Below, one piece after another: positions 1 through 64,000 of a stretch of DNA of 64,000 nt. The translations under genes were made by a program, and so were the position numbers. The stretch is taken from positions 704,001 to 768,000 of the forward strand of contig OY776562.1 of the NCBI GenBank assembly GCA_963675785.1, written 5' to 3'. This stretch comes from Anaerolineae bacterium. Lineage in GTDB: Bacteria; Chloroflexota; Anaerolineae; UBA1429. Under the pieces are notes generated by a model. The model was not told the origin of the DNA, did no database searches, and was given only the letters and a program-made list of their open reading frames with translations. Every line of letters begins with the position of its first letter. The first letter of the stretch is position 1.

Positions 1-962
1 CCCTGATGCACCGCCTCATCGTCACCACAAGAGGGCCAATCGATAAAACGGAATCCGTTCAAGGCTTCGGCGCCGTCTTGCCCAATTCGTTCGATAACCA
101 GCGGCAGCAGACCACGCAGATAATCGCGCTGTTCCTCTAGATAGGCGCGGTTGCCGTGGTGCAGATACCAATCGTGTTGGATGATGATCCACCACAGCGA
201 ATAAGAGGAGATGTTGTTCATCCAGCGCGGTAGCGGAAAGTCTCCACGCACCAAATCTAGGCTCTCTTCGACCAGAGGCTGGTGGCCAAAAACTGCCGAA
301 ACCACGTCGGTTTCGGGGTGCATGTCACCGATCCACACCAGCCGGTCGCGTTTGATGCCGTCCCATAGCCGGGTTTGCATGTTGAGGTGCACGGTACGGG
401 CGCCGATCTGCCAGATGCGATTGAGGCGTTCGTTATTGCAGGCAAACGAGCCCACCTGTTCGATATCACGGTATACGGCTATAGCTGGCGCAGCCCGCAA
501 CTCGATGGAGGCGTCGGGCTCTTCCATATCGATGCGCACAAAGCGAAATCCTGTGGGGCCCAGTTCGGCCATGCCCAATTGCGGCACGCGCACAATGCTA
601 TCGCGGATGGCGTGGTCGTTCTTGTGGTCGCGGCCTGGCGTAGTCCCTTGCGAATCGCTCATGGCCTCCGAGGCCGATTCGCCAAAGCGAATGCGCATAT
701 GCACGGGCATCTTGGTGGACGACTGGCCGGTAACCAGAATGATGCCGCCGTGAATCTCCTGGCCGTAATCCAGCAGAATGGCCCCTCCCGGCCCCTGGCG
801 GCGCAACACACAACTGTCACCTGCGCCCATGGTGGGCTGAGTGCGGGTGTTGTTCAGCAGTACCTCGGGGTTTTCGGGTTGGGTGTTGCCCAGCGTTTGC
901 CATACCAGGCGCACCGGTGGCAACAGCTCGCGTACGCGTTCGTCGATGATACGTTCACTCAC
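1..962 (-). CDS. alpha-L-rhamnosidase, GH78 family (runs off the window start)
   Basis: Not in the ORF track. Hand translation from GTG at 962 (GTGA overlap with the upstream stop) gives ILLDYGQEIHGG..RIRFGESASEAM..NDHAIRD..GFRFVRID..LNRIWQIGARTVHLNMQTRLWDGIKRDRLVWIGDMHPE, typical GH78 motifs. Confidence 0.85.
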   Translation of the reverse strand, partial: MSERIIDERVRELLPPVRLVWQTLGNTQPENPEVLLNNTRTQPTMGAGDSCVLRRQGPGGAILLDYGQEIHGGIILVTGQSSTKMPVHMRIRFGESASEAMSDSQGTTPGRDHKNDHAIRDSIVRVPQLGMAELGPTGFRFVRIDMEEPDASIELRAAPAIAVYRDIEQVGSFACNNERLNRIWQIGARTVHLNMQTRLWDGIKRDRLVWIGDMHPETDVVSAVFGHQPLVEESLDLVRGDFPLPRWMNNISSYSLWWIIIQHDWYLHHGNRAYLEEQRDYLRGLLPLVIERIGQDGAEALNGFRFIDWPSCGDDEAVHQ

Positions 963-2440
963 AGTGTGAGGTCCTCCTCGTTGCTGCTGTAGTTGGCAGT
1001 ATCCGTTCTGGTATATAGGAATGTCGTCCAGGCGTAATCCAGCATTTCCTGGCCGTTGACGTCCGAGATGGCGCCCTTTTTGGGGCAGCCCGCCTCCAGC
1101 AACATCAGCAGACGTTCATCGTAGGGCACACTATCCAGCAGAAGCCAGCGATAGGCCCCGACGAGGCCGGCTTTGGCTTCTCCGCCCAGGCCCTGCCGCA
1201 GATCGACACAACCGTGAGTGGGTGTGCTCACTGTGCCGCGGGCGTAATAGTAGGCGCAGTTGAAATAATCTTCGGTGCCCGTGCCAATCCATGAAGGATC
1301 TTTGTCGCCATCGACGTAGATGTACTCGTTGCCTTCTTGGTTAAAGTAGGGTACTGAGCTGACGGGTGGGAGTTGTTCGGTGGTGAGATAGAGGCCTACC
1401 AACCGCCCACCGCCTTGGGCGTTGACCAGTTGGATTACTGTGCCGTAGGGCAGTCTGCGTCGGGTGGTTTTCACTTGCAGACGCAACGGCACAAGTTCGG
1501 TTGGTTCACTCAGGCTGTAGGCCCAGCCGAGGGATACGTTCGCATCGCCCTCGTTGCACAGCGTGATGCGGCAGCGTTCAAAGGGCATAGGCAACCCAAG
1601 CCAGCCCCGTCCATCGCCAAAACGCGCAAAGAGCGAGTGAACTTTTGCTGCTGCCGTACGCTGATAGAACAAATCCGCCAAGGGCACATCGATGGCTGGC
1701 TGTTTGGCGCCATCCCAATAGATGCGCAAGAGCAAGTTGTGTAGGGCGGACACGTTCGTGCTCAGGTCGAAGGCCATCAAGTCGAATCGTCCTGGCTCTT
1801 TACGGGTTAGCAGCGTTGTTTCTTGCCCGGCCGGGCAGTTGATGCTCTGCCAGTCGAGCGTCTCAGGCACATCGTTTTGTGTCCAGTGCTCGACGATCGC
1901 GGCTAGAGCAGCTTGCTCTGCCTCGCCAAATTCTTTGGGCATGGTTGTGACTTGCATATCGCTGCTATAGCTCAGGGCGTTGATCTGCCAATAAAAGCTA
2001 TGGGTATCGGATGCGGCGCGAACCACGCAGTGCTTGGCGTAGGGGATGGGCATATAGCTGACACGTCCTTCGCTGGAAGCCGGTGAATCGAGCACCAGGG
2101 GCGGCTGAAAATGCTCCAGCCCGCCCCCGAAAAATGCATTGATCGTGGTGCGGTAGCGTGGTGTGGGCTCATCGTCTAGCCAGATTTCCAGCGCGCCATC
2201 GAACCGTCCGCCCGTCCAAAAGCGGGTGATACATCCCGGTCCTTCTAAATCGACCAGCACATGCCAAGTCGTATCACCCTCGATTTCGTCCCGCTGAAAA
2301 TAGTTGCAATCGCGCGGGCCGTTTTTTTGATTGAAACTCGAGGCCATCAGGCAACGTTCTCCGGGCACTGCTGCTTGACAGAGCCACAACGGGTCGGCGA
2401 GGCGCGCCAAATAGGCGCACAGGTCGAATCGTTCAATCAC
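959..2440 (-). CDS. DUF2961 / GH172-family glycoside hydrolase
   Basis: EGPGCITRFWT, YMPIPYAK, LLRIYWDG..P.IDVPLADLF, EGNEYIYVDG..GTGTEDYFN motifs. Confidence 0.8.
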   Translation of the reverse strand: MIERFDLCAYLARLADPLWLCQAAVPGERCLMASSFNQKNGPRDCNYFQRDEIEGDTTWHVLVDLEGPGCITRFWTGGRFDGALEIWLDDEPTPRYRTTINAFFGGGLEHFQPPLVLDSPASSEGRVSYMPIPYAKHCVVRAASDTHSFYWQINALSYSSDMQVTTMPKEFGEAEQAALAAIVEHWTQNDVPETLDWQSINCPAGQETTLLTRKEPGRFDLMAFDLSTNVSALHNLLLRIYWDGAKQPAIDVPLADLFYQRTAAAKVHSLFARFGDGRGWLGLPMPFERCRITLCNEGDANVSLGWAYSLSEPTELVPLRLQVKTTRRRLPYGTVIQLVNAQGGGRLVGLYLTTEQLPPVSSVPYFNQEGNEYIYVDGDKDPSWIGTGTEDYFNCAYYYARGTVSTPTHGCVDLRQGLGGEAKAGLVGAYRWLLLDSVPYDERLLMLLEAGCPKKGAISDVNGQEMLDYAWTTFLYTRTDTANYSSNEEDLTL

Positions 2441-2441
2441 G

Positions 2442-3554
2442 TCAGATGACCTCGGCGGGCGGCAAGTCGCACACCTCTTCCAGCGTGGTGGCGATGGCGT
2501 CGATCACTTTGAGGGAGACATCTGGTTCGGCCTCGGCATGCAGCATCAAGCCACCCTCGGGCAAGTAGAGCCCTTCGAATACCTCATGGATGTGATCTTG
2601 CACCTCTGCGGGTGAGGCAAAGGGAAACAATTGGCGGTCGAGATCCTGATTCAGTGCTACGCGCCCCATCGCCACTTGTTGCAGACCTTCCAGACCATTG
2701 GCCCGAATCTGCGGATTGAGCAGGGTTACGCCCGCTTCGATCAAGTCGGGGATGATCTCCAAAATATGCCCGTCGGTGTGCTGGCTAATTGGGATGCCGC
2801 GTTCGCGCATGGGCGCATACAGGTGCATGTAACTAGGCTTGATGTATTTGCGCCACATGCGCGGGCTCATGGGCAGCGATTTCTGCAGACCCAGGTCGCC
2901 AGCAAAAGACATATGTTCCGCGCCCATCTCGATGTACTTGTTGATGACCACCTGGTTATAGCCCTCTACCATGTCGATGAGCTTGAAAACGCGCGGGTCG
3001 CCGCTGCCTAGGTCCATCATCAGGTTGTCAAAGCCGTGCAGATAAAAGAGGTTCATGTACATGAACCCGTGGGGCAGCCCGGGGCCGGTGGCCAGGTCAC
3101 CACGCGCTTTGGCGGCTTCTATCTCGGCCTTGGCTTCAGCCCAGGGCCTGCGTGGTCCGAACCAGTCCTGCGTCATGGGGTTGGGCGGCGCATAGCTATC
3201 CAGGGCGGCCCAATCTTCCAAGGGGCCGCTGATGGCCATAGAATCGAGGCCGCGTTCACAGTTGTTCCAAACTACACCCCAGCAATCGATGTGTTCACCG
3301 AGTTCGTAGAGGGGATTTGTGCCGGGGTCGTCATAATCTTTGGTTCCGGCGGCAAAATCGGGCCACACGCGCGGGTGGGCTAACACAACGGCTTCCAGCT
3401 CTGCGCGGTATTTCATCCAGGTGGCCGGCATCAGGCTGAACTGGCATGGTGTCCAGTCAGGGTGGTCGAATTCGACCATCTTGATCCAGTTCAATGTGCG
3501 GGCATTGCGGCCCTCTCGGGATATGCTCAGCGGTCGCCGTTCTGTGTCTGACAT
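2442..3554 (-). CDS. uroporphyrinogen decarboxylase-like / MtaA-CmuA superfamily protein
   Basis: DCWGVVW, GDLGLQKSLPMSPRMWRKYIKP, HTDG, LNPQ, DLDRQ motifs. Start moved to the Met with an AGGAG RBS (ORF track start 3569). Confidence 0.75.
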   Translation of the reverse strand: MSDTERRPLSISREGRNARTLNWIKMVEFDHPDWTPCQFSLMPATWMKYRAELEAVVLAHPRVWPDFAAGTKDYDDPGTNPLYELGEHIDCWGVVWNNCERGLDSMAISGPLEDWAALDSYAPPNPMTQDWFGPRRPWAEAKAEIEAAKARGDLATGPGLPHGFMYMNLFYLHGFDNLMMDLGSGDPRVFKLIDMVEGYNQVVINKYIEMGAEHMSFAGDLGLQKSLPMSPRMWRKYIKPSYMHLYAPMRERGIPISQHTDGHILEIIPDLIEAGVTLLNPQIRANGLEGLQQVAMGRVALNQDLDRQLFPFASPAEVQDHIHEVFEGLYLPEGGLMLHAEAEPDVSLKVIDAIATTLEEVCDLPPAEVI

Positions 3555-3599
3555 TCGTTTCTCCTGCATCTTTTTTCAAGTGCTTGTTTGAATGAAATA

Positions 3600-4607
3600 C
3601 TAGAACTCGGGTGTTAGGGGAATCACCATATTCCAGGTTCGGCTGGCGTTGCGAAAGCCCCCCGGACCGTCGGCAGTGGCTGCGAACAGGTGCGTCGCCA
3701 TACCATCCTGGAACAAGAGCTGCGGCCGTTCCAGCGATCCTTGGGTCGTGGTAGTACCGTCATCCCAATGGATGACGCGGGAATAAGCCTTGGCTGGTTT
3801 AGAAAGTACCCAGTGGATAGCATCGCTGCTATAGGCATGGATGCCGGCGTGTTTTTCTCCACTGATGCCGCCGGTCATGTCCTTGGCTAGCAGCTCGAAA
3901 CGCTCGCCAGTCCACCAGATAAAGGGATCCTCGACATAATTGCCGTCTTCAAAGACCAACACTGGGTTGTCAGCAAGCCGTACAAAGGGAGATTCATAGT
4001 TGACCGCACGAGCCACGCCCAGGCGAAGCCCCTCTGGTGTGTTGGCGCGATAGAGCATGACGATCGAACCATCATCGAGAATGCAGGGGGCCGGGTTGGT
4101 GACGATGCTGCTATCCCATTTGCCGGATCTGGGCCTGAGGATGGGTTCGTCGCGGCGTTCCCAGGGGCCATCGAGGGATTTGCTGGTGGCCAGACCGATT
4201 TGGATGTTGGCATAGCTCTCGTTCTGTTTGGACGATTCTGCGGCGTCTTCTGGCGGCACGTGAGGGCCGCTCCAGGTGGAACCGATGTAGAACAAGAGAT
4301 AGGTATCACCCACTTGATGGATGGTGGGATTGTGGGTCATGCGGCCGTCCCAATAGGCCTCACCACGCGCGGGCAAGGCCACATCTTTAAAAGTGTAGGG
4401 GCCTTCTGGCGTGGGCGAGGTGGCGTGTACGATCTCGGAATAGAGTTTATAGCCCTCAAAAAAAGGGTATGTCTTGGGCCAGCGTGCGGCGTAAAGGTGA
4501 AAATCACCCTCGGGGCCGGCAATAGCTGAACCGCACCATATCCAATAATCATCCATGTAAAAGCCGCCATCGACGGGGGCCGGCTGTAAGCGCTTGATAA
4601 AGTCCAT
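3600..4607 (-). CDS. five-bladed beta-propeller glycoside hydrolase (GH43/GH117-like)
   Basis: WIWCGS, EGPY, THNPTI, TNPAP, EDPFIW, ERPQLL propeller-blade motifs. Confidence 0.75.
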   Translation of the reverse strand: MDFIKRLQPAPVDGGFYMDDYWIWCGSAIAGPEGDFHLYAARWPKTYPFFEGYKLYSEIVHATSPTPEGPYTFKDVALPARGEAYWDGRMTHNPTIHQVGDTYLLFYIGSTWSGPHVPPEDAAESSKQNESYANIQIGLATSKSLDGPWERRDEPILRPRSGKWDSSIVTNPAPCILDDGSIVMLYRANTPEGLRLGVARAVNYESPFVRLADNPVLVFEDGNYVEDPFIWWTGERFELLAKDMTGGISGEKHAGIHAYSSDAIHWVLSKPAKAYSRVIHWDDGTTTTQGSLERPQLLFQDGMATHLFAATADGPGGFRNASRTWNMVIPLTPEF

Positions 4608-4756
4608 GATATTCTCCAGTCAGGTCGTACCTTCCATCCGTCGACAGATTAGCCCACCCTGTGTCTAGTTTCAAGCCCTTACGGTGACGAATCTCGTGTT
4701 TGCCCAAATTAACTGAACGAAGCACACTGTAACGGATTGCTAGAAGGGAGTATGTC

Positions 4757-5617
4757 TTGCGAACGTTCATGGATTGCTATGCTTGTTTTGTGGGCCAGGC
4801 TCTGGATGCTCTGCGTTTGGCTGGGGTCGAGGAATGCGTTCAGAAATCTGCCATGGAGAAGGTTCTGGCGTTGCTGCAGGGCCTGGAATTGACCACCACG
4901 CCGCCCGAGATCGGTCGTGACGTCCATGCCATCATCCGTAAAGTGACGGGGGTGGATGACCCTTACCTGAGCATCAAGACCGAAACCACTGGCATCGCCC
5001 TGGGGCTTTATCCTGCACTCAAAGAAAAGGTTGCGGTTTCGTCCGATCCGATAGATACGGCTATTCGTCTGGCTGTGGCCGGCAACATTCTCGATTCGGG
5101 TATCGCCAATCACACTTATGACATTATGGAGACCATCGAGCGGGCCTTGACGGACGATTTTGCCATTGATGATCGCCTCGCGTTGCGCCAGGCTTTTGAT
5201 AGGGCCGATTGGCTGCTCTATCTGGGCGATAACACTGGCGAAACGGTCTTTGACCGTATTCTTATCGAGACCTTGGCCATGCGCACCGTCTATGCCGTCA
5301 AAAGCGGTCCCATCCTCAATGATGCGACCCTGGCCGAGGCCCGCGATGCTGGGTTGGACGGCTGTGCCGAACTGGTGGAGACAGGGCTGCGCGCCCCTGG
5401 TTGCATCCTCGCCGATACTTCGGCAGCATTTCGCGAACTGTATGCTGCTGCGCCTCTGATCATCGCCAAGGGCCAAGGCAATTATGAGACGCTCAGCACT
5501 ACCAGTGATCCTCGTCTATTTCACTTACTTCAAGCCAAATGCCGCGTTATTGCTGCGGACCTGCGTGTTCCGCAATTCGGTCTTATCGTCGAGAGGTCTT
5601 TACGCAACCTTCATTGA
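4757..5617 (+). CDS. DUF89/ARMT1-like damage-control phosphatase
   Basis: N-terminal DCYACF, AGNILD, DNTGE, ILNDAT, AKGQGNYE, AKC. Confidence 0.85.
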   Translation: MRTFMDCYACFVGQALDALRLAGVEECVQKSAMEKVLALLQGLELTTTPPEIGRDVHAIIRKVTGVDDPYLSIKTETTGIALGLYPALKEKVAVSSDPIDTAIRLAVAGNILDSGIANHTYDIMETIERALTDDFAIDDRLALRQAFDRADWLLYLGDNTGETVFDRILIETLAMRTVYAVKSGPILNDATLAEARDAGLDGCAELVETGLRAPGCILADTSAAFRELYAAAPLIIAKGQGNYETLSTTSDPRLFHLLQAKCRVIAADLRVPQFGLIVERSLRNLH

Positions 5618-5699
5618 CATGACCTTTACGCTCACCTAAACTGCAAAAGATAGTTTTCACTGTTAGTTTGCTAACCTCACACAATAGGGAAGAGGCCTT

Positions 5700-8600
5700 A
5701 TGCCCAAAAGCCGCGGCATTCGTGTATTCGCTCGTTGTCTACTTGCTATCATCCTTTTCTCGCTGAGCGGTATGTCCGTTATGGCGGCTGGTGAAGAAAC
5801 TCCTGTTCCCTTGGTAGGATTATCAGGTAGTAACAGCGCTCTCATTGGTGAGAGCACGACTTTTTATGCCACCTTTGATAATACTTCTTCCGATTTGAAC
5901 GCTGTAGGCTATGGCCCCTTTATCGACATCGTTCTACCGACCAACGGTGCTGATGGCGTGGCGGGCACCGATATCGCCGACGGCCTTTCGTTCGTTAGTG
6001 CGACCTATGAGACGACTACTCTTGACCCCATCGTCATCGTGTTCGATGAGCTCGGGCAGGCTGAACACCCCCTGACCGGCGAGATCATTTCGGGCACACC
6101 CGGCGATGAGCTTGTGGTCTTTGAACTTCCTTTTGGCAGCTTTGTACCCGATCAGCCTTCTGTGCGCATTGCCATCCGTGCTTTGCTAAGTGAGTTTGCC
6201 GATCTGGATACTACACTTTATGTGACTTCTCGCGCCGGTTTCTACCTCGGCGCTGATCCTTTGAACAACCCCTCGACGGATGCACCCATCATCTCCGCCT
6301 GGTCTGATCCTGGCTTTGCCATGAGTCCCACCATTATGACCATCCATAAGGACTATATCGGGCCAGAGGACGAAACGGCTACTGGCCCCAACTGGGTGCG
6401 CCAGTATGAGATCAGGGTGAACATCGCCGATGGACAGCCGGTCTCGAATATCGAGTTATCTGATATTCTTCCGCCCGAGCTGGCCTATGTCTCGCTGGAT
6501 ACTGTGTCGCCTGCGGATTACACCCTTACGGCTGAACCGCCTTTGGCAGTTCCCTCCGAAAGCCCTACTAGCACCCTTAGCCTGACCTGGGAGGTCATCA
6601 CCGGCACGGGTTCATCTGCTGATATCACCGCTCGATTCTCTTTCTTTGTGCCCGAATATGACGCCTATGGCGACCCCATTCTGGATCCCCTGACTGGCGG
6701 CTGCACGACTATTTCCAATCAGGCGACGGCGAGCGGCACCTGGACGCCCATCGATGAGCGCGATGAAGAGGTTGTCCTCTCACAGCAATCGGCAGAGCAT
6801 GAAGCCGATTTCGAGGCCTGTGCTTTGGTCATCCAGAAAGATGTCTCCATCGTCAACGACCTTTTCACCAGCGGGGCTACCCCGGGAGACACACTCGGCT
6901 ATACCCTGCACATTCAGGCCTCGGATTATTACACCGTGGGCGGCGATGTCTCCTTTGTGGTCACCGATACCCTTTCTGACGGTCAGCTGTTTGCGTTTGA
7001 CAGCCTGAGTGGCGCTGATGCCAGTTATTCCATTGGGGATCGTGACGGCACAGCCACCGGCGTATTCACGGACGGCATCAATCTTGACGTGGATACCTCG
7101 CTGAACCCGCTTTATGGCACCAGCGGTGTCTGCGGAGGCGGCGAGACCATCCTTACCTTTGACCTGGGCACAGCTCTGGCCGCCAGTCTGACCCAGCCCG
7201 ATGCCCTTCTCACCGGTGGTTCTATTGGGCAGAGTGGCGATCCTTCTCAGGATCCGGCGTATCCCGCGCCTTGTGCACCAGCACAGGGTACTATTACCTA
7301 TCGCACAGTGATTCAAGAACAGTATGGTTGCACTGTGCCCTCTGGTGATCAGAGCATCGACCAGAACGACTATCTCGATAACGATGTCGATATCGTCGGC
7401 GGCGTTTACACAGGCGACCCCCTCACACTTACCGGCACCACTGGCGATGATAGCGCTGAACGTGTGGATTTAGTCGATGGCTCTATCTCCAAAGTAGTTT
7501 ATGCACGTAACGGCGTCATTGGCGATACGGGTCCCTTTGAGGCTGGTGATACCATTACCTATCGTATTCGATACAACCTGCCTACTGCCGATGTGGAAGA
7601 CCTCTCGCTCATCGACTTTTTGCCGTTACCCACGCTGCAGGTCAATGATTGGGATGCGGATAACACCACGGGCGATGCCGCGACCTGGATGTTTGATGAG
7701 GTGGTGGCTATTGATTCTGTGCCTGTCTCGGGCCACGCTTCCTACGGCCCAGCAGACACCTTCCACGAGATGTCGGGCGGCAACCCTTCGCCCGCGCCCG
7801 CCCCCGTGCTAACGGCAGATGCCTCGGGCAATAGCCTGACTTTTTACTATGGTAACCACGATATTGATAACGGTATTTCGGCTACCATCGACCTCTTGTT
7901 CACCGTTACCGTGCAGGACGATCCCTTTGCAGATGGCATGTACCTGACCAACCAACTGCAGGCAATAGAGCAAAACTCTTTCCTCGACGTGGTTACAACG
8001 ACCGACATCGTACAGATACAGTTGACTGGCCCCGAGCTCAATATTTACAAGGGCATCGTTTGGGCCAGCAATGGCGAACTCTCGCCTGCGACAGCCGCAC
8101 CTGTGGCTATGGATGTCGAAGCCTGCCCTGCCTTTAGCGAGGCCATTACTTCCGCGGGTTTGGAAACCAACCCCATTGATAGTGACCTTTCGGGCGTAGA
8201 TGGTGGCGATACCATTCGCTTTGCCATCGTGTTAGAGAATACCGGCACCGGTCCTTCTGGTGCTTTTGATGTCCAGCTCAGCGATGCCCTGCCGACTGGC
8301 ATCACGTCTGCTGATGTGCAAAACATCTGTGTCACCGATGGCGCAGGCACACCGCTTGCATATACCGAACTCGGTAGTGGCCTCTTTGATCTTGCTGGCG
8401 GTATCGAATTGACGGATGGCGCCGAGACTGGCGCTATCGGACCCTATTCCGAAGACGCCGGCACCAACATCGTCGTCGTTACCTATGATGTGGTCGTGCC
8501 AGCCTCTGCTGCTGTGGATTCTCTCTATGAGAACACTGCTTCCCTTGCGAACTATACCAACGTCGAGGGCGGCGAGGACTATATTGACAAATATGGCGTG

Positions 8601-11600
8601 GTGGAGGAGACGGCTTCTTGGGAGACGACCGATCCAACCGTCTCCAAGTCGTTGCTTTCTACCTCTGAGAGTCAGACATCCGGGAATAATGCGGTCATTG
8701 GCGAATTGGTGACTTATCAGGTGCAGATCGATCTGCCTGAAGGTACCACGCCCGATGCTGTGCTGGTGGACACCCTCGAAGCCGGCTTGGCTTTTGTCGA
8801 TGTGATCACGGTTACAGCGCCCGTGTCGATCACGACCGATTATGCCGGTAGTTGGGATGGCGTGGTCGCTGGTTCCTCTTTGGATAACGTGGGTACGGGA
8901 GATGCCAACGTCGACCGTCAACTCACTCTTTCTCTAGGTTCGCTGGTGAACAGCGACACCGACGACGAGACGACGGAATCTGTTACGGTGGAATATCGCG
9001 CCGTGGTGCTCAACACTCTGGCTAATGTTCGCGGTGTCTCTCGTGAGAACAGCGCCGTGCTTCAGTGGACCACCGGTTCCGATACGGCCGGCGCAGTCTC
9101 TGTAGTGGTGGTCGAGCCGCAATTCACGATTTCCAAGGATATGACGCCATCGACCGCTGATGCAGGCGATCAAGTGGTGATAACGCTTACTATCGCCAAT
9201 CCCTCGGCCTCCAGCCAGGTCGATGCTTATGATGTCTCTCTGGAGGATATGCTGTCGACCGGCCTGACTTTTGTAGGCTTTGGTGCGCAGACTGGCCTGA
9301 CGCCAGATAGTTTGACCGAAACAGACGGCCAAATCGATGCGACTTGGTCGGTGTTCCCTCTGAATCAAACGGCTACCGTCGTGTTTACCGCGACGATGGA
9401 TGCCGATGTCTCTGCCGGCCAAATCATCCAAAACGGTGCGACAGTTGAATGGGCTAGCAAAGCCGATGCTTCGACCGCTGGCGCGAATCCTCTTGGCGTG
9501 CGCCGTACTGGCGATACCAGCGATGCGGGTGCTTTGGCGAACGACTATCTTACCACTGCAGCGGACACCACCAGCGTTCCAGTAGCGATCGCCAAAACGC
9601 TCATCAGCACCTCTGAGAGCGAGACCACCGGCACCTATGTGGCTGTGGGCGAAATCGCGCGCTATCGCTTGGTAGCCACCATCCCCGAAGGCGAAACGGC
9701 TAGCCTAGTCATTCAAGATCGTATTCCCACGGGTCTTGGCTACCTGGATGACGGCACGGCTACGGCCGCCATCATTTCGGATGATGCTATGACCAGCACC
9801 CTGGCCGGCTCATTGGAATTGACCAGCATCTATACCACGGGTAGCAGTGTAGTGACGCCGGTGGTCGTATTGCCCGACACCATGGCTTCAAGCTCGCTTT
9901 CCGACACCGCTGCTGATACCTATAGTTCGGGCAGCGATGTCTATTTCCACTTTGGTACAGTAACCAACGACGATCGTGATGAAAACGCCGAATACATCGT
10001 CATCGAGTTCAACGCCCAGGTGCTCAACACCAGCACCGCTCAAGAGGGTGTTTCTCTTTCCAATAATGCCCGAATATACACTGGCAGCACCGTTGTGGCT
10101 ACGTCAGGCAGTGTGGCCGTGCGTGTGGCCGAACCCGTATTGACTGTCAACAAACAAATCATCACTGCTGCACCCTATGATGCGGCCGATGAGCTGGTTT
10201 ACGAGGTTGTGGTGACCAACAGTTCGACAGCGGGCAACGGCCGCATCGCCCATGAAGTTGTCATCAGCGATACCATCGATGCAGATACCACGTTGGTTTC
10301 GGCGGTGATGAGCAATGGCAATCCCGTTTCGGATATGGGCGCCTATGTACAGAGCAGCGTGGATTCGCTCGCTCCGGGTGAGAGCGTGACACTCACGGTG
10401 ACCGTTGACATCAGTGATGCCGTGGCGCCAGCAACTGCCGTTGCCGATACAGCCACTGCCAGTTGGACCAGCCTGCCTGCTTCTGGAACCACCTCTAACC
10501 CTACAGGCTCGGTTGTACTCGGAAGTCAGGGCGCGGCGAATGGCGAGCGCGATGGTTCGGGCGGTGTGAATGACCATATCACCAATGATAGTGTGTCGGT
10601 TTCAGTGGACAATGTGGCCCCCACCAAAGTGCTGCTTGGCACTTCGGAAGACGATACCAGCGGCACCAATGTCGCCATCGGCGAATTAGCTACGTTTGAG
10701 ATCGAGGTGGTGATTCCCGAGGGAGCAACTTCGGTGATGACCATCACCGACGCCATTCCCAATGGCCTGTGGGTTGATCTCTCAACGGTACAGCTCAATT
10801 TCGGCACCTCGGTTACGGCTGTGAGCAGCGATGTTTCCGGTGGTGGCAGTAGTGGTGCCGATCTGGTAGTAGCTTTGACGGATTTGGTGGTTGAGGCCAA
10901 CAATGTGGCCGATGACAACTTGCTGACCATCACCTACACGGCCCATGTGGTGGATGAATCCGGCATTTCTGGCATTACCGTGCCTACGCAAACCGTGCTT
11001 AGCAATGGTGTCAGCGTACAAGTGGGTTCTTCGCCTGTGGTGAACGCTACACCCGTCAGCTTGCGTGTGGTTGAACCGCGCCTTCAGATCGTCAAAGAAA
11101 TGTCACCCGATCCCATTGCCCTCGATGATACCTTGGTCATGACGGTGACGGTTCGTAATACCGGTCTGGCTTCAGCGTATGATCTTGCGGTGAGTGATCA
11201 GGTGCCGGGCACCTATGTCGAGAATCTGACCCTGACCAATGTTTCGGCAGGCGCCTCACCTTCCACTTCTGTGGTAGGCGATGATCTGCTGGTGACTTTG
11301 ACCCAGGATACCCTCGTGGCCGGAGCAGAAATGAGCTTTGTCGTTACCGGCACGGTCAAGGCTGGTGTGCCCTATCAAACGGTGATAACCAACTCGGCCA
11401 CCGTAACCCAAGCGACGACATTGCCTGGTGACGATCCGCTGGAACGCACTGAACCCGAGGTTAGTGATGCTGAGAACGTAACCGTCGGTCGCCCCGATAT
11501 CGTGGTGACCAAGACGGATAACGTCACCATTGCGGCACCTGGCGATACCTTGAACTATGTGATCACCGTGCGTAACGCAGGTAATGTTCGCGCCACTGGC

Positions 11601-14600
11601 ATTGTGGTTACTGATACTCTGCCAGCATTGGCGTCTTATGTGGTCGATTCGGCCAGCGATAGCGGCACCTATGATGTAGATGCTCGCCAGCTCAATTGGG
11701 CCGTTGCTCTATTGGCCCCCGGTGGGTCGGTCAACTTGACCTACTCTGCGTTGATGGATGCTTATGTCTCCGAGTTTGCCGAGAGTATTACCAATACGGT
11801 CTCGGCGGCAGACGATGGCGTTCGCGGCGAAGATCCTAATCCTGATGATAACCATGACACCGACATAGACACTATCAATGCTACGGCTGTGGCTGAGGTC
11901 ACCAAAGAGGCCCTCACCGAGAGCCCCGTGGCGCCAGGCGACCCCGTGAGCTACTCGGTTGAGGTGACCAATACCGGCGACCGCGAAGCCGAGATGGTGT
12001 TGGTTGATGCTTTGGATGATGTCGATCTCTCACTGGTGGTGGGCACCGTTGCGACCACCCAGGGAACGGTGGTGCTGGGCAACACGCCTGGCGATACAAC
12101 GGTTCGCGTTGAACTGGGCACGGTAGCGCCTACTGATATCATTACGGTGACCTTTGGCGGCCTTACAGCCGATCCAATCACCAAGGCTGTGGCTCAGGTC
12201 GAGAACCAAAGCACAGTTTCGGGTAATAGTATCACCACGGTTGATTCGGACGATCCCACCACGCCTGCGGCAGATGATCCTACCATAGTGCCGGTGAACG
12301 CTTTGGCCCAGGTGGAAAGCACCAAGGCCGACCTGCTCTTGCTCGACGGCAACTCGGACGGCATCGTCAATCCGGGCGATACGCTACGCTACACGGTCAT
12401 CATCAGCAGTACCGGCAACATGCCGGCGAACGGCGTGATCTTCAGCGACACGCCTGATAGCAACACAGCCCTTGTGGTTGGCAGCGTTACCACGACGCAG
12501 GGTTCGGTGACTATGGGCAACAATGCAGGGAATAGCACAGTTTCTGTTGCGCTGGGGCAACTGCCTGCTGGTTCTACCGCCACCATCACCTTTGATGTGA
12601 TCGTCGATAATCCGCTTCCTGCGGACATCGAGTCCGTGGCCAATCAGGGCCTCGTCTCGGGGGACAACATCACCCCGGTTTCTACCGATGATCCCGACAC
12701 GCCTGATGAGGGCGACGAGACCGTGACGCCTGTGGTAACTACCCATACATTGGTTAGCACCAAGACTGTAGCTCTGTTGACCGACTCGGACAGCGACGCT
12801 CAGGTCTCGCCGGGCGACGTGCTCGAATACACCGTGGTAGTCACCAATACAGGCGATATTGCCGTGACCTCATTGGTCATCAGTGATGTGCTTGATAGCA
12901 ACCTGGCGTTGGTGGTGGGCAGTGTTGCCACGACGCAGGGCACGGTGACCAATGGGAACACCTTGGGGGATACCGATATCGAGGTGACTTTGGGGGAACT
13001 AGCCGGCGGCAATGCTTTTGCTACGGTCACCTTTGCGGCAACGATCGTGAATCCGCTGCCTGAGGGAGTGGACACGGTGACCAACCAGGCTTTGGTGCAA
13101 TCCAACGAGGTCGCTGATGTGCTTACCGACGATCCGACTACGGATATGCCGGATGATCCCAATGTGACGCCTGTAACAGCCGCACCGGAAATCATGGTAA
13201 CAAAGGATGATGGTGTGAGTCTCGACGATACCCTTGTACCCGGTGATGTCTTTACTTATACGCTAACTGTTGAGAACGTGGGTAACCAAGATATTGCCCT
13301 AGTTCTGGACGATGATATAGAAGATACCAACCTGTCTTTGGTGGCTGGCACTGTAACGACTACTCGAGGCACGGTGCTGTTGGGCAACAGTTCAGATGAC
13401 GCAGTGCAGGTCGATTTGGGGACGATGTCGCCGAGCACTGGCATCATCACCGTTACTTTCCAGGTGCAGGTGAATGATCCTATCGTCGGTGGTGTGGATT
13501 CCGTGGCTAACCAGGCCTTGGTGTCTGGTGAGGGTGTTGAGGAATCCTCGAATGATCCCGAAACGCTCGCCGAGGACGACCCAACCGTGACCTATGTCGA
13601 TGCGGCGCCGGCAGTGGATATGCTCAAATCAGCGGCCTTGCTCAATGATGTCGATACTAACGGTGTGGTCTCGCCGGGCGATGTGCTGCGCTATACCCTC
13701 CTTACCGAGAACAGTGGTAACGCCAGCGCCATGAACCTTACGCTGGAGGACACACCGGATGCGAATTCGACGCTGATCACGGGTACCGTGACCGCCACAC
13801 AGGGAACCGTAACCACAGGGAACGGTGCTGGCGATGTGACAGTGGCCGTGAGCGTGCCCGAGTTAATGGGCAGCGAATCCTTTACGGTGACCTATGATGT
13901 GATGGTTAACTATGCCTTTACCGAGGCCATCACGCTAACCAACCAAGCTCTGATCGATTTCGATGAGACCACCGAGCCTATACCCAGCGATGATCCCGGA
14001 ACGCCCGAAGAGGATGATCCCACGTTGGTGCCGGTGGATATCACACCAGCGCTGATGCTTACCAAGACGGATAGCCTTCTTCTCGACGAGAACGAGGATG
14101 CCGCCTTGAACCCCGGCGAGACGCTGGTCTATACCATCGTCCTGACCAACAAAGGTTTTCAACCCGCCTCGGCGGTGGTTTTGACCGACACCATCGATTC
14201 GGGTGCTGTGCTGGTAACAGGTACGGTGACAAGCACGCTGGGTACTGTAGTTGAGGGCAATGGCGCCGAGGATACGGCTGTGCGCGTCGAGTTGGATACA
14301 CTAGAGGCCCAAGCCGTTGTGACGGTGAGCTTTCAGGTGACGCTACCCTTCGATTGGCCGTTGGATGTGACCGAAATCGCCAACCAAACAGTGCTAACTA
14401 GTGCTGAGACAGAGCCGCTTGTTAGCGATGACCCCGAAACCGACGAGGCCGATGATCCAACGGTAACGCCGATAGTGGCCCAGCCGGATGTGTTGGCTTT
14501 CAAAGTAGATGAACTGCTCGATGATGTCGCTCAGGATGGGGCGATCAGCGCGGGTGATGCCCTACGCTACACCATCACACTGAACAATGTGGGCACTGGG

Positions 14601-15257
14601 CCAGCGAGCAGCGTGGTTTTGAGTGATACATTGGATACCAATACCTCACTCATTGCGGGTTCGGTAACGACGACCCAGGGTATGATCAATATTGGCAATG
14701 GCCAGGCTGATACGGCAGTGCAAGTGACTATCGATGAGCTTTTGCCAGGAACAGTGGTTACCGTTACTTATGATGCGCGTATTGCCAGCGAACTTGCGCC
14801 GGGCACGGTGCTGAGCAACCAGGCCGTGATCTCGAGCCCTGATTTTCTCACAAAGTACAGCGATGATCCTGCGGCAGGTGGCGATGAAGATCCGACCGAG
14901 ACGCCGGTGGTGCCACCTACAGCAATCGACTTGCTCTCTTTTGGGATCACAGGGGTGCATGGTAGCCAGGTCGATCTGGCCTGGACGACGGCTACTGAAG
15001 TGGACAACCAGCGTTTTGAGATCTGGCGGGCCGATTCATCTTCGTTCTCCGAGGCCACACAGGTGGGCACGGTGATGGCTCAAGCCGCCGCAGCGAATGG
15101 TGCCAGCTATGCCTGGAGCGATACGGACGTGCCCGATGGTGCCTGGTGGTACTGGCTTGTTGATGTCGATTCTGAGGGTGCCAGCCAGGTACATTATGAT
15201 AGAGTCCGAGTGGCTGTTGTGGGACGCCAGTTTTACCTGCCCTTGTTGTTCAACTAG
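5700..15257 (+). CDS. giant secreted adhesin/fimbrial-like protein, 3185 aa, with DUF11 / isopeptide-forming Ig-like repeats and a C-terminal YLPL tail
   Basis: Signal peptide MPKSRGIRVFARCLLAIILFSLSGMSVMAA; many K..GD/E..Y....N.G......D.LP....N.A domains; very acidic, T/V/D-rich; ends FYLPLLFN. Confidence 0.85.
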   Translation: MPKSRGIRVFARCLLAIILFSLSGMSVMAAGEETPVPLVGLSGSNSALIGESTTFYATFDNTSSDLNAVGYGPFIDIVLPTNGADGVAGTDIADGLSFVSATYETTTLDPIVIVFDELGQAEHPLTGEIISGTPGDELVVFELPFGSFVPDQPSVRIAIRALLSEFADLDTTLYVTSRAGFYLGADPLNNPSTDAPIISAWSDPGFAMSPTIMTIHKDYIGPEDETATGPNWVRQYEIRVNIADGQPVSNIELSDILPPELAYVSLDTVSPADYTLTAEPPLAVPSESPTSTLSLTWEVITGTGSSADITARFSFFVPEYDAYGDPILDPLTGGCTTISNQATASGTWTPIDERDEEVVLSQQSAEHEADFEACALVIQKDVSIVNDLFTSGATPGDTLGYTLHIQASDYYTVGGDVSFVVTDTLSDGQLFAFDSLSGADASYSIGDRDGTATGVFTDGINLDVDTSLNPLYGTSGVCGGGETILTFDLGTALAASLTQPDALLTGGSIGQSGDPSQDPAYPAPCAPAQGTITYRTVIQEQYGCTVPSGDQSIDQNDYLDNDVDIVGGVYTGDPLTLTGTTGDDSAERVDLVDGSISKVVYARNGVIGDTGPFEAGDTITYRIRYNLPTADVEDLSLIDFLPLPTLQVNDWDADNTTGDAATWMFDEVVAIDSVPVSGHASYGPADTFHEMSGGNPSPAPAPVLTADASGNSLTFYYGNHDIDNGISATIDLLFTVTVQDDPFADGMYLTNQLQAIEQNSFLDVVTTTDIVQIQLTGPELNIYKGIVWASNGELSPATAAPVAMDVEACPAFSEAITSAGLETNPIDSDLSGVDGGDTIRFAIVLENTGTGPSGAFDVQLSDALPTGITSADVQNICVTDGAGTPLAYTELGSGLFDLAGGIELTDGAETGAIGPYSEDAGTNIVVVTYDVVVPASAAVDSLYENTASLANYTNVEGGEDYIDKYGVVEETASWETTDPTVSKSLLSTSESQTSGNNAVIGELVTYQVQIDLPEGTTPDAVLVDTLEAGLAFVDVITVTAPVSITTDYAGSWDGVVAGSSLDNVGTGDANVDRQLTLSLGSLVNSDTDDETTESVTVEYRAVVLNTLANVRGVSRENSAVLQWTTGSDTAGAVSVVVVEPQFTISKDMTPSTADAGDQVVITLTIANPSASSQVDAYDVSLEDMLSTGLTFVGFGAQTGLTPDSLTETDGQIDATWSVFPLNQTATVVFTATMDADVSAGQIIQNGATVEWASKADASTAGANPLGVRRTGDTSDAGALANDYLTTAADTTSVPVAIAKTLISTSESETTGTYVAVGEIARYRLVATIPEGETASLVIQDRIPTGLGYLDDGTATAAIISDDAMTSTLAGSLELTSIYTTGSSVVTPVVVLPDTMASSSLSDTAADTYSSGSDVYFHFGTVTNDDRDENAEYIVIEFNAQVLNTSTAQEGVSLSNNARIYTGSTVVATSGSVAVRVAEPVLTVNKQIITAAPYDAADELVYEVVVTNSSTAGNGRIAHEVVISDTIDADTTLVSAVMSNGNPVSDMGAYVQSSVDSLAPGESVTLTVTVDISDAVAPATAVADTATASWTSLPASGTTSNPTGSVVLGSQGAANGERDGSGGVNDHITNDSVSVSVDNVAPTKVLLGTSEDDTSGTNVAIGELATFEIEVVIPEGATSVMTITDAIPNGLWVDLSTVQLNFGTSVTAVSSDVSGGGSSGADLVVALTDLVVEANNVADDNLLTITYTAHVVDESGISGITVPTQTVLSNGVSVQVGSSPVVNATPVSLRVVEPRLQIVKEMSPDPIALDDTLVMTVTVRNTGLASAYDLAVSDQVPGTYVENLTLTNVSAGASPSTSVVGDDLLVTLTQDTLVAGAEMSFVVTGTVKAGVPYQTVITNSATVTQATTLPGDDPLERTEPEVSDAENVTVGRPDIVVTKTDNVTIAAPGDTLNYVITVRNAGNVRATGIVVTDTLPALASYVVDSASDSGTYDVDARQLNWAVALLAPGGSVNLTYSALMDAYVSEFAESITNTVSAADDGVRGEDPNPDDNHDTDIDTINATAVAEVTKEALTESPVAPGDPVSYSVEVTNTGDREAEMVLVDALDDVDLSLVVGTVATTQGTVVLGNTPGDTTVRVELGTVAPTDIITVTFGGLTADPITKAVAQVENQSTVSGNSITTVDSDDPTTPAADDPTIVPVNALAQVESTKADLLLLDGNSDGIVNPGDTLRYTVIISSTGNMPANGVIFSDTPDSNTALVVGSVTTTQGSVTMGNNAGNSTVSVALGQLPAGSTATITFDVIVDNPLPADIESVANQGLVSGDNITPVSTDDPDTPDEGDETVTPVVTTHTLVSTKTVALLTDSDSDAQVSPGDVLEYTVVVTNTGDIAVTSLVISDVLDSNLALVVGSVATTQGTVTNGNTLGDTDIEVTLGELAGGNAFATVTFAATIVNPLPEGVDTVTNQALVQSNEVADVLTDDPTTDMPDDPNVTPVTAAPEIMVTKDDGVSLDDTLVPGDVFTYTLTVENVGNQDIALVLDDDIEDTNLSLVAGTVTTTRGTVLLGNSSDDAVQVDLGTMSPSTGIITVTFQVQVNDPIVGGVDSVANQALVSGEGVEESSNDPETLAEDDPTVTYVDAAPAVDMLKSAALLNDVDTNGVVSPGDVLRYTLLTENSGNASAMNLTLEDTPDANSTLITGTVTATQGTVTTGNGAGDVTVAVSVPELMGSESFTVTYDVMVNYAFTEAITLTNQALIDFDETTEPIPSDDPGTPEEDDPTLVPVDITPALMLTKTDSLLLDENEDAALNPGETLVYTIVLTNKGFQPASAVVLTDTIDSGAVLVTGTVTSTLGTVVEGNGAEDTAVRVELDTLEAQAVVTVSFQVTLPFDWPLDVTEIANQTVLTSAETEPLVSDDPETDEADDPTVTPIVAQPDVLAFKVDELLDDVAQDGAISAGDALRYTITLNNVGTGPASSVVLSDTLDTNTSLIAGSVTTTQGMINIGNGQADTAVQVTIDELLPGTVVTVTYDARIASELAPGTVLSNQAVISSPDFLTKYSDDPAAGGDEDPTETPVVPPTAIDLLSFGITGVHGSQVDLAWTTATEVDNQRFEIWRADSSSFSEATQVGTVMAQAAAANGASYAWSDTDVPDGAWWYWLVDVDSEGASQVHYDRVRVAVVGRQFYLPLLFN
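11890..14912 (+). repeat. seven tandem ~144-aa intragenic repeats (DUF11-like, DxDxDG and SDDPxTP loops)
   Basis: Recurrent PGD/E.L.YT, V.G(S/T)VTTTQGTV..GN, NQ(A/G/T)LV, SDDP.TP..DDPTV.PV at about 430-bp period; boundaries approximate. Confidence 0.85.
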
Positions 15258-15287
15258 TACGCAGCTCATCATAGAAGGAAGCAAACC

Positions 15288-15914
15288 ATGAAGCGTATGA
15301 TTCTGATACTGTCGATACTAGTAGGGATGCTCATTGCGGCACAGCCGGTAGCAGCTGGCTTTACGCCGACGCCCGTTGCTCCCACTGTGGCGCCAACGGT
15401 TACACCAATCCCCACTGGCGTCGTTTCCGATTCTTCCGAGAATTGCGCGGCGCAACTGGTGGTTGAGTTGCTTGGCGATGTTCCTGAGGGTCTGGTGGTT
15501 TCGGGCTGGCTGGGTAGCGACAGCAGCAATCAGTCCGAACCGACTGGCTCTATGGCTTTTGAGAGGCCCTGGTTGGGGCAGATTTTGGGTATCCCCATCT
15601 CACCCAAAACAACCTACCAAGTTTGGGGTTGGACAGAACAGGGTGGGTGGATATACTTTTTCGAGGTGACTGCTGGTGGTTGTGTGGATGTGTTGGGGCA
15701 GCACGCGTTCTACACTGCTACGTCAACGGCCACGCCCGTTCTTGCGCCAACGCCAGCCGAATTGCCCGAGACAGGTGGTATGGCACCATCTATCCCCTGG
15801 GGGCAAATTGCTTTGGCTGTGACGGGTGTAGGTGTGCTCTGGCAGGGTATTGCTTCTGGTACGCTCCTACCCAACCGGCGCTCCAAGCGCTCAGAACGTT
15901 ATCGCGATCAATAA
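15288..15914 (+). CDS. LPXTG-anchored (LPETG) small surface protein with Pro/Thr-rich linkers
   Basis: Signal peptide; PT-rich segments; LPETG followed by a hydrophobic helix and the basic tail RRSKRSERYR. Confidence 0.8.
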   Translation: MKRMILILSILVGMLIAAQPVAAGFTPTPVAPTVAPTVTPIPTGVVSDSSENCAAQLVVELLGDVPEGLVVSGWLGSDSSNQSEPTGSMAFERPWLGQILGIPISPKTTYQVWGWTEQGGWIYFFEVTAGGCVDVLGQHAFYTATSTATPVLAPTPAELPETGGMAPSIPWGQIALAVTGVGVLWQGIASGTLLPNRRSKRSERYRDQ

Positions 15915-16009
15915 CGCGGGATTGCAGAGAGGCTCTCTGTGCTCTCTGTTTCTAGTGTATGGCCAGGGGGGACAGCAATTCTCGCGGATTGCCATGGCCT
16001 GCACAATTG

Positions 16010-16043
16010 GGCGAGCCGTCGGATTGTCTGACGGCTCGCCTTT
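16010..16043 (+). terminator. GC-rich hairpin with a short T run just upstream of the C25 peptidase RBS
   Basis: GGCGAGCCGTC(GGA)-TTG-(TCT)GACGGCTCGCC-TTT; GGAG RBS at 16051. Confidence 0.45.
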
Positions 16044-16059
16044 GCTATAGGGAGATACG

Positions 16060-18783
16060 TTGAAAAGACTTGTAGTCATCCTCTTGTTGATGCTTGTCAA
16101 CGGGAGTGCCCTGGTGAGTGCTGCTGTGCCTGTCGCACAGCCAGCTTCAGCGGGACGCACGGTAATCGTATACCAGGATGGCCTGACGGTCTCTTGGAGC
16201 ACCCCCGATCTTGCCATTGCTGCCGAAGAAGATAGCATAGTAAGCGTCCATGCTGGCGAATGGGCAGTGGATACCGTTGAGAATAGCAGTGTATCCTTGC
16301 CCTACGATGCCCTCCTTATCGCCCTTCCTCCCAATATAGAGCCTCAATTGACGATAATCTATCCCGATGCGCAGTATGTTACTTCCCTAGCGCTCTCTGC
16401 ATCAACTGACACGAGTTCCCCCGTTACTTTTGTCGAATTAGGCACCTCGGCGGGCGTGCGGCTGGCTTCGCTGCGCTTTGATTGTGCCACTGTACAAGAG
16501 GGAGAACTATTCTACTGGCCCTCGGCCTCGGTGGAGATATCCTGGAATACTGCTGTGGTGGATGAAGGGCAGCCTGCGCCTGCCTGGGTGGCCGATTCGG
16601 TGGTAAATCCCCAACATGCGCTTGTTGCGCGTGAGGCCAATATCATTCAAACGGCCATGCCCAGTGTTGAGGGCGATCTCTATGCCCAGGTGGACGAGGC
16701 CGGCTTGTACAGCCTGGATGCAGCCCTTTTGGTTGCGCAAGGTTGGGAGAGCGTCGATCTGCGTCAGGTCTGTGTTTTCCATGGCGACGAGCAGGTGGCG
16801 ACCCTCATCGAGGACGATGGCGATATCATGCTGGAGAGCGGTGAACGTATCCTCTTTTATGCCGAACCCGAACACAATCGCTATGCACTGGATGACGCCT
16901 ATCGCATCACGCTGGATGCCAGCGCCTTGGCAATGGACACACGCTCCGCCTCATTGGGCACACTGCCAGAGGCATCATTACGGCGTAGCGTGCTCTTGGA
17001 GCAGGATTTACTCTATACCCCGGACTGCCTGTGCGGCAGCTTGCCCGCTGGCCATGATGGTGATATGTGGGCCTGGGCCTATTTGCGCGTGCCCGATGCG
17101 ACCGCTTTCGAGACATCGGTCGATCTCGATGATGTGGCTGTAAATGCCTCCGGTGTCGTGACGGCCTGGTTCATCGGTGGCACCTCGGTGCTCGATTACC
17201 CTGATCATATGGTGGAATTGTGGATCAATGGCGTGCGCGTAGGGCAGGGTAGCTTTGATGGCAAGACTCTCTACGCACTGGAAGTAGACATCCCCTCTGG
17301 CGTATTGGTACAGGGTGAGAACACCTTGCGCGTGGTGCTGCCCGGGAGTGGTGCTTCGGTTGAGGCTTGCTGGCTGGACGCCATCCAGCTCTCTTACAGT
17401 TGCGATGCTTTCTCTGTTGGTGGACAGCTCATCGTCGAGGGGGAAGAGTCAGTCTCTACCTATCAGGTAATCCTTGGTTCCGGCGATCTTTTATTTGACA
17501 TAACAGATGTATTCACGCCTGTTCAATTGGATACAGGCGCATCTTCAGGAAGCGTGTACTTGACCGATACAACCGGCGGGCAGCGTTATCTGTTGGTGGA
17601 TGAGGATGCGTTTCTTACGCCTGTGCTACGTCAAGCGCAGCAGGTGGAGGATGAATCGGGGAACTGCCTCATCATCACTCAGGCAGAGCTAATGCCCGCT
17701 GCACAGCGTTTGGCGGCTTGGCGAACTGCACAAGGCTATGGGGTGGTGCTAGTCAACGTGCAGGCTATCTATGATACCTTTGGCAGCGGTGTTGCCGAGC
17801 CAGAGGCCATCCGCGCTTATTTGCAGTATGCCTATGAAGAATGGCCTGCTGACATAGCTGGCGTCACACTGTTTGGTGGGGGCACCAGTGATCCCCGCCA
17901 GAACGTGACGGACATTGAGACTTTTATCCCAATCTATCTAGCAGATGTCGACCCCTGGGCTGGCGAGACCGCGGCGGATAACCGTTATGCTTGTGTGGAT
18001 GGTGCTGACAGTCTTCCTGATCTGGCTTTGGGGCGCCTGCCGGCCTGGTCGTTGGCTGAGGCGCAGACAATGGTGGATACGCTCGTCGCTTACGAGAGTG
18101 ATGGAGACCGTCAGCCATGGCATGGTTCGGCCGTGCTGGTTTCCGATGATCAAGATACAGCCGGAGACTTTGAGGCTATCTCTGAACAGTCGGCGGCGCA
18201 GCTGCCACAGGGAACTGTGGCGCAAACACTTGTGCTAGAGGGGGCCAGTGCCTCATATTCTGATGGCACTGAGGCGGATGCGGCCTCTATTCGGCAAGCG
18301 CTGGTTGCGGCCTGGCAGCAGGGGATTGCCTTTGTGCAATTTTCCGGGCACTCTTCCTGGCAACAGTGGGCTATCGAATCGGTGCTGCACCTGGATAATT
18401 TGCCCTGGCCTAATACTATTGGTCAGGTGCCCGTAGTGTTGGAGCTCACTTGCTTTACGGGGGCGTTTCAGCGCCCCGAAGCCACGCTGGATCGAACCCT
18501 GGTCTCCAGCGGGAAAGCCATAGCGGTTTTTGGCCCTTCGGGTTTAGGCATCAACACCGGTCATGACCAACTGGCGCAGGGTTTTGTGGCGGCTCTGTAC
18601 GACCAAGAGCAGATGTTGACGCTGGGCCAGATAGCCAATGCCGCCCGGTTGCAATTGGCTGCTTCCGGACGGCATCTAGAGTTATTGGATACCTATACTT
18701 TACTAGGTGATCCGCTGGTGGTTCCCCATACAGGTGCGGGTAGTCTACCCTATGCTTGTTACCTTCCTCTGAATTTGCGCTAG
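16060..18783 (+). CDS. C25 family cysteine peptidase (gingipain/PorU-like), secreted, with a C-terminal YLPL tail
   Basis: Signal peptide; IYDTFG..AIRAYL..A, DNRYA....PDLALGRLPA, FSGHSS (His), LTCFTG (Cys), YTLLGDP; ends CYLPLNLR. Confidence 0.85.
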   Translation: MKRLVVILLLMLVNGSALVSAAVPVAQPASAGRTVIVYQDGLTVSWSTPDLAIAAEEDSIVSVHAGEWAVDTVENSSVSLPYDALLIALPPNIEPQLTIIYPDAQYVTSLALSASTDTSSPVTFVELGTSAGVRLASLRFDCATVQEGELFYWPSASVEISWNTAVVDEGQPAPAWVADSVVNPQHALVAREANIIQTAMPSVEGDLYAQVDEAGLYSLDAALLVAQGWESVDLRQVCVFHGDEQVATLIEDDGDIMLESGERILFYAEPEHNRYALDDAYRITLDASALAMDTRSASLGTLPEASLRRSVLLEQDLLYTPDCLCGSLPAGHDGDMWAWAYLRVPDATAFETSVDLDDVAVNASGVVTAWFIGGTSVLDYPDHMVELWINGVRVGQGSFDGKTLYALEVDIPSGVLVQGENTLRVVLPGSGASVEACWLDAIQLSYSCDAFSVGGQLIVEGEESVSTYQVILGSGDLLFDITDVFTPVQLDTGASSGSVYLTDTTGGQRYLLVDEDAFLTPVLRQAQQVEDESGNCLIITQAELMPAAQRLAAWRTAQGYGVVLVNVQAIYDTFGSGVAEPEAIRAYLQYAYEEWPADIAGVTLFGGGTSDPRQNVTDIETFIPIYLADVDPWAGETAADNRYACVDGADSLPDLALGRLPAWSLAEAQTMVDTLVAYESDGDRQPWHGSAVLVSDDQDTAGDFEAISEQSAAQLPQGTVAQTLVLEGASASYSDGTEADAASIRQALVAAWQQGIAFVQFSGHSSWQQWAIESVLHLDNLPWPNTIGQVPVVLELTCFTGAFQRPEATLDRTLVSSGKAIAVFGPSGLGINTGHDQLAQGFVAALYDQEQMLTLGQIANAARLQLAASGRHLELLDTYTLLGDPLVVPHTGAGSLPYACYLPLNLR

Positions 18784-18787
18784 TCCA

Positions 18788-19417
18788 TTACTCCATAGCC
18801 AAGAGCACAGCGCTGGTTGCTGCAATACCGCAAGCAGTTCCCCCGATCAGCTCGCTCTTTGTATGGCGCCCCATGCGCAGCCGTGCCCAATATACGGCAG
18901 GCAATAGAATCAGCGTTCCCCAGGCGGCGTTCCCCACCAAGTAGGCCAATAGCAGCACTGGCCCGACTGTGCCGGCCGCGTGGGCTGAGGCCTTAAAGTG
19001 GAGCAGCACATTCACGGCCATGATCAGCGCGACGTTCACGCAATAGGTGATGAACACCATTTTGATGAATGACGGGGCATCGGCCGCGTAACTGGTTATC
19101 AATCCGCCAAACCAGCCGATTGTCGCCATGATAAAGGCCATACCCCGCTCTGCATGGCGTCCCTGCTTTTTGAGCGCAGGCACCAACCAGGCAATAGGGT
19201 AGGCCAGCAACGGAAACGCGGTAAGGCACAGCAGGGTGAAAAGATACCACAACCAGGGATGGTCGATCGTGCTGCCTCGTTCAGCGAATACCCAGGTAAA
19301 TGAGAGCAATGCCAGTGTTGGGGCCGTGGTGATGATGCTGATCCCTTTGGCCAGATAATCCAGCCAGGAATCCTTGCGGGCCTTGTCGGCCGCAGGAGAG
19401 GGTTCTGGAGCGTTCAT
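18788..19417 (-). CDS. PAP2-superfamily-like membrane protein
   Basis: About 6 TM helices; KASAHAAG and WARLRMGRHT..ELIGG motifs. Confidence 0.6.
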   Translation of the reverse strand: MNAPEPSPAADKARKDSWLDYLAKGISIITTAPTLALLSFTWVFAERGSTIDHPWLWYLFTLLCLTAFPLLAYPIAWLVPALKKQGRHAERGMAFIMATIGWFGGLITSYAADAPSFIKMVFITYCVNVALIMAVNVLLHFKASAHAAGTVGPVLLLAYLVGNAAWGTLILLPAVYWARLRMGRHTKSELIGGTACGIAATSAVLLAME

Positions 19418-19429
19418 TGTGACTTCTTT

Positions 19430-20536
19430 CTATTTGATATCCGAGGGGATAAGGGAAAAGGAAATCGCATCGTGCGGCGCGTTGTGCAGCCGCAAGCGAT
19501 TGCGCAGTGAGGCTTCATATCGCGCACCAGCGCGTTGTGCTGCGCCTTGGCTGGCCGTATTGCCCTGGGCGGCAATGATCTGGCAGCGCGTCAGTTCCAG
19601 ATATTCAAAGGCATAGGCTGCTGCCAGGCGAATGGCCGTGCTGGCTGCGCCTTGACCGGTCCGGTCACTACGTATCCAGTAGCCCATCTCGGCGTAGCGA
19701 TGCAGTTTGTGGATGCTGAGTGCGCAGTTGCCAACGAATTGCCCGTCACGCGTATCGGTTACTGCAAACGTGTAGCGTGTGCCTGCTTGCCAATCGTCCA
19801 CGCACCGCTGACAATAGTCCGTCGCTTCTTGCAGGGAATAGGCCTCATGACACCAGGGCATCCAGCGCAACAACTCTGGCATTGATTTGCATACGCCCTC
19901 ATAGTGAGTGAGCGCATCGTTCAGGGTGTAGGGGCGCAGTGTAAAGGGTCCTGCGGCAAAAGGAGCGGTTTCCTGGGGAACAAAGGTGGCCGGCTGTCGC
20001 ATCTCACCGGTCAAATCGGTGGAGATAAGCGAAAAGACCACAGCATCATGCAGTTTGCCGTTTATCAACAGGCGATTACGCAGCAGACCTTCTTTGGTGG
20101 CACCAGCGCGTTCGGCGGTACGCTGGCTGCCAATATTCTCAGTGGCTGCCACGATCTCACAGCGTTGCAGGTCAAGTTCATCAAAACCGAATTGAGCGAT
20201 CAGGGGGACAGCAGAACTTGCCGCCCCCTGGCGCATACGGTTGGTGCGCACCCAGTAGCCCAGATTTGCCCAGCCATTCTGCCAGTCGATGTTGTTTAGA
20301 CCAATGCCGCCTACGAACTCGCCCGTATCCACGTCATAGATGACCACAGAATAATCGGTGCGTTCTAGCCGAGCCTGTTCTCTGGCTGCGACCCATTGTT
20401 CGGCATCGGCATAGCCATAGTTTGGTGAACACCATGGCAGCCATTGGCCGACCTCATTGATCGATTCAGTTGCCGCCTCATAGAGCGAGTTCGTATCGCT
20501 GATTTTATAGGGACGAATAGAAAACCTTGTCATCAC
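19430..20536 (-). CDS. tandem two-domain RimJ/RimL-type GNAT acetyltransferase
   Basis: Two homologous halves, each with W(L/M)PWC, (L/M)GYW(V/I)R..R..QGAAS.A, N..SQ..A.RAGA..E..LRNRL. Confidence 0.85.
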   Translation of the reverse strand: MMTRFSIRPYKISDTNSLYEAATESINEVGQWLPWCSPNYGYADAEQWVAAREQARLERTDYSVVIYDVDTGEFVGGIGLNNIDWQNGWANLGYWVRTNRMRQGAASSAVPLIAQFGFDELDLQRCEIVAATENIGSQRTAERAGATKEGLLRNRLLINGKLHDAVVFSLISTDLTGEMRQPATFVPQETAPFAAGPFTLRPYTLNDALTHYEGVCKSMPELLRWMPWCHEAYSLQEATDYCQRCVDDWQAGTRYTFAVTDTRDGQFVGNCALSIHKLHRYAEMGYWIRSDRTGQGAASTAIRLAAAYAFEYLELTRCQIIAAQGNTASQGAAQRAGARYEASLRNRLRLHNAPHDAISFSLIPSDIK

Positions 20537-20544
20537 GTGTTACT

Positions 20545-21996
20545 CTAGTTTGCTTCTTCGATGATCAGATGGTATCCGCCGGTCTCGTATTGCGTTGCAT
20601 CCTCGACCACCACATAGAATATGCCAGTCTGCGGGGCTGTATATTCTAGACTGGCGTTCAGTGCAAACAGACCATAGCCAGAATCGTCATCCCATTCGAT
20701 CTCATTCTCGGTGGCACCCTGATAATCCACGGTTACATAACCATCGATTGCTATCGAGTCCACGGTGATGGTTACTGTCTGACCGCGTTCGAGCGAGAGC
20801 AGAAAGACATCCATATCACCCGGATAATCGATGTTGCCGATCGTATCCGTGCCGGGCACAATCGTTAATACATCGTCAGGATCGTTCAGCGGGATGAGAG
20901 GTACATTTGATTCGAGACTAAAAGTCCCGCTGTCTTCAGTATACTGCTCGACGATCAGGAAATAAGGCCCAGACCAGTCGATGGTGCCTACCAGTGTCTC
21001 AGTACCACGGATGCCCTCATCGGCGGTAACCCCCACATCGCCATAGGAATCTAAAAGAGTCATGGCGACATCATTTCGTCCGTCGACGCTGATCTGTACT
21101 TCGGTGTCCAACGGCTGGTCAATGACATAAGTCTGTGAATCCCAATAGTTGTCGAGCTCGATGGTGTCGCGATAAAGCGATGCACCCGTGAGAATGTTGT
21201 TTCGTGCAGCGAGTCCGGAAGGATCGCCGCCGGCAATCAACGCATCGATGTTATCCACAAGATCCTGAGTGGCGGCTACCAGTGCAAACACATCGGAAAA
21301 GCTAAAGCCCGATATACCGATGATCTGGCCTGAGGAAGAGACGAGTGCTCCACCGCTCTGACCGCCGGCAATAGCTGCATCGGACTGGATATAGGTAATG
21401 CCCTCTTTTTCCCAAAAGCGCAGCAGTGATACAAGCCCTTGGGTTAGGGCGGGCTGTGGGAATGCATCTCCCTCACCGGGGTAACCAATCAGGTAAACCG
21501 TGTCGCCAATCTGTAAATCGTCCAGGTTTGCAAACGAAGCGCCCGGAACGATTGTATCAATGGGACCAATGACAGCCAGGTCCACCATCAAGTCGGTGCC
21601 AACGACGGGTGTGTCAATGTATTCCGAACCATCAGGCAAGACGACGCGGACGGTCTCGAATGGCCAAACGACGTGGGCGTTCGTCACCACATACCCACCT
21701 GCATAGACGATGCCGCTGCCCGTCCCTGTAGGGGTATCAATATAGGCTATAGAAGGTGCAAGATACTGGTAGATTTCTCCAGCAGTAGTCTTCGATTGAA
21801 AAGCAAGGGGTTCGAGAGTCGCTGTGCCGACAACGGCAGTGGCCTTGGTAGGCGTACTAGTGGCAGAAGCCGCAGCACCGGTTTCAAGGGTGGCTTTTGT
21901 CGTCAGTCCATTGGTAGATTCTCCAAGATCGCAACCGCTCAATAATGTGGCCACGGCGACGAGCACCAACAGTACGACAAAGATTTTTTTCTTCAT
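20545..21996 (-). CDS. trypsin-like (S1C) serine protease lipoprotein with C-terminal PPC-like domains
   Basis: Lipobox LLSGC after MKKKIFVVLL; triad motifs TNAHVV, DLAVI, GGQSGGAL. Confidence 0.8.
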   Translation of the reverse strand: MKKKIFVVLLVLVAVATLLSGCDLGESTNGLTTKATLETGAAASATSTPTKATAVVGTATLEPLAFQSKTTAGEIYQYLAPSIAYIDTPTGTGSGIVYAGGYVVTNAHVVWPFETVRVVLPDGSEYIDTPVVGTDLMVDLAVIGPIDTIVPGASFANLDDLQIGDTVYLIGYPGEGDAFPQPALTQGLVSLLRFWEKEGITYIQSDAAIAGGQSGGALVSSSGQIIGISGFSFSDVFALVAATQDLVDNIDALIAGGDPSGLAARNNILTGASLYRDTIELDNYWDSQTYVIDQPLDTEVQISVDGRNDVAMTLLDSYGDVGVTADEGIRGTETLVGTIDWSGPYFLIVEQYTEDSGTFSLESNVPLIPLNDPDDVLTIVPGTDTIGNIDYPGDMDVFLLSLERGQTVTITVDSIAIDGYVTVDYQGATENEIEWDDDSGYGLFALNASLEYTAPQTGIFYVVVEDATQYETGGYHLIIEEAN

Positions 21997-22012
21997 AGGG
22001 CCTCCGAGTTCT

Positions 22013-23215
22013 CTAGCCGTTAACGGCATAGAGATTGGCTATTGCCAGTGCAGGCGCATCGGTGGATTCAAAGTCGATCCACACCTTGGCTGTTCTGACG
22101 GGCGGAAAGTGGCAGATGCGGCGTATGCCGATGTGATTGCCTTCAGTGAGCGTGATAGGCATATGTGAGTTGAGCGACTCGCAATAAATTGCAAAGTGTT
22201 TGACGTGTTCGCCCAATGCCACATCCTCGCTGAGAAAAACGCGGTCTACCAGGGCGGGGGTAGGCAATTCCCAAGAGAGCTTTTTTGCCGAGGAGAGTGC
22301 ATCAGAGATGCAGGACAGCGGATGCCCGTATTGTCGCGTTATCTCTTGGCCAAAAGCGACGAGTCTTTGCGAGTCGGCTTCTGGCAACAGACCACGACGA
22401 TCGGGTCCGATGTTGAGCAAGAGGTTGCATCCTCGTCCACAGGAGAGCTGATAGATTCCCATGAGCTCTTTTACCGATTTAATAGTATTTACGTCCTCGT
22501 CGCTGTAGAACCAATTGTGCTCGCGCATTCGCATGTCGCATTCGGCAGGTAGCCATACCTGTCGTCCATCCCGGGTTGTTATAGAGCTAATGTCCAGAGG
22601 TGCCAAACCATCCTCGTTGCCAACCCAGCGAAAATCAGGATCACCCTGTTCGAATAACAAAATATCGGGCTGCATACGCCGTATTTCGCCAACAATGCGT
22701 TTCCAATCATAGGTATGTTCTTCAGAGCCGCAGCCATCGAACCAGAGAATGTCGATTGGGCCATAGGGCTCTAATAGCTCCGCTACCTGAGTGATGAAAT
22801 AGTCATCATAGGCAGTGGGGTTGTCGTAAACCGGGCAAGATGCATCGTAAGGCGAATAATAAAGGCCAAAGGCCAGACCGTGCTTTCTGCAAGCCTGCAC
22901 AAACTCACGCACCACATCCCCTTGTCCATTGCGCCAGGGGCTGCTGGCTACGCTAAAATGAGTAGTCGCTGAGGGCCATAGGGCAAAGCCATCATGATGC
23001 TTGGCCGTCATCACTACATACCGGAACCCTGCTTTTTTGATGGTACGGGCCCATTGTTCGCAGTCCAGCGCTTGCGGATCAAAACGTGTAGGGTCCATGG
23101 CGCGCGGGTCAAAATCTACCCAGCCTTCATAGAATGTGCGCAGACCAAAATGCAAAAAGACCCCACGTTCCCAGAGCTGGTATTCTAGTTGACGCGCCGA
23201 TGGCGTGGCGTTCAT
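22013..23215 (-). CDS. alpha-L-fucosidase, GH29
   Basis: FLHFG, TAKHHDGFALWPS, WFDG, RWVGNEDG, LLLNIGPDRRG. Confidence 0.9.
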   Translation of the reverse strand: MNATPSARQLEYQLWERGVFLHFGLRTFYEGWVDFDPRAMDPTRFDPQALDCEQWARTIKKAGFRYVVMTAKHHDGFALWPSATTHFSVASSPWRNGQGDVVREFVQACRKHGLAFGLYYSPYDASCPVYDNPTAYDDYFITQVAELLEPYGPIDILWFDGCGSEEHTYDWKRIVGEIRRMQPDILLFEQGDPDFRWVGNEDGLAPLDISSITTRDGRQVWLPAECDMRMREHNWFYSDEDVNTIKSVKELMGIYQLSCGRGCNLLLNIGPDRRGLLPEADSQRLVAFGQEITRQYGHPLSCISDALSSAKKLSWELPTPALVDRVFLSEDVALGEHVKHFAIYCESLNSHMPITLTEGNHIGIRRICHFPPVRTAKVWIDFESTDAPALAIANLYAVNG

Positions 23216-23233
23216 GGTAACCTCCGAGCTGGA

Positions 23234-23848
23234 TTAGCTCTGCAGATGGTAGACGATCAATGCAATAACGACGATGATAATGATCCAGATTGCCGCTTGA
23301 CGGATGACTGCTCTAGTATCTCGCCTGACCTGTTTCTTATTCAGTACGTGCTGAGATACAAGCGTGACAAATCGATTCCAATCCGCTTCAGAGTGAAAAA
23401 GACTGCGTGTCAAGATAGAAAAAGCCGTTCGATTTTGGTACAAAAGCACCGAGTTTTCGGTCGACTTGAAATAAATAACTTCTTCCCAGGGCAGTTTTTC
23501 CTCTTGCTCCTGATCGTAAAAACTGATCATTGTCTCATTGACGCGACCTCTAATAGTCTGCCCCAAAGCCGAATTCTTTCTCCATTGCTGGCTGGTGATG
23601 AATTGAGGCAGCCACAGGTGGGTATTGATCATGGCGACAAAAAAGAGGATGCCTATGCCATTGGGCCATAGATCGGGATTTGTAAAGACGGAGACCAATG
23701 CAAAAATCACAAAAAGTATACCGGCGCCGAGGCGGATCTGTTGCCCTAATGCCGATGGCATGTAATGCTGGCGCACGCCTTCTTCGTATTCTTCTCGATC
23801 TATTATGCCGCTGTAGACAATTTCTTCAGAATCTGGATTGGAGGCCAT
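23234..23848 (-). CDS. YcxB-like membrane protein
   Basis: Two N-terminal TM helices, then W..V...K......LY....F.I.....F......F as in the YcxB domain; C-terminal TM. Confidence 0.6.
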   Translation of the reverse strand: MASNPDSEEIVYSGIIDREEYEEGVRQHYMPSALGQQIRLGAGILFVIFALVSVFTNPDLWPNGIGILFFVAMINTHLWLPQFITSQQWRKNSALGQTIRGRVNETMISFYDQEQEEKLPWEEVIYFKSTENSVLLYQNRTAFSILTRSLFHSEADWNRFVTLVSQHVLNKKQVRRDTRAVIRQAAIWIIIIVVIALIVYHLQS

Positions 23849-23875
23849 TTCCCCTCTTCCATTCGTTAGTTTGAT

Positions 23876-24640
23876 TTATTTCAGAGGTATTGGAATGAGC
23901 GTTTCATCCACAACATAGCTCAATTCGAGTTCTCCATAAACCCATACAGTATCTCCCAAGGTGGTATCTTCCCAGGTGATGGACTCTGGCAAACTGCTGT
24001 TGAGAGGGAACCAAAGGTCAACCTGAATGGTATCGTCGGCATCTCCTTGCAAATTCGGTAGCATATCTCCGGTGCCTATGAGCGTATACTGCGTCATCTC
24101 TGTGTTGTCATGGAGGGCCGTACCTTGCAGGGTAGCTACACCAGAGAGGCAGGGGCCGAAAATGAGCTCTTGATTGAAATTGTCGGTTTCAAAACAGGCG
24201 GTTGGCCAAGTTACCAGGCCGTCAGCTCGCTCATCCCAGGCACCATTGGCAGTTGTTCGTTGCCAAATCTTGCCGTCGCGTTCCACCATCTCCAAATAGG
24301 TTAACTCTTGCCCACTGGCATGTGTAATGAGTTGCACATAGTGTGCATCGCTGGCTGCAATCTCTTCCAAGCGGGTGATCGTTGTGCTTTCGCCCATACT
24401 CAGAACAACAATACCCTGTGCGCTATGCTCAATCGCTGCGATGGATGCCAGCAGCTCTTTAGTATCGATTTCACTCTGGGAAGCACTGGAATCGGATAGC
24501 GAAAACGCAGGGTTCAGTTCACTTGGCTCTAGCAGGCCTCGACCATCCAGAACATTCATGAGCACAGCAAGGATGATCGCCAGAACGGCGAGTGCAAGTA
24601 ACCCCAGAATAATTATGCGTGTACCTGCCTGATCTGTCAT
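23876..24640 (-). CDS. hypothetical membrane-anchored protein
   Basis: N-terminal TM helix and acidic extracellular domain; co-oriented with neighbours; RBS present. Confidence 0.6.
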   Translation of the reverse strand: MTDQAGTRIIILGLLALAVLAIILAVLMNVLDGRGLLEPSELNPAFSLSDSSASQSEIDTKELLASIAAIEHSAQGIVVLSMGESTTITRLEEIAASDAHYVQLITHASGQELTYLEMVERDGKIWQRTTANGAWDERADGLVTWPTACFETDNFNQELIFGPCLSGVATLQGTALHDNTEMTQYTLIGTGDMLPNLQGDADDTIQVDLWFPLNSSLPESITWEDTTLGDTVWVYGELELSYVVDETLIPIPLK

Positions 24641-24704
24641 TCAAGTACCCCTTTTCGATGATAGTGCCGTGGCTTGCACGTGTCAACGGGAAATGTCGAT
24701 GCCT

Positions 24705-24733
24705 TTGCACTCACCCTGGCACAAGGGTAGAAT
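24705..24733 (+). promoter_or_regulatory. sigma70-like promoter
   Basis: TTGCAC-N17-TAGAAT. Confidence 0.5.
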
Positions 24734-24758
24734 GTATATTATACCGTGGAGGTCGAAT

Positions 24759-25160
24759 ATGGACGAAAAGAACATACTTGAATCGTGCCAGGCAAGGGCG
24801 ACTACGGATGGTTTCCTCGCCTGTGCCGTTGCACATGATCTAGCCCAGGAGATCGGCGTTAGCCCGCTGGAGCTTGGACAGGTTGTCAACAATGCCTCTA
24901 CGCTTCGCTTCTATCGCTGCCAGCTAGGATTGTTTGGGTATGGAAAAAAGAGCAAAGGAACCCATCGCATCATTGTGCCCGCAGCCTATATTCCACCTGA
25001 CTTGCGTCAGGCCATCTTAGATGAACTTGTGGATGGTCGTATCTCTTGCCTGAGCATTTGGCACATAGCGGATCGTTTTGTCTATCCGCGTCTGCAAGTA
25101 GCCAATATTGTGGAGGCGATGCAAATCTCCATCAAACCTTGTCAACTGGGATGTTTCTAG
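24759..25160 (+). CDS. conserved hypothetical protein with a duplicated Cys-containing domain
   Basis: GGAGG RBS before MDEKN; two repeats, LACAVAHDLA..CQLGLF and ISCLSIWHIA..CQLGCF. Confidence 0.7.
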   Translation: MDEKNILESCQARATTDGFLACAVAHDLAQEIGVSPLELGQVVNNASTLRFYRCQLGLFGYGKKSKGTHRIIVPAAYIPPDLRQAILDELVDGRISCLSIWHIADRFVYPRLQVANIVEAMQISIKPCQLGCF

Positions 25161-25161
25161 A

Positions 25162-25190
25162 TTGACAGGCACTTGCGCCGGTGTTAATAT
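25162..25190 (+). promoter_or_regulatory. sigma70-like promoter with extended -10
   Basis: TTGACA-N17-TAATAT, preceded by TGn. Confidence 0.6.
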
Positions 25191-25217
25191 CGCGCGGATA
25201 ATAGCAGGAGGCCATCT

Positions 25218-25523
25218 ATGGGGCAGCTTATACCCGGTGAGCACCCGCGTTTTGTAAAATCAGGGTTTGGTAAAAGTGGGCACAGCCTGGAGGGTTTGCC
25301 CCATATGTTGTTGACCAAACGACTTGAAGAACAACTCGATCTGGTCGATGATCAACTCTTTAGGCAGCTCTATAGCTTTTCAACTAGATCAGATACTGCT
25401 TCTTTGCCGTTTTCCCGTTCCGCCATGACCGCGGATGACTGGGATGATTTGATCATGTTAGGTTATCTTGTGGCGCAGCGTGAGGCTATCGTCAGCGCGT
25501 TGCAGGGGGTCTTGGAGGGGTAG
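25218..25523 (+). CDS. hypothetical protein
   Basis: AGGAGG RBS; first gene of the run leading into the M42 genes. Confidence 0.6.
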   Translation: MGQLIPGEHPRFVKSGFGKSGHSLEGLPHMLLTKRLEEQLDLVDDQLFRQLYSFSTRSDTASLPFSRSAMTADDWDDLIMLGYLVAQREAIVSALQGVLEG

Positions 25524-25529
25524 CGCATT

Positions 25530-25748
25530 ATGGGTGAAAGGCGCAGATCACAGAGAAATGCTGATGGGCACCGCCTGCGTTCGGCGGCGCTTTTCATCGG
25601 TGTAACCCTCATTTTGTTGCTATATGCACTGGGTGCCCTTGGCCTTTATATCCGTAAGCATTACATGTTCGAGGGGATAGGGAACATGGCGGTTGTGCAG
25701 CAATATGCTTACCCCGATGATGTAACCTACAGTGTGATAATTCGCTGA
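25530..25748 (+). CDS. small single-pass membrane protein
   Basis: Basic N-terminus plus one TM helix; GGAGG RBS; tight operon spacing. Confidence 0.55.
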   Translation: MGERRRSQRNADGHRLRSAALFIGVTLILLLYALGALGLYIRKHYMFEGIGNMAVVQQYAYPDDVTYSVIIR

Positions 25749-25761
25749 GAGGAGCGATTGC

Positions 25762-26823
25762 ATGGATACAGCAGCTTTGCTGCAAGAGTTTTCAGATGCT
25801 CACGGCGTCTCTGGTTATGAGGATGCCCCTAGGGCCATCGCCCAGCGGGTTCTTGAACCCCTGGTGGATTCAATGCGTGTGGACGCCCTCGGCAACCTGA
25901 TTACCTTTAAAAAGGGTACAGGCGATGCCAATGGCAAACACCGCACCATGATGCTTGCGGCCCACATGGACGAAATCGGCATGATGGTAACGGGTTATTC
26001 TGGCGGTTTTTTGCGCGTATTCCGCGTAGGCGGCTCAGACCCTCGCACGCTGGTCGGCCAAGAAGTGGTGGTGCATGGCGTTCGCGATTTCCCCGGTGTT
26101 ATCGCCAGTCGTCCGCCCCATGTGCTTTCTGCCGAGGACCGCAAAAAGACGCCCGATTGGAATGATCTCTATATTGATATCGGCGCCACAGCCGATGAGA
26201 TTGAGGGACTTGTGACCATCGGCGATACCATCACCCTGCGTTCGTCCTTCGTCAAGCTAAGCGGCGGTTATGCTGCAGGCAAGGCCATGGATGACCGTGC
26301 TAGCGTGGTGACGATTGCCCTCTGTATGCAAGAGCTTGCGGGTGTGACTCACGAATGGGACATAGCCGCTGTAGCCACCACGCAAGAAGAAGTGGGACTC
26401 CGTGGCGCTATCGTGAGCGCTTTTGGCGTTGCACCGGATGCGGCTATCGCTATCGACGTGGGTTTTGGCGCTCAGGTGGGCGTTGATCCCAATATCAGCA
26501 TCAAGATGGATGGTGGGCCTTGCCTGTCGATCGGTCCCAATTTCCATCCAACCATGTATCAGGGTCTCATAGATGTCGCCCAAAAGCGCGAGATCAAAAT
26601 ACAGAGCGAAGTCATCCCCGGAGCCAGCGGTACCGATGCTTGGGGTATCCAGATAGCTCGCGAGGGTGTACCTACCGCGTTGCTTGGCTTGCCCCTGCGC
26701 TACATGCACTCTAGTGTCGAGACTGTTGCCATTGCCGATGTCGAGCGCACTGGGCGTCTGATGGCGGCGTTCATCCAGTCGCTCAAGGGCGATATTGAGC
26801 TCGACGCGCAGGCAAAGGAGTAA
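25762..26823 (+). CDS. M42 family metallo-aminopeptidase (TET-like) 1
   Basis: AHMDEIG, MDDR, QEEVGLRGA, IDV, GTDA, RYMHS. Confidence 0.9.
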   Translation: MDTAALLQEFSDAHGVSGYEDAPRAIAQRVLEPLVDSMRVDALGNLITFKKGTGDANGKHRTMMLAAHMDEIGMMVTGYSGGFLRVFRVGGSDPRTLVGQEVVVHGVRDFPGVIASRPPHVLSAEDRKKTPDWNDLYIDIGATADEIEGLVTIGDTITLRSSFVKLSGGYAAGKAMDDRASVVTIALCMQELAGVTHEWDIAAVATTQEEVGLRGAIVSAFGVAPDAAIAIDVGFGAQVGVDPNISIKMDGGPCLSIGPNFHPTMYQGLIDVAQKREIKIQSEVIPGASGTDAWGIQIAREGVPTALLGLPLRYMHSSVETVAIADVERTGRLMAAFIQSLKGDIELDAQAKE

Positions 26824-26827
26824 TAAC

Positions 26828-27868
26828 GTGCTGCTAGAAAAAATCTCGAATGCCCGCGGCGTATCGGGCAATGAAAAAGGGGTACGCCAGGTACTGCGCG
26901 AGGCTGTGGCCGAGTATTGCGATGACATAAAAGTGGATGCCCTCGGCAACCTCATCTGCTACAAAAAGGCTCGCACGGCCACCACCGACAAGCCACTTCG
27001 CCTCATGGTCTCGGCGCACATGGATGAAGTCGGCCTCATCGTAACGGGTTTTAACGGCGATGGCACCCTGCGCTTTGGCTGTGTAGGCGGCATCGATGGC
27101 CGCGTGTTGGTGGCTCGCACCGTGTTGATTGGCGATACAGAGGTGCCCGGCGTTATTGGCTGCTCACCTATTCACTTGGTGCCTGCCGAAGCGCGCACCA
27201 AGGCCGTAGATGCAGACAAGCTGGTGATCGACATCGGGGCTACTGACGAGGCTTCAGCCCGTAAATTGGTCAGCTTGGGCGATTATGCCTGTTTTGCCGT
27301 TACCTACGAGCCCTTGCTCGATGGTCAATTGCGGGCCGTCAAAGGCAAGGCCTTTGACGATCGCGCTGGTTGCACCGTCTTGGTCGAACTACTCAAAGAG
27401 GACTTGCCCGTCGATCTCTACGCTTGCTTCACCTCTCAAGAAGAGGTCGGTTTGCGTGGCGCTAGGGTAGCGGCTTATGCCGTCGATCCCGATGCGGCCA
27501 TCGCTCTCGAGGGCACCATCTGTGATGATCTGCCCAAGGAACAAGACAAGACGCCCGTTACCGAGGTGGGCAAGGGACCGGCAATTACCTTTATGGATCG
27601 CTCCTTTATTGCTGATCAGCGTTTGGTCAAACTGTTGACCAGTACAGCAAAAGCTGAGGGCATTCCTTGCCAGTTCAAGCGGGCCGCGGCTGGTGGCACC
27701 GATGCTGGCGCTATCCATCTGGCGCGTGAGGGTGTTCCTTCGGTAACTGTTGCTGTGCCCTGTCGCTATATTCACGCTCCGGCGAGCGTACTCAGTTTGA
27801 ATGACTTGGAAAACACCGTCCAGCTCCTGGCTGCGGCGATCAAGAGAATGAACGGAGGCCTGGCATGA
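26828..27868 (+). CDS. M42 family metallo-aminopeptidase 2
   Basis: AHMDEVG, FDDR, QEEVGLRGA, LEG, GTDA, RYIH. GTG start after AAGGAG. Confidence 0.9.
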   Translation: MLLEKISNARGVSGNEKGVRQVLREAVAEYCDDIKVDALGNLICYKKARTATTDKPLRLMVSAHMDEVGLIVTGFNGDGTLRFGCVGGIDGRVLVARTVLIGDTEVPGVIGCSPIHLVPAEARTKAVDADKLVIDIGATDEASARKLVSLGDYACFAVTYEPLLDGQLRAVKGKAFDDRAGCTVLVELLKEDLPVDLYACFTSQEEVGLRGARVAAYAVDPDAAIALEGTICDDLPKEQDKTPVTEVGKGPAITFMDRSFIADQRLVKLLTSTAKAEGIPCQFKRAAAGGTDAGAIHLAREGVPSVTVAVPCRYIHAPASVLSLNDLENTVQLLAAAIKRMNGGLA

Positions 27869-28860
27869 AAGAAATGATCAAGGAGCTGGTCAGCGCTTAT
27901 GGTCCCTCGGGCAACGAGGGACAGGTGAGGGCTATTATTGAGAGCCTCGCCGTCAAGGCGACCGATGATATCCGTACCGACAGCATGGGCAACTTGATTG
28001 TCCTGAAAAAAGGTACCGGTGGCGGCAAGCGTGTTATGGTGGCTGCCCATATGGACGAGATCGGCCTGGTGGTTTCCTATATCGACAAAAATGGGTTTGC
28101 GCGAGTGAACCCTGTGGGTGGCGTACGTATCCCCAGCATTATGGGTACCCTGGCCCGCTTTGCCGATGGCACCGTGGCGACCATTAACCGCGAAAAAGCC
28201 ATGACCAAGGGCAACGAAGTAGCCACCTGGGATGAGATATTTCTTGATTTTGGCGTAGATAGCGCTGAGGATTGCCCCGTGGGCATCGGCGATATGGCCT
28301 GTCTCGATTGCGCCTATGCAGATTTGGGCAAGCGCTTGGTTGGCAAGGCCATGGACGATCGCATTAGTTGCGCCGTCGAACTTCAAGCCCTGTTGGAAAT
28401 GGGCGAGTCCCCCAACGACATCTACTTTGTCTTTACTGTGCAGGAAGAAGTGGGTACTCGTGGCGCTATGGTTTCGGCCTTTGGCGTCGAGCCGGATCTG
28501 GGCATCGCGATCGATGTAACGCTCTCTGGCGATACGCCAGAAGATGATCCCTTTGCGGTTGTTTTGGGCAAGGGCCCGGCTATCAAGGTGATGGATTCTG
28601 GTTCTATTGCTCATCCGGGTGTCAAGAATTGGATGATCAAGGGGGCTCAGGAAATGGAGCTGCCTTACCAGCTCGAAGTACTAAAGTTTGGCGGCACCGA
28701 CGCTCGCGCTATCCAGATGTCACGCGGTGGCGTGCCCTCTGGTTGTATCTCTGTCCCTACTCGCTATGTACACACCTCGGTCGAGATGGTAGACATGGAC
28801 GATGTGGAGAACTCGGTCAAGCTGCTCAAGGGCCTGCTGAGCAAGCCCATCGCCTTCTAA
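27865..28860 (+). CDS. M42 family metallo-aminopeptidase 3
   Basis: AHMDEIG, MDDR, QEEVGTRGA, IDV, GTDA, RYVH; ATGA overlap with the previous gene. Confidence 0.9.
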   Translation: MKEMIKELVSAYGPSGNEGQVRAIIESLAVKATDDIRTDSMGNLIVLKKGTGGGKRVMVAAHMDEIGLVVSYIDKNGFARVNPVGGVRIPSIMGTLARFADGTVATINREKAMTKGNEVATWDEIFLDFGVDSAEDCPVGIGDMACLDCAYADLGKRLVGKAMDDRISCAVELQALLEMGESPNDIYFVFTVQEEVGTRGAMVSAFGVEPDLGIAIDVTLSGDTPEDDPFAVVLGKGPAIKVMDSGSIAHPGVKNWMIKGAQEMELPYQLEVLKFGGTDARAIQMSRGGVPSGCISVPTRYVHTSVEMVDMDDVENSVKLLKGLLSKPIAF

Positions 28861-28870
28861 AATCAAAGAG

Positions 28871-28906
28871 TAGAGCGCCTGCAGGATTCATTCTGCAGGC
28901 GCTCTA
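28871..28906. terminator. hairpin between convergent genes
   Basis: TAGAGCGCCTGCAG..CTGCAGGCGCTCTA, perfect 14-bp stem. Confidence 0.75.
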
Positions 28907-28911
28907 TTGTT

Positions 28912-30138
28912 TCAGGGGGTGATGACAGTGCCATCCAATCGGCGCACTTCAGGCCAGGCGCCGTTATAGCGATCCTCGGGAAAGGGGAATTCGGCGGCCA
29001 GCTTTTCGTCGATATCCACGCCCAAACCTGGTTTTTCGTTGCACCACAGGCAGCCATCGCGCACCTCGGGGCAGCCGGGGAAAACCGCCTTGGTGTTCTC
29101 TTTGAACAGGGCCAGCTCCTGAATGCCAAAGTTGGGGACGGCCAAATCCAGGTGCATGTTGGCGGCGTGCCCCACCGGGGAAACATCCCCGGGGCCGTGG
29201 AAGGCAGTGCGCACGCCCATGAACTCGCCCAAGGTAGCTAGCTTGCGCGCCTCTGAGAGGCCGCCGATATCCGAGATGTGCACACGGATGAAATCGATGA
29301 GCCGCTCGCGCACCAGGGGTACGTATTCGTTGCGATTGACGAACAGCTCGCCCATGGCGATGGGTGTGGCCGTCTGCTGGCGCACCATGCGGAAATAGTC
29401 GATCTGGTCGGGTGCGAACAAATCCTCCAAGAAGAACAGCCGGTACTGCTCCAGTTCTTTGGCCAGCCAAACGCCCTGAATGGCCGGGATGCGCTCGTGC
29501 ACGTCGTGCAACAGTTCTACCTCGTCGCCCAGTGCCAGACGCAAGTGCTCGATCAGCTTGGGCACAGCAATGACATAGGGCGTGGGCTCCCATGTGCGGG
29601 TTTGTGCCGGATTCAGTGCCGGGATGATCTTGCCGCTCTGGCTGCCGTAGGTGCTCAGCCCCTGAATATTCATCTGCACGCGAATATAGCGGAACCCCTG
29701 GGCCATGTAACCTCGGGCCTGCTCTTCGACCTCTTCGGGTGAGTTGCCGCTGGCATGAGTATAAACGGGCACTGCTTCGCGGCATTTGCCGCCAAAGAGT
29801 TGGTATACGGGCATGTTGGCTCTCTTACCCTTGATGTCCCACAAAGCCTCGTCTACACCGCTGAGGGCGTTGTTCAGCACCGGGCCGCTACGCCAGTAAG
29901 AACTGACATAGGCTGCCTGATAGATATCCTCGATGCGATCCACGTCACGGCCAATGAGGAAAGGCTTGAGATACTCGTCGATGGCCGCTGCCACGGCCAT
30001 GGGCCGCTGGGTAAAAGTAGCGCAGCCCAGGCCGTACAGGCCGGGCTCACTGGTAACAATCTTGACCACCACCAGGCGAATGCCATCTGGCGCGGTGAGG
30101 ATCGTTTGTACGTCTTGGATGGTGACGGGTTGGCTCAT
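28912..30138 (-). CDS. RspA/ManD-like sugar-acid dehydratase (enolase superfamily)
   Basis: GLGCATFTQR, YWRSGPV, ALWDIKGK, LLHDVHER, FFLED, AMGE, HGPGDVSPVG. Confidence 0.88.
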   Translation of the reverse strand: MSQPVTIQDVQTILTAPDGIRLVVVKIVTSEPGLYGLGCATFTQRPMAVAAAIDEYLKPFLIGRDVDRIEDIYQAAYVSSYWRSGPVLNNALSGVDEALWDIKGKRANMPVYQLFGGKCREAVPVYTHASGNSPEEVEEQARGYMAQGFRYIRVQMNIQGLSTYGSQSGKIIPALNPAQTRTWEPTPYVIAVPKLIEHLRLALGDEVELLHDVHERIPAIQGVWLAKELEQYRLFFLEDLFAPDQIDYFRMVRQQTATPIAMGELFVNRNEYVPLVRERLIDFIRVHISDIGGLSEARKLATLGEFMGVRTAFHGPGDVSPVGHAANMHLDLAVPNFGIQELALFKENTKAVFPGCPEVRDGCLWCNEKPGLGVDIDEKLAAEFPFPEDRYNGAWPEVRRLDGTVITP

Positions 30139-30167
30139 AGCGAGATTGCTCCTCTCACGTTAGGCGA

Positions 30168-30196
30168 TTGCTGCATACGCTTTCGAGCGGTATAAT
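30168..30196 (+). promoter_or_regulatory. sigma70-like promoter
   Basis: TTGCTG-N17-TATAAT upstream of the epimerase. Confidence 0.55.
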
Positions 30197-30232
30197 GGCC
30201 CCCATACGATGATGAGTCAAGCGGAGAACGCC

Positions 30233-31192
30233 ATGAATCGATATTCTCACGTAACTGAAACCCACGCCGACACGGGCTTGGAGCTCGTCCGCCTCACTTG
30301 TGAGGCCGATGCCAGCCGAACTGAGATTGCTTTTGCCCCCGCCATGGGCTGCAACATCATGAGCTTTGTGGTGGATGGTCGCGAGTACTTGGTAGCTTCG
30401 GGTGACGGCCGCGTACTGGGCACGCCCATTCTCTACCCCATGCCTAACCGCGTGCGCAACGCCCATTTCGAGTTCGACGGACACAGCTTTGATTTTGAGC
30501 CCAACAACACGGGCAACTTTATCCATGGCCTGGTGCGCGAACGCCCTTGGGCAGTGGATGAGCCCGTGATTACCAACGAGGGCATTGCTTGTACCATGCG
30601 CTTTGTCTTTGCGCCGGGCTGCGAGGCCTATGACCTGTTCCCCATCAGCAATACGCTGACGCTCAAGTTGACCCTCTCGCCGCACAAGCTGCGCTTCGAT
30701 TGGACCATTGAGAACCAGGACGAGAGCCGTCGGTTGCCTTTTGGCCTGGCCATTCATCCCTACTTTGCCATTCAGGGAGAGCGTGCACGGGTGCGCCTGC
30801 AGGTGCCTGCGCAAAAGGCCATGGAGGCTGTCGATCTGCTGCCCACCGGCAAGCTCATCGATATTGAAGACACACCCTTGGGCGAGGAGCCGGTGCGCCT
30901 CTCCGAGCTCGACTTGGACGACGTTTTCTTGGGCATGGCTGAGGACAGGCCGCAGGTGATTTATTACGATGCCCTGGGCAAGAAAATCACCCTTACCGCC
31001 TCGGACTTTTTCACGCACACGGTCGTATTCACGCCGCAAGGCAAGCCCTTTTTCTGCATCGAGAACCAATCCTGCTCGACCGATGCTCACAACTTTTATG
31101 CTCGTGGCCTGCAGGATGTGGCCCATCTGACCATCCTCGACCCTGGCCAGCAGCAACGTGAGTGGATCGAGTTCCAATTGACAGATTTCTAG
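30233..31192 (+). CDS. aldose 1-epimerase family protein
   Basis: PILYPMPNR, IHGLV, GLAIHPYF, LDDVF, FCIEN. Start at the Met with a GGAG RBS. Confidence 0.88.
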   Translation: MNRYSHVTETHADTGLELVRLTCEADASRTEIAFAPAMGCNIMSFVVDGREYLVASGDGRVLGTPILYPMPNRVRNAHFEFDGHSFDFEPNNTGNFIHGLVRERPWAVDEPVITNEGIACTMRFVFAPGCEAYDLFPISNTLTLKLTLSPHKLRFDWTIENQDESRRLPFGLAIHPYFAIQGERARVRLQVPAQKAMEAVDLLPTGKLIDIEDTPLGEEPVRLSELDLDDVFLGMAEDRPQVIYYDALGKKITLTASDFFTHTVVFTPQGKPFFCIENQSCSTDAHNFYARGLQDVAHLTILDPGQQQREWIEFQLTDF

Positions 31193-31263
31193 TATGGTTC
31201 CTCGCTCCCGTACCTTGAGCAGGAGAGTGAGGTTATCCTTTTGTAGAGTTTGGCGGGCTGTAA

Positions 31264-31293
31264 TTGACATGATCAGCCCGTCATTCTTATACT
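31264..31293 (+). promoter_or_regulatory. sigma70-like promoter whose -35 sits inside an inverted repeat
   Basis: TTGACA-N18-TATACT; TGGCGGGCTG (31251) / CAGCCCGTCA (31274) flank the -35. Confidence 0.55.
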
Positions 31294-31343
31294 GCATTCA
31301 TGTTCTGCCTGAGTAGCTTTTCCCGACTATGTGAGGTCGTACA

Positions 31344-33308
31344 ATGTATTACGGTGCCGATTATTACCCCGAACACTGGCCCCAAGAGCGTTGGGCTTTG
31401 GATGCCCGTCTCATGCGCGAGGCTCATATCAATGTAGTGCGTTTGGCCGAGTTCGCCTGGGCCCTGCTGGAACCGAGCGAAGGCACCTACGATTTCTCCT
31501 GGCTCGATTTGGCCATAGAAACCTTGGCTCGTGAGGGCATCAAGGTGGTGATGTGCACCCCCACAGCGGCGCCGCCAGCCTGGCTGTGTACGGCTCATCC
31601 CGAGATCATGCGGGTCACCCGCGATGGTCGCCGGGTTTCCTTTGGTATGCGTCGCCAGTATTGCGCCACCAGTGCCCTTTATCGCCGTTATTCGGCCAAC
31701 ATCAACCGCAAACTCGTAGAGCATTATGCGCACAACGAGAATGTGGTACTCTGGCAGCTCGATAACGAGTTTGGCTGTCATGATTCCACTCGCTGCTATT
31801 GCCCGGAATGCCAGGCTGCTTTTCAAGCTTGGTGTCGTCAGCGCTATGGCAGCTTGCAGGCGCTCAATGAAGCTTGGGGTACGTCCTTTTGGAGCCACGT
31901 CTATACCGCCTGGGAGCAGATTCCCCTGCCTACCGATAGTGTAGCCATCTCCAACCCCTGCCTTGAGCTGGATTACGATCGTTTTAGCTCGGATCAGATG
32001 ATCAGCTATGCTCGTGAGCAGGTGGACGTCATCAAAGAGTTCTCGATTGCTCCCATTACCACCAATCTCATGGGGATCGGGTTCGATACCATCGATTATC
32101 ATCGCCTGGCTCAGGATCTTGATCTAGTCTCTTGGGATAACTATCCCAGCTTTGCTGGTGGCACACCTTCTCGTGTGTCCTTTTCCCATGATCTCATGCG
32201 TGGCCTCAAAGGGCAGCCTTTCTGGGTGATGGAGGAGCAGTCGGGTCCGGCGGGTGGTGCGGTGGCTACGCCCACGCCCATGCCCGGCCAAATTCGCCTT
32301 TGGTCTTATCAAGCCATGGCTCATGGCGCCGATGGTATTGTCTATTTCCGCTGGCGCACCTGTTCTTTCAACAGCGAGGAATATTGGCACGGCATTCTCG
32401 ATCATCATGGCGAGCCTGACCGACGCTATCGCGAGGTGCAAGCCATGGGAGAGGAAGTAGAGCGGCTTGGAGCGCGTTTAGAGGGGGCTGCCTCGCCTCG
32501 TTCGGTGGCTCTGCTCTATAGTTATCCCGATGGGTGGGCGGTCACCCTGCAACCTACGGCCGAGGGATTGAGCTACAGTGGATTGATGCTAGCTTATTAC
32601 AATGCGTTGCGCACCGCTGGCGCTTCGGTAGACATCATCTCGCCCTGGGACGAACTGGACGGTTACGAGTTGGTGGTGGCCCCCATGCTCCATGTGGTCA
32701 CGCCAGAGCTTGTCGATCATCTGGCGGCCTATGTCGAGGCTGGCGGTAGTCTCTATCTTGGCACGCGTAGCGGTGTCAAGGATGCCTCCAATCGTGTGGT
32801 CACGCAGCGTTTGCCGGGATTGCTGGCACCTTTGGTGGGGGCCACTGTGGCCGAATATGACCCTATCGGTGCGGGTCAGACGCGCCAGTTCATGTTGCGT
32901 GGCGCGCACGAGGTGCAAACTTGTACGTTGTGGGTGGATGTTCTTAGGCCCACTATCGCCGAGACGATAGCTACCTATGCCTCTGGTTACTATGCTGGTG
33001 AAACCGCCCTTTGTCGCAATCGTGTGAAGCAGGGACAAGTGTGGTATTGTGGCACCATCCCCGAAGAGGCGTCGCTGGCCATGCTCATGGGGTGGCTCTT
33101 GGGTGAGCTTGGGGTCGAGCTGCATCCCATGCCCAAGGGTATCGAACGGGTGGTGCGTCTGCAGGGCGGGTGCCAGCAGGTGTATTATCTTAACCACACG
33201 TCCGAGGCAGTGACGTTGGTTGGGGCGGGTACTGACCTGCTGTCGGGTGCTGTGAACACCATCACCCTCGAACCGTTTGGCGTAGCAATTACAGAGAAAG
33301 AATCATGA
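31344..33308 (+). CDS. beta-galactosidase, GH42
   Basis: YGADYYPEHWP, AEFAW, WQLDNEFGCH, CYCPEC, WVMEEQSG, YFRWR, EEYWHG. Confidence 0.93.
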   Translation: MYYGADYYPEHWPQERWALDARLMREAHINVVRLAEFAWALLEPSEGTYDFSWLDLAIETLAREGIKVVMCTPTAAPPAWLCTAHPEIMRVTRDGRRVSFGMRRQYCATSALYRRYSANINRKLVEHYAHNENVVLWQLDNEFGCHDSTRCYCPECQAAFQAWCRQRYGSLQALNEAWGTSFWSHVYTAWEQIPLPTDSVAISNPCLELDYDRFSSDQMISYAREQVDVIKEFSIAPITTNLMGIGFDTIDYHRLAQDLDLVSWDNYPSFAGGTPSRVSFSHDLMRGLKGQPFWVMEEQSGPAGGAVATPTPMPGQIRLWSYQAMAHGADGIVYFRWRTCSFNSEEYWHGILDHHGEPDRRYREVQAMGEEVERLGARLEGAASPRSVALLYSYPDGWAVTLQPTAEGLSYSGLMLAYYNALRTAGASVDIISPWDELDGYELVVAPMLHVVTPELVDHLAAYVEAGGSLYLGTRSGVKDASNRVVTQRLPGLLAPLVGATVAEYDPIGAGQTRQFMLRGAHEVQTCTLWVDVLRPTIAETIATYASGYYAGETALCRNRVKQGQVWYCGTIPEEASLAMLMGWLLGELGVELHPMPKGIERVVRLQGGCQQVYYLNHTSEAVTLVGAGTDLLSGAVNTITLEPFGVAITEKES

Positions 33309-34222
33309 CAGAATTTTTGATGTCCCTTTTGCCCTGGGGTGCTCAGGCCGTGGCCTCTGTTCAAGGGGCGCTCTATGATCTCTGCCCCTGGCTGTGGATT
33401 GCTATCACGCGCCTGGGCAATGAAGTGGCCTATATTGTGTTTATCGCCCTGATCTTTTGGTGCATTGACCGCAAGACGGGCACCAAGGTGGCTCTGGCTT
33501 TTACCATCAGTGCCTTGCTGAACACCATTCTCAAGAGCGTGTTCACTATCCCGCGTCCCTTTGTCTATGATTCGACGCTGACACCCGGCCTTTATTATAG
33601 CGGCTATTCATTCCCCAGCGGCCATGCCCAATTGGCCTCAGCGGTCTGGTTGACCTTTGCTCTCTCGGTGCGCAAGCGCTGGGTCACCTGGGTCACGTTG
33701 GCTTTTACGCTGCTCATTGGGCTGTCTCGCGTGGTGTTGGCCGTACATTATCCGCAAGATGTGCTCATAGGATTGCTGTTAGGCTGGGTCGTTGCCCTGT
33801 GGGTTGTGCATATGCGCCTCGACGTTGCTCCGACCGGCAAAACGCGTCTGGTTTGGCCCATCGTGCTGTTAATCGTTGGGTTGGTGTCTGCCATTGTGCT
33901 GGGCGAGAGTGCGGCCATCATCGCCGCTGGGCTAGGAGGTCTTTGGGCAGGCTATTTGATGCAGCCGGCACTGGTTATCTCGGGTGAGAATAGCGAATTG
34001 GGCCCGCGCCTCTTGCGCGGGTTGATTGCTCTGACGCTGCTGGGACTGGTTTGGCTGCTGCACCTGGCCCTCATCACTTGGACGACAGGCACTTTGCAAG
34101 AAATATTGCTCGCATTGACTTATGCGCTGATGGGTTTTGCCCTGACAGGTCTGCTGGGGCGTGTGTATCTACGGCTTGGCTTGGCTGCGCTTGGGAAGGA
34201 TTCCGGAACGGTTTCGGTTTGA
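33305..34222 (+). CDS. PAP2 family phosphatase (membrane)
   Basis: K......RP, SFPSGH, SR..L.VHYPQDV. Confidence 0.88.
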   Translation: MTEFLMSLLPWGAQAVASVQGALYDLCPWLWIAITRLGNEVAYIVFIALIFWCIDRKTGTKVALAFTISALLNTILKSVFTIPRPFVYDSTLTPGLYYSGYSFPSGHAQLASAVWLTFALSVRKRWVTWVTLAFTLLIGLSRVVLAVHYPQDVLIGLLLGWVVALWVVHMRLDVAPTGKTRLVWPIVLLIVGLVSAIVLGESAAIIAAGLGGLWAGYLMQPALVISGENSELGPRLLRGLIALTLLGLVWLLHLALITWTTGTLQEILLALTYALMGFALTGLLGRVYLRLGLAALGKDSGTVSV

Positions 34223-34251
34223 GCTGCGTCCAACGTTCGGGCGATTGATGA

Positions 34252-34280
34252 TTGGCTGCCTCCCTGCTCGGTGTTATAAT
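34252..34280 (+). promoter_or_regulatory. sigma70-like promoter with extended -10
   Basis: TTGGCT-N17-TATAAT with TGn. Confidence 0.55.
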
Positions 34281-34336
34281 GGCGGCTGCCCTGAATGTAC
34301 GAGATTGCGCTTATACCAGAGGGGAATGTACGGACT

Positions 34337-35170
34337 ATGCGAATTGCAATTACGGGCGCCAAAGGACAGCTAGGCCATGCACTGCAAGCGGTATTGATCA
34401 ACGATGACCTGCTGCTGCTCGATCTACCCGAATATGACATAACGAATCTGGACGCCATTGTCTCCACTCTCACCGATTTTGGCCCCGAGGTCATCATTCA
34501 TGGTGCGGCCATAACCAATGTGGATGGCTGTGAGGCCGATCGCGATCTTGCTTTCCGTGTTAACGTGGTGGGCACACGCAATATCGCCGTGGCAGCCCAA
34601 CAGGTAGCCGCTTCCTTGGTCTATATCAGTACCGATTACGTTTTCCCCGGTCGCGATGAACCCTATGGCGAGTACGACGCCTGCCAGCCCCTCAGCTATT
34701 ACGGCCTCACCAAATGGTACGGCGAACAAATAGTCCGTGATCTTTGCTCGCGCTTTTACATCGCACGTACGGCTTGGCTTTATGGCGATAGCCCCCGCAA
34801 CTTTTGCGAGACGGTGCTGCGCCTTGCCGCCGAGCGTGACCATATCTCCATGGTCACCGATGAGGTCGGTTCACCCACCCATGCCATGGATTTGGCCGCC
34901 GCCTTGGACAGGCTCATCCGTATGCCTGCCTATGGCATCTACCAGTTCTCCAGCGAGGGCACGTGCTCTCGCTATGAGTGGGCTCAAGAGATTCTCAAGC
35001 TAGCTGGCGTCGAGGGCTATGATCTGCGTCCTTCATCCAATTATCAGCGGGCGGCACGCGTGCCTACTCATGTGGATATGCTGAATCAGATGGGTGCGGC
35101 GGTGGGCATCGAGATGCCCGATTGGCGCCAGGCCCTGGTTAACTATTTCGCTTGGAGGGCTGCCCGTTGA
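34337..35170 (+). CDS. rfbD: dTDP-4-dehydrorhamnose reductase
   Basis: ITGAKGQLG, AAITNVDGCE, ISTDYVF, YGLTK, RTAWLYG, GSPT. Confidence 0.92.
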   Translation: MRIAITGAKGQLGHALQAVLINDDLLLLDLPEYDITNLDAIVSTLTDFGPEVIIHGAAITNVDGCEADRDLAFRVNVVGTRNIAVAAQQVAASLVYISTDYVFPGRDEPYGEYDACQPLSYYGLTKWYGEQIVRDLCSRFYIARTAWLYGDSPRNFCETVLRLAAERDHISMVTDEVGSPTHAMDLAAALDRLIRMPAYGIYQFSSEGTCSRYEWAQEILKLAGVEGYDLRPSSNYQRAARVPTHVDMLNQMGAAVGIEMPDWRQALVNYFAWRAAR

Positions 35171-36117
35171 GCCAGAGGGCCCTGAAAGCCTCCGTCATCA
35201 TCCCTAACTGGAATGGGCTCGCTCTCCTTCGCCCTTGCCTCGATACCCTGCGCCAGCAGACGCTGGATGCTTATGAGGTCATTGTGGTGGATAACGCCTC
35301 CAGCGATGACTCTGTGGCGGTGCTCCAACGCGATTACCCCGAGGTGCGTACCATTGCCTTGAGCGAAAACCTCGGCTATTCGGGGGGTTGTAATGCCGGT
35401 ATCCGTGCGGCCCGTGGTGAGATCGTGGTGCTCCTCAATAACGATATCGAAGCCGAACCCGATTGGCTGGCCGAGTTGGTGGCCGCGCTCGATCGCCACC
35501 CTGAGGCGGGCTTTGCCGCCTCTCGCATGATGATCCACACTGATCGTCAACGTCTCAACGCCGCCGGCGACATCTATCGGCGTAACGGCACACCCGATTC
35601 GCGCGGCGTGCGCGAGCTCTACGGCTCGCCGTATGATGAAGAAGTGCTGGTATTTGGTGCTTGCGGTGGGGCGGCGGCCTATCGTGCATCCATGCTGGAG
35701 GATATCGGTCTCCTCGATGAGCGTTTTTTCATGTATTGTGAGGATGTCGATCTGAGTTGGCGCGCTCAGTTGGCCGGTTATCGCTGTGTGTATGCACCCA
35801 AGGCAGTCGTCTACCATCATATGAGTGCTACCGGTGGGGGGGCGCTTTCCAGTTATTATGTGGGGCGGAACACCCTTTGGGTGATCGCCCTCAATTATCC
35901 CGGCAAGTTGCTGCGGCATAACCTGGGCGCCATCTGCGGCGAACAGTGGCATATCTCATCGGACGCTCTCAAAGCCTGGCGCGGCGCGTCGGCGCGGGCT
36001 CGCCTGCGTGGTCAGTTTGTCGGTTTCTTTACCCAATTACGCTGGTGCGCTGAGAGACGCCGACGTTTGCGTTCTCGCCGCGTTGATGATGCCTATATCG
36101 CCAGTATCTTGGATTAA
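35167..36117 (+). CDS. glycosyltransferase family 2 (GT2_like_c, rhamnosyltransferase-like)
   Basis: IIPNWNG, VVDNAS.D, LLNND, FFMYCEDVDL. TTG start overlapping the rfbD stop. Confidence 0.88.
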   Translation: MSQRALKASVIIPNWNGLALLRPCLDTLRQQTLDAYEVIVVDNASSDDSVAVLQRDYPEVRTIALSENLGYSGGCNAGIRAARGEIVVLLNNDIEAEPDWLAELVAALDRHPEAGFAASRMMIHTDRQRLNAAGDIYRRNGTPDSRGVRELYGSPYDEEVLVFGACGGAAAYRASMLEDIGLLDERFFMYCEDVDLSWRAQLAGYRCVYAPKAVVYHHMSATGGGALSSYYVGRNTLWVIALNYPGKLLRHNLGAICGEQWHISSDALKAWRGASARARLRGQFVGFFTQLRWCAERRRRLRSRRVDDAYIASILD

Positions 36118-36136
36118 GGCCCAAATAGGAGAGTAG

Positions 36137-36916
36137 ATGGATTCTCCCTATCTTTCAATCGTTGTGCCCTGCTACAACGAATCCGCCAATCTGGCGCGTG
36201 GCGTGCTGCAAGAGATGCAAAACTATCTGGATGGGCAATCGTGGCATTATGAGGTCATCATCTCCGATGATGGCAGCGCCGACGACAGCCTGGCGCGTGT
36301 TCGCGCCTTTGCAGCAGAGCATCCCGCCTTTCGTATCGTGGAGAACCCTCATGGCGGCAAGCCCTCGGCGGTGTGGGGAGGTATTCGCGCCGCCCGTGGT
36401 GAGCTGATCCTCTTTACCGACATGGATCAATCGACGCCGCTGAGCGAGTTGGACAAGCTGCTGCCCCTCTTCAACCAAGGCTACGACGTGGTCATTGGCT
36501 CGCGCGGCCTAGGGCGAGAGAATTTCCCCTTTTACCGCCGGCTGGGCTCGGCCGTGTTTGCTGGCTTTCGGCGGCTCATGCTGCTGCGCAACATCAAGGA
36601 TACACAGTGTGGGTTCAAAGCTATGCGTACCGAGATTGCCCGGCAACTCTTTCCGTACCTCACCGAGATCAAACGTACTGGCGAGATCAAGGGGCGCCGT
36701 GTTACTGCTTTCGATGTCGAACTGCTCTTTTTGGCCGAGTTTGCCGGCTATCGCGTGGGCGAAGTTGGCGTCGAGTGGGTCAATCGCGATGTGGTCAAGG
36801 GGGGTATTTCTACCTATTTCCGTGAATCGGGTGAGATGGCTGGCCAAATCTTTCATATCAAGTGGAAGCAGCTTCGCGGTGACTATGCCGAGGTCAGGGG
36901 TACGGCACATAGTTGA
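36137..36916 (+). CDS. glycosyltransferase family 2 (polyprenol-phosphate glycosyltransferase, DPG/DPM synthase-like)
   Basis: VVPCYNE, DDGSAD, FTDMD, DTQCGFK, FDVELL. Confidence 0.88.
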   Translation: MDSPYLSIVVPCYNESANLARGVLQEMQNYLDGQSWHYEVIISDDGSADDSLARVRAFAAEHPAFRIVENPHGGKPSAVWGGIRAARGELILFTDMDQSTPLSELDKLLPLFNQGYDVVIGSRGLGRENFPFYRRLGSAVFAGFRRLMLLRNIKDTQCGFKAMRTEIARQLFPYLTEIKRTGEIKGRRVTAFDVELLFLAEFAGYRVGEVGVEWVNRDVVKGGISTYFRESGEMAGQIFHIKWKQLRGDYAEVRGTAHS

Positions 36917-36968
36917 CGATATACCTTTGAAGCTATAACATAGTGAAATAGACTAGCAGGAGCAACGC

Positions 36969-37091
36969 ATGTACGCACGATATATCAGCATACAGTGTTT
37001 GGGCCGCAAACATCGCGGTCCGTTTGGCGTTGCCTATTCTCTCCGCGATTACCGCGCCGCCAAGGGCCGTATGGGGGGCTCCCCCCGATAA
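36969..37091 (+). CDS. putative 40-aa leader peptide upstream of metG
   Basis: AGGAG RBS 6 nt before ATG; hand translation MYARYISIQCLGRKHRGPFGVAYSLRDYRAAKGRMGGSPR*; candidate promoter TTGACG-N17-TAACAT at 36913-36941. Confidence 0.4.
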   Translation: MYARYISIQCLGRKHRGPFGVAYSLRDYRAAKGRMGGSPR

Positions 37092-37180
37092 ATCTTCTCT
37101 TGATCTGTTCCTAACCTCGATGTTTCATGCAACTACTTGACGACAGAATCATTCAGCCTAGAGCTGCTTTGGAGAATAAA

Positions 37181-38920
37181 ATGAACGAGAGAATTCTTGT
37201 TGGCGTGGCTTGGCCTTATGCCAACTCACCCCTGCACTTGGGCCATTTGGCCGGAGCATATATTCCCCCCGATATTTTTGCGCGCTACCACCGCCTGCGC
37301 GGTGACAAGGTGCTCATGGTTTCGGGTTCTGATACTCACGGCACGCCTATTACTGTCACGGCGGAAAAAGAAGGCGTCGAGCCCATTGATGTCGTTAACA
37401 AGTACCACGCCAGCTTTGTCGAATCCCTCAAGGGGCTTGGTATTGCTTTCGATCTGTTCACCCATACCGACACCGAAAATCATTACGCCGTAACGACCGA
37501 TTTTTTCCTGACGCTCCTCGAGAAAAAATACATCTACAAAGAGGCTATGACCTCTCTCTATTGCGAGACCTGCGAGCGCTTTTTGCCCGATCGCTATGTA
37601 GAGGGTACTTGTCCCCATTGCCACTTTGAAGATGCTCGTGGTGATCAGTGCGATAACTGTGGCAAGCCGTTGGATGCCTTGGAACTCATCAACCCACATT
37701 GCAAGTTTTGCGGCGGTACGCCAGTGCCCCGCGAGACTGAGCACTTTTTCCTTGACTTGGCTCAGTTCAACGAACCGCTCAAAGAGTGGGCAGGTGACAA
37801 GGATTATTGGCGAGCCAACGTGCGCAATTTCACGTTCAATCTGCTTAACGAGGGCCTCCATGGCCGTGCGATCTCACGCGATATGAGTTGGGGTATCCCT
37901 GTGCCCGTCGAGGGTTATGAAGACAAGTGTATCTATGTCTGGTTCGATGCTGTCATCGGTTATCTCTCTGCTGCCAAGGAATGGTCGGTGGCTCAGGGCA
38001 CGCCCGAGGCTTGGCACGACTGGTGGGATGCTGACGCCGATGTTCGTACCTACAATTTCATCGGTAAGGACAACATCGTCTTTCACACGCTCATCTGGCC
38101 GGCCATGCTTATGGGTTATGGTGGATTGCAGTTGCCCTACGATGTGCCGGCTAACGAGTATCTCACCCTGGAAGGGCGCAAAATCTCTTCTAGCCGCAAT
38201 TGGGCTGTATGGGCGCCGGACTATTTGGAGCGCTATGATCCCGATCCGCTGCGCTATTGTCTGACGGTACATGCTCCAGAGGGCTCGGATTCGGACTTTT
38301 CCTGGCAGGATTTTCTGGATCGCAACAACAATGAATTGGTGGGCACCTGGGGTAACCTGGCTCACCGCATGTTGAGCTTTGCTTTCAAGAACTTTGGTTG
38401 CGTGCCCACACCCGGCGAATTGCTGCCTGAGGATCTAGAGATCATCCAAACGATAGAAAGCGCCTTTGGCCCGGTGGCCGAGGATTTGGAAGCTTGCCGC
38501 TTCCGCGTGGCTCTGATGAAGGTTATGGCCGTGGCTCGCAGTGCCAACCAGTATCTGGATGCGGCTGCGCCCTGGAAGGCCCTCAAGACCGACCGCGAAC
38601 GCGCGGCGACAGTCACTTTTGTGGCGCTCAAAGTCATCGATTCGCTCAAGATCCTCTTTGCGCCTTTCTTGCCGTTCTCTTCGCAGCAGCTTCATGAGAC
38701 CTTTGGCTACCAAGCCAACCTTTTTGGCGTTCAAGAAGTGGTCGTACACGAGGAAGAGACCCGCTCGCATACGGCCCTCACTTATCATTATGATCTAGAG
38801 GGCGATAGTTGGGTGCCTAGCGACTTGCAGCCGGGCCACGAGCTCAGCAAACCTGAACCTCTGTTTACCAAACTCGACCCAGAAATTGTTGAGGAAGAGT
38901 TAAGCAGGCTCGGAGAATAG
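37181..38920 (+). CDS. metG: methionine--tRNA ligase (short form, no C-terminal Trbp111 domain)
   Basis: AWPYAN..LHLGH, two Zn knuckles, YVWFDA, GKDN..FH, KISSS. GGAG RBS before MNERIL. Confidence 0.96.
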   Translation: MNERILVGVAWPYANSPLHLGHLAGAYIPPDIFARYHRLRGDKVLMVSGSDTHGTPITVTAEKEGVEPIDVVNKYHASFVESLKGLGIAFDLFTHTDTENHYAVTTDFFLTLLEKKYIYKEAMTSLYCETCERFLPDRYVEGTCPHCHFEDARGDQCDNCGKPLDALELINPHCKFCGGTPVPRETEHFFLDLAQFNEPLKEWAGDKDYWRANVRNFTFNLLNEGLHGRAISRDMSWGIPVPVEGYEDKCIYVWFDAVIGYLSAAKEWSVAQGTPEAWHDWWDADADVRTYNFIGKDNIVFHTLIWPAMLMGYGGLQLPYDVPANEYLTLEGRKISSSRNWAVWAPDYLERYDPDPLRYCLTVHAPEGSDSDFSWQDFLDRNNNELVGTWGNLAHRMLSFAFKNFGCVPTPGELLPEDLEIIQTIESAFGPVAEDLEACRFRVALMKVMAVARSANQYLDAAAPWKALKTDRERAATVTFVALKVIDSLKILFAPFLPFSSQQLHETFGYQANLFGVQEVVVHEEETRSHTALTYHYDLEGDSWVPSDLQPGHELSKPEPLFTKLDPEIVEEELSRLGE

Positions 38921-38928
38921 CACTTGAT

Positions 38929-38959
38929 GGCCGTGCGGAGGAACCTTATCCGCACGGCC
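38929..38959 (+). terminator. hairpin after metG (weak U-tract)
   Basis: GGCCGTGCGGA..TCCGCACGGCC. Confidence 0.5.
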
Positions 38960-38973
38960 TCGTCTATAGGAAT

Positions 38974-40485
38974 ATGGTGCAGAACAGATCCTATCCGCTC
39001 TCAAAGAACGCGCGATGGTTGCTGCTAGCAATCGTCGCGGTTTATGTGTTGCTAGGCTCTCTCTATGCAATCGAAACGCCTGCCTGGCAATCCCCTGATG
39101 AACCTGCGCATTACAACTATGTGGCCTATATCGCCACCACAGGTCAGCTCCCCGTGTTGCAACTGGGGGATTACCCTGCCGAATACCTGGAAGAGCTCAA
39201 GGCTGCTCGCTTTCCCGCAGAGTTGTCGGTGGACAGCATCCGCTACGAATCGCACCAACCGCCGCTTTATTACCTTGTCGCTTCGCCTGTCTTTCTCTTG
39301 GCGCGTGCTTTCGATCTGAACGAGCTCTTGGTCCTGCGGCTCTTTTCTGTCCTGCTCGAAAGTATTGCTCTGGCACTTGGCTATCTGGCTTTGTACACCC
39401 TGCTCAAGGGACGCACACTACTGACCACATTGGCTATGGGGCTGGTGGCTTTGATCCCCATGCATGTGGCCCTAACGGCTGCCGTCAATAGTGATGTCAT
39501 GGCTGAATTGATGATCGCCCTGGTCGCCTTTTACGTTATCCGTGGCCGTGGGAGCTGGTCGACTCGCCGTATTGTCGGCCTGGGGCTCTTGCTTGGTCTT
39601 TGTGCTCTTACCAAACTGCAAACCTACACGGCCGGCGCCTTTGCAGCTTTTGCTCTCTATGACGAGGCCACCGAGGGGTCTTTTAGGCTCAAGCATATCT
39701 CCAAGCGTTGGTGGGCCTGGTTTGCCTTGACCATCGTTGTGGCTTTGGCTGTGCTGGCGCCTTGGTTGGTGCACAACGGACTAACCTATGGCTGGAATGA
39801 TTTACTGGGTCTCCATCGCCACGATACTGTGGTATTGGGCCAGCTTACCACCGCCGACTATTTGGCGGCGAACGGTGGGTGGGCGTTGTTGAGAGCCTTT
39901 TGCACCACAACCTTTCATAGTTTTTGGGGCCAATTTGGTTGGATGGGCGTGGTGCTGGATCGGCGTATCTATCAGCTATTCGGGCTCTTTTGTCTTATTG
40001 CCCTGAGCGGCATGATTCTAGGCTGGCGGCGTAAACGGCGTGCGGGAACCCATTTCGATGGTTACGCGTTAGGATTACTGTCTGTATGGCTTCTGGTGAC
40101 CACGCTAGGTTATTTGTGGTGGAATCTCTCCTATGTACAACATCAGGGGCGCTATCTGTTTCCTGCACTGTTGCCCATTTGCGTCGGCCTGGCCTGGGGA
40201 TGGGAACAAGCACTTGTTGTAGTTGAAGAGACTCAGCGGCGCGGGGCCTATGGCAAAGTTATACAGGGGTTTATTTGCGGGGCCATTTCGGGCTTATTCT
40301 CTTGGCTAGCGAACGTTCTATCGCGCTTTGACATTGCCCTACTGGCTGGCTCGATGGTGGGGCTTCCCACATTGGCCTATCTTCGCCGTCGCCTGGGCGC
40401 GATGATCTGGGGAGTCGTTTGGGCGGGCTTGGCACTGCTCGATATCTATATTCTCTATCGGCAAATACTGCCGGCGTTGATCTGA
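38974..40485 (+). CDS. GT-C fold multi-TM glycosyltransferase (DUF2142/GT39-like)
   Basis: PDEPAHYNY, YE.HQPPLYY, VNSD, LTK, SFWGQFGW, QGRYLFP; about 12 TM helices. Confidence 0.75.
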   Translation: MVQNRSYPLSKNARWLLLAIVAVYVLLGSLYAIETPAWQSPDEPAHYNYVAYIATTGQLPVLQLGDYPAEYLEELKAARFPAELSVDSIRYESHQPPLYYLVASPVFLLARAFDLNELLVLRLFSVLLESIALALGYLALYTLLKGRTLLTTLAMGLVALIPMHVALTAAVNSDVMAELMIALVAFYVIRGRGSWSTRRIVGLGLLLGLCALTKLQTYTAGAFAAFALYDEATEGSFRLKHISKRWWAWFALTIVVALAVLAPWLVHNGLTYGWNDLLGLHRHDTVVLGQLTTADYLAANGGWALLRAFCTTTFHSFWGQFGWMGVVLDRRIYQLFGLFCLIALSGMILGWRRKRRAGTHFDGYALGLLSVWLLVTTLGYLWWNLSYVQHQGRYLFPALLPICVGLAWGWEQALVVVEETQRRGAYGKVIQGFICGAISGLFSWLANVLSRFDIALLAGSMVGLPTLAYLRRRLGAMIWGVVWAGLALLDIYILYRQILPALI

Positions 40486-40506
40486 GGTTGAGGTTGTTTT
40501 AGCAGG

Positions 40507-42468
40507 ATGTATATCGCTAAATCAAGAGCAATTGAACATCGAGCAATTCTTAACCTTGTCCAAAGGCTGTGGTTTCCTCTGGCTTTGGCAGGTGTCATAT
40601 TGGGGTTTTACTGGGCCAGTCTCTCCTTTCCCTTGATATGGGACGATCCTCAGTGGTACCAACAGGGAGCAGGTCGTTCTCTCTGGGAACTCTTGGGCCC
40701 CACGCCTAGCTATCAGTTCTATCGCCCCTTGGCGCTCTTTTGGAGCAATTGTTTCCTTGTTGATGGTACCGTGGATGTACAAGCGGCTCATATCGTTCAG
40801 CTCTTGGTGCATCTTGCCAATACGTTGCTGGCCCTAAAATTAGCCCTTTCACTGGGCCTGAATCATCGCACGTCTCGTTTAGCCGCGCTCGTTTTTGCCC
40901 TACATCCCTTCTCTTACCAAGCCGTCTCTTGGCAGGCCGCCCATCAACCTTTTTCGCTGTTGTTCATCCTTCTGGCGGTTGATCTTGCTCTGATCTATGG
41001 CCGTGACAAGAAATGGTGGATACTGACTGCTAGCGCCTTTACTTATGCGTGCGCCCTTCTTTTCCATGAGAGCGCGGCTGCCTTTGTCTGGGTGTTCTTT
41101 GGCATTGCCTTGGTCCCGGCGCTTAAAAACGCTCAGTGGCGTTCATGGAGATGGCTAAAAAAGAATCTTTGGCCCTTGATCTTTGTGGCTCTGGTGGGCA
41201 TCTATGTTTGGATCTGGTGGAGTATTCCTCGACTGGATGCCTATACTGTATTCTCCCCCGAGATGATATCGCTTGTTTATCTCTTGCAGTCCATCGTGGC
41301 TCCTCTGGCTGCTTTGGTGCAGCTCTGCGGACTGAATCTTTCTACCATCGCTCTGTTCATCGTGCTATTGATTGGCATCACTGGACTGTTCGTCTGGGTG
41401 GGCAAGAGCAAGGGGTGGTTTGTCTCATCAGTGGCCCTTCTTTGGGCGCTAGTGGGTCTTGCCCCTGTGTGGGTCGGCCTCGATTGGGGCTATATCCAGC
41501 TGGGACCTCGCTTGGTCTATCAATCATTGCCTGGTACGGCGCTTCTGTGGGCTCTCGCCATGGATGCTCTCTGTGTTCATCACCGCTTGGCTGTTCGCTT
41601 ATTGGGAATCGTCACCATAGTTTTTGTCTTCGGGGTAGCCATCTGGCAACTTTATCAGCAAGATGGACTGAGTCGGGTGGCTTCGCGTTTGCAGAGTGAT
41701 TTATTGGCGACCATGCCCGATGATGGCGAAAAATACCTTTTTGTGAACTATCCCGACCGTTTATCGCTAGAGCAAACGCCATTCCCTCTCGGATATTGGG
41801 GGATCATTATTTCACCAGCTGCAGCTCAGATCGATGTTTCGGACTTTGCCTACATGACCAGTGGCGTACAAGTAGAGACTACCAATGTCTCGGTGCCTGC
41901 CTTGGAATTGGATGAGCGTGAAGAATTCGATTTCAAGATTGATTTGCGGGGAGTTCCTGTTGGCTCCGCCGAGTTCTCAAAGCTTGCCCTGAGCGCTGAT
42001 CATGTGTATGTGACGCGCTATCAAGACGGACGCATCTTTCTTCAAGATGAGACCAAAGATTCGGCGCTTTACGAAGAGATAGAAGCGATATTCGGCGATT
42101 TCCTGCTTCTCAGGAATTACAACCTAGAAGTAGTCAATCATAGTCTATCAATCAATTTGGTGTGGGAAGCGTTGGACCAAGGGGTTGTTGGCGATACGAT
42201 TTTCGTCCATCTCCTGTCGCCTGAGGGTGTCTATCTGGCCGGAGCGGACGGCGATCTCATGTTGGGTATCCTGCCCCTTTTCGAATGCCCCATAGGTGAA
42301 CTCATCACAGATAAACGTTCGATTGATGTGGGCGATCTTGTAGGACAAGAGTGTGTCGTGACTGTGGGGATTTACAATCGCGATTCGGGGATTCGCGCAA
42401 CCGTGCAGACTTCAGATTTGGGCATTACTAACGACGAAGCCATTCTCGGTAGCGTTTTTATTCCCTAG
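40507..42468 (+). CDS. GT-C-like multi-TM glycosyltransferase with a C-terminal extracellular domain
   Basis: WDD, FYRPL, FALHP..QAV.W, HE motifs; C-terminal L.W....IFVHL....D..GIY domain. Confidence 0.65.
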   Translation: MYIAKSRAIEHRAILNLVQRLWFPLALAGVILGFYWASLSFPLIWDDPQWYQQGAGRSLWELLGPTPSYQFYRPLALFWSNCFLVDGTVDVQAAHIVQLLVHLANTLLALKLALSLGLNHRTSRLAALVFALHPFSYQAVSWQAAHQPFSLLFILLAVDLALIYGRDKKWWILTASAFTYACALLFHESAAAFVWVFFGIALVPALKNAQWRSWRWLKKNLWPLIFVALVGIYVWIWWSIPRLDAYTVFSPEMISLVYLLQSIVAPLAALVQLCGLNLSTIALFIVLLIGITGLFVWVGKSKGWFVSSVALLWALVGLAPVWVGLDWGYIQLGPRLVYQSLPGTALLWALAMDALCVHHRLAVRLLGIVTIVFVFGVAIWQLYQQDGLSRVASRLQSDLLATMPDDGEKYLFVNYPDRLSLEQTPFPLGYWGIIISPAAAQIDVSDFAYMTSGVQVETTNVSVPALELDEREEFDFKIDLRGVPVGSAEFSKLALSADHVYVTRYQDGRIFLQDETKDSALYEEIEAIFGDFLLLRNYNLEVVNHSLSINLVWEALDQGVVGDTIFVHLLSPEGVYLAGADGDLMLGILPLFECPIGELITDKRSIDVGDLVGQECVVTVGIYNRDSGIRATVQTSDLGITNDEAILGSVFIP

Positions 42469-42479
42469 AAGGTAAATTC

Positions 42480-42908
42480 CTACTCGTCGTCATCGTCTGC
42501 TGCTTGCTGCGGAAAGATGATCTCTAGTACATGGCCGTGCACATCAACCACAACACGAAACCCCATGAGTCGTAGCCAAGGTATCCACTGGTCGCGATCT
42601 ACTGTGCGAATGTTCTTATCCAAGTTCCGTATCGAAGCATCGATGGCTGCCTTGGTAAAGATATCGTCCTTACCCATCATCTCTAGCATAGAACGCACAA
42701 CTTCGTCCTGCACAGATGTGATCTGCTCTTTGATACCCTCTAGCACAACCTGGTCGATGTCTTCGGCGATGACATGCCGCAAAAAACCGTCATCGGGAAT
42801 AGCATAGTGAGCAACCCCACCAATATAGGCAACCTCGGCAGGCTCACCTAGCTCGTTATAGATCAGACCTTCGAACAGCGGCAGAGTGGATGTGATCTGA
42901 TCGCTCAT
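42480..42908 (-). CDS. conserved hypothetical protein
   Basis: GAGG RBS before MSDQ; LFEGL, DDGFLRH, GFRVVVDVHG; co-transcribed with SWIM/SNF2. Confidence 0.7.
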   Translation of the reverse strand: MSDQITSTLPLFEGLIYNELGEPAEVAYIGGVAHYAIPDDGFLRHVIAEDIDQVVLEGIKEQITSVQDEVVRSMLEMMGKDDIFTKAAIDASIRNLDKNIRTVDRDQWIPWLRLMGFRVVVDVHGHVLEIIFPQQAADDDDE

Positions 42909-42912
42909 TTCA

Positions 42913-43752
42913 TCATTCCTCGGCTTTCTCGCCGTTATTGACTGGCTCCTCATAGGCAATCTTTAGCGCTTGTTGCGATACCGTACTATACACTTTTGCA
43001 AGCCTTGCCATCAAGCTGCTGTCATTGATGAATCCCGGGCGCCCAAGTAGTTTGATGATCTGCATTCTAATCTCGGGCCCGTGTACGCGAATGTGCACAT
43101 CTGTGCCTTCAGGGCCCATCTCCCAATACGAGTCAATACATTCTTCGAGCGGAGGTTCGTAGGCCATGTCCGTCAAAGCGGCGCGTGCCTCTGATTTCTC
43201 CCCGTCGTTGGTCCCCCGCAATTCGCGCAGTGCCGCAATGATCTGTTCGCGGTTTCTGCCCCGCAGTTTGAACAAGAGATATGGGTCTTCGTCGAGCAAG
43301 TCACCAAAGGCGATACATGCTGCGGCTACATGCCGGCAGGGCACTGACCAGTTCGGCCCGCTGCATTCAGAGCCAATGTCACTCCGTTCAGAGGGTAACA
43401 ACGAGACGCCCTGCGCCTCAAAAATATCTTCAATATCGCGCGGTATCTCACCGTTCAGCAGGTGAGCAGAAAAACTGGCCTCTTCGGACATGGCTGCAAT
43501 GGCTTGTTCCCACACGTTGTCCCGAAAGGTCTGTACGCTGATGATGACGTGAAAGGTTTCTTCGTTCGGTTCGCTCACATCGGCTTCAAAGCGGCCGACG
43601 TCCACAACTAGATTCTTGACACGTCCGGCGCGAACATAGCGCATGCGCCCTGTGGATAGCAGGCTATTGCTAACCCATCCTTGCAGGGCTTGAAGCCACT
43701 TGCCAGACCACAATGTTTTATAATGCGTTCTGCCCATGTCCATGCTTGGCAT
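42913..43752 (-). CDS. SWIM zinc-finger family protein (SNF2 partner)
   Basis: GR.RY.R.GRV, LL.GE.P, C-S-G-P-x4-PCRH, DPYLLFKLRG. Confidence 0.85.
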   Translation of the reverse strand: MPSMDMGRTHYKTLWSGKWLQALQGWVSNSLLSTGRMRYVRAGRVKNLVVDVGRFEADVSEPNEETFHVIISVQTFRDNVWEQAIAAMSEEASFSAHLLNGEIPRDIEDIFEAQGVSLLPSERSDIGSECSGPNWSVPCRHVAAACIAFGDLLDEDPYLLFKLRGRNREQIIAALRELRGTNDGEKSEARAALTDMAYEPPLEECIDSYWEMGPEGTDVHIRVHGPEIRMQIIKLLGRPGFINDSSLMARLAKVYSTVSQQALKIAYEEPVNNGEKAEE

Positions 43753-46700
43753 TAGTCGTCTCCCAGCTCGTCGTCGATCGATTCTGAGCGCAGCAAGATA
43801 ACATCCTTGAGCTCATCCGTCGACAGTTCTGTGAGCCAGCCTTCGCCCGAGCCAACTACATTCTCGGCCAATTCGCGCTTGCTTTCGATGAGTGTATCAA
43901 TGCGTTCTTCAAGCGTGCCCGGGCAAATGAACTTGTGTACCTGTACATTTTGTGTTTGACCGATGCGGTAGGCGCGGTCAGTAGCTTGGTTCTCTACGGC
44001 CGGGTTCCACCAGCGATCATAATGGAATACGTGGTTGGCACGCATCAAGTTCAATCCCAAGCCGCCTGCTTTGAGCGAGAGCACAAAAATGGAAGGGGCG
44101 CGTTCATCTTCTTGGAATCGCTCCAGCATGTGGTCACGCTGGCGTTGCGGCGTGCCCCCGTGTAAAAAGAGCACCTCTTGGCCAAAATGTTCCTGCAAAT
44201 GGCGTTGCAAGACAAAGCCCATCTGGGCAAATTGGGTAAATACCAGCGCTCGATCGCCAACGGCCAGTACTTCTTCCAGCATCTCGGTCAGGCGGTTGAG
44301 CTTGCCTGACCGACTGGCCGATGCCGAACCGTCCGCCAGATAGAGCGCAGGATGATCGCAAATCTGCTTGAGCCGGGTGAGCATGGTAAGCACCATGCCC
44401 CGTCTCCTGATGCCCGACATATCCTTGCTGTCCTGATTGAGTTGGCTCAAGCCGTTTTGCACCACTGCCTGGTAAAGGCTAGCCTGCTCGCGCGTCAGGT
44501 TGCAATACACCTTGTACTCGAACTTTTCTGGCAAGTCTTGGATGACTTGCGGATCGGTTTTCACGCGGCGCAGCACAAAGGGGCGCACCAGTATCCGTAG
44601 TTTCTCGGATGCTGCCTCATCCTGGAAGCGCTCGATGGGCACAGCGAATTCGCGTCTAAAGCTCTCCAGCGAACCCAAATAACCGGGGAGCAAAAAGCTG
44701 ATGATGGACCACAGCTCTGAAAGGCGGTTCTCGATGGGTGTGCCAGTGAGGGCGATGCGATAGTCAGAATCCAACAGGCGTACGGCCCGTGCTTGTTTGG
44801 TATAAGGGTTCTTGATGTTCTGAGCTTCATCAAGGATAACGTTGGCCCAGCGCACTTGCCGCAAATCCTCGAGGTCACGACGCACCAAACCATACGTACT
44901 TACCACAATATCATTGCTCAGGCTCTGCTGAATAAAGTTCTCGCCTTCGGCGCGGCCGGTACCGTGATGTACCATCACGTTGAGATCGGGCGCAAAACGT
45001 TGAATTTCACGCTTCCAGTTGCCCACCAACGATGTGGGGCACACCAATAGCGTGGGGTTTTCTCCGCCGCCGTTCTTTCGCTCGTGCAGAACAAGGGCAA
45101 TAGCCTGGATGGTCTTGCCCAGACCCATGTCATCGGCTAGGCAGGCACCCAAATGCCAGTGCCGCAAAAAAGCCAACCACGAGAGGCCCCGTTTTTGGTA
45201 GGGACGCAACTCGCCCACAAAGTCTTCGGGTGTGTTGAGCTCGGGCAATTCCTGCCCGGAATCCAGTTGGCTCAAGAGACTGGCCAGCCAGCCATCTACT
45301 TCGATGGCGGATACTGTGAGCCCATCTAACTCGTCTTCAACACCCAGAGCCAACCCCAGAGCTTCGTGCAGCTCAATGCTTGACCGTTGCTGCTGTTTTT
45401 CCCAAAAGGCGATGGCTGCTTCCACTTGGTCCGGTTGCAGCAATACCCATCGCCCACGAACCTGGACCAGCGGCGTCTTGAGCTGAGCCAGGCGCTCAAA
45501 CTCTTCTTTCGTCAGCACCTCGTCGCCCAGAGCCAGTTCCCAGTCATATTCGACCAGGCTGTCCATGCTCAACATGCCCTTTTGTTGCGGCTCGATCATA
45601 TTGCCTTTGAGCTTGGCGCGTACGCTCAGGCGGGCGTCCGACCGATTCCACCAGGGCGGAACCATGACCGCAAACCCCTTTTCCTGCAAGAGCTGGGCGG
45701 TTTCGCGCAAAAAGCGAAAGGCCTCTTGGGCCGATAGTGTCGCCGATTCGGGTTTTTCTTTACGAAGGCTGCGCTGAATTGCCGTGCTGTATTGCGCGGC
45801 AATGCCCAGACCGGCCAGCAATCGTTCTTGTGCGTTCTCAAAGCTGTGATCGAGAAAACCGCCCGGGGCGATTTGTCCTTGCCACACGTCATGGACGGGT
45901 ACGAGCAGGCTGGGGTCTTTGACGGACTGGAACAGATATTCCAGTCGCCAATGTGCCTCAGAGCTCTCCAGGTCATAATCAGGAGCTTCCAGTCGGAAAC
46001 AGAGCTTAAAGTCGAAATGCTCGACTTGCTGTGATGGGTATGTCCAACTTCGCCAGGATTGCTGAAAGCGGTCGAGTTCGCCCCGTTTCGCTTCTGGCAC
46101 GGCCATGGTGTTATCGTCGGCGTAAAGCGCCTGCCACCAGGCACTGTCGACACGCGATGTTCGCACCCGCCGGGTTCGCTGCGCCAGGCCAAACTCTGCC
46201 GCATTGGGCGAGGCATAGGCCCAGTCTCGCACGGCCGAATCGACGAGGTTCTCGATAAAGCTAGACAGAACCGTATACGGGCGTGGCACCACTTCGCGCG
46301 CGTCATTCGCCGTTTCGCGAACTACGGCACGACATACGGGCGGCATGGCCTTCATCAGTAGGGTAAAGCGCTCGCGATCGTTCTCATCATTGATATAGGG
46401 CAACCAAATGGCGCCATAAGCATCGCCGTTTTTTTGCATACCGGGCAAAAAGCGTTCGCGAGCCAGCAACTCTAGGCCGAATTTGGCCACCAGACCCCAG
46501 TAACGCAAATCCTCGCCCAATTTATGGTCGTTCTGGCTGCCGTTCTGCATGGCAGGCAGCACCGTAAGCACGCGCAGCATATCGAGCACCGAAACGCCAA
46601 TACCTTCAACACGCCAGGGAGCCAGAATAGGCTCGGTATCTGGGTCAGGAGAGGCGTTATCCGCGGCTAACCAACCGGGTACAATAGGAGATTGCTCGCG

Positions 46701-46943
46701 CGATGGAAGCAGAGCAACGCGCGTGAGGCGCTGGGCACCCTGCCAGGCAATGCTCGGCACATAGTGCGACAGCAGATCCGCAATCTCGATAGTCGTCGCG
46801 CCGTACGGATGACGTAGAATGCGAGGTGTTTTGTTGTGTTGTGCGGGCAGCTCACGCCGAGCCCGCTCTGTCCAAACAAAGAAAAGGCCATCGGTTTGGC
46901 CGTCTCTGTCAGTTACCCAGGTTCCATGCAATACAGCTCGCAT
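43752..46943 (-). CDS. SNF2-family helicase/ATPase
   Basis: LRPYQ, LADDMGLGKT, DEAQ, TGTP.ENR, SGK, DRWWNPAVENQATDRAYRIGQ. Confidence 0.95.
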   Translation of the reverse strand: MRAVLHGTWVTDRDGQTDGLFFVWTERARRELPAQHNKTPRILRHPYGATTIEIADLLSHYVPSIAWQGAQRLTRVALLPSREQSPIVPGWLAADNASPDPDTEPILAPWRVEGIGVSVLDMLRVLTVLPAMQNGSQNDHKLGEDLRYWGLVAKFGLELLARERFLPGMQKNGDAYGAIWLPYINDENDRERFTLLMKAMPPVCRAVVRETANDAREVVPRPYTVLSSFIENLVDSAVRDWAYASPNAAEFGLAQRTRRVRTSRVDSAWWQALYADDNTMAVPEAKRGELDRFQQSWRSWTYPSQQVEHFDFKLCFRLEAPDYDLESSEAHWRLEYLFQSVKDPSLLVPVHDVWQGQIAPGGFLDHSFENAQERLLAGLGIAAQYSTAIQRSLRKEKPESATLSAQEAFRFLRETAQLLQEKGFAVMVPPWWNRSDARLSVRAKLKGNMIEPQQKGMLSMDSLVEYDWELALGDEVLTKEEFERLAQLKTPLVQVRGRWVLLQPDQVEAAIAFWEKQQQRSSIELHEALGLALGVEDELDGLTVSAIEVDGWLASLLSQLDSGQELPELNTPEDFVGELRPYQKRGLSWLAFLRHWHLGACLADDMGLGKTIQAIALVLHERKNGGGENPTLLVCPTSLVGNWKREIQRFAPDLNVMVHHGTGRAEGENFIQQSLSNDIVVSTYGLVRRDLEDLRQVRWANVILDEAQNIKNPYTKQARAVRLLDSDYRIALTGTPIENRLSELWSIISFLLPGYLGSLESFRREFAVPIERFQDEAASEKLRILVRPFVLRRVKTDPQVIQDLPEKFEYKVYCNLTREQASLYQAVVQNGLSQLNQDSKDMSGIRRRGMVLTMLTRLKQICDHPALYLADGSASASRSGKLNRLTEMLEEVLAVGDRALVFTQFAQMGFVLQRHLQEHFGQEVLFLHGGTPQRQRDHMLERFQEDERAPSIFVLSLKAGGLGLNLMRANHVFHYDRWWNPAVENQATDRAYRIGQTQNVQVHKFICPGTLEERIDTLIESKRELAENVVGSGEGWLTELSTDELKDVILLRSESIDDELGDD

Positions 46944-47067
46944 CGATAAGGTGTTACTCCATTTGACAAGAGGCTAACAACTGGCTCATTATTGTACAAC
47001 GCTTTGAGAACAGCGTCCAGAATCCAAGAGCCCCAATTTGTACTTGCACAATGAAAGAAGAAGATAT

Positions 47068-48063
47068 ATGACTACTGTTTCTAATGATGTTGTAAGTCAA
47101 GTTATTGCTTTCCACGGTCATTTCTGCCCCGGTTTAGCCACTGGCATTCGCGTTTCGGAAATAGCTCTCCGCATCTTGGGCCCTCGTGCTGCTGACGAAG
47201 AGATGATTGCCGTTGCCGAAACGCTCAACTGTGCGGTCGATGCCATCCAGTATCTTACAGGATGTAGCATTGGCAAGGGAAATCTGTTTCACCTTGATTA
47301 TGGCAAAAACGCGTTTACGCTGGCCCGACGCAGTGATGGAAAGGCCGTACGCATTGCCAGCAAACCTCGCAAGAGCCAGATGACCGACAAAGAGCAACAA
47401 CTCGTCTCCCGTGTCCGCAGCGGTGAGGCGACGACTGAAGAGCGAGCGGCTTACCAAGTATTATGGCGGCGCCGTGGCCAAGAAGTGCTGGATACCCCCG
47501 AGGACGAACTCTTTGTGATAACAGAATTGAACGATTACGAGTTTCCACCTGAGGCCGTCATCGTGCCCTCGGTCAAGTGCGACAAGTGTGGTGAACTCAC
47601 CATGTCGATCCGCATGACTCGCCTGGATGGTGCTAACCTCTGCCCGGCTTGCTTTGGCGTGGCTCCGCAGCTCACGCTGACGCAGGTGGGTACGGTGGAA
47701 AACGACCTTATCTATCCCGAGGTGGCGCCGCGCGTCAAGAGCGACCGTTCCGTCATTCATATTTTGCCGCAGTACATGCCAGCTTTGCAGGGCATTGAAG
47801 TGGGTGATTCTATCGAGCTGTACTTTATCTTTGATCGCGCTCCTGGCGAACTTTCACTGCTTCAACACCCTCGTGGTGATCAGAGCGTCCCACGCAAAGG
47901 CGTCTTTGCCTTACGCAGCCCGCATCGGCCGTCGCCCCTCGGCGTAACCGTGGTCGAAGTGTTGGAGCTGCTGCCGGACGGCATGGCTGTCAAAGGCTTG
48001 GATGCCTGGAGTGGCAGCCCCATAGTTGACATCAAGCCCAAACCGAAACATTATAGCGCCTGA
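47068..48063 (+). CDS. FmdE-family domain + Zn finger fused to a TsaA/TrmO-like SAM-binding domain
   Basis: FHGHFCPG, C.VDAIQ...GCSIGKGN, CDKC..CPAC, then GVFALRSPHRPSPLG..GLDA..GSPIVDIKP. Confidence 0.8.
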   Translation: MTTVSNDVVSQVIAFHGHFCPGLATGIRVSEIALRILGPRAADEEMIAVAETLNCAVDAIQYLTGCSIGKGNLFHLDYGKNAFTLARRSDGKAVRIASKPRKSQMTDKEQQLVSRVRSGEATTEERAAYQVLWRRRGQEVLDTPEDELFVITELNDYEFPPEAVIVPSVKCDKCGELTMSIRMTRLDGANLCPACFGVAPQLTLTQVGTVENDLIYPEVAPRVKSDRSVIHILPQYMPALQGIEVGDSIELYFIFDRAPGELSLLQHPRGDQSVPRKGVFALRSPHRPSPLGVTVVEVLELLPDGMAVKGLDAWSGSPIVDIKPKPKHYSA

Positions 48064-48099
48064 ATGGCCGCGTTGGCCTGGCATTCGATGGAGGAAACG

Positions 48100-48837
48100 A
48101 TGGGGAAAAAGATTCGCGTTACAGTGTGGAACGAGTACCGCCACGAGAAGAAGGATAAAGCCGTTTCGGACGTCTATCCTGAGGGCATTCACGGCCAGAT
48201 CGCCGCATTCCTTGGTGAGAACGCTGATTTGCAGATTCGCACCGCCACGCTCGATGAGCCCGATAATGGCCTGCCGCAGTCAGTCTTGGATGAGACCGAT
48301 GTATTGATTTGGTGGGGACATATGGCTCACGCCGACGTGCTGGATGAAACTGTAGATCGCGTACAAGCCCGCATTTTGCAAGGCATGGGCCTCATCGTGC
48401 TGCACTCGGGCCATTATTCCAAGATATTCAAGCGCATGATGGGCCAAACCTGCAATTTGAAATGGCGTGAAGTGGGCGAGCGCGAGCGCATTTGGTGTGT
48501 GCGCCCCGGTCATCCCATCGCCAAAGACGTGCCTGAAAAGTTTGTGATCCCTCACGCCGAGATGTATGGCGAGCCCTTTGATATTCCTCAACCCGACGAG
48601 CTTGTTTTCATCAGCTGGTTCCAGGGCGGCGAAGTGTTCCGCAGCGGCTGCTGCTACCATCGCGGCAAGGGCAAGATCTTTTATTTCTGCCCCGGCCACG
48701 AAACCTTCCCCATTTACTATCAAAAAGAAGTTCAGACCGTCATCAAGAACGCTGTTCATTGGGCAGCGCCGGTGGATGGTCCCACCATTACTTGGGATAA
48801 CGTCAAGGCTCAGGAAGAATTTGAGATTTCTGACTGA
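48100..48837 (+). CDS. thuA: trehalose utilization ThuA-like protein
   Basis: [45 protein letters not shown]. Confidence 0.88.
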
Positions 48838-48854
48838 CCGGGCTTGGACAGACC

Positions 48855-48888
48855 AAAAAGGGTGTCCCTACAAGGGGCACCCTTTTTT
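48855..48888. terminator. bidirectional intrinsic terminator
   Basis: AAAAAGGGTGTCCCT-ACA-AGGGGCACCCTTTTTT between convergent thuA and the RT gene. Confidence 0.8.
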
Positions 48889-48983
48889 CTATGGGCGAGT
48901 GCTCAATGTGCTGACTGGAGCCGATTGACGATGGCGAGCAGGTGGCCGTTTGCACGCCCCTTTTTATGGGTTTGGCGTTGTAC

Positions 48984-51900
48984 TCAATCTGCCTTTTTAC
49001 GGTCTTGTTCAAACACGTATTTCCAGAGAGTGTGATTCTGTTTACGTTCTACGATGTCAGGCCTAAAATTAGGTGGGGTCGGCTTGAAAGTATCGTCATC
49101 GTGCTGCAATTCGTATTCTTTCCGCTGAAACTCGCGCAGTGCGTCAATATCGATCTCATCAACTAGTATGGCGCTGTTTTTACCGCCCTTCGTCTTAATG
49201 AGGTCACGTTTCTCTGTAGGCGATGGTGATGTGACTCTACTGTCGCCGTAATCTGACGAGTTCGCCTGAATACAGAAGCAATGAAGGTCACGGCACAGTG
49301 ATTCGATGATGCTACTAAAATAGTTGGTATCTCTATTCCACTCTACTGCTACCGTAAGGTCAGCATAAGATTGAAACAGCGCACGGTCTTGAATAGACGC
49401 TAACTCGTAGCAACAATATACAGAAAACCATACATCTCGCCAATAGAACAAGTGATAGGCGTTCCCCTCTATAGGAACAAATCGATATCCCTTAATTATC
49501 CGTTTTTCCTCTGGCGAATAATGTACCTTTTGATGATAGGTGATATAAGCATATTCATAGTTTTCTTGACGATAAGGCAAGATGATAGCTGTTAGATTAT
49601 ATACTTTTCGTTGTTTTTTATTTTCTCCTTCATGTGCTGGAGAAACTATGTGCTCAATACCTGTGATGAGCCCCATCTGATTTCTGGCACACAGCCTAGC
49701 AATGTCTGGGACCCATTCCCAGGGCAGATAGCTTTCGGGCAACACCAAAAGATCGACCTTCTCTTTGATTGCTGCACGGAGTAGATCTGAAAGCTGTTGG
49801 TATCGCTCAAAACTACGGTTTGCTTTCCCTGTAAGAGCCCCATAAAAATCCTTATCAGTGAGTCTGGCGTTTCCAATGGAGACTTTGAGTTTCTTGCAAG
49901 AATCATCTCCAATGGATATGGCATAACATCCTCTGTTTATAGTATCTTTTTTGAACTTTTCTGGACGAGTTCTCTCTGAAGTAGAGCTATTTTTGTTATC
50001 ACTTTTGTTCTCATCATCGCTCGCTATGCCACAGTGATCTTCATCAGCAGAGCAATCCCTAAATATTCCCACTTTTATTTTATCAAGAGCAAATTTCTTC
50101 CCATCTTCTTCCGATGTTGAGTTTCTTAAATTCGGATAATTCCACTCTCTATATAGAGTTTCTATTTTTTCTCGTTGTTTTATTGGATCTGGCAGATCAA
50201 CAGCACTGCTTATAGCCTGGCAGGTAAGGGCGAAAGAAAGCTCTTGTGGGGTCACCATATATGGATAATAGTGATATTCTTGATCTTCCCATTTCGCGTC
50301 CAAGTATCCTACCACATCCTCAAGTTTATAAAGACATACGTCGAAAGATAATTCATCAGAGAAAATAACCCCCAAAAGGCAATCTATTGGAAGAGGTATT
50401 ACATACTTGTTAATCATCCGTGTGGTACAGTAGTTCTTTCTAGTTTTCAAAAGAGAATCATAGGAGAAATCGATACAGAATTCATCCAAAGCTCCTGCTC
50501 CAACTCTAGGAACAGTCAGAGTTTTCATCGCTGCTTCCTCAATATTTTTGAGGGTTTTTTTGATGTTTGGTCCCCAACGTAACGCGGCTGTGCGACATAT
50601 GGCCGCACGAAGCGTTCTCAGGAGCGCTTCGTCTGACTCTTTGCTCGTTTTGACCTTTTCGTCCGGTACATGAAATTCGACGATGGTCTCCAAAATGTTG
50701 GTTATTAGCTTTTGGTAATTAGTCAAACGATCATTGACAATCATGATTTCCAACAGACGTTCCCACAAAGTGTGATTCTCTATAAGGGCATGCCGATCCA
50801 GAATGGTCAGAAGATCTCTATCAAAGACTGTCTCTTTTTTATCTCTAATCATGCCGCTGGCTTGGCGGTACTTGCCGAGAAACTTGGAGAGTGAGAATTT
50901 ATCCAATTCAACTCCGGCAACGCCTCGCAACTTATGGATACTGTCCTCTCTCTGCAAGTGGAATATTTCACTGTAATCATTTTTGTTGAGGAGAGTGTCC
51001 ATTTCCGGCAAATAGTTGAATCCACTTGCATTTTGAGCGATCTGTGTGTGGAAACAATCTAATAAAGCTCTACTTGCGCCTTTGCGAAAGTAGAATACCC
51101 TGACTTTGCTATCTTGTATTTGAATATCAGGATTTCCTTTTGTACTAAAGATAGCTGGGTTAATCTTATATGCTGAGGGAAAGTTTCGAGCTTGGGAACT
51201 CTCATCTGTGACTTGCGTTTTGTCTTGTTCCTTTGATGGTGTTTTCTTATCCTCTGATGGAGTCTCTCTGTTGCTTGTGATTCCTATAAACAGTTCTTGT
51301 TCATTCGGGCAGTCTGTTCGACTCGCAGGGCATGAACAAAAGTAATAGTTTATCACAAATTCTCTCGTTAGCCGCTCTGTTTGTTCTGTAATTTTCTCGC
51401 CATTCTTATATTTTTTCGATACTTCGTTTGCTTTTTTCTGTAACGGGCTATTTTTCTCTACTTTATCGACGATGATAATGTCATCCACATAGCGCCCATA
51501 GTAGACGGGGTTCCAGCGTTTGATGATAGCGTCATCAAACGGCGTAAGAGCCCAATTAGATAGGATTTTGGAGGGTAGGAAACCGATGGGCAGGATTGTA
51601 CGCTTTCCAATCTGCAATTCCATATCAGTACTTATTTCCCTTATTTTGTCCGAATAGGCACAAAGGACAGCATAGACAAACGCATGGATACGTTTGTAAA
51701 CGCGCTCCTGCCACGGTTCGAGAGTCTTGACATATTTAAACAGTTTTTCGAACTCTTCCTCCTGAATGTCGACGCTGTAATAGAAACTCTTGAAATCCAG
51801 AGTCAGAATCAGAGCATCTTGCTTATCATCAAGCCTACTCTTGGCGTATTGCAAAGCTTTGTCACGCCAGCTCTCATACTGAATAAAATAGGGCTCGAAT

Positions 51901-52421
51901 AGATTGGGCGAGTAGGTAATATCTTCAGAATCGGGATTGATCAAGGTTTTTCTTAGTCGATTACCGTAAGAATGCTCATACATAAGTGCACCATCTGGGT
52001 TATTGGGATTATCTAGAGCCAAACCAACAGACAGCACCCACAAAACTCCTAGGATATGTCCAGTGATGGGTAGATCAATAAAGTATTGAGCTTTTTCGAG
52101 CTGGACAGGCTCACCATCTGTGTTAAAAATGATTCCATTTTTGTCCCTATCTTCTAATTTTTTTGGTAATACCAGCACATTAACTTTATTTTTTATCTGT
52201 TCTTCATATTCTTTCCATATACTTTCTTCTGCCAAAAGTGCGGTACATAGAGTGGAAAAACTGTCGTCGACTTGATCTGTTTCAAACTCAACTATCTTGT
52301 CTCGCAATGGGGGCATATATTTATCAAAGTAAACACTAGCCTTTAGTTTTTTGTAGGCGATGCAAATACGCTTTAATAGTTCATTAAATCCTTGACTTTC
52401 ATTGTTTTGTTCTTTTTGCAT
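48984..52421 (-). CDS. reverse transcriptase-nitrilase (C-N hydrolase) fusion, UG/Abi class, DRT1-like defence RT
   Basis: RT motifs SYGNRL, LDFKSFYY, LPIGFLPS.ILSN, YYGRYVDD; C-terminal nitrilase triad LPES / QKVHYSPEE / YCCYEL, then QANSSDYGDS. AT-rich relative to its flanks. Confidence 0.88.
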   Translation of the reverse strand: MQKEQNNESQGFNELLKRICIAYKKLKASVYFDKYMPPLRDKIVEFETDQVDDSFSTLCTALLAEESIWKEYEEQIKNKVNVLVLPKKLEDRDKNGIIFNTDGEPVQLEKAQYFIDLPITGHILGVLWVLSVGLALDNPNNPDGALMYEHSYGNRLRKTLINPDSEDITYSPNLFEPYFIQYESWRDKALQYAKSRLDDKQDALILTLDFKSFYYSVDIQEEEFEKLFKYVKTLEPWQERVYKRIHAFVYAVLCAYSDKIREISTDMELQIGKRTILPIGFLPSKILSNWALTPFDDAIIKRWNPVYYGRYVDDIIIVDKVEKNSPLQKKANEVSKKYKNGEKITEQTERLTREFVINYYFCSCPASRTDCPNEQELFIGITSNRETPSEDKKTPSKEQDKTQVTDESSQARNFPSAYKINPAIFSTKGNPDIQIQDSKVRVFYFRKGASRALLDCFHTQIAQNASGFNYLPEMDTLLNKNDYSEIFHLQREDSIHKLRGVAGVELDKFSLSKFLGKYRQASGMIRDKKETVFDRDLLTILDRHALIENHTLWERLLEIMIVNDRLTNYQKLITNILETIVEFHVPDEKVKTSKESDEALLRTLRAAICRTAALRWGPNIKKTLKNIEEAAMKTLTVPRVGAGALDEFCIDFSYDSLLKTRKNYCTTRMINKYVIPLPIDCLLGVIFSDELSFDVCLYKLEDVVGYLDAKWEDQEYHYYPYMVTPQELSFALTCQAISSAVDLPDPIKQREKIETLYREWNYPNLRNSTSEEDGKKFALDKIKVGIFRDCSADEDHCGIASDDENKSDNKNSSTSERTRPEKFKKDTINRGCYAISIGDDSCKKLKVSIGNARLTDKDFYGALTGKANRSFERYQQLSDLLRAAIKEKVDLLVLPESYLPWEWVPDIARLCARNQMGLITGIEHIVSPAHEGENKKQRKVYNLTAIILPYRQENYEYAYITYHQKVHYSPEEKRIIKGYRFVPIEGNAYHLFYWRDVWFSVYCCYELASIQDRALFQSYADLTVAVEWNRDTNYFSSIIESLCRDLHCFCIQANSSDYGDSRVTSPSPTEKRDLIKTKGGKNSAILVDEIDIDALREFQRKEYELQHDDDTFKPTPPNFRPDIVERKQNHTLWKYVFEQDRKKAD

Positions 52422-52683
52422 AATCTTATGCCTTTGTAAAGTGAGTTCTGGCGATCAAATCTCTACCGAGTCTTGCAAAAAAAGCTCTTGTGTAACTATT
52501 ATCATGGACTTTTCACTAAACAGTGTGCTCTCTTGGTATTATTCAGGGAAAACATCAACTTACAGAGATAGAGAAGATTCTCAACTATTGAAACTGCTAA
52601 TAGATATCTTATGAAGCTATAATACACTTTTTTGCGTTAAAAGTCTGCTGTATCACTATAAATCACCAACGCGTAAGCCAACA

Positions 52684-52712
52684 TTGCACTTTTGGCTCTT
52701 GTTGGCTATTCT
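52684..52712 (+). promoter_or_regulatory. sigma70-like promoter of manA within an inverted repeat
   Basis: TTGCAC-N17-TATTCT; AGCCAACA (52676) / TGTTGGCT (52700) arms. Confidence 0.55.
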
Positions 52713-52738
52713 GGTGAGGTACAAGCAAAGGGGAATCT

Positions 52739-53767
52739 ATGACGACTGATATCTATCCACTGACTTTTGAGCCTGTTTTTCGCGACTATATATGGGGTGG
52801 CCGTAATCTGGAGACGCTCTTCGGGCGCCACTTGCCAGAGGGGCGCATCGCCGAAAGCTGGGAGATCTCGGGGCACCCGAGTTCGCCAACTGTGGTGAGC
52901 AACGGCCCTTTGGCCGGCAAGACGCTACCGGAACTCGTCACCGAGATGGGCGTCGATTTGGTGGGCACCGCTTCAGCCGAGATGCTGGCTCGGGGCAAAT
53001 TCCCACTGTTGGTCAAGCTGCTGGATGCCAACCGAGACCTTTCGGTGCAGGTGCACCCCAACGATGCCTATGCTGGCGAATATGAGAACGGCGAACTGGG
53101 CAAGACAGAGATGTGGTACATCCTCTGGGCTGCGCCTAATGCCGAACTCATCTACGGTGTGGCGGAAGGGGTCACCAGGGAATCCTTCAAAAAGGCCATC
53201 GAGAGCAACACGTTGGAGACTCAATTGAACCGCATCCCCATCAAGGCGGGTGATACGGTTTTCGTGCCTTCGGGGACGGTGCACGCGTTGCTAGCGGGTA
53301 CGGTGGCGGCTGAGATTCAGCAAAATTCGGATACCACCTACCGTGTATATGACTGGGGTCGAGTAGGTGACGACGGCAAGCCACGTCCGCTGCACATCGA
53401 CAAGGCCTTGGATGTCATCGATTTCGACCGAGCGGCGCCGCCTTTGGTTGAACCCGTTCAGGTGTGGTCGGGCGAAGGTTTGGAGATGGACTCGCTGGTG
53501 GCCTGCCCACAGTTCAGGATCGACAGGGTTACAATGGAGCAGGGTCTGGCCATCGAGGGCTATTGCTCGGGCGTCACTTTTGAGATATGGGGCTGCATCA
53601 AGGGGCAAGTCAGGATAGAGCATGATGACGAGCTTTGGCCGGCGGTCGATATCTCTGCCGTAGGTTGGGTGTTGTTACCTGCTACTCTGGGGGATTTCAC
53701 TGTTCGGGCCAGTGAGGACAGCGTTTTATTACGGGCACGAATTCCCAAGCCCGAAAAAGGCAAGTAA
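52739..53767 (+). CDS. manA: type I mannose-6-phosphate isomerase
   Basis: IWGG, AESWE, FPLLVKLLDA..LSVQVHP, KTEMWY, GTVHA, EIQQNSDTTYRVYD. Confidence 0.92.
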   Translation: MTTDIYPLTFEPVFRDYIWGGRNLETLFGRHLPEGRIAESWEISGHPSSPTVVSNGPLAGKTLPELVTEMGVDLVGTASAEMLARGKFPLLVKLLDANRDLSVQVHPNDAYAGEYENGELGKTEMWYILWAAPNAELIYGVAEGVTRESFKKAIESNTLETQLNRIPIKAGDTVFVPSGTVHALLAGTVAAEIQQNSDTTYRVYDWGRVGDDGKPRPLHIDKALDVIDFDRAAPPLVEPVQVWSGEGLEMDSLVACPQFRIDRVTMEQGLAIEGYCSGVTFEIWGCIKGQVRIEHDDELWPAVDISAVGWVLLPATLGDFTVRASEDSVLLRARIPKPEKGK

Positions 53768-53796
53768 AAGAGGGGCGGTCTTGACCGCCCCTCTTT
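53767..53796. terminator. bidirectional intrinsic terminator
   Basis: AAAGAGGGGCGGTC-TT-GACCGCCCCTCTTT. Confidence 0.8.
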
Positions 53797-53831
53797 CTCT
53801 AGCAGCTTTTGGTAGACAGATGTTCCGCAGC

Positions 53832-53862
53832 CAGTCGCAAACTGCCGCAGTCGCAAACTGCC
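53832..53862. repeat. short tandem direct repeat (2 x CAGTCGCAAACTGCC)
   Basis: Two perfect 15-mers at 53832 and 53848. Confidence 0.7.
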
Positions 53863-53863
53863 A

Positions 53864-54655
53864 CTATTCGGCGATTACGTGGTTGGTGAGTACACCGATG
53901 CCTTCTATCTCAATGTCTACGACATCGCCTGCATGTAGGAATACCGGCGGTTTGCGCGCAAAGCCTACGCCAGAGGGTGTCCCCGTCATGATGACGGTGC
54001 CCGGAAGCAGCGTCAGGTTTTCTGAGAGGTAGGAAACCAATTTGGCGCAGGAAAAGATCAAGTCATTGGTGTTGGAATCCTGCATGGTTTTGCCATTGAC
54101 TCGCGAAGTGACGCGTGCATTATCGGGGTCGAGATCGGTTTCGATCCAGGGGCCTAGTGGGCAAAAATTATCAAACGATTTTCCGCGTGCCCATTGGCGG
54201 TCAATTTCCAGTTGGCAATCGCGCGCGCTGACGTCGTTGCCGCAGGTATAACCCAGCACGTAATCCAAAGCATCTTCTTCAGAAACATGTTTGGCTTTTT
54301 GGCCGATGATGATAGCCAATTCGCATTCATAATCCACATGATCCGGCGCAATGCGCGGTAGTACGATGGGATCGCTGGGGCCGCAGACCGTAGTGGTGGC
54401 CTTGATGAACAGCAAGGGCCGTTCGGGCAGCGTTTCGCCGCCTTCCATGGCGTGGGCCCGATAGTTAAGCCCGATGGCCAGCACATTGGGAGGATCGACG
54501 GGCGCCAACAGGCGAGAATCTATAGGCAGGGTGGTGCTGCTGTCCACCGACCAATCTCCAAAGACACATCCTTTGATGGGGTGGTACCCCTTGTCGCCGA
54601 TGACGACATGTACCGGTTTGCCGTCTGGGCCGCTGATACGGGCGATTCTGGTCAT
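53864..54655 (-). CDS. fumarylacetoacetate hydrolase family protein
   Basis: IGLNY..H, DYECEL, NDVSARD, GKSFD..CPLGP, TGTPSGVG. Confidence 0.92.
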   Translation of the reverse strand: MTRIARISGPDGKPVHVVIGDKGYHPIKGCVFGDWSVDSSTTLPIDSRLLAPVDPPNVLAIGLNYRAHAMEGGETLPERPLLFIKATTTVCGPSDPIVLPRIAPDHVDYECELAIIIGQKAKHVSEEDALDYVLGYTCGNDVSARDCQLEIDRQWARGKSFDNFCPLGPWIETDLDPDNARVTSRVNGKTMQDSNTNDLIFSCAKLVSYLSENLTLLPGTVIMTGTPSGVGFARKPPVFLHAGDVVDIEIEGIGVLTNHVIAE

Positions 54656-54699
54656 CGCTGGTCCTTTCGTTCTTACAATGGATGATGAGCTATCGTTTG

Positions 54700-55650
54700 T
54701 CAGTTCAAAGATTGGCTGACGAGCGCCGCGCCGCCGAGCACCCCGGCATCGTTTTCAAGTACGCTTTCCACAACCTCTATCTCACGGGGCATCTCGATAG
54801 AGGATTCTCGCTGGATAATATTGCTCACTACATTGATGCTTTCGGGCCAGGCTTTGACTACGCCGCCACCCAATACCAAGAGTTGGGGACTAAGCAGGTT
54901 GACGAGATTGGCTAAAGCGACCCCCATATATTCAAAAGCCTCTATCATCGCAGCGCGCGCGCCTTGATGACCGGAATTGGCCTGATCGATCACTAGGGCA
55001 GCGCCAGCATAGCGTGTGCCTAGCTGAAAGAGCTCTCGTGGATCAAAGAGAGTTTGAGCAGTGCGTTCCAATGCCTTGGCCGAGCAATACATTTCCACAC
55101 AGCCATGTCCACCGCAGGTGCACAGGCGTCCACCCGGCACTACTTTGGTATGGCCGAACTCACCGGCCATGCCGTTACTGCTGTGGTAAACCTGGCCGTT
55201 CAGAATGAGGCCCGAACCGACACCAGAGCCCACAAATACCGCTGCCATATCATCGACTTTGCGACCTACACCAGCAGTATGTTCACCAAGAGCGATCAGG
55301 TTGGTGTTGTTGTCCAAAAAGGCGGGAATGGAGAGGTCATTCTGCAAGTCGTCAACGATAGATGCACCATCTAACACGCTCAGGTTGGGGCAGACGATGA
55401 CATTGCGTCGTTCCACGTCTACGACGCCGGGCACGCCCACCCCAATGCCACAGATATCAGCGAGGGGGATATGCTTGTCATCGAGAAAGCGCCGTGTTGC
55501 ACTGGCCAGTGCGGCTCCCCCCGGCCTTTCGCCTGTGAAGATGACACTGCTCATGGGCCTGTCTCGCGTTACAATGCGTGGCATATCACGTTCTACTATG
55601 GCAAAGTGCGTCCGCGTTGCGCCAATGTCAACTGCCATTCTATAGCTCAT
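54700..55650 (-). CDS. ROK family sugar kinase
   Basis: DIGAT, G.GVGSG, GEFGH, CTCG..GC.E, AGVLGGA; no N-terminal HTH. Confidence 0.88.
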   Translation of the reverse strand: MSYRMAVDIGATRTHFAIVERDMPRIVTRDRPMSSVIFTGERPGGAALASATRRFLDDKHIPLADICGIGVGVPGVVDVERRNVIVCPNLSVLDGASIVDDLQNDLSIPAFLDNNTNLIALGEHTAGVGRKVDDMAAVFVGSGVGSGLILNGQVYHSSNGMAGEFGHTKVVPGGRLCTCGGHGCVEMYCSAKALERTAQTLFDPRELFQLGTRYAGAALVIDQANSGHQGARAAMIEAFEYMGVALANLVNLLSPQLLVLGGGVVKAWPESINVVSNIIQRESSIEMPREIEVVESVLENDAGVLGGAALVSQSLN

Positions 55651-55687
55651 ACTTGCACTCCTCGCGCCACTGCGTCAAACGGCAATT

Positions 55688-57241
55688 TCAGCCGCCCGGA
55701 TGTGATGGATATCCCGTTATATCCCTGATCTCTTCATAGAGTGCCCGCAATCTGCGGTACATTTGCAAATAGACGCGGGTGTAAAGCTCTTCATATATTT
55801 CTGCATTATCTTTGTTGGGTTCAAAAACACGCCCCAACCTGCACATCGATGTGACCGCTGTCTCATGGTCGGGATACCAGCCGAGGCCAACGGCAGCATT
55901 GATGGCGGCACCGAGCGAAGATGTTTCATAGATATGCGGTCTGGCTGTGGGTAGGTTGAACACGTCGGCAGTGATTTGCAGGGCCTGATCGGATTGTGAA
56001 CCACCGCCAGATACGCGCAGCTCATGCACGGGTTTATGGGAAGCTCGTTCGGAGCGTTCTTTGCCTTCGCGCAAGGCGTAGCATAGCCCTTCAATAATAG
56101 CACGATAAACGTGCGCGCGCGTATGAACATCGCCAAATCCGATCATCGCCCCCTTGGCCTCTGGGCCGGGCAGCTTGACCCCTGGCGCCCAGTAGGGCTG
56201 AACTAGCAAGCCCATCGAACCAGGCGGCACTTCGGCAGCCAGCTCATCGAACAGTGATTCTGGTTCAATGCCCAAACCGGCAGCCAGGTTTTCTTCGCGC
56301 AGGCCAAACTCCTGTCGGAACCAACTTACCATCCAATAGCCGCGGTAGATCTGCGTCTCCAGGCTGTAATGATCGGGCACAGCCGCCGGATAGGGCGGTA
56401 TGAGTGGAATCGTCTCGACATAACGCTTGTGGGTGGTGTTAAAGGTGGCTGTCGTGCCGTAACTCAGGCAACCAATATGTGGGTCCAGCGCACCAGCGCC
56501 AATGACTTCGCAGGCTTTATCTCCGCCGGCGGCGAACATGGGTAAGCCCTCGGGGATGCCGGTAGCCAGGCTGGCCTCATGGGTGATATGGCCCAGTATG
56601 CCGCTGGGGGGCACAAGGTCGGGCAATATCGATTCAGGCATGGGAACAGCCTTCCACTTCCAGCTGCCTTTACTGGCCCAGACTAGTTTTTTATAGTCAA
56701 ATGGCACATAACCCACTTGCGAAGCCACTGAATCGACTGTTTCACCAGTGAGAAGGCGCGTCAGGTATCCCGACAAAAACAGATATTTGTCCGTCTTGTC
56801 CCATATCTCTGGCTGATGCTTTTGGATCCAGTTGCTTTCGGCCTCTGCCTGAAAGTAGGCGACGGTCTCTCTCATGCCGGATAGCGCAAAGAGCAGCCCC
56901 CACAAACCGCCCACGGGGGGCAAGCCTTCGGCTCGCCGCTGATCCAACCAGACAATAGCCGGGCGCAGTGGCTTGCCTTCGCGGTCGATGTTGACTACTG
57001 TGGCACGCTGTGTGGTGAGCGAAACACCTTTGATTGCCTCTTTGGGGATAGAGGTTGTATCCCAAAGCTTGTTGCAAACGCAACATAGCTGCCGCCAAAA
57101 ATACTCGGGATCCTGCTCTGCCCAACCAGGATTTACAGAATAGTAAGGATCGAGGATGACCCGCGCCATTTCGACGAGGTTGCCCTGAGCATCAATGATT
57201 GTTGCCCGAACGCTCTGGGTGCCGTTATCGATGGCCAGCAC
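55688..57241 (-). CDS. FGGY-family carbohydrate kinase
   Basis: IDNGTQS, WAEQDP, VWLDQR, GGDK, GTT, RAIIEG, SGGGS. Start uncertain. Confidence 0.9.
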
Positions 57242-57269
57242 ATAGGGCCCGCCCCGTGAGGAGGATGGA

Positions 57270-58232
57270 CTAGTCGTAATTGCCCTCCTCGCGCCAGATT
57301 TTGAGCATCATTTCATAGCGTTCCAACGGCATTCCGGTGAATACGCAGTTACTGGTAGAGAAAACATAGCCACCGCCGGGCATGCCGTTGCGCAGCGCAT
57401 ACCGCACCGATTCGATGACTTCTTCATCGGTGCCGGTGGTGAGCAGCCCGCAGTTGACGTTGCCAATCAGGGCTACCTTATCGCCAACTAGTCGCTTGAT
57501 CTCGGCAATATCCACGCCGCCCTGCGGGTCCAGGCTATGCAGTGCGTGGGGGCCGGCATCTACTAACTCATTTAGGATGGGCATGATGTTGCCATCGGTG
57601 TGTTTGATGGTGTAAAAGCCTAATTCGCGTTCCCCTTGTACCACCCGTTTAAGAAACGGGGCGACGGCCTTGCGGAACATGCGCGGGCTGAGAAACGGAC
57701 CTGTGTTAAAGCAGTAATCGGAACAGAGGGCAAAGCCATCCAATCCGCCGTGGGCGGCCAGCTTGGCGGCTTTTTCCAGTTGGGCATCCACGCGACGGTC
57801 GGCTTCGGCCAGGGCTTCATCGGTCTTGTTATAGAGCCAGGCGCACCATTCGGTCATCTTGTCACCGTTGGGGATGGAATACGTGGCGTCGCCGTGCATC
57901 ATCAAAAAGTAGGTGTCACCGCTCTTTTCCCGAATCGCGTCGATGAGGCGGTAGGTCTCTTCCAGCGTGTTGGGGTTGGGGTGGATAAAGATGGCATCGT
58001 GTTCGAATCGTTGTGCCGTGCGGATATATAGATCGGCCATATCTTGCCGATGCAGTTCGCGTTCTGTCTCCGTCATCTGGTCCCACTGATGGTAGCTGCG
58101 ATGGCTAGGATGCACTTGCCCAAAGGCCTCCATCGTGAGGAAAAAGACGAGTTCGAAATGGGGCACGCGACCGTGGATAGGCTTTCTATCGAGCGCTGCG
58201 GCAAAGCGTTCGCGTGGGGTCGGATCTATCAA
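57270..58232 (-). CDS. uroporphyrinogen decarboxylase-like / MtaA-CmuA superfamily protein
   Basis: [47 protein letters not shown]. Confidence 0.8.
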
Positions 58233-58372
58233 GGCGGCCTCCGTGTTAGATGAAAACGACCAGGCTGATACCGGTAGCTAAGATTAGCGATGAGAGCGTC
58301 TTGTGTCAACCCAGGGTGCTTGCCAGCGGCGCAGATAAGACTACTATTTAGGGATGGAACTGGAGGGGGATT

Positions 58373-59281
58373 ATGGAAAATGAGCGCGCCATCGAGACAA
58401 AAGATCTCACTGTATCTTATGGCAAACACAGGGGAATCACCGATGTCGATCTTGCCGTAGAGTCTGGCGAGGTTTACGGCTTTCTTGGGCCTAATGGTGC
58501 TGGTAAAACAACAACCATGCGTACGTTGCTCGACTTGATTAGGCCAGTATCGGGCACGGCGACGATCTTTGGCTTGGATTGCCAACGCCAGGGAGCTCAT
58601 GCTCGCGAATATGTGGGCTATATGCCGGGCGATCTCAACATGTATTCTCAGCTCTCTGGCAAAGACTATTTGGCCATGATCACTTATTTGCGTGGCAATC
58701 ATATCGACAAACGCTATACCGAGATGCTCTGTCAACGGTTGGATTTGAACGTGAATCGGCGCATCGGTGAATACTCGACCGGCAATCGACGCAAGCTGGG
58801 TCTGGTAGCCGCCTTTATGCCCCAACCGCAGTTGCTCATGCTGGATGAGCCGACCTCGGGCCTCGACCCCTTGGTGCAAGAGACGGTGCTCGATATGGTG
58901 CGTGAGGCTGTAGACGGAGGTAGCACTGTTTTCTTCTCCACCCATGTGCTCTCAGAGGCTGAGACGATCTGCGACCGCGTCGCTCTCATTCGCGAAGGTC
59001 GTGTGATCACGGTGGAAAGCGTCAAGAGCCTTACTGCCAAGCGCTTAACAACGTTATCACTAGAGCTGGCTCATGCTGTTTCGGCGGAGGCTATTGAACG
59101 CAAAGGTGTTGAGGTGTTGAGCATCGAGGGCAACCTCATTCGTGTTCAGATCACCAGTGGTTTGCCCGAGTTTATGCGCCAGATGTCGTTGTTGGGCATC
59201 GAGTCCATCACCACTGAGCCGGTCACTCTCGAATCTGTCTTTCTCTCATACTACCGAGGTGAGGAGGCCCCCCGTGTATAG
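58373..59281 (+). CDS. ABC exporter ATP-binding protein
   Basis: GPNGAGKTT, YSTGN, LDEPTSGLDP, STH. Confidence 0.93.
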   Translation: MENERAIETKDLTVSYGKHRGITDVDLAVESGEVYGFLGPNGAGKTTTMRTLLDLIRPVSGTATIFGLDCQRQGAHAREYVGYMPGDLNMYSQLSGKDYLAMITYLRGNHIDKRYTEMLCQRLDLNVNRRIGEYSTGNRRKLGLVAAFMPQPQLLMLDEPTSGLDPLVQETVLDMVREAVDGGSTVFFSTHVLSEAETICDRVALIREGRVITVESVKSLTAKRLTTLSLELAHAVSAEAIERKGVEVLSIEGNLIRVQITSGLPEFMRQMSLLGIESITTEPVTLESVFLSYYRGEEAPRV

Positions 59282-60107
59282 CATCCTACGCAAAGAACTC
59301 CGTTTTCGCCTGAGCGGCATGTTCTGGTGGTTTATTGGCGGATTGAGCTTGGCACTGATGGAGGTAGCGATCTTTCCCTCTATGGCCTCGCAATTGAGCG
59401 GCATGGATTTTCCCGCCTTTTTCGAGTTGTTTGGCCCTGTTGCTCAAATGTATACGATCGAAGGATTCTTATCCGTCGAGATGTTCGGATTCATGGTGCC
59501 GCTGGTGGTATGCATTTACGGCGTGGTGTTGGGCGCCAACCTTTTGGGTGGCGAAGAAGACGAGGGCACGCTTGAAATCCTGGCAGCTTTGCCCGTTCGT
59601 CGTTGGAAGATCGTGGTAGGCAAGGCTATCGCCTTGGCTGTTCTGGTTCTCATCCCTTTAGTGGGCATGTTGTTGGGCACGATTTTGGGTCTGGAATATA
59701 TTCAAGACCAATTGACAAGTACTATCGAGATGCGCCTGTTGCTGCTCAATACGTTGTTTTCCTGGCCGCTCGCGCTCGCATTTGCTTATCTGGGGTTGTG
59801 GTTGGGGGCCTATTTGCCAACGCGCTCGATCGCATCTTCGTTTGGCACTTCGCTGGCGGTCATCGCTTATTTTATGGATACGCTCGGTGGAATGGTGCCA
59901 GCCTTACAGGATTACCGCCTGTATTCCCCCATGTATTACTACAGAAGCCTCGATGTGCTTCATGGAGAGTTGGATTGGGGCGCGCCAGCGCTGTTGCTGG
60001 GGCTTGCAGCAATCCTTTTGCTGTTTGCTCTGGCCAGCTTTGCCCGGCGCAACATCACCGTCCATGCCTGGCCCTGGCAACGCAATCGTCAGCTTGATGC
60101 GGAATAA
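59274..60107 (+). CDS. ABC-2 type permease
   Basis: GTG start after GAGGAGG, overlapping the ATPase; GEE..GTLE.L...PV.R..I..GK; 6 TM helices. Confidence 0.88.
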   Translation: MYSILRKELRFRLSGMFWWFIGGLSLALMEVAIFPSMASQLSGMDFPAFFELFGPVAQMYTIEGFLSVEMFGFMVPLVVCIYGVVLGANLLGGEEDEGTLEILAALPVRRWKIVVGKAIALAVLVLIPLVGMLLGTILGLEYIQDQLTSTIEMRLLLLNTLFSWPLALAFAYLGLWLGAYLPTRSIASSFGTSLAVIAYFMDTLGGMVPALQDYRLYSPMYYYRSLDVLHGELDWGAPALLLGLAAILLLFALASFARRNITVHAWPWQRNRQLDAE

Positions 60108-60142
60108 AAAAAAGAGGCGCTCACAAGAGCGCCTCTTTTTTT
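60107..60142. terminator. bidirectional intrinsic terminator
   Basis: A7-GAGGCGCTC-ACAA-GAGCGCCTC-T7. Confidence 0.85.
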
Positions 60143-60713
60143 ATAGTTCGCCCGGTGCAACATTGACCGGCCCAATAAAGGCTTGGCCATCCTCCAGGAC
60201 GATTCGCGTAACAGCGCCAAAATCGAGAGGCGGACATTCGTCCAGCGAGCGCCAGTCTTTGCCATGCCAGGCCAGCATCATCATCTGGATCACATCCTCA
60301 TGGGCCACAATAAGAACTCGCTCAAAGCCATAGTTGTCCATGAATATCTCGATGCGTGGCATAACGGCCGTAACACGAATCCAGGCTCGTTTTTGCCCGG
60401 TAATAACTTGGTCTTCCGTCCATTGAGCCATCACCGGGTGCCCAAAGGGATCGAGCATGAGGTCATCAACATTCACGGCCTGAAACTCTTCCAAATCCCA
60501 GCGGGTCATATCAGGAATCTCCGCCAAAATGATGTTGGCCGTCTCTTCGGCGCGAATCATGGTGCTAGAGATCAAAAAACGAATATCCAGTCGCTTGCAC
60601 ATCTCGGCCAACTGGAGGCTCTGCGTTTGGCCTAGCTCAGTCAAGCTTGCGGCAAACAAATCGATGCTATGGTCGTAATCCACATGTCCGTGGCGTGCCA
60701 GATAAAGCTCCAT
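60141..60713 (-). CDS. histidine phosphatase (phosphoglycerate mutase-like) family protein
   Basis: YLARHG, LTELG..Q, SS...RA.ETA, VLIVAH. Confidence 0.85.
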   Translation of the reverse strand: MELYLARHGHVDYDHSIDLFAASLTELGQTQSLQLAEMCKRLDIRFLISSTMIRAEETANIILAEIPDMTRWDLEEFQAVNVDDLMLDPFGHPVMAQWTEDQVITGQKRAWIRVTAVMPRIEIFMDNYGFERVLIVAHEDVIQMMMLAWHGKDWRSLDECPPLDFGAVTRIVLEDGQAFIGPVNVAPGEL

Positions 60714-60856
60714 TGCGCTCCTCATTAGCTTGCAAACCCCCTAATTCTAGGCTGGGCCAGAGTCAGGGTCAAAATGTCATCGGGCAGCTTATGAGATATT
60801 CACGCCCTGTGCCCCCAATGGGGCTATGCTATAGACGTATCAACAAAGGAGTGCTC

Positions 60857-61591
60857 ATGATGCGCGGTTTTACCTTGATAGAGACATTGATTGTGCTAGC
60901 CATTCTGGCCGTACTAGTGGCCATGGTTTCTCTTGCTGTTGGCCCGGTCATTGCCCAGGCCAACACTGAGGCAGCGCAGGCCGAGTTCGAGGCTGTCTCT
61001 ACGGCGCTGGTAGCTTTCAAAACGCTGGACGGAATCGAGGGCGCAGTGCTCCCTGAGCGTGAGGCGCCCGCAGTCATCACCGAGGCCGATAGCGATGCGC
61101 CATTCAAGGTCTATCTCAACTATCTGCCGACGCGGTTTGCCTATGCCTGGACTTTAGATGGAGTGCTAACCCAACTCGCCAATGATACGGTACAGGCGCT
61201 TACACCATTGGGCAGCACGCCCCAAGAGATATCCACCAGCATTCTTGCCCTCATGACAGCTCTCTACGATGAGACCGGCCATTGGGCGCGCAGTTGGTCG
61301 CCCTACAGCTACACTGATCTCGGCCTGGATGCTGACGTGTGGGGAGAGGCCATCGGCGGCATTCGCTATGGCCCCAACAGCGCCTATCTAGGCCTGGCCA
61401 ACGTGTCGGGCGATGAGTACCAGGTGTATGTGCAGACGATCGATGGCGTAGAGATGCACCTCATCGATAGCTGGAACATCTGGATTAGTGCTTTGGATGG
61501 CCGCGCCTACTATCATCTCAAGCCAGAGGGGCAGGATCCAGAGGATATTATTGAGGTGGACCCCAGCACCATTGAGGTACGTAGCGAATAA
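60857..61591 (+). CDS. type IV pilin-like protein (prepilin N-terminal methylation motif)
   Basis: AAGGAG RBS, then MMRG^FTLIETLIVLAILAVL with Glu at +5. Confidence 0.85.
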   Translation: MMRGFTLIETLIVLAILAVLVAMVSLAVGPVIAQANTEAAQAEFEAVSTALVAFKTLDGIEGAVLPEREAPAVITEADSDAPFKVYLNYLPTRFAYAWTLDGVLTQLANDTVQALTPLGSTPQEISTSILALMTALYDETGHWARSWSPYSYTDLGLDADVWGEAIGGIRYGPNSAYLGLANVSGDEYQVYVQTIDGVEMHLIDSWNIWISALDGRAYYHLKPEGQDPEDIIEVDPSTIEVRSE

Positions 61592-61613
61592 GAACTGGTA
61601 GACGAAAAGCAGA

Positions 61614-61643
61614 ACGGGGGGACAGTTTAGACTGTCCCCCCGT
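61614..61643. terminator. intrinsic terminator between convergent genes
   Basis: ACGGGGGGACAGT-TTAG-ACTGTCCCCCCGT. Confidence 0.75.
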
Positions 61644-61686
61644 CGTTGTTTTGGTTCTGAAGCGTCTCGATCTTTGACCGAAGGTC

Positions 61687-62457
61687 TTACAGACCCTTGG
61701 CTTCTGCGCCCAGCGTGATCAGGGCGATGAAATCTTCAGCCTTGAGGCTGGCACCGCCGATGAGCCCGCCGTCGATATTTGGCTTGGCCATCAGTTCGCT
61801 CACGTTAGAGGGCTTCATGCTGCCGCCGTACTGAATCCGCACGGCTTCAGCGGTCTTGTCGCAGTAGAGCTTGGCTACAGTAGCGCGTACCACGGCGCCG
61901 CAAACTTCTTCAGCGTCCTCGGCAGTGGCGGCTAGGCCGGTGCCGATGGCCCAAATGGGCTCATAGGCGATGACTAGAGAGGCCACCTGCTCGGCTGAGA
62001 GGCCCTTGAGCGCGCCTTCAACTTGCCCAGAGACCCAGTCGTTGGTCTCACCGTTCTGGCGCTGTTCCAGCGTTTCTCCCACGCATACGATGGGGGTCAG
62101 GCCATAGGCGAACGCCGCATGGATCTTTTTGTTGACGGTTTCATCGGTCTCGCCGAAATAAGCGCGGCGTTCCGAGTGACCGATAATCACATAACTAGCG
62201 ACTTCTTTGACCATGCCCGGGGCTACTTCGCCGGTAAAGGCGCCGTTGGCCTCCCAGTACATGTCCTGTACACCCACGCCCAGCTCGGTGCCTTTGCATA
62301 GTTCGGCCACGGCCGGAACGGCCAGAAACGGCGGGCAGAACACTTTGTCGATACCATCGACAGCCAGTAGCTCGTCCTTCATCGCCGATACCAGCTCCAC
62401 CGCTTCGGCGATGGTCTTGTTCATCTTCCAGTTGCCAGCAATAATTGGCTTGCGCAT
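61687..62457 (-). CDS. tpiA: triosephosphate isomerase
   Basis: IAGNWKMN, GHSERR, AYEPIWAIGTG, YGGS, GGASL. Confidence 0.98.
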   Translation of the reverse strand: MRKPIIAGNWKMNKTIAEAVELVSAMKDELLAVDGIDKVFCPPFLAVPAVAELCKGTELGVGVQDMYWEANGAFTGEVAPGMVKEVASYVIIGHSERRAYFGETDETVNKKIHAAFAYGLTPIVCVGETLEQRQNGETNDWVSGQVEGALKGLSAEQVASLVIAYEPIWAIGTGLAATAEDAEEVCGAVVRATVAKLYCDKTAEAVRIQYGGSMKPSNVSELMAKPNIDGGLIGGASLKAEDFIALITLGAEAKGL

Positions 62458-62506
62458 GTCACATCCCTTTTTTCATATCTTTAGGCCTGAGCCCTGAATA
62501 ACCGAA

Positions 62507-63955
62507 TTACTTTAGCTTTTCCAACTCTTGCATGAGCGCTTCTCGGGCTACATGGGGGTTGGCGCTGCCCTTGGTGGCTTTCATCACCTGGCCCACCAAA
62601 AAGCCCAACACCTGGGTCTTGCCCTCCAAGAACTGCCCCACCGGGCCGGGGTTATCGGCCAGCACCTGGCGCACAATGGTTGCTACCGCGTTGCCATCAC
62701 TAATCTGTTCCAACCCCTTGCGCTTGACGATGATCTCGGGATCGTCGCCGCAGGAGAACATCTCGGTCAGCACGTCTTTGGCGGCACTGTTGCTGATGGC
62801 GCCGTCGGCAACCAACTTGAGCAAAGCTCCCAGCTGGGCCGGCTGTACGTTACAGGCATTGATACTGCTGCTGGTTTCGTTCAGTAGACGGAACAGCTCG
62901 CCGGTCATCCAGATAGCAATCGTCTGCGACTCGGCACCGTCGCTGGCTTTGACCGTTTCTTCGAAATAGGCGGCGATCTCTTGATCTTCGACTAGCAGTC
63001 CGGCTTCTTCGGCGCGTACGCCCAGTTCCTGCTGAAAACGCTGCTTTTTGGCATAGGGCAGCTCGGGGATGGCCGCTTTCAGACCGGCAACCCACGCCCT
63101 ATCCGGGAACAGAGGGGGCAAATCTGGCTCTGGGAAATAACGATAATCATCGGCCGCTTCTTTGCTGCGCTGGAAAACCGTCTTGTGGGCCGATTCGTCC
63201 CAACCCATGGTGACCTGCACAACCTCGCCGCCGCTCTCGATGACGGCGATTTGCCGCGCAATTTCGTAATCGATGGCCTGCCGCACTGAGCGGAACGAGT
63301 TAATGTTCTTGACCTCAACTTTGGTGCCAAAGGGCTCGGTGCCTACGGGCCGAACAGAGATGTTGGCCTCGCAGCGCATGGCGCCCTCTTCCATATTGCC
63401 CGTACACACACCCAGGTAACGCAAAACGCTGCGCAGACGCGTCACGTATAGCCAAGCCTCTTCTGCTGTGCGCATATCGGCCTCGGTCACGATTTCCATG
63501 AGGGGTACACCAGCACGGTTGAAATCGATGAGGCTCTGTCCGTCAATGTGCACCAACTTGGCGGTGTCCTCTTCCAAGTGCACGCGCCGAATTCCGATGC
63601 GCTTGGGCTCAACGCCGCTTGGCTCAACCCAAAGCTCACCGTTCACGCAAAAGGGCAGATCGTATTGTGAGATCTGATACCCTTTGGGCAGGTCGGGATA
63701 GTTGTAATTCTTGCGGTCGAACTTGCAGTATTCGGGGATCTCGCAGTTTAGCGCCAGACCGGTGCGGATAGTGGCCTCCACAGCGGCCTCGTTGATGACG
63801 GGCAAAACGCCGGGCATCGCGAGGCACACCGGGCAGGTGTGGGTGTTTGGGGGTGTCGAGGCGTAATCGGCCGAACACCCGCAAAACATCTTGGACCGCG
63901 TCAGAATCTGCGCATGGACTTCCATGCCAATGACTGCTTCATAGTCCATGGCCAT
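62507..63955 (-). CDS. gatB: Asp-tRNA(Asn)/Glu-tRNA(Gln) amidotransferase subunit B
   Basis: [54 protein letters not shown]. Confidence 0.97.
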
Positions 63956-64000
63956 GCTATCTCCTTTCCAGAACTACCTCGCGCATTATAGCAGAGAGGA

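Follow-up and report, generated by a model that had tools for sequence, protein, structure and literature searches.

The 64,000-nt window considered here is the whole stretch of DNA that was analyzed, positions 704,001 to 768,000 of the forward strand of contig OY776562.1, from Anaerolineae bacterium (Chloroflexota; GCA_963675785.1), whose 3.22-Mb genome is held in one contig with a completeness of 94.8%. Three co-oriented plus-strand genes, as reported in the initial annotation, specify a giant secreted adhesin (5700..15257), a small LPETG stalk protein (15288..15914), and a PorU-like C25 cysteine peptidase (16060..18783), and constitute one copy of a gene module that is common in Anaerolineae. 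A promoter-like site upstream of the adhesin gene (TTGACA-17-TAAACT, 5614..5642, plus strand; 10/12 consensus matches) is a consensus match only, with 10 such sites in the region versus 8.9 expected.

The 3185-aa adhesin combines a signal peptide with RrgB-type isopeptide domains (TIGR04226, E 3.5e-50, four stretches), DUF11 repeats in 9 to 10 stretches according to Pfam and NCBIfam (TIGR01451, E 8.8e-84, 10 stretches), and DUF7619. Carrying both TIGR01451 and TIGR04226, it belongs to the DUF11/isopeptide-domain surface adhesins. Ahead of its YLP-box-type tail FYLPLLFN (15231..15254) lies an FN3-like domain of ~100 residues (aa ~3073-3173; 14916..15218), which starts with a P-T-A junction motif that is nearly invariant in an alignment of 55 sequences (A2). 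The domain is modeled by AlphaFold2 as a beta sandwich (pLDDT 87), and its best Foldseek matches in the PDB are generic FN3 folds. It occurs once in the host genome and belongs to a family of 14,587 cluster representatives at E up to 1e-10, for which neither Pfam nor NCBIfam has a model (55 members scanned); searched against PDB sequences, its profile retrieved only a pectate lyase (E 0.73). A diverged type IX secretion system (T9SS) C-terminal domain (CTD) was considered and dropped, given the generic FN3 matches and no T9SS CTD among the Foldseek matches listed; TIGR04183 likewise matched none of the 55 domains (E up to 1).

The stalk protein (208 aa) is built of a signal peptide, Pro/Thr-rich linkers, a small domain, and, at the C-terminus, a signal for sorting (15762..15911) in which LPETG is followed by a hydrophobic stretch and then by NRRSKRSERYRDQ. 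With these elements, recognized from the outset, and a sortase in the genome, it has the makings of an ordinary sortase-type substrate whose attachment is predicted from its sequence. No sortase gene lies within the 64,000-nt window, as first remarked, but the genome encodes a single one ~2 Mb from the module (G000:C1:2714846-2715529; PF04203, E 3e-22). The stalk has no Pfam or NCBIfam family, and BLAST detected no relatives among neighboring genes in the 80 loci described below or in its own genome.

The peptidase (907 aa; PF01364, E 6.4e-74) has a TTG start and a signal peptide, and ends in CYLPLNLR, of which YLPLNLR (18760..18780) forms the YLP-box-type tail. Its catalytic His764 (FSGHSS, 18349..18351) and Cys798 (LTCFTG, 18451..18453) are intact, as previously claimed: both are invariant in 8/8 aligned orthologs and fall on the corresponding GH and TC when aligned to PorU (PDB 6ZA2). 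This protein of Bacteroidota is the only relative of solved structure (E 1.1e-10), and homology extends over ~470 residues (419-885). The module enzyme thus resembles PorU in its C25 catalytic domain; it falls short, however, of the PorU equivalog model NF033707 (200.6 bits; cutoff, 420) and of PorU2 (NF052324, 103.5 bits; cutoff, 450). No gingipain-type N-terminal propeptide (Propeptide_C25, PF08126) was found in the peptidase (P0003) at E up to 0.01; precomputed annotation assigns one to its relatives P0005 and P0013. The peptidase had been described as having neither a transmembrane (TM) anchor nor an LPXTG motif, and the former is indeed missing; as a minor correction, VPHTG occurs 20 residues before the C-terminus, with no TM segment after it.

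A short C-terminal tag on secreted proteins

The adhesin and peptidase tails are not isolated cases. YLPL occurs 21 times in the 2571 gene-like ORFs of the host genome, and 5 of these 21 occurrences start 7 to 8 residues from the C-terminus, where chance would place ~0.49 within the final 12 residues. All five YLPL-tailed proteins have signal peptides and are 902 to 3185 aa long. Seven further tails are F[VI]PL or MLPL endings that close in K or R. A looser regular expression gave 44 hits versus 24 to 30 in control positions and was too noisy, so only the clear F[VI]PL...[KR] endings were taken from its output. At least 12 secreted proteins of the host therefore bear the tail as YLPL or its F[VI]PL variant, and at least 10 of them are encoded away from the peptidase gene, including S8 subtilases, beta-helix proteins, LVIVD propellers, a SpoIID/amidase protein, and a Big_12 protein.

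The system had been put forward as a candidate undescribed one, but its tail is already on record: NCBIfam curates the YLP-box as a putative sorting motif (NF050076 sort_motif_YLP and NF053834 ultrashort_CTERM), and the host YLPL tail is a divergent form of it. Both place a [YF]-L-P-hydrophobic core at the very C-terminus, within the last ~10 residues, of signal-peptide proteins from Chloroflexota. In contrast to the curated box, four of the five YLPL tails lack a terminal Arg or Lys, and the two models reported none of the five, either when the tails were scanned as pieces of 30 residues (E up to 10) or in six-frame genome searches, although HMMER filters may drop matches this short; all that the genome searches retrieved was an internal site and a frame of 34 aa. 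Among the tails of 55 adhesin-domain relatives, NF050076 recovered 13 and NF053834 recovered 6 (E up to 1). The NCBIfam entries name neither a mechanism nor a reading enzyme, and our literature search for the term "YLP-box" returned no paper.

Could three unrelated genes for secreted proteins have met by coincidence, with tails arising by chance? The tails are only 7 to 8 residues long and escape the NCBIfam models, as this explanation would have it. However, it must accommodate five tails where about half of one was expected, a tail kept on 60 of the 73 complete orthologs of the peptidase (terminal [FYW][LIVM]P[LIVMFST]), and a gene order kept in 49 of 66 loci, and we find it scarcely credible. 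Short as it is, the tail is a genuine tag common to these C-termini.

The tag also follows the peptidase across genomes. Canonical YLP tails, counted as a DNA pattern including the stop codon with the reversed pattern as control, numbered 293 versus 96 in 30 genomes with both the C25 ortholog and the FN3-like domain, and 113 versus 118 in 30 genomes with neither. The count is insensitive, in that ~10 of the 30 positive genomes showed no excess and the host itself scored 4 versus 2 despite its at least 12 tails. Three double-negative genomes (G009, G052, and G027) nonetheless had a tail excess; all three hold a C25-family gene above the Pfam cutoff, compared with only 3 of the remaining 27. In G009 and G052, this gene is only a distant, tail-less C25-like one.

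These data also accommodate a second explanation, in which the peptidase is one more YLP-box cargo devoid of a sorting role. It would form a two-part surface unit with the domain protein (e.g., one that pairs binding with proteolysis to feed the cell or mature adhesins), and the box would be read by another factor or bind the envelope noncovalently with no enzyme involved. The conserved tail of the peptidase itself, the other tail-bearing host proteins encoded far from it, and the tails of G009 and G052 speak for such a passenger. So do the many YLP tails that stop exactly at Arg or Lys, because they leave nothing beyond the box for removal. We regard this explanation as unlikely, though with a substantial chance of being correct, and return below to the evidence against it.

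The FN3-like domain beside the C25 gene

Eighty Anaerolineae loci with a C25 ortholog were assembled, 79 of them scorable. BLASTP (E 1e-10 to 5e-24) identified the adhesin C-terminal domain in 54 proteins at 50 of the 79 scorable loci, and 40 of these 54 proteins are encoded directly upstream of the C25 gene. Where the upstream sequence exceeded 600 nt (66 loci), a domain protein stood beside C25 in 49 cases and none did in 17. Since the proteins hosting the domain vary so widely in size (~330 to >3300 aa), the conserved unit beside the peptidase is the domain rather than the adhesin body. YLP-type tails terminate 35 of 54 adjacent upstream genes, as opposed to 2 of 47 adjacent downstream genes and 9 of 514 genes located more than two genes from C25. 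Association between the tail and C25, which the initial annotation had proposed to look for, is thus borne out.

Co-occurrence reinforces this picture. In 251 genomes of the class with at least 90% completeness, 162 had the domain and 169 had the C25 ortholog, of which 156 had both, 6 the domain only, and 13 C25 only, and 76 genomes had neither; the genomes are related and not independent, so this table overstates the association. Within the families of mixed content, the same genomes hold C25 and the domain (4/9 in f1, 7/10 in f4, and 3/6 in f23). Moreover, the two are fused in at least three proteins: within a single reading frame each in G016:C37 (1102 aa) and G192:C14 (902 aa), and in P0012, where the domain is N-terminal of the C25 domain. 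Neighborhood, co-occurrence, and fusion single out the FN3-like domain as the element with a specific tie to the C25 gene.

The passenger explanation is at odds with one-to-one adjacency to a single C-terminal domain whatever the rest of the protein, with co-loss that is exact within f1, f4, and f23, and with the existence of C25-domain fusions. Adjacency, co-loss, and fusions are more specific than the coexpression of two cargos needs, and they also fit a stable noncatalytic partnership.

Stalk and sortase genes are recurrent extras of the module. An LPXTG-TM protein is encoded within two genes of C25 in 17 of 79 loci, versus 3 of 514 genes elsewhere, and a sortase homolog lies beside C25 in 15 of 79. 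The order domain protein, LPXTG stalk, and C25 recurs in G088 and G172, i.e., in two of the three such gaps read. The stalk is conserved as an architecture and not as a sequence, and its lack of detectable sequence relatives in other loci counts against the explanation favored below.

How the three products might cooperate had been sketched initially with the YLPL tail as the recognition signal of C25, which would cross-link the adhesin to a wall-anchored base formed by the LPETG protein. Covariation of the tail with the C25 family across genomes and the recurrence of stalk and sortase genes agree with that sketch. So does an internal canonical YLP-box, located in an identical inserted loop of 10 of 78 C25 orthologs and of P0005, P0009, and P0010, which would fit self-processing at the box. 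Yet a stalk accompanies C25 in a minority of the loci, where that of the host has no sequence relatives, a sortase-like acyl transfer beyond the box would lack a leaving group in tails that stop with its final residue, and the specific association of the C25 neighbor is with the FN3-like domain and not with the tail alone. We give this version a slender chance. What stands of the initial annotation is its observation of three genes and their tails; its interpretation is partly supported, in that the genes belong together in a recurrent module and share a tag, but the domain as the C25-specific link was missed.

Envelope context and a possible processing mechanism

The genome had been judged apparently free of a T9SS, and our searches concur. 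SprA, GldM, and the Por_Secre_tail/T9SS CTD (TIGR04183) had no match in the host genome, although the controls were silent too, which leaves the SprA and GldM negatives unvalidated. A search for Omp85 was therefore added; it was positive in seven diderm control genomes and found none in the host, so that an outer membrane is probably absent. The T9SS machinery and outer membrane of PorU-type systems were accordingly not found together with this peptidase.

PorU removes the T9SS CTD and acts as a sortase-like transpeptidase. As in that system, the module enzyme and its presumed cargo are tagged alike at their C-termini, and cargo proteins that are otherwise unrelated share a ~100-residue beta-sandwich domain in their C-terminal part. 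Unlike in that system, this domain is not TIGR04183 but a generic FN3 fold, the tag proper is a tail of 7 to 10 residues, and the host lacks Omp85 as well as SprA, GldM, and the T9SS CTD (the last three with silent controls). The generic fold, with no specific likeness to T9SS CTDs, and the subthreshold equivalog score count against the explanation favored below.

Other sorting systems offer partial parallels. The module shares with Gram-positive sortase/LPXTG systems the signal of its stalk, the genomic sortase, and the sortase homologs beside C25 in some loci, but its adhesin and peptidase carry no such signal and the host sortase is distant. In exosortase/PEP-CTERM, archaeosortase/PGF-CTERM, and rhombosortase/GlyGly-CTERM systems, a lineage-specific tag on many unrelated secreted proteins is paired with a dedicated enzyme, the same logic as in the proposed module. 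Their tags consist of a motif, a TM helix, and a basic cluster, and their enzymes are polytopic membrane proteins, whereas the tag of the module has no TM helix and its candidate enzyme is a secreted C25 peptidase.

We tentatively favor, at just under an even chance, a T9SS-independent surface-display module in which the C25 enzyme processes domain-bearing proteins. The gene anatomy, intact catalytic residues, conservation of module and tail, neighborhood, co-occurrence, fusions, and absence of outer-membrane and T9SS markers are observations, whereas the enzymatic steps, cleavage site, and acceptor described next are inferred. Sec would export all three proteins, in keeping with their signal peptides, and the single sortase of the genome would fix the Pro/Thr-rich stalk to the wall through its LPETG signal. 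The YLP-box may serve as a general surface-targeting or retention tag. The C25 enzyme would be a dedicated processor of FN3-like-domain proteins that recognizes the domain, cuts at or near the conserved P-T-A junction or at the tail, and, by analogy with PorU, could hand the cargo on, with the stalk as a candidate acceptor. Against a processing role count the tail that the peptidase shares with its neighbors, which also fits a mere passenger, the 17 of 66 loci with no adjacent domain protein, the genomes with C25 only or the domain only, and the YLP tails of G009 and G052. So do the different endings that follow the FN3-like domain in other genomes, either a TM helix with an Arg cluster or Pro-rich stretches, as domain proteins of this kind may be served by other enzymes. 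A complex prediction that paired the adhesin C-terminal domain (alignment A2) with residues 40-907 of C25 (A1), run without controls, had a score of 0.00 (mark, 0.32) and weighs on binding in neither direction.

C-terminal sorting tags and dedicated enzymes organize bacterial surfaces, as exemplified by sortase/LPXTG, exosortase/PEP-CTERM, and PorU/T9SS-CTD. Sludge, sediments, and soils harbor abundant Chloroflexota, and to our knowledge little is known about how their surface proteins are attached. A literature search for a C25 peptidase, a sortase, and a C-terminal signal in Chloroflexi retrieved no paper; one for PorU in Chloroflexi found none on topic, as judged by titles and abstract openings, and one for surface-protein sortases or LPXTG in Anaerolineae found general sortase papers only, as judged from listings. 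In the present module, gene order, co-occurrence, and fusion link a PorU-type peptidase with a huge, unmodeled family of C-terminal domains, in bacteria that lack T9SS markers and probably an outer membrane. If the enzyme processes the domain proteins, PorU-like chemistry would not be confined to type IX secretion, the YLP-box, listed by NCBI but unexplained, would gain a context, and a testable enzyme-substrate pair would be at hand.

A more specific scheme, improbable but conceivable, is a two-enzyme sorting relay in monoderm Chloroflexota that works independently of a T9SS. The FN3-like domain would mark the cargo, and C25 would cut the P-T-A junction and transfer the cargo covalently to the free N-terminus of the Pro/Thr-rich stalk, itself anchored to peptidoglycan by a sortase. 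Were this relay true, PorU-type sortase chemistry would predate type IX secretion and be more general than it.

The PorU-like peptidase and its neighbors

Three genes of G000:C1:704001-768000 lie in the same orientation in a source genome of 3.22 Mb, assembled as one contig with a completeness of 94.8%. The first (5700-15257) encodes the 3185-aa adhesin, with a signal peptide, four RrgB-type isopeptide domains, 9-10 DUF11 repeats, DUF7619, and the C-terminal sequence FYLPLLFN. The second (15288-15914) encodes a 208-aa stalk protein with a signal peptide, whose small domain and Pro/Thr-rich linkers precede a C-terminal LPETG, hydrophobic segment, and basic tail; Pfam and NCBIfam scans assigned no family to it. 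The third (16060-18783) encodes a 907-aa Peptidase_C25 protein (C25; E 6.4e-74) that ends in CYLPLNLR. A hairpin with a weak T-rich tail (15923-15941, plus strand), called by consensus match only, lies 9 nt past the stalk stop and 119 nt ahead of the C25 start, and may limit read-through to the peptidase gene. The flanking genes, namely an ARMT1-like phosphatase upstream and GNAT, trypsin-like peptidase, and fucosidase genes on the opposite strand downstream, are housekeeping or catabolic and unrelated. Farther along the window, a reverse-transcriptase domain (RVT_1, E 7.5e-9) is present in a 1145-aa protein (48984-52421, minus strand) whose gene belongs to a low-G+C island (41% versus about 55%), close to a SNF2-family helicase gene (43752-46943); this island may be a mobile or defense element.

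The closest named models of the peptidase are those of PorU (NF033707, 200.6 bits against a cut-off of 420; NF052324, 103.5 bits against 450), and PorU of PDB 6ZA2 is the sole solved relative (E 1.1e-10). His764 and Cys798 align to the GH and TC of this PorU and are invariant in 8/8 aligned orthologs, so the catalytic pair read in the initial annotation is indeed retained. That annotation also judged the genome to be apparently free of a type IX secretion system (T9SS). No Omp85 was found, with the control positive in 7/7 diderm genomes; SprA, GldM, and the T9SS C-terminal domain (CTD) went undetected in this genome and in the control genomes alike. With neither a T9SS marker nor Omp85 found in the genome, T9SS cannot explain the peptidase. 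A second, weak C25-like protein (L007; G000:C1:1978776-1980512, minus strand, outside the window; 578 aa, PF01364 E 5e-7) has a signal peptide and several predicted C-terminal TM helices but lacks the YLP tail. Weak C25 matches of similar size occur in the YLP-poor genomes G025, G030, G032, G064, and G080, and this type therefore seemingly does not follow the tail.

YLP-box tails and their relation to the peptidase

YLPL occurs 21 times in the 2571 gene-like ORFs of the genome, and five of these start 7-8 residues from the C-terminus, where chance predicts about 0.49 for the final 12 residues. The YLPL tails first noticed as shared by adhesin and peptidase are thus real and have more carriers, all with signal peptides: a 1192-aa SpoIID and amidase protein, a 1191-aa S8/PA subtilase, and a 902-aa Big_12/cadherin protein. 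Seven further secreted proteins carry the close variants F[VI]PL or MLPL followed by [VI][LM][KR], namely an S8 subtilase, two beta-helix proteins, a 590-aa protein without family, and three tandem LVIVD-repeat beta-propellers (L110-L112; G000:C1:1468103-1474676, minus strand, outside the window; 671, 637, and 746 aa) that end in F[VI]PL[VI][LM]R and match the PorZ N-terminal propeller model weakly, below its threshold. The tail is already catalogued by NCBI. NCBIfam models NF050076 (sort_motif_YLP) and NF053834 (ultrashort_CTERM), both named 'YLP-box putative sorting motif-containing protein', match the tails of 13/55 and 6/55 relatives of the adhesin C-terminal domain (E up to 1), whereas neither scored any of the five YLPL tails of the genome. 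The tails described here are hence a diverged variant of a motif that is listed but unexplained; the term 'YLP-box' was not found in the literature searched.

Does the tail follow the peptidase? A DNA pattern, [YF]-L-P-h-h-x-[RK-like]-stop, was counted against its reversed form. The 30 genomes with both C25 and the adhesin's C-terminal domain gave 293 matches (control 96), versus 113 (control 118) in 30 genomes with neither. The pattern is insensitive, as the source genome scores only 4 versus 2 (out-of-frame control) despite at least 12 tails. Three negative genomes showed an excess (G027, 14 versus 1; G009, 13 versus 9; G052, 21 versus 11), and each has a C25-family gene above the Pfam cut-off, as compared with only 3 of the other 27, a split made after the counts were seen; in 20 of these 27, the search at E up to 0.001 came up empty. 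The C25 genes of G027 end in box-like tails, and the C25-like genes of G009 and G052 are distant and tail-less.

The peptidase itself commonly bears the tag, since a strict YLP-type tail ends 60/73 complete C25 orthologs. A canonical box is also found internally in 10/78 orthologs (L014, L018, L022, L041, L056, L067, L068, L071, L081, and L086) and in the C25 proteins P0005, P0009, and P0010, P0005 and P0010 being devoid of the terminal tail. It reads ...LP[YH][RQ]xYLPLVxR..., about 440-530 residues from the start, always within one inserted loop, which separates the N-terminal region from the sandwich ahead of the catalytic domain. This box could be a self-processing site or merely a binding motif that can also sit internally.

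An FN3-like domain as the partner of the peptidase

The last 125 residues of the adhesin match 54 proteins at 50/79 C25 loci (E 1e-10 to 5e-24, identity 29-44%), 40 of them encoded directly upstream of C25. This domain of about 100 residues was found in 49/66 loci having more than 600 nt upstream, and its host proteins vary in length between about 330 and more than 3300 aa. The peptidase is specifically paired with a domain, beyond the tail alone. In an alignment of 55 sequences, a nearly invariant P-T-A immediately precedes the first strand, and the motifs W-x-T-x-x-E-x-D-N-x-G-F and WWYWL-x-D-V-D are followed by the tail. AlphaFold2 predicts a beta sandwich (pLDDT 87.3, pTM 0.76), with P-T-A and the tail as non-strand segments of lower confidence. 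Foldseek returned generic FN3 folds, headed by the FN3 domain at the N-terminus of Pel3 and PelI, two pectate lyases (E about 2e-4); there was no T9SS CTD among the matches listed, and a scan of Pfam and NCBIfam gave no model covering the domain.

The co-occurrence search covered 251 genomes of the class with a completeness of 90% or more. Of these, 162 encode the domain and 169 a C25 ortholog (E up to 1e-20); 156 have both, 6 the domain only, 13 C25 only, and 76 neither. These counts include related, nonindependent genomes, and a Fisher value computed from them cannot be read as a probability. In the mixed families f1 (4/9), f4 (7/10), and f23 (3/6), both occur in exactly the same genomes. 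Single-frame fusions of the two are encoded in G016:C37 (1102 aa; junction read in L104) and G192:C14 (902 aa), and in the distant C25 protein P0012 the domain lies N-terminal of the peptidase domain. Neighborhood, phylogenetic profile, and fusion all agree on the link. The literature searched contained no account of a PorU-like peptidase linked to an FN3-like domain in Chloroflexota.

A T9SS-independent display module is the best-supported explanation of these data, a reading to which we give slightly less than even chances. The YLP-box would be a general surface tag, the PorU-like enzyme would act on proteins with the FN3-like domain, and, in some lineages, a sortase and the stalk would provide a wall anchor. 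The main rival, in which the peptidase is no more than a tagged cargo or else pairs stably with the domain protein, is less likely; the tail on most C25 orthologs is what a passenger would carry, and upstream adjacency and fusion would also suit a stable partner.

The domain profile hit 77,673 of 1.84 billion cluster representatives at E up to 1e-3, 14,587 at 1e-10, and 185 at 1e-30. Among the best 150 matches, the domain mostly occurs once, at the very C-terminal end of proteins spanning 126 to more than 4000 aa, and at times in tandem arrays. The source genome has one copy. In genomes scored with 17 or more copies, the domain often has another ending: 'APTAVTL', a TM helix, and an Arg cluster without YLP-box (L095-L098, L105, and L106), or a Pro-rich stretch in place of the box (L099 and L102). 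A P-T-A-V motif thus both precedes the domain and opens an alternative ending, and such TM/Arg or Pro-rich endings in other Anaerolineae show one pre-anchor domain in use with several C-terminal endings.

Conserved loci and a candidate wall anchor

Scanning one-genome-per-species contigs with the C25 alignment yielded 80 loci (79 scorable), nearly all titled Anaerolineae, Anaerolineales, Thermoflexales, Caldilineaceae, Promineifilaceae, or Ardenticatenaceae. One ortholog with a FLPVINR tail (L065) comes from a contig in a Cellvibrionaceae-titled MAG; as the only non-Chloroflexota title among the 80 loci, this contig may be misbinned. Examined for the proposed synteny of tail and C25, these loci have tails on 35/54 directly upstream same-strand genes, 2/47 adjacent downstream genes, and 9/514 genes more than two genes away.

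LPXTG-TM proteins lie within two genes of C25 in 17/79 loci (background, 3/514 genes elsewhere), and a sortase homolog adjoins C25 in 15/79. G088 and G172 (2/3 such gaps read) share the order domain protein, LPXTG stalk, C25; their gaps encode a signal peptide and an extended Pro/Thr repeat together with LPVTG or LPITG, a TM helix, and a basic tail. Two shorter gaps hold no such stalk gene, and BLAST found no relatives of the window's stalk in the loci. Conservation of the stalk is in its architecture only. The exact chain first proposed, in which C25 reads the tail and joins the adhesin to the LPETG protein, draws on this recurrent order and is improbable given the scattered occurrence of stalks.

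The genome-wide search, extending an initial annotation that saw no sortase in the window, found one sortase and a few LPXTG-type candidates. Just downstream of this only sortase, L114 (G000:C1:2714191-2714793, minus strand, outside the window) encodes a 200-aa secreted protein of no family that ends in ...ILPATGK, an LPXTG followed by just one residue and lacking a TM segment.

Follow-up and report, generated by a model that had tools for sequence, protein, structure and literature searches.

Gene organization and domain architecture

The analyzed window is a stretch of 64,000 nucleotides of an Anaerolineae chromosome. On its minus strand, positions 48984-52421 form a single intact open reading frame with an ATG start and no internal stop, coding for a 1145-residue protein (P0001) in which a reverse transcriptase (RT) is fused to a nitrilase. 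The gene is accompanied by an AT-rich 5' region (52422-52674, minus strand) that holds the promoter region and, ahead of the ATG, an AAGG ribosome-binding site; the contigs of two public runs diverge from the window before 52675. On the other side lies a bidirectional intrinsic terminator (48855-48887), common to the RT gene and to a convergent ThuA gene ending at 48837. It consists of an inverted repeat (48855-48869 and 48873-48887) of 15 nt, 93% complementary, with a 3-nt loop and A and T runs beside it, and belongs to the host DNA beyond the acquired island described below.

The N-terminal region and the RT fingers and palm occupy residues 1-345 (51387-52421). They were delimited by Pfam RVT_1 (E 7.5e-9, residues 186-339, above the Pfam cut-off), by the invariant D209 and Y311-D314 and by Foldseek, which matched this part to the AbiA, DRT9, G2L4, DRT6, DGR and retron RTs. 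A variable loop rich in Ser, Thr, Lys and Glu follows (residues 366-413, 51183-51326), with a pLDDT below 50 at residues 366-373 and 384-413 of the AF2 model and with a sequence and a length that differ among aligned relatives. The central domain (residues 441-766, 50124-51101) is mostly alpha-helical, with helices from H450 to H761 modeled at a pLDDT mostly of 70-95 and many invariant alignment columns. An acidic, Ser-rich insert of low complexity (residues 791-828, 49938-50051; pLDDT below 50) separates it from the C-N hydrolase (nitrilase) domain; residues ~798-833 have no counterpart in any of the 24 aligned relatives, alignment columns 870-905 being filled by P0001 alone. The nitrilase domain itself (residues 830-1104, 49110-49934) was recognized by the PADLOC RTasNitrilase model (E 2e-31), by alignment with DRT1 and DRT11 and by Foldseek matches to the amidase 6ypa, the D-carbamoylase 6lei, 2vhi and the nitrilase 3ivz. 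The Pfam CN_hydrolase model scored under its gathering cut-off (E 0.0023, 17.7 bits for 23.2 required), and the AF2 monomer is of poor confidence at residues 1003-1081. The protein ends with a conserved tail (residues 1105-1145, 48987-49109) carrying an FKPTPP motif, in which F1112, K1113, P1116, P1117 and the invariant K1127 are conserved among relatives and which is possibly the counterpart of the swapped lid of DRT1.

From the translated frame, the RT motifs LDFKSFYY and YVDD correspond to residues 208-215 (51777-51800, with the D209 codon at 51795-51797) and 311-314 (51480-51491). In the nitrilase, LPES (residues 894-897, 49731-49742), QKVH (964-967, 49521-49532) and YCCYE (1002-1006, 49404-49418) hold the catalytic residues, whose codons are 49734-49736 for E896, 49527-49529 for K965, 49410-49412 for C1004 and 49404-49406 for E1006. 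These coordinates agree with the RT motifs and Glu-Lys-Cys triad of the initial annotation, exactly so for YVDD, and the stand-alone 1145-residue frame it described was confirmed as intact. D209, Y311, V312, D313, D314, E896, K965, C1003, C1004 and E1006 are invariant in an alignment of 25 sequences and all are kept in P0001. In a profile alignment C1004 stands opposite C1116 of DRT1, the nitrilase active-site Cys that was mutated in that system (PMC13275509).

Assignment to the UG5-large family

The best PADLOC model was RT_UG5-nitrilase (PDLC03780, 765.9 bits, E 1.8e-230), which spans the full length of the protein, residues 7-1128 covering positions 13-898 of the 907-position profile. The next-best other RT group, Drt1a (PDLC03745), reached 74 bits over residues 151-336 only, and PDLC02171 gave 25 bits at the nitrilase end. 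PDLC03746 was set aside as it is the RT_UG10_large model. The RT half also matched RT_UG5_small (2.4e-64), and the experimentally validated DRT11 protein matches the same model as P0001 with 1016 bits. A sequence search of the PDB returned DRT1 as the sole match (9yfd_A, E 6.9e-14). With 1145 residues and a helical stretch at residues 441-766, the protein has the size of a UG5-large RT, defined by more than 1000 residues and an extension between RT and hydrolase according to Mestre 2022.

Judged from its sequence, P0001 is thus a UG5-large RT-nitrilase (class 3 UG/Abi, DRT11-type) and not a UG1/DRT1 protein. The UG/Abi-type fusion proposed initially is borne out, while its DRT1-like label has to be replaced. 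A position among retron, group II intron or DGR RTs does not occur, because the UG5 model reaches 766 bits versus 74 for Drt1a and 41.6 for the retron St85 model, whose cut-off is 235. P0001 is an ordinary member of a known anti-phage family.

Absence of a partner gene

There is no space for a partner gene on either side of P0001. The stop codon and the terminator are 96 nt apart, in agreement with the earlier estimate of ~95 bp leaving no room downstream, with nothing but the terminator in the gap. Upstream, no open reading frame in the 317 nt of 52422-52738 exceeds 70 residues. UG5-large genes may be followed by an accessory transmembrane (TM) partner (clusters 85 and 1858); no open reading frame downstream of P0001 fits it. 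In the whole genome, the Drt1b HMM gave no match, a weak result as this model matched no control genome either.

Mestre 2022 reports a TM partner for 31 of 299 UG5-large genes, with the known partners located downstream. Standing alone is therefore the norm for UG5-large, and DRT11 and DRT1 both work alone. The idea of a single-gene anti-phage variant hence holds for the partner-less arrangement, with its empty flanks, but not for a special variant; an anti-phage activity would be expected by analogy. A SNF2/DUF3670 helicase gene (43752-46943) was considered as a partner and rejected: it has a host-like GC content, and a relative devoid of the RT carries it at the syntenic position with 66% identity.

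A horizontally acquired and polymorphic island

The gene lies on an acquired island of 3.7 kb whose approximate limits (48951-52674) were drawn from the drop in GC content and from loose contig ends. GC falls from ~0.55 to ~0.40 across the island, and the open reading frame has a GC of 0.409 versus 0.459-0.605 for the other 44 frames of at least 120 residues. Contigs of public runs come loose behind 48950 (runs X4, X6 and X8) and before 52675 (X4 and X6). In X4 and X6, k-mer depth is 7-31 on the RT contigs versus 58-143 on the flanks. The island is a minority allele in these two runs, i.e. strain-variable and polymorphic within the species; it was found in eight runs from three studies.

The UG5-large RT-nitrilase family was found in none of the 40 related genomes searched. 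A relative retains the synteny of SNF2, ThuA, another gene and PMI. Among the best 120 matches of the MetRS, all 13 with an organism in the source name are Anaerolineae or Chloroflexota. Conversely, the relatives of the RT are nearly all Clostridia, the named ones nearly all Bacillota. The island was thus horizontally acquired by an Anaerolineae (Chloroflexota) chromosome, between the ThuA and phosphomannose isomerase (PMI) genes, most likely from a Clostridia-type donor. No convincing direct repeats were found at its flanks as integration scars. A tblastn search of a phage collection gave no match at 1e-10, and plasmids gave only five distant matches; for E. coli plasmid copies the identity was 27.6%, with 45% of the query aligned. 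In a metagenome scan, the single-protein query retrieved no relatives, whereas an alignment query retrieved 80 loci.

The neighbors are housekeeping genes (FmdE/TrmO, ThuA, PMI, FAA hydrolase, ROK and FGGY). Relatives of P0001 often adjoin type I restriction-modification, GmrSD or helicase-nuclease genes. Residence in a defense island is a tendency of UG5-large and not part of its definition; the P0001 locus is not in one, and its slot is nevertheless strain-variable. It offers a clean case of a class 3 defense RT moving from Clostridia-like donors to Chloroflexota as a bare one-gene island, whose polymorphism within the species is evidenced by public runs.

Association of the clade with RecQ

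A RecQ helicase gene was found on the same strand, -18 to +134 bp from the RT gene, at 36 of 133 related loci, and beside the RT in 20 of 65 informative clusters built at 85% identity. In the clade of P0001 (99% support), RecQ is directly upstream in 15 of 24 lineages and missing in 7 of the 24 rows; the tree was built with FastTree, carries SH-like support only and takes in only UG5-large-like proteins. At the RecQ/RT junctions the genes overlap or adjoin directly, whichever of them comes first, and in one relative (P0010) the RT-nitrilase carries an HRDC domain at its C terminus. The initial annotation covered the downstream side only, and the usual neighbor in the clade is an upstream RecQ.

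RecQ is absent beside P0001 and from its whole genome, where the best RecQ-like match is 24% identical and no protein with an RQC domain was found. A tblastn search of the window with 12 RecQ partners gave nothing better than E 0.006, nor is a remnant visible in 52422-52738 of the minus strand. Other lone copies of low GC without RecQ exist in the clade, e.g. locus L011. In one family, three genomes carry the RT, with RecQ adjacent in one, elsewhere in the second and missing in the third, and RecQ is present in 23 genomes without the RT. At 16 of 16 loci the GC of the RT is lower and that of RecQ mostly flank-like, which fits insertion of the RT beside a resident gene. The recQ flanks of four genomes of one family showed no common synteny. 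No report linking UG5-large RT-nitrilases to RecQ was found in the literature; the family is already characterized and its RecQ link is the new lead.

Speculatively, and with a low probability, the large clade of P0001 might be ancestrally a two-gene system with RecQ, the HRDC fusions and those with a DnaQ-like 3'-5' exonuclease being rarer forms. The ssDNA helicase or exonuclease of the cell would then handle a covalent ssDNA adduct that keeps the nitrilase latent, as the phage helicase Dda seems to do for DRT1. P0001 would represent a natural experiment, in which the effector gene reached another phylum unaccompanied by RecQ and entered a RecQ-free genome. It would show either that the helicase is dispensable or that the system fires only with a helicase supplied by the phage. 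The RecQ link of a whole clade within UG5-large is a testable lead bearing on how the DNA adducts of RT-nitrilases sense infection. P0001 alone matters little, because the family, the partner-less form and the likely mechanism were published between 2022 and 2026.

Proposed function and alternative explanations

P0001 is probably a one-gene anti-phage module of the UG5-large type acting by abortive infection, alone on its 3.7-kb low-GC island of likely Clostridia-type origin and with the mechanism of DRT1 and 'DRT5L'. We infer its defense activity, priming, latency, trigger and substrate from the biochemistry of these two systems. The DNA made by DRT1, 'DRT5S' and 'DRT5L' is covalently attached and not templated; 'DRT5L' presumably corresponds to UG5-large, a term ('UG5') that the source paper never uses. 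The RT of P0001 would synthesize short template-free ssDNA, primed on a Ser or Thr of its own disordered loop (residues 366-413). This covalent DNA would drive oligomerization through the nitrilase domains and hold the nitrilase shut until release by phage replication functions, possibly a helicase. The freed nitrilase would then hydrolyze an essential C-N compound and the infected cell would be stopped.

In DRT1 the priming residue is Ser402, 77 residues past D325 in an unresolved loop. The loop of P0001 lies ~72 residues past YVDD and has no residue alignable to S402. It is a candidate priming site together with T386 (51264-51266), which lies inside a semi-conserved E-x-T-P motif and is conserved in the nearest sub-clade only; the choice of residue is a guess, because conservation of the DRT1 priming Ser reportedly does not extend to other class 3 RTs. 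A model of two nitrilase domains supports a homodimer (ipSAE 0.44 versus 0.01 for the best control), with contacts agreeing at 100% across runs, a partner pLDDT of at least 87 and the invariant segment 1073-1089 at the predicted interface. Of 30 proteins solved as pairs, 20 attained this ipSAE mark, versus 1 of the 23 whose structures are single chains. Nitrilase dimers have been solved many times, so the success of the model may reflect likeness only. Several observations count against this best explanation: the validated DRT11 is just 25-29% identical to P0001, the RecQ of 15 of the 24 clade lineages is missing here, the neighbors are housekeeping genes, the Pfam CN_hydrolase score is under its cut-off, part of the nitrilase is poorly modeled and the priming Ser of DRT1 has no conserved equivalent.

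Other explanations can be weighed against this reading. That a membrane partner was overlooked is scarcely credible. The 41-residue hydrophobic frame just upstream (52502-52627, minus strand) shares the strand of the RT gene, falls inside the island and includes a single hydrophobic segment (maximum Kyte-Doolittle mean of 1.63 over 19 residues), but it begins with GTG without a Shine-Dalgarno sequence and is of a kind that arises readily in AT-rich DNA. It has no relative in the 133 loci (best E 0.79, inside an unrelated gene) and is upstream, whereas the known partners are downstream. Slightly less remote, although very improbable, is a templated system in which the 254-nt upstream region encodes a non-coding RNA (ncRNA) copied by the RT, as in DRT2, DRT9 and retrons. 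An AT-rich non-coding stretch does accompany the gene and several other UG/Abi RTs are reported to employ ncRNAs. Against it, Rfam gave no match over 48000-53500 at a permissive threshold (E up to 1), and the 317-nt upstream region folds no better than expected (z -1.11, 14 of 100 shuffles folding equally well). Comparison of both flanks with the 133 loci by blastn gave only chance matches of 24-40 nt, and RecQ abuts the RT start in many relatives, leaving no such region. Moreover, DRT11 requires no upstream RNA: a 179-bp upstream deletion was harmless and RNA-seq showed no ncRNA (PMC13436386).

The gene could also be a recent passenger, functionless in this host and not yet decayed. Its GC is not ameliorated, two runs show it as the minority allele, none of the 40 relatives was found to carry it, and related copies do decay, that of L154 being broken into three frames and that of G002 containing a stop. 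This remains improbable in view of a 3.4-kb AT-rich frame fully open with every invariant residue retained, of its own 5' region and use of a terminator, and of its maintenance in eight runs from three studies. A small but greater chance is given to P0001 being the orphaned half of a RecQ and RT-nitrilase unit, inactive, deregulated or dependent on a phage helicase after moving without RecQ. The frequent adjacency, the abutting junctions, the HRDC fusion and the RecQ-free host speak for it, as does the requirement of DRT1 for the phage ssDNA helicase Dda. On the other side stand the clade members without RecQ, including the lone low-GC L011, the RT without adjacent RecQ in two of the three genomes of one family, the 23 RT-less genomes with RecQ, the GC pattern of the 16 loci, the autonomous function of DRT11 and DRT1 and the intact frame of P0001. 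The one-gene abortive-infection module thus stays the preferred reading.

Comparison with known systems

AbiK/AbiA and retrons are functional analogues, the best Foldseek match being AbiA (8oz7) in a PDB copy extending to April 2026 and lacking 9YFD. They have no nitrilase effector, and retrons use an ncRNA template. Both halves of P0001 match the UG5-small RTs with a separate nitrilase (cluster 249), but are fused here into one polypeptide. The E. coli system of the P4 satellite hotspot, a validated anti-phage system, likewise combines an unknown-group-5 RT and a C-terminal nitrilase (Rousset 2022, PMC9122126). It has in addition a one-TM partner, said to be necessary for immune function, whereas none was found at the P0001 locus.

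DRT1 (UG1; PDB 9YFD; PMC13275509) is a class 3 RT-nitrilase fusion as well and, among solved structures, the sole one retrieved by sequence. The two proteins have in common the aligned catalytic Cys, a disordered loop behind the RT, a helical middle domain (which in DRT1 is built of alpha-helical repeats and lies on the outside of the filament) and a conserved tail at the C terminus. DRT1 functions without a TM partner, was called a 'minimal retron' by its authors and needs both RT and nitrilase catalysis for protection. It belongs to another UG group, and filament formation, the Dda trigger and A-rich adducts are described for DRT1.

The closest counterpart is DRT11, the partner-less UG5-large RT of Sinorhizobium meliloti RMO17 pSymA described in 2026, which protects S. 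meliloti against phage in an MOI-dependent manner; mutation of the RT (DD>AA) or of the nitrilase (C>A) abolishes protection (PMC13436386). DRT11 has 1005 residues versus 1145 for P0001, which has two extra low-complexity stretches. The DRT11 gene is carried by a megaplasmid and surrounded by toxin-antitoxin genes; P0001 is alone among housekeeping genes in a host of another phylum. Identity amounts to 25% over 344 residues of the RT and 29% over 286 residues of the nitrilase. Both proteins nevertheless match the same PADLOC model with a collinear RT-linker-nitrilase architecture, share YGRYVDD, LPE, C-x-E, the K, C and E residues of the nitrilase and a C-terminal FKPxP, stand without a TM partner and lie in a variable region missing from related strains.

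The RT-nitrilase gene and its family

The RT-nitrilase gene is an uninterrupted ORF of 1145 residues (48984-52421, reverse strand) starting with an ATG, about 10 nt 5' of which stands the sequence AAGG. The RT and nitrilase motifs pointed out in the initial annotation were all recovered in place from the translation of this strand: LDFKSFYY (aa 208-215, nt 51777-51800), YVDD (aa 311-314, nt 51480-51491), LPES (aa 894-897, nt 49731-49742), QKVH (aa 964-967, nt 49521-49532) and YCCYE (aa 1002-1006, nt 49404-49418). The terminator announced just downstream of the stop codon was also confirmed. It is a 15-nt inverted repeat (48855-48869/48873-48887), bordered by runs of A and T and with arms that are 93% complementary, located 96 nt beyond the stop and common to the convergent ThuA gene.

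In Mestre et al. 2022 (PMC9226505), UG5-large denotes class 3 RTs fused to a C-N hydrolase. The PADLOC model RT_UG5-nitrilase (PDLC03780) covers the whole protein with 765.9 bits (E 1.8e-230) whereas Drt1a scores merely 74 bits; RT_UG5_small matches the RT half (2.4e-64) and RTasNitrilase the C-terminal half (2e-31). Among the Pfam domains, RVT_1 is above cut-off and CN_hydrolase slightly under it, and the best NCBIfam retron model is far under cut-off for this protein. Judging from the PADLOC scores, the gene is UG5-large (DRT11-type) and belongs to an already described family. Its reading as a UG/Abi RT-nitrilase was essentially right but the label DRT1-like has to be abandoned.

Out of 7963 candidates, the protein database search retained 876 relatives with E <=0.001. 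The best matches other than the protein itself are 63% identical, and most measure 1020-1090 residues. When 25 of these sequences were aligned, D209, Y311-D314, E896, K965, C1003, C1004 and E1006 did not vary. The alignment profile found a single solved structure, DRT1 (9yfd_A, E 6.9e-14), in which C1116 aligns with C1004. Two UG5-large homologues carry an additional C-terminal domain: P0010 (1140 aa, 54% identical) ends with an HRDC domain (aa 1072-1136) and P0005 (1331 aa, 60% identical) with an RNase_T/DnaQ-like exonuclease (aa 1119-1283). Both domains act on ssDNA.

Stand-alone organization

The initial annotation proposed a single-gene variant devoid of partner. No partner gene was indeed found: only the terminator lies downstream of the RT gene, and the 317 nt separating it from the divergent phosphomannose-isomerase (PMI) gene upstream contain ORFs of at most 70 residues. 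A hydrophobic ORF of 41 residues with a GTG start (52502-52627, reverse strand, inside the island described below) was dismissed as a partner because neither a Shine-Dalgarno sequence nor any relative was found for it; it probably occurs by chance. The genome, a single contig 94.8% complete, holds a single UG5 match and no match to Drt1b, a model that was also silent in every control genome. The empty flanks, the rejected ORF and the genome-wide search therefore establish that the stand-alone state is real, yet it is ordinary for the family, in which it is the majority state; the proposal of a special variant did not hold. Membrane-protein neighbors were observed at only three of 49 genome loci, all on the forward strand: a BnzB-like 4-TM protein of 777 aa upstream of the RT gene (L003:2578-4911), and downstream a Csx27-like 3-TM protein of 226 aa (L054:9651-10331) and a 9-TM protein of 466 aa (L047:4404-5804). 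None resembles a small one-TM partner.

The search for a template RNA gave no Rfam match at the locus, a fold z-score of -1.11 for the upstream region and no flank conservation in 133 related loci.

A low-GC island of foreign origin

The RT gene is neighbored by genes for an SNF2/DUF3670 helicase, an FmdE-TrmO protein, ThuA, PMI, an FAA hydrolase, and ROK and FGGY kinases, with MetRS more distant. Its GC content is 0.409, against 0.459-0.605 for the other 44 ORFs of at least 120 residues in the window. The named RT relatives are nearly all Bacillota. For MetRS, the 13 organism-named matches among the best 120 homologues are all Anaerolineae or Chloroflexota, as are most named ThuA matches. Forty related genomes, 24 from the same family and 16 from the same class, gave no match to the UG5 model, and a same-family relative without the RT keeps the order SNF2(-)-ThuA(+)-[315-aa ORF(-)]-PMI(+).

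Logan contigs of four public sequencing runs were aligned to 46500-55000. One run, possibly the source, covers all of it with a single contig. In two runs of another study (X4 and X6), the flank contigs have k-mer depths of 58-74 and 130-143 and the RT-gene contigs 7-12 and 12-31, roughly one tenth to one fifth of those values. Contigs leave the window sequence behind 48950 (48835-48950) in X4, X6 and a third run, X8, with the same letters in all three, and before 52675 in X4 and X6, with the same letters in both. The island therefore extends over about 48951-52674, and the ThuA/PMI slot of other strains seems to hold different cargo. Since contig depths are crude, they give a hint of strain polymorphism rather than a measurement. 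No flanking repeats were found at the island.

Other lone low-GC copies were observed in DNA of higher GC content. L011 (4977-8240) is intact, with a GC content of 0.37 in DNA of about 0.55, and L154 (4977-8052), which ranks closest when loci are compared by their best tblastn segment (59%), is broken up into three ORFs. UG5-large RT-nitrilase copies do decay. The RecQ-linked copy in genome G002 (C1:1897239-1900420) also contains an in-frame stop or a frameshift.

The SNF2 helicase with DUF3670 (43752-46943, reverse strand) has strong scores on the PADLOC ZorD/DpdE models and is abutted by a 279-aa ORF of no family (42913-43752, reverse strand). This helicase is probably resident and no part of the RT island, because it is conserved (66% identity) and syntenic in a relative. 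Elsewhere in the window, a 3185-aa protein (5700-15257, forward strand) with DUF11, DUF7619, DUF7507 and DUF7927 repeats is followed by a 208-aa ORF (15288-15914) and a 907-aa peptidase C25 protein (16060-18783, forward strand). The arrangement suggests a giant surface protein accompanied by a sorting or processing protease.

Linkage to RecQ

A first survey covered 49 of 54 genome loci, five fragments being left out (L014, L031, L032, L043 and L055). In 12 of the 49, the RT gene directly adjoins a full same-strand RecQ gene (DEAD, Helicase_C, RecQ_Zn_bind, RQC and HRDC). RecQ lies upstream nine times and downstream three times, the distance between the two genes ranging from -44 to +94 bp. Extended to 133 loci (53 genome, 80 metagenome), the survey retrieved a complete RecQ gene on the same strand within -18 to +134 bp of the RT gene, often overlapping it, at 36. 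RecQ is upstream in L002, L005-L010, L012, L031, L034, L075, L076, L078-L081, L083-L086, L090-L092, L096, L099, L101, L102, L110, L111, L134, L136 and L152, and downstream in L023, L028, L046 and L112. After exclusion of 22 loci (RT coverage below 950 aa or broken frame), 112 proteins including that of the window formed 71 clusters at 85% identity: 16 with RecQ upstream, four with RecQ downstream, 45 without RecQ (the window included) and six of unknown state. RecQ is thus beside the RT gene in 20 of 65 informative clusters. A FastTree phylogeny of the 71 clusters (midpoint root, SH-like support, no bootstrap) places the window among 24 rows that form a clade supported at 99%, where RecQ is upstream in 15, absent in seven and unknown in two. 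At least six changes on the tree are required for the upstream state and at least three for the downstream one.

A link between RecQ and the UG5-large RT-nitrilases of this clade is a lead, suggested by this same-strand adjacency. Related signs are giant RecQ-like/UvrD-like helicases (L040 and L004), a 1099-aa DEAD helicase (L037) and the HRDC and RNase_T fusions P0010 and P0005. Several observations speak against a strict partnership. Of 81 genomes of one family, 25 contain RecQ and three the RT; among these three, RecQ is adjacent in one, elsewhere in another and missing from the last. Also counted against a strict partnership is that, in the three RecQ-adjacent genomes among five checked, no close RecQ exists besides the adjacent one. 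RecQ GC content is mostly flank-like, with the RT below RecQ in 16 of 16 loci, and the recQ flanks are without synteny, so that a hotspot and a cassette are indistinguishable. In the window's genome, no protein with an RQC domain was found and the best RecQ-like match is 24% identical. A RecQ-UG5 link was not found in the literature searched: RecQ is mentioned neither in the main text of Mestre et al. (PMC9226505) nor in part of its supplement, of which further tables may bear on the link. The interest added by the locus is limited to three points: a one-gene island that crossed phyla, the apparent strain polymorphism of this island and the linkage of the clade to RecQ.

Predicted structure

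In the AlphaFold2 model (mean pLDDT 71.2, pTM 0.77), the RT region is followed by a loop that is disordered at aa 366-373 and 384-413 and then by a helical middle domain. A further disordered stretch, an insert at aa 791-828, precedes the nitrilase domain, in which confidence is low over the second half (aa 1003-1081). Most of the insert (aa ~798-833) has no counterpart in 24 aligned relatives. Foldseek, with a structure library up to April 2026 and without 9YFD, matched the model to AbiA, DRT9, G2L4, DRT6, DGR and retron RTs and to nitrilase-superfamily amidases. When aa 830-1145 were modelled in two copies, the ipSAE was 0.44 versus 0.01 for the best control. Of 30 proteins solved as pairs 20 attained this mark, compared with one of 23 solved as single chains. 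The dimer runs showed 100% contact agreement with a partner pLDDT of at least 87, and the predicted interface lies on the invariant segment 1073-1089. This computation supports oligomerization via the nitrilase domain, although, with many nitrilase dimers among the solved structures, the score may reflect likeness only.

Proposed mechanism and comparison with known systems

DRT1 synthesizes template-free, A-rich ssDNA primed on Ser402 within the unresolved loop 382-478 (Neville et al. 2026, PMC13275509). It forms tetramers built on the nitrilase domains, which the adducts drive into dormant filaments, and its nitrilase site is shut by a swapped C-terminal tail (PMC13275509). T4 escapers map to the ssDNA helicase Dda (PMC13275509). 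'DRT5S' and 'DRT5L' too form covalently bound DNA without template (PMC13275509); we infer that they are UG5-small and UG5-large, the name 'UG5' being absent from that paper.

Beyond the intact catalytic residues, a mechanism can be proposed by analogy with DRT1 and DRT11. The RT would prime on a Ser or Thr of the loop 366-413, a candidate being T386 in an E-x-T-P motif common to the nearest sub-clade, and would produce short template-free ssDNA. The protein would oligomerize via its nitrilase domain and remain latent; once functions of phage replication had disturbed the adduct, the nitrilase would destroy an essential C-N compound.

A UG5 RT-nitrilase of E. coli, paired with a single TM partner, was validated as anti-phage (Rousset 2022). 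UG5-large from S. meliloti, without TM partner, was assayed and named DRT11 (Sanchez-Nieto et al. 2026, PMC13436386). At low MOI, DRT11 confers protection from a subset of podovirus-like phages, which is lost in RT DD>AA and nitrilase C>A mutants (PMC13436386). Deleting 179 bp upstream had no effect and RNA-seq detected no ncRNA (PMC13436386). DRT11 matches the same PADLOC model as the window's protein, with 1016 bits, and the two are collinear, with 25% identity in the RT and 29% in the nitrilase and with catalytic and C-terminal motifs in common.
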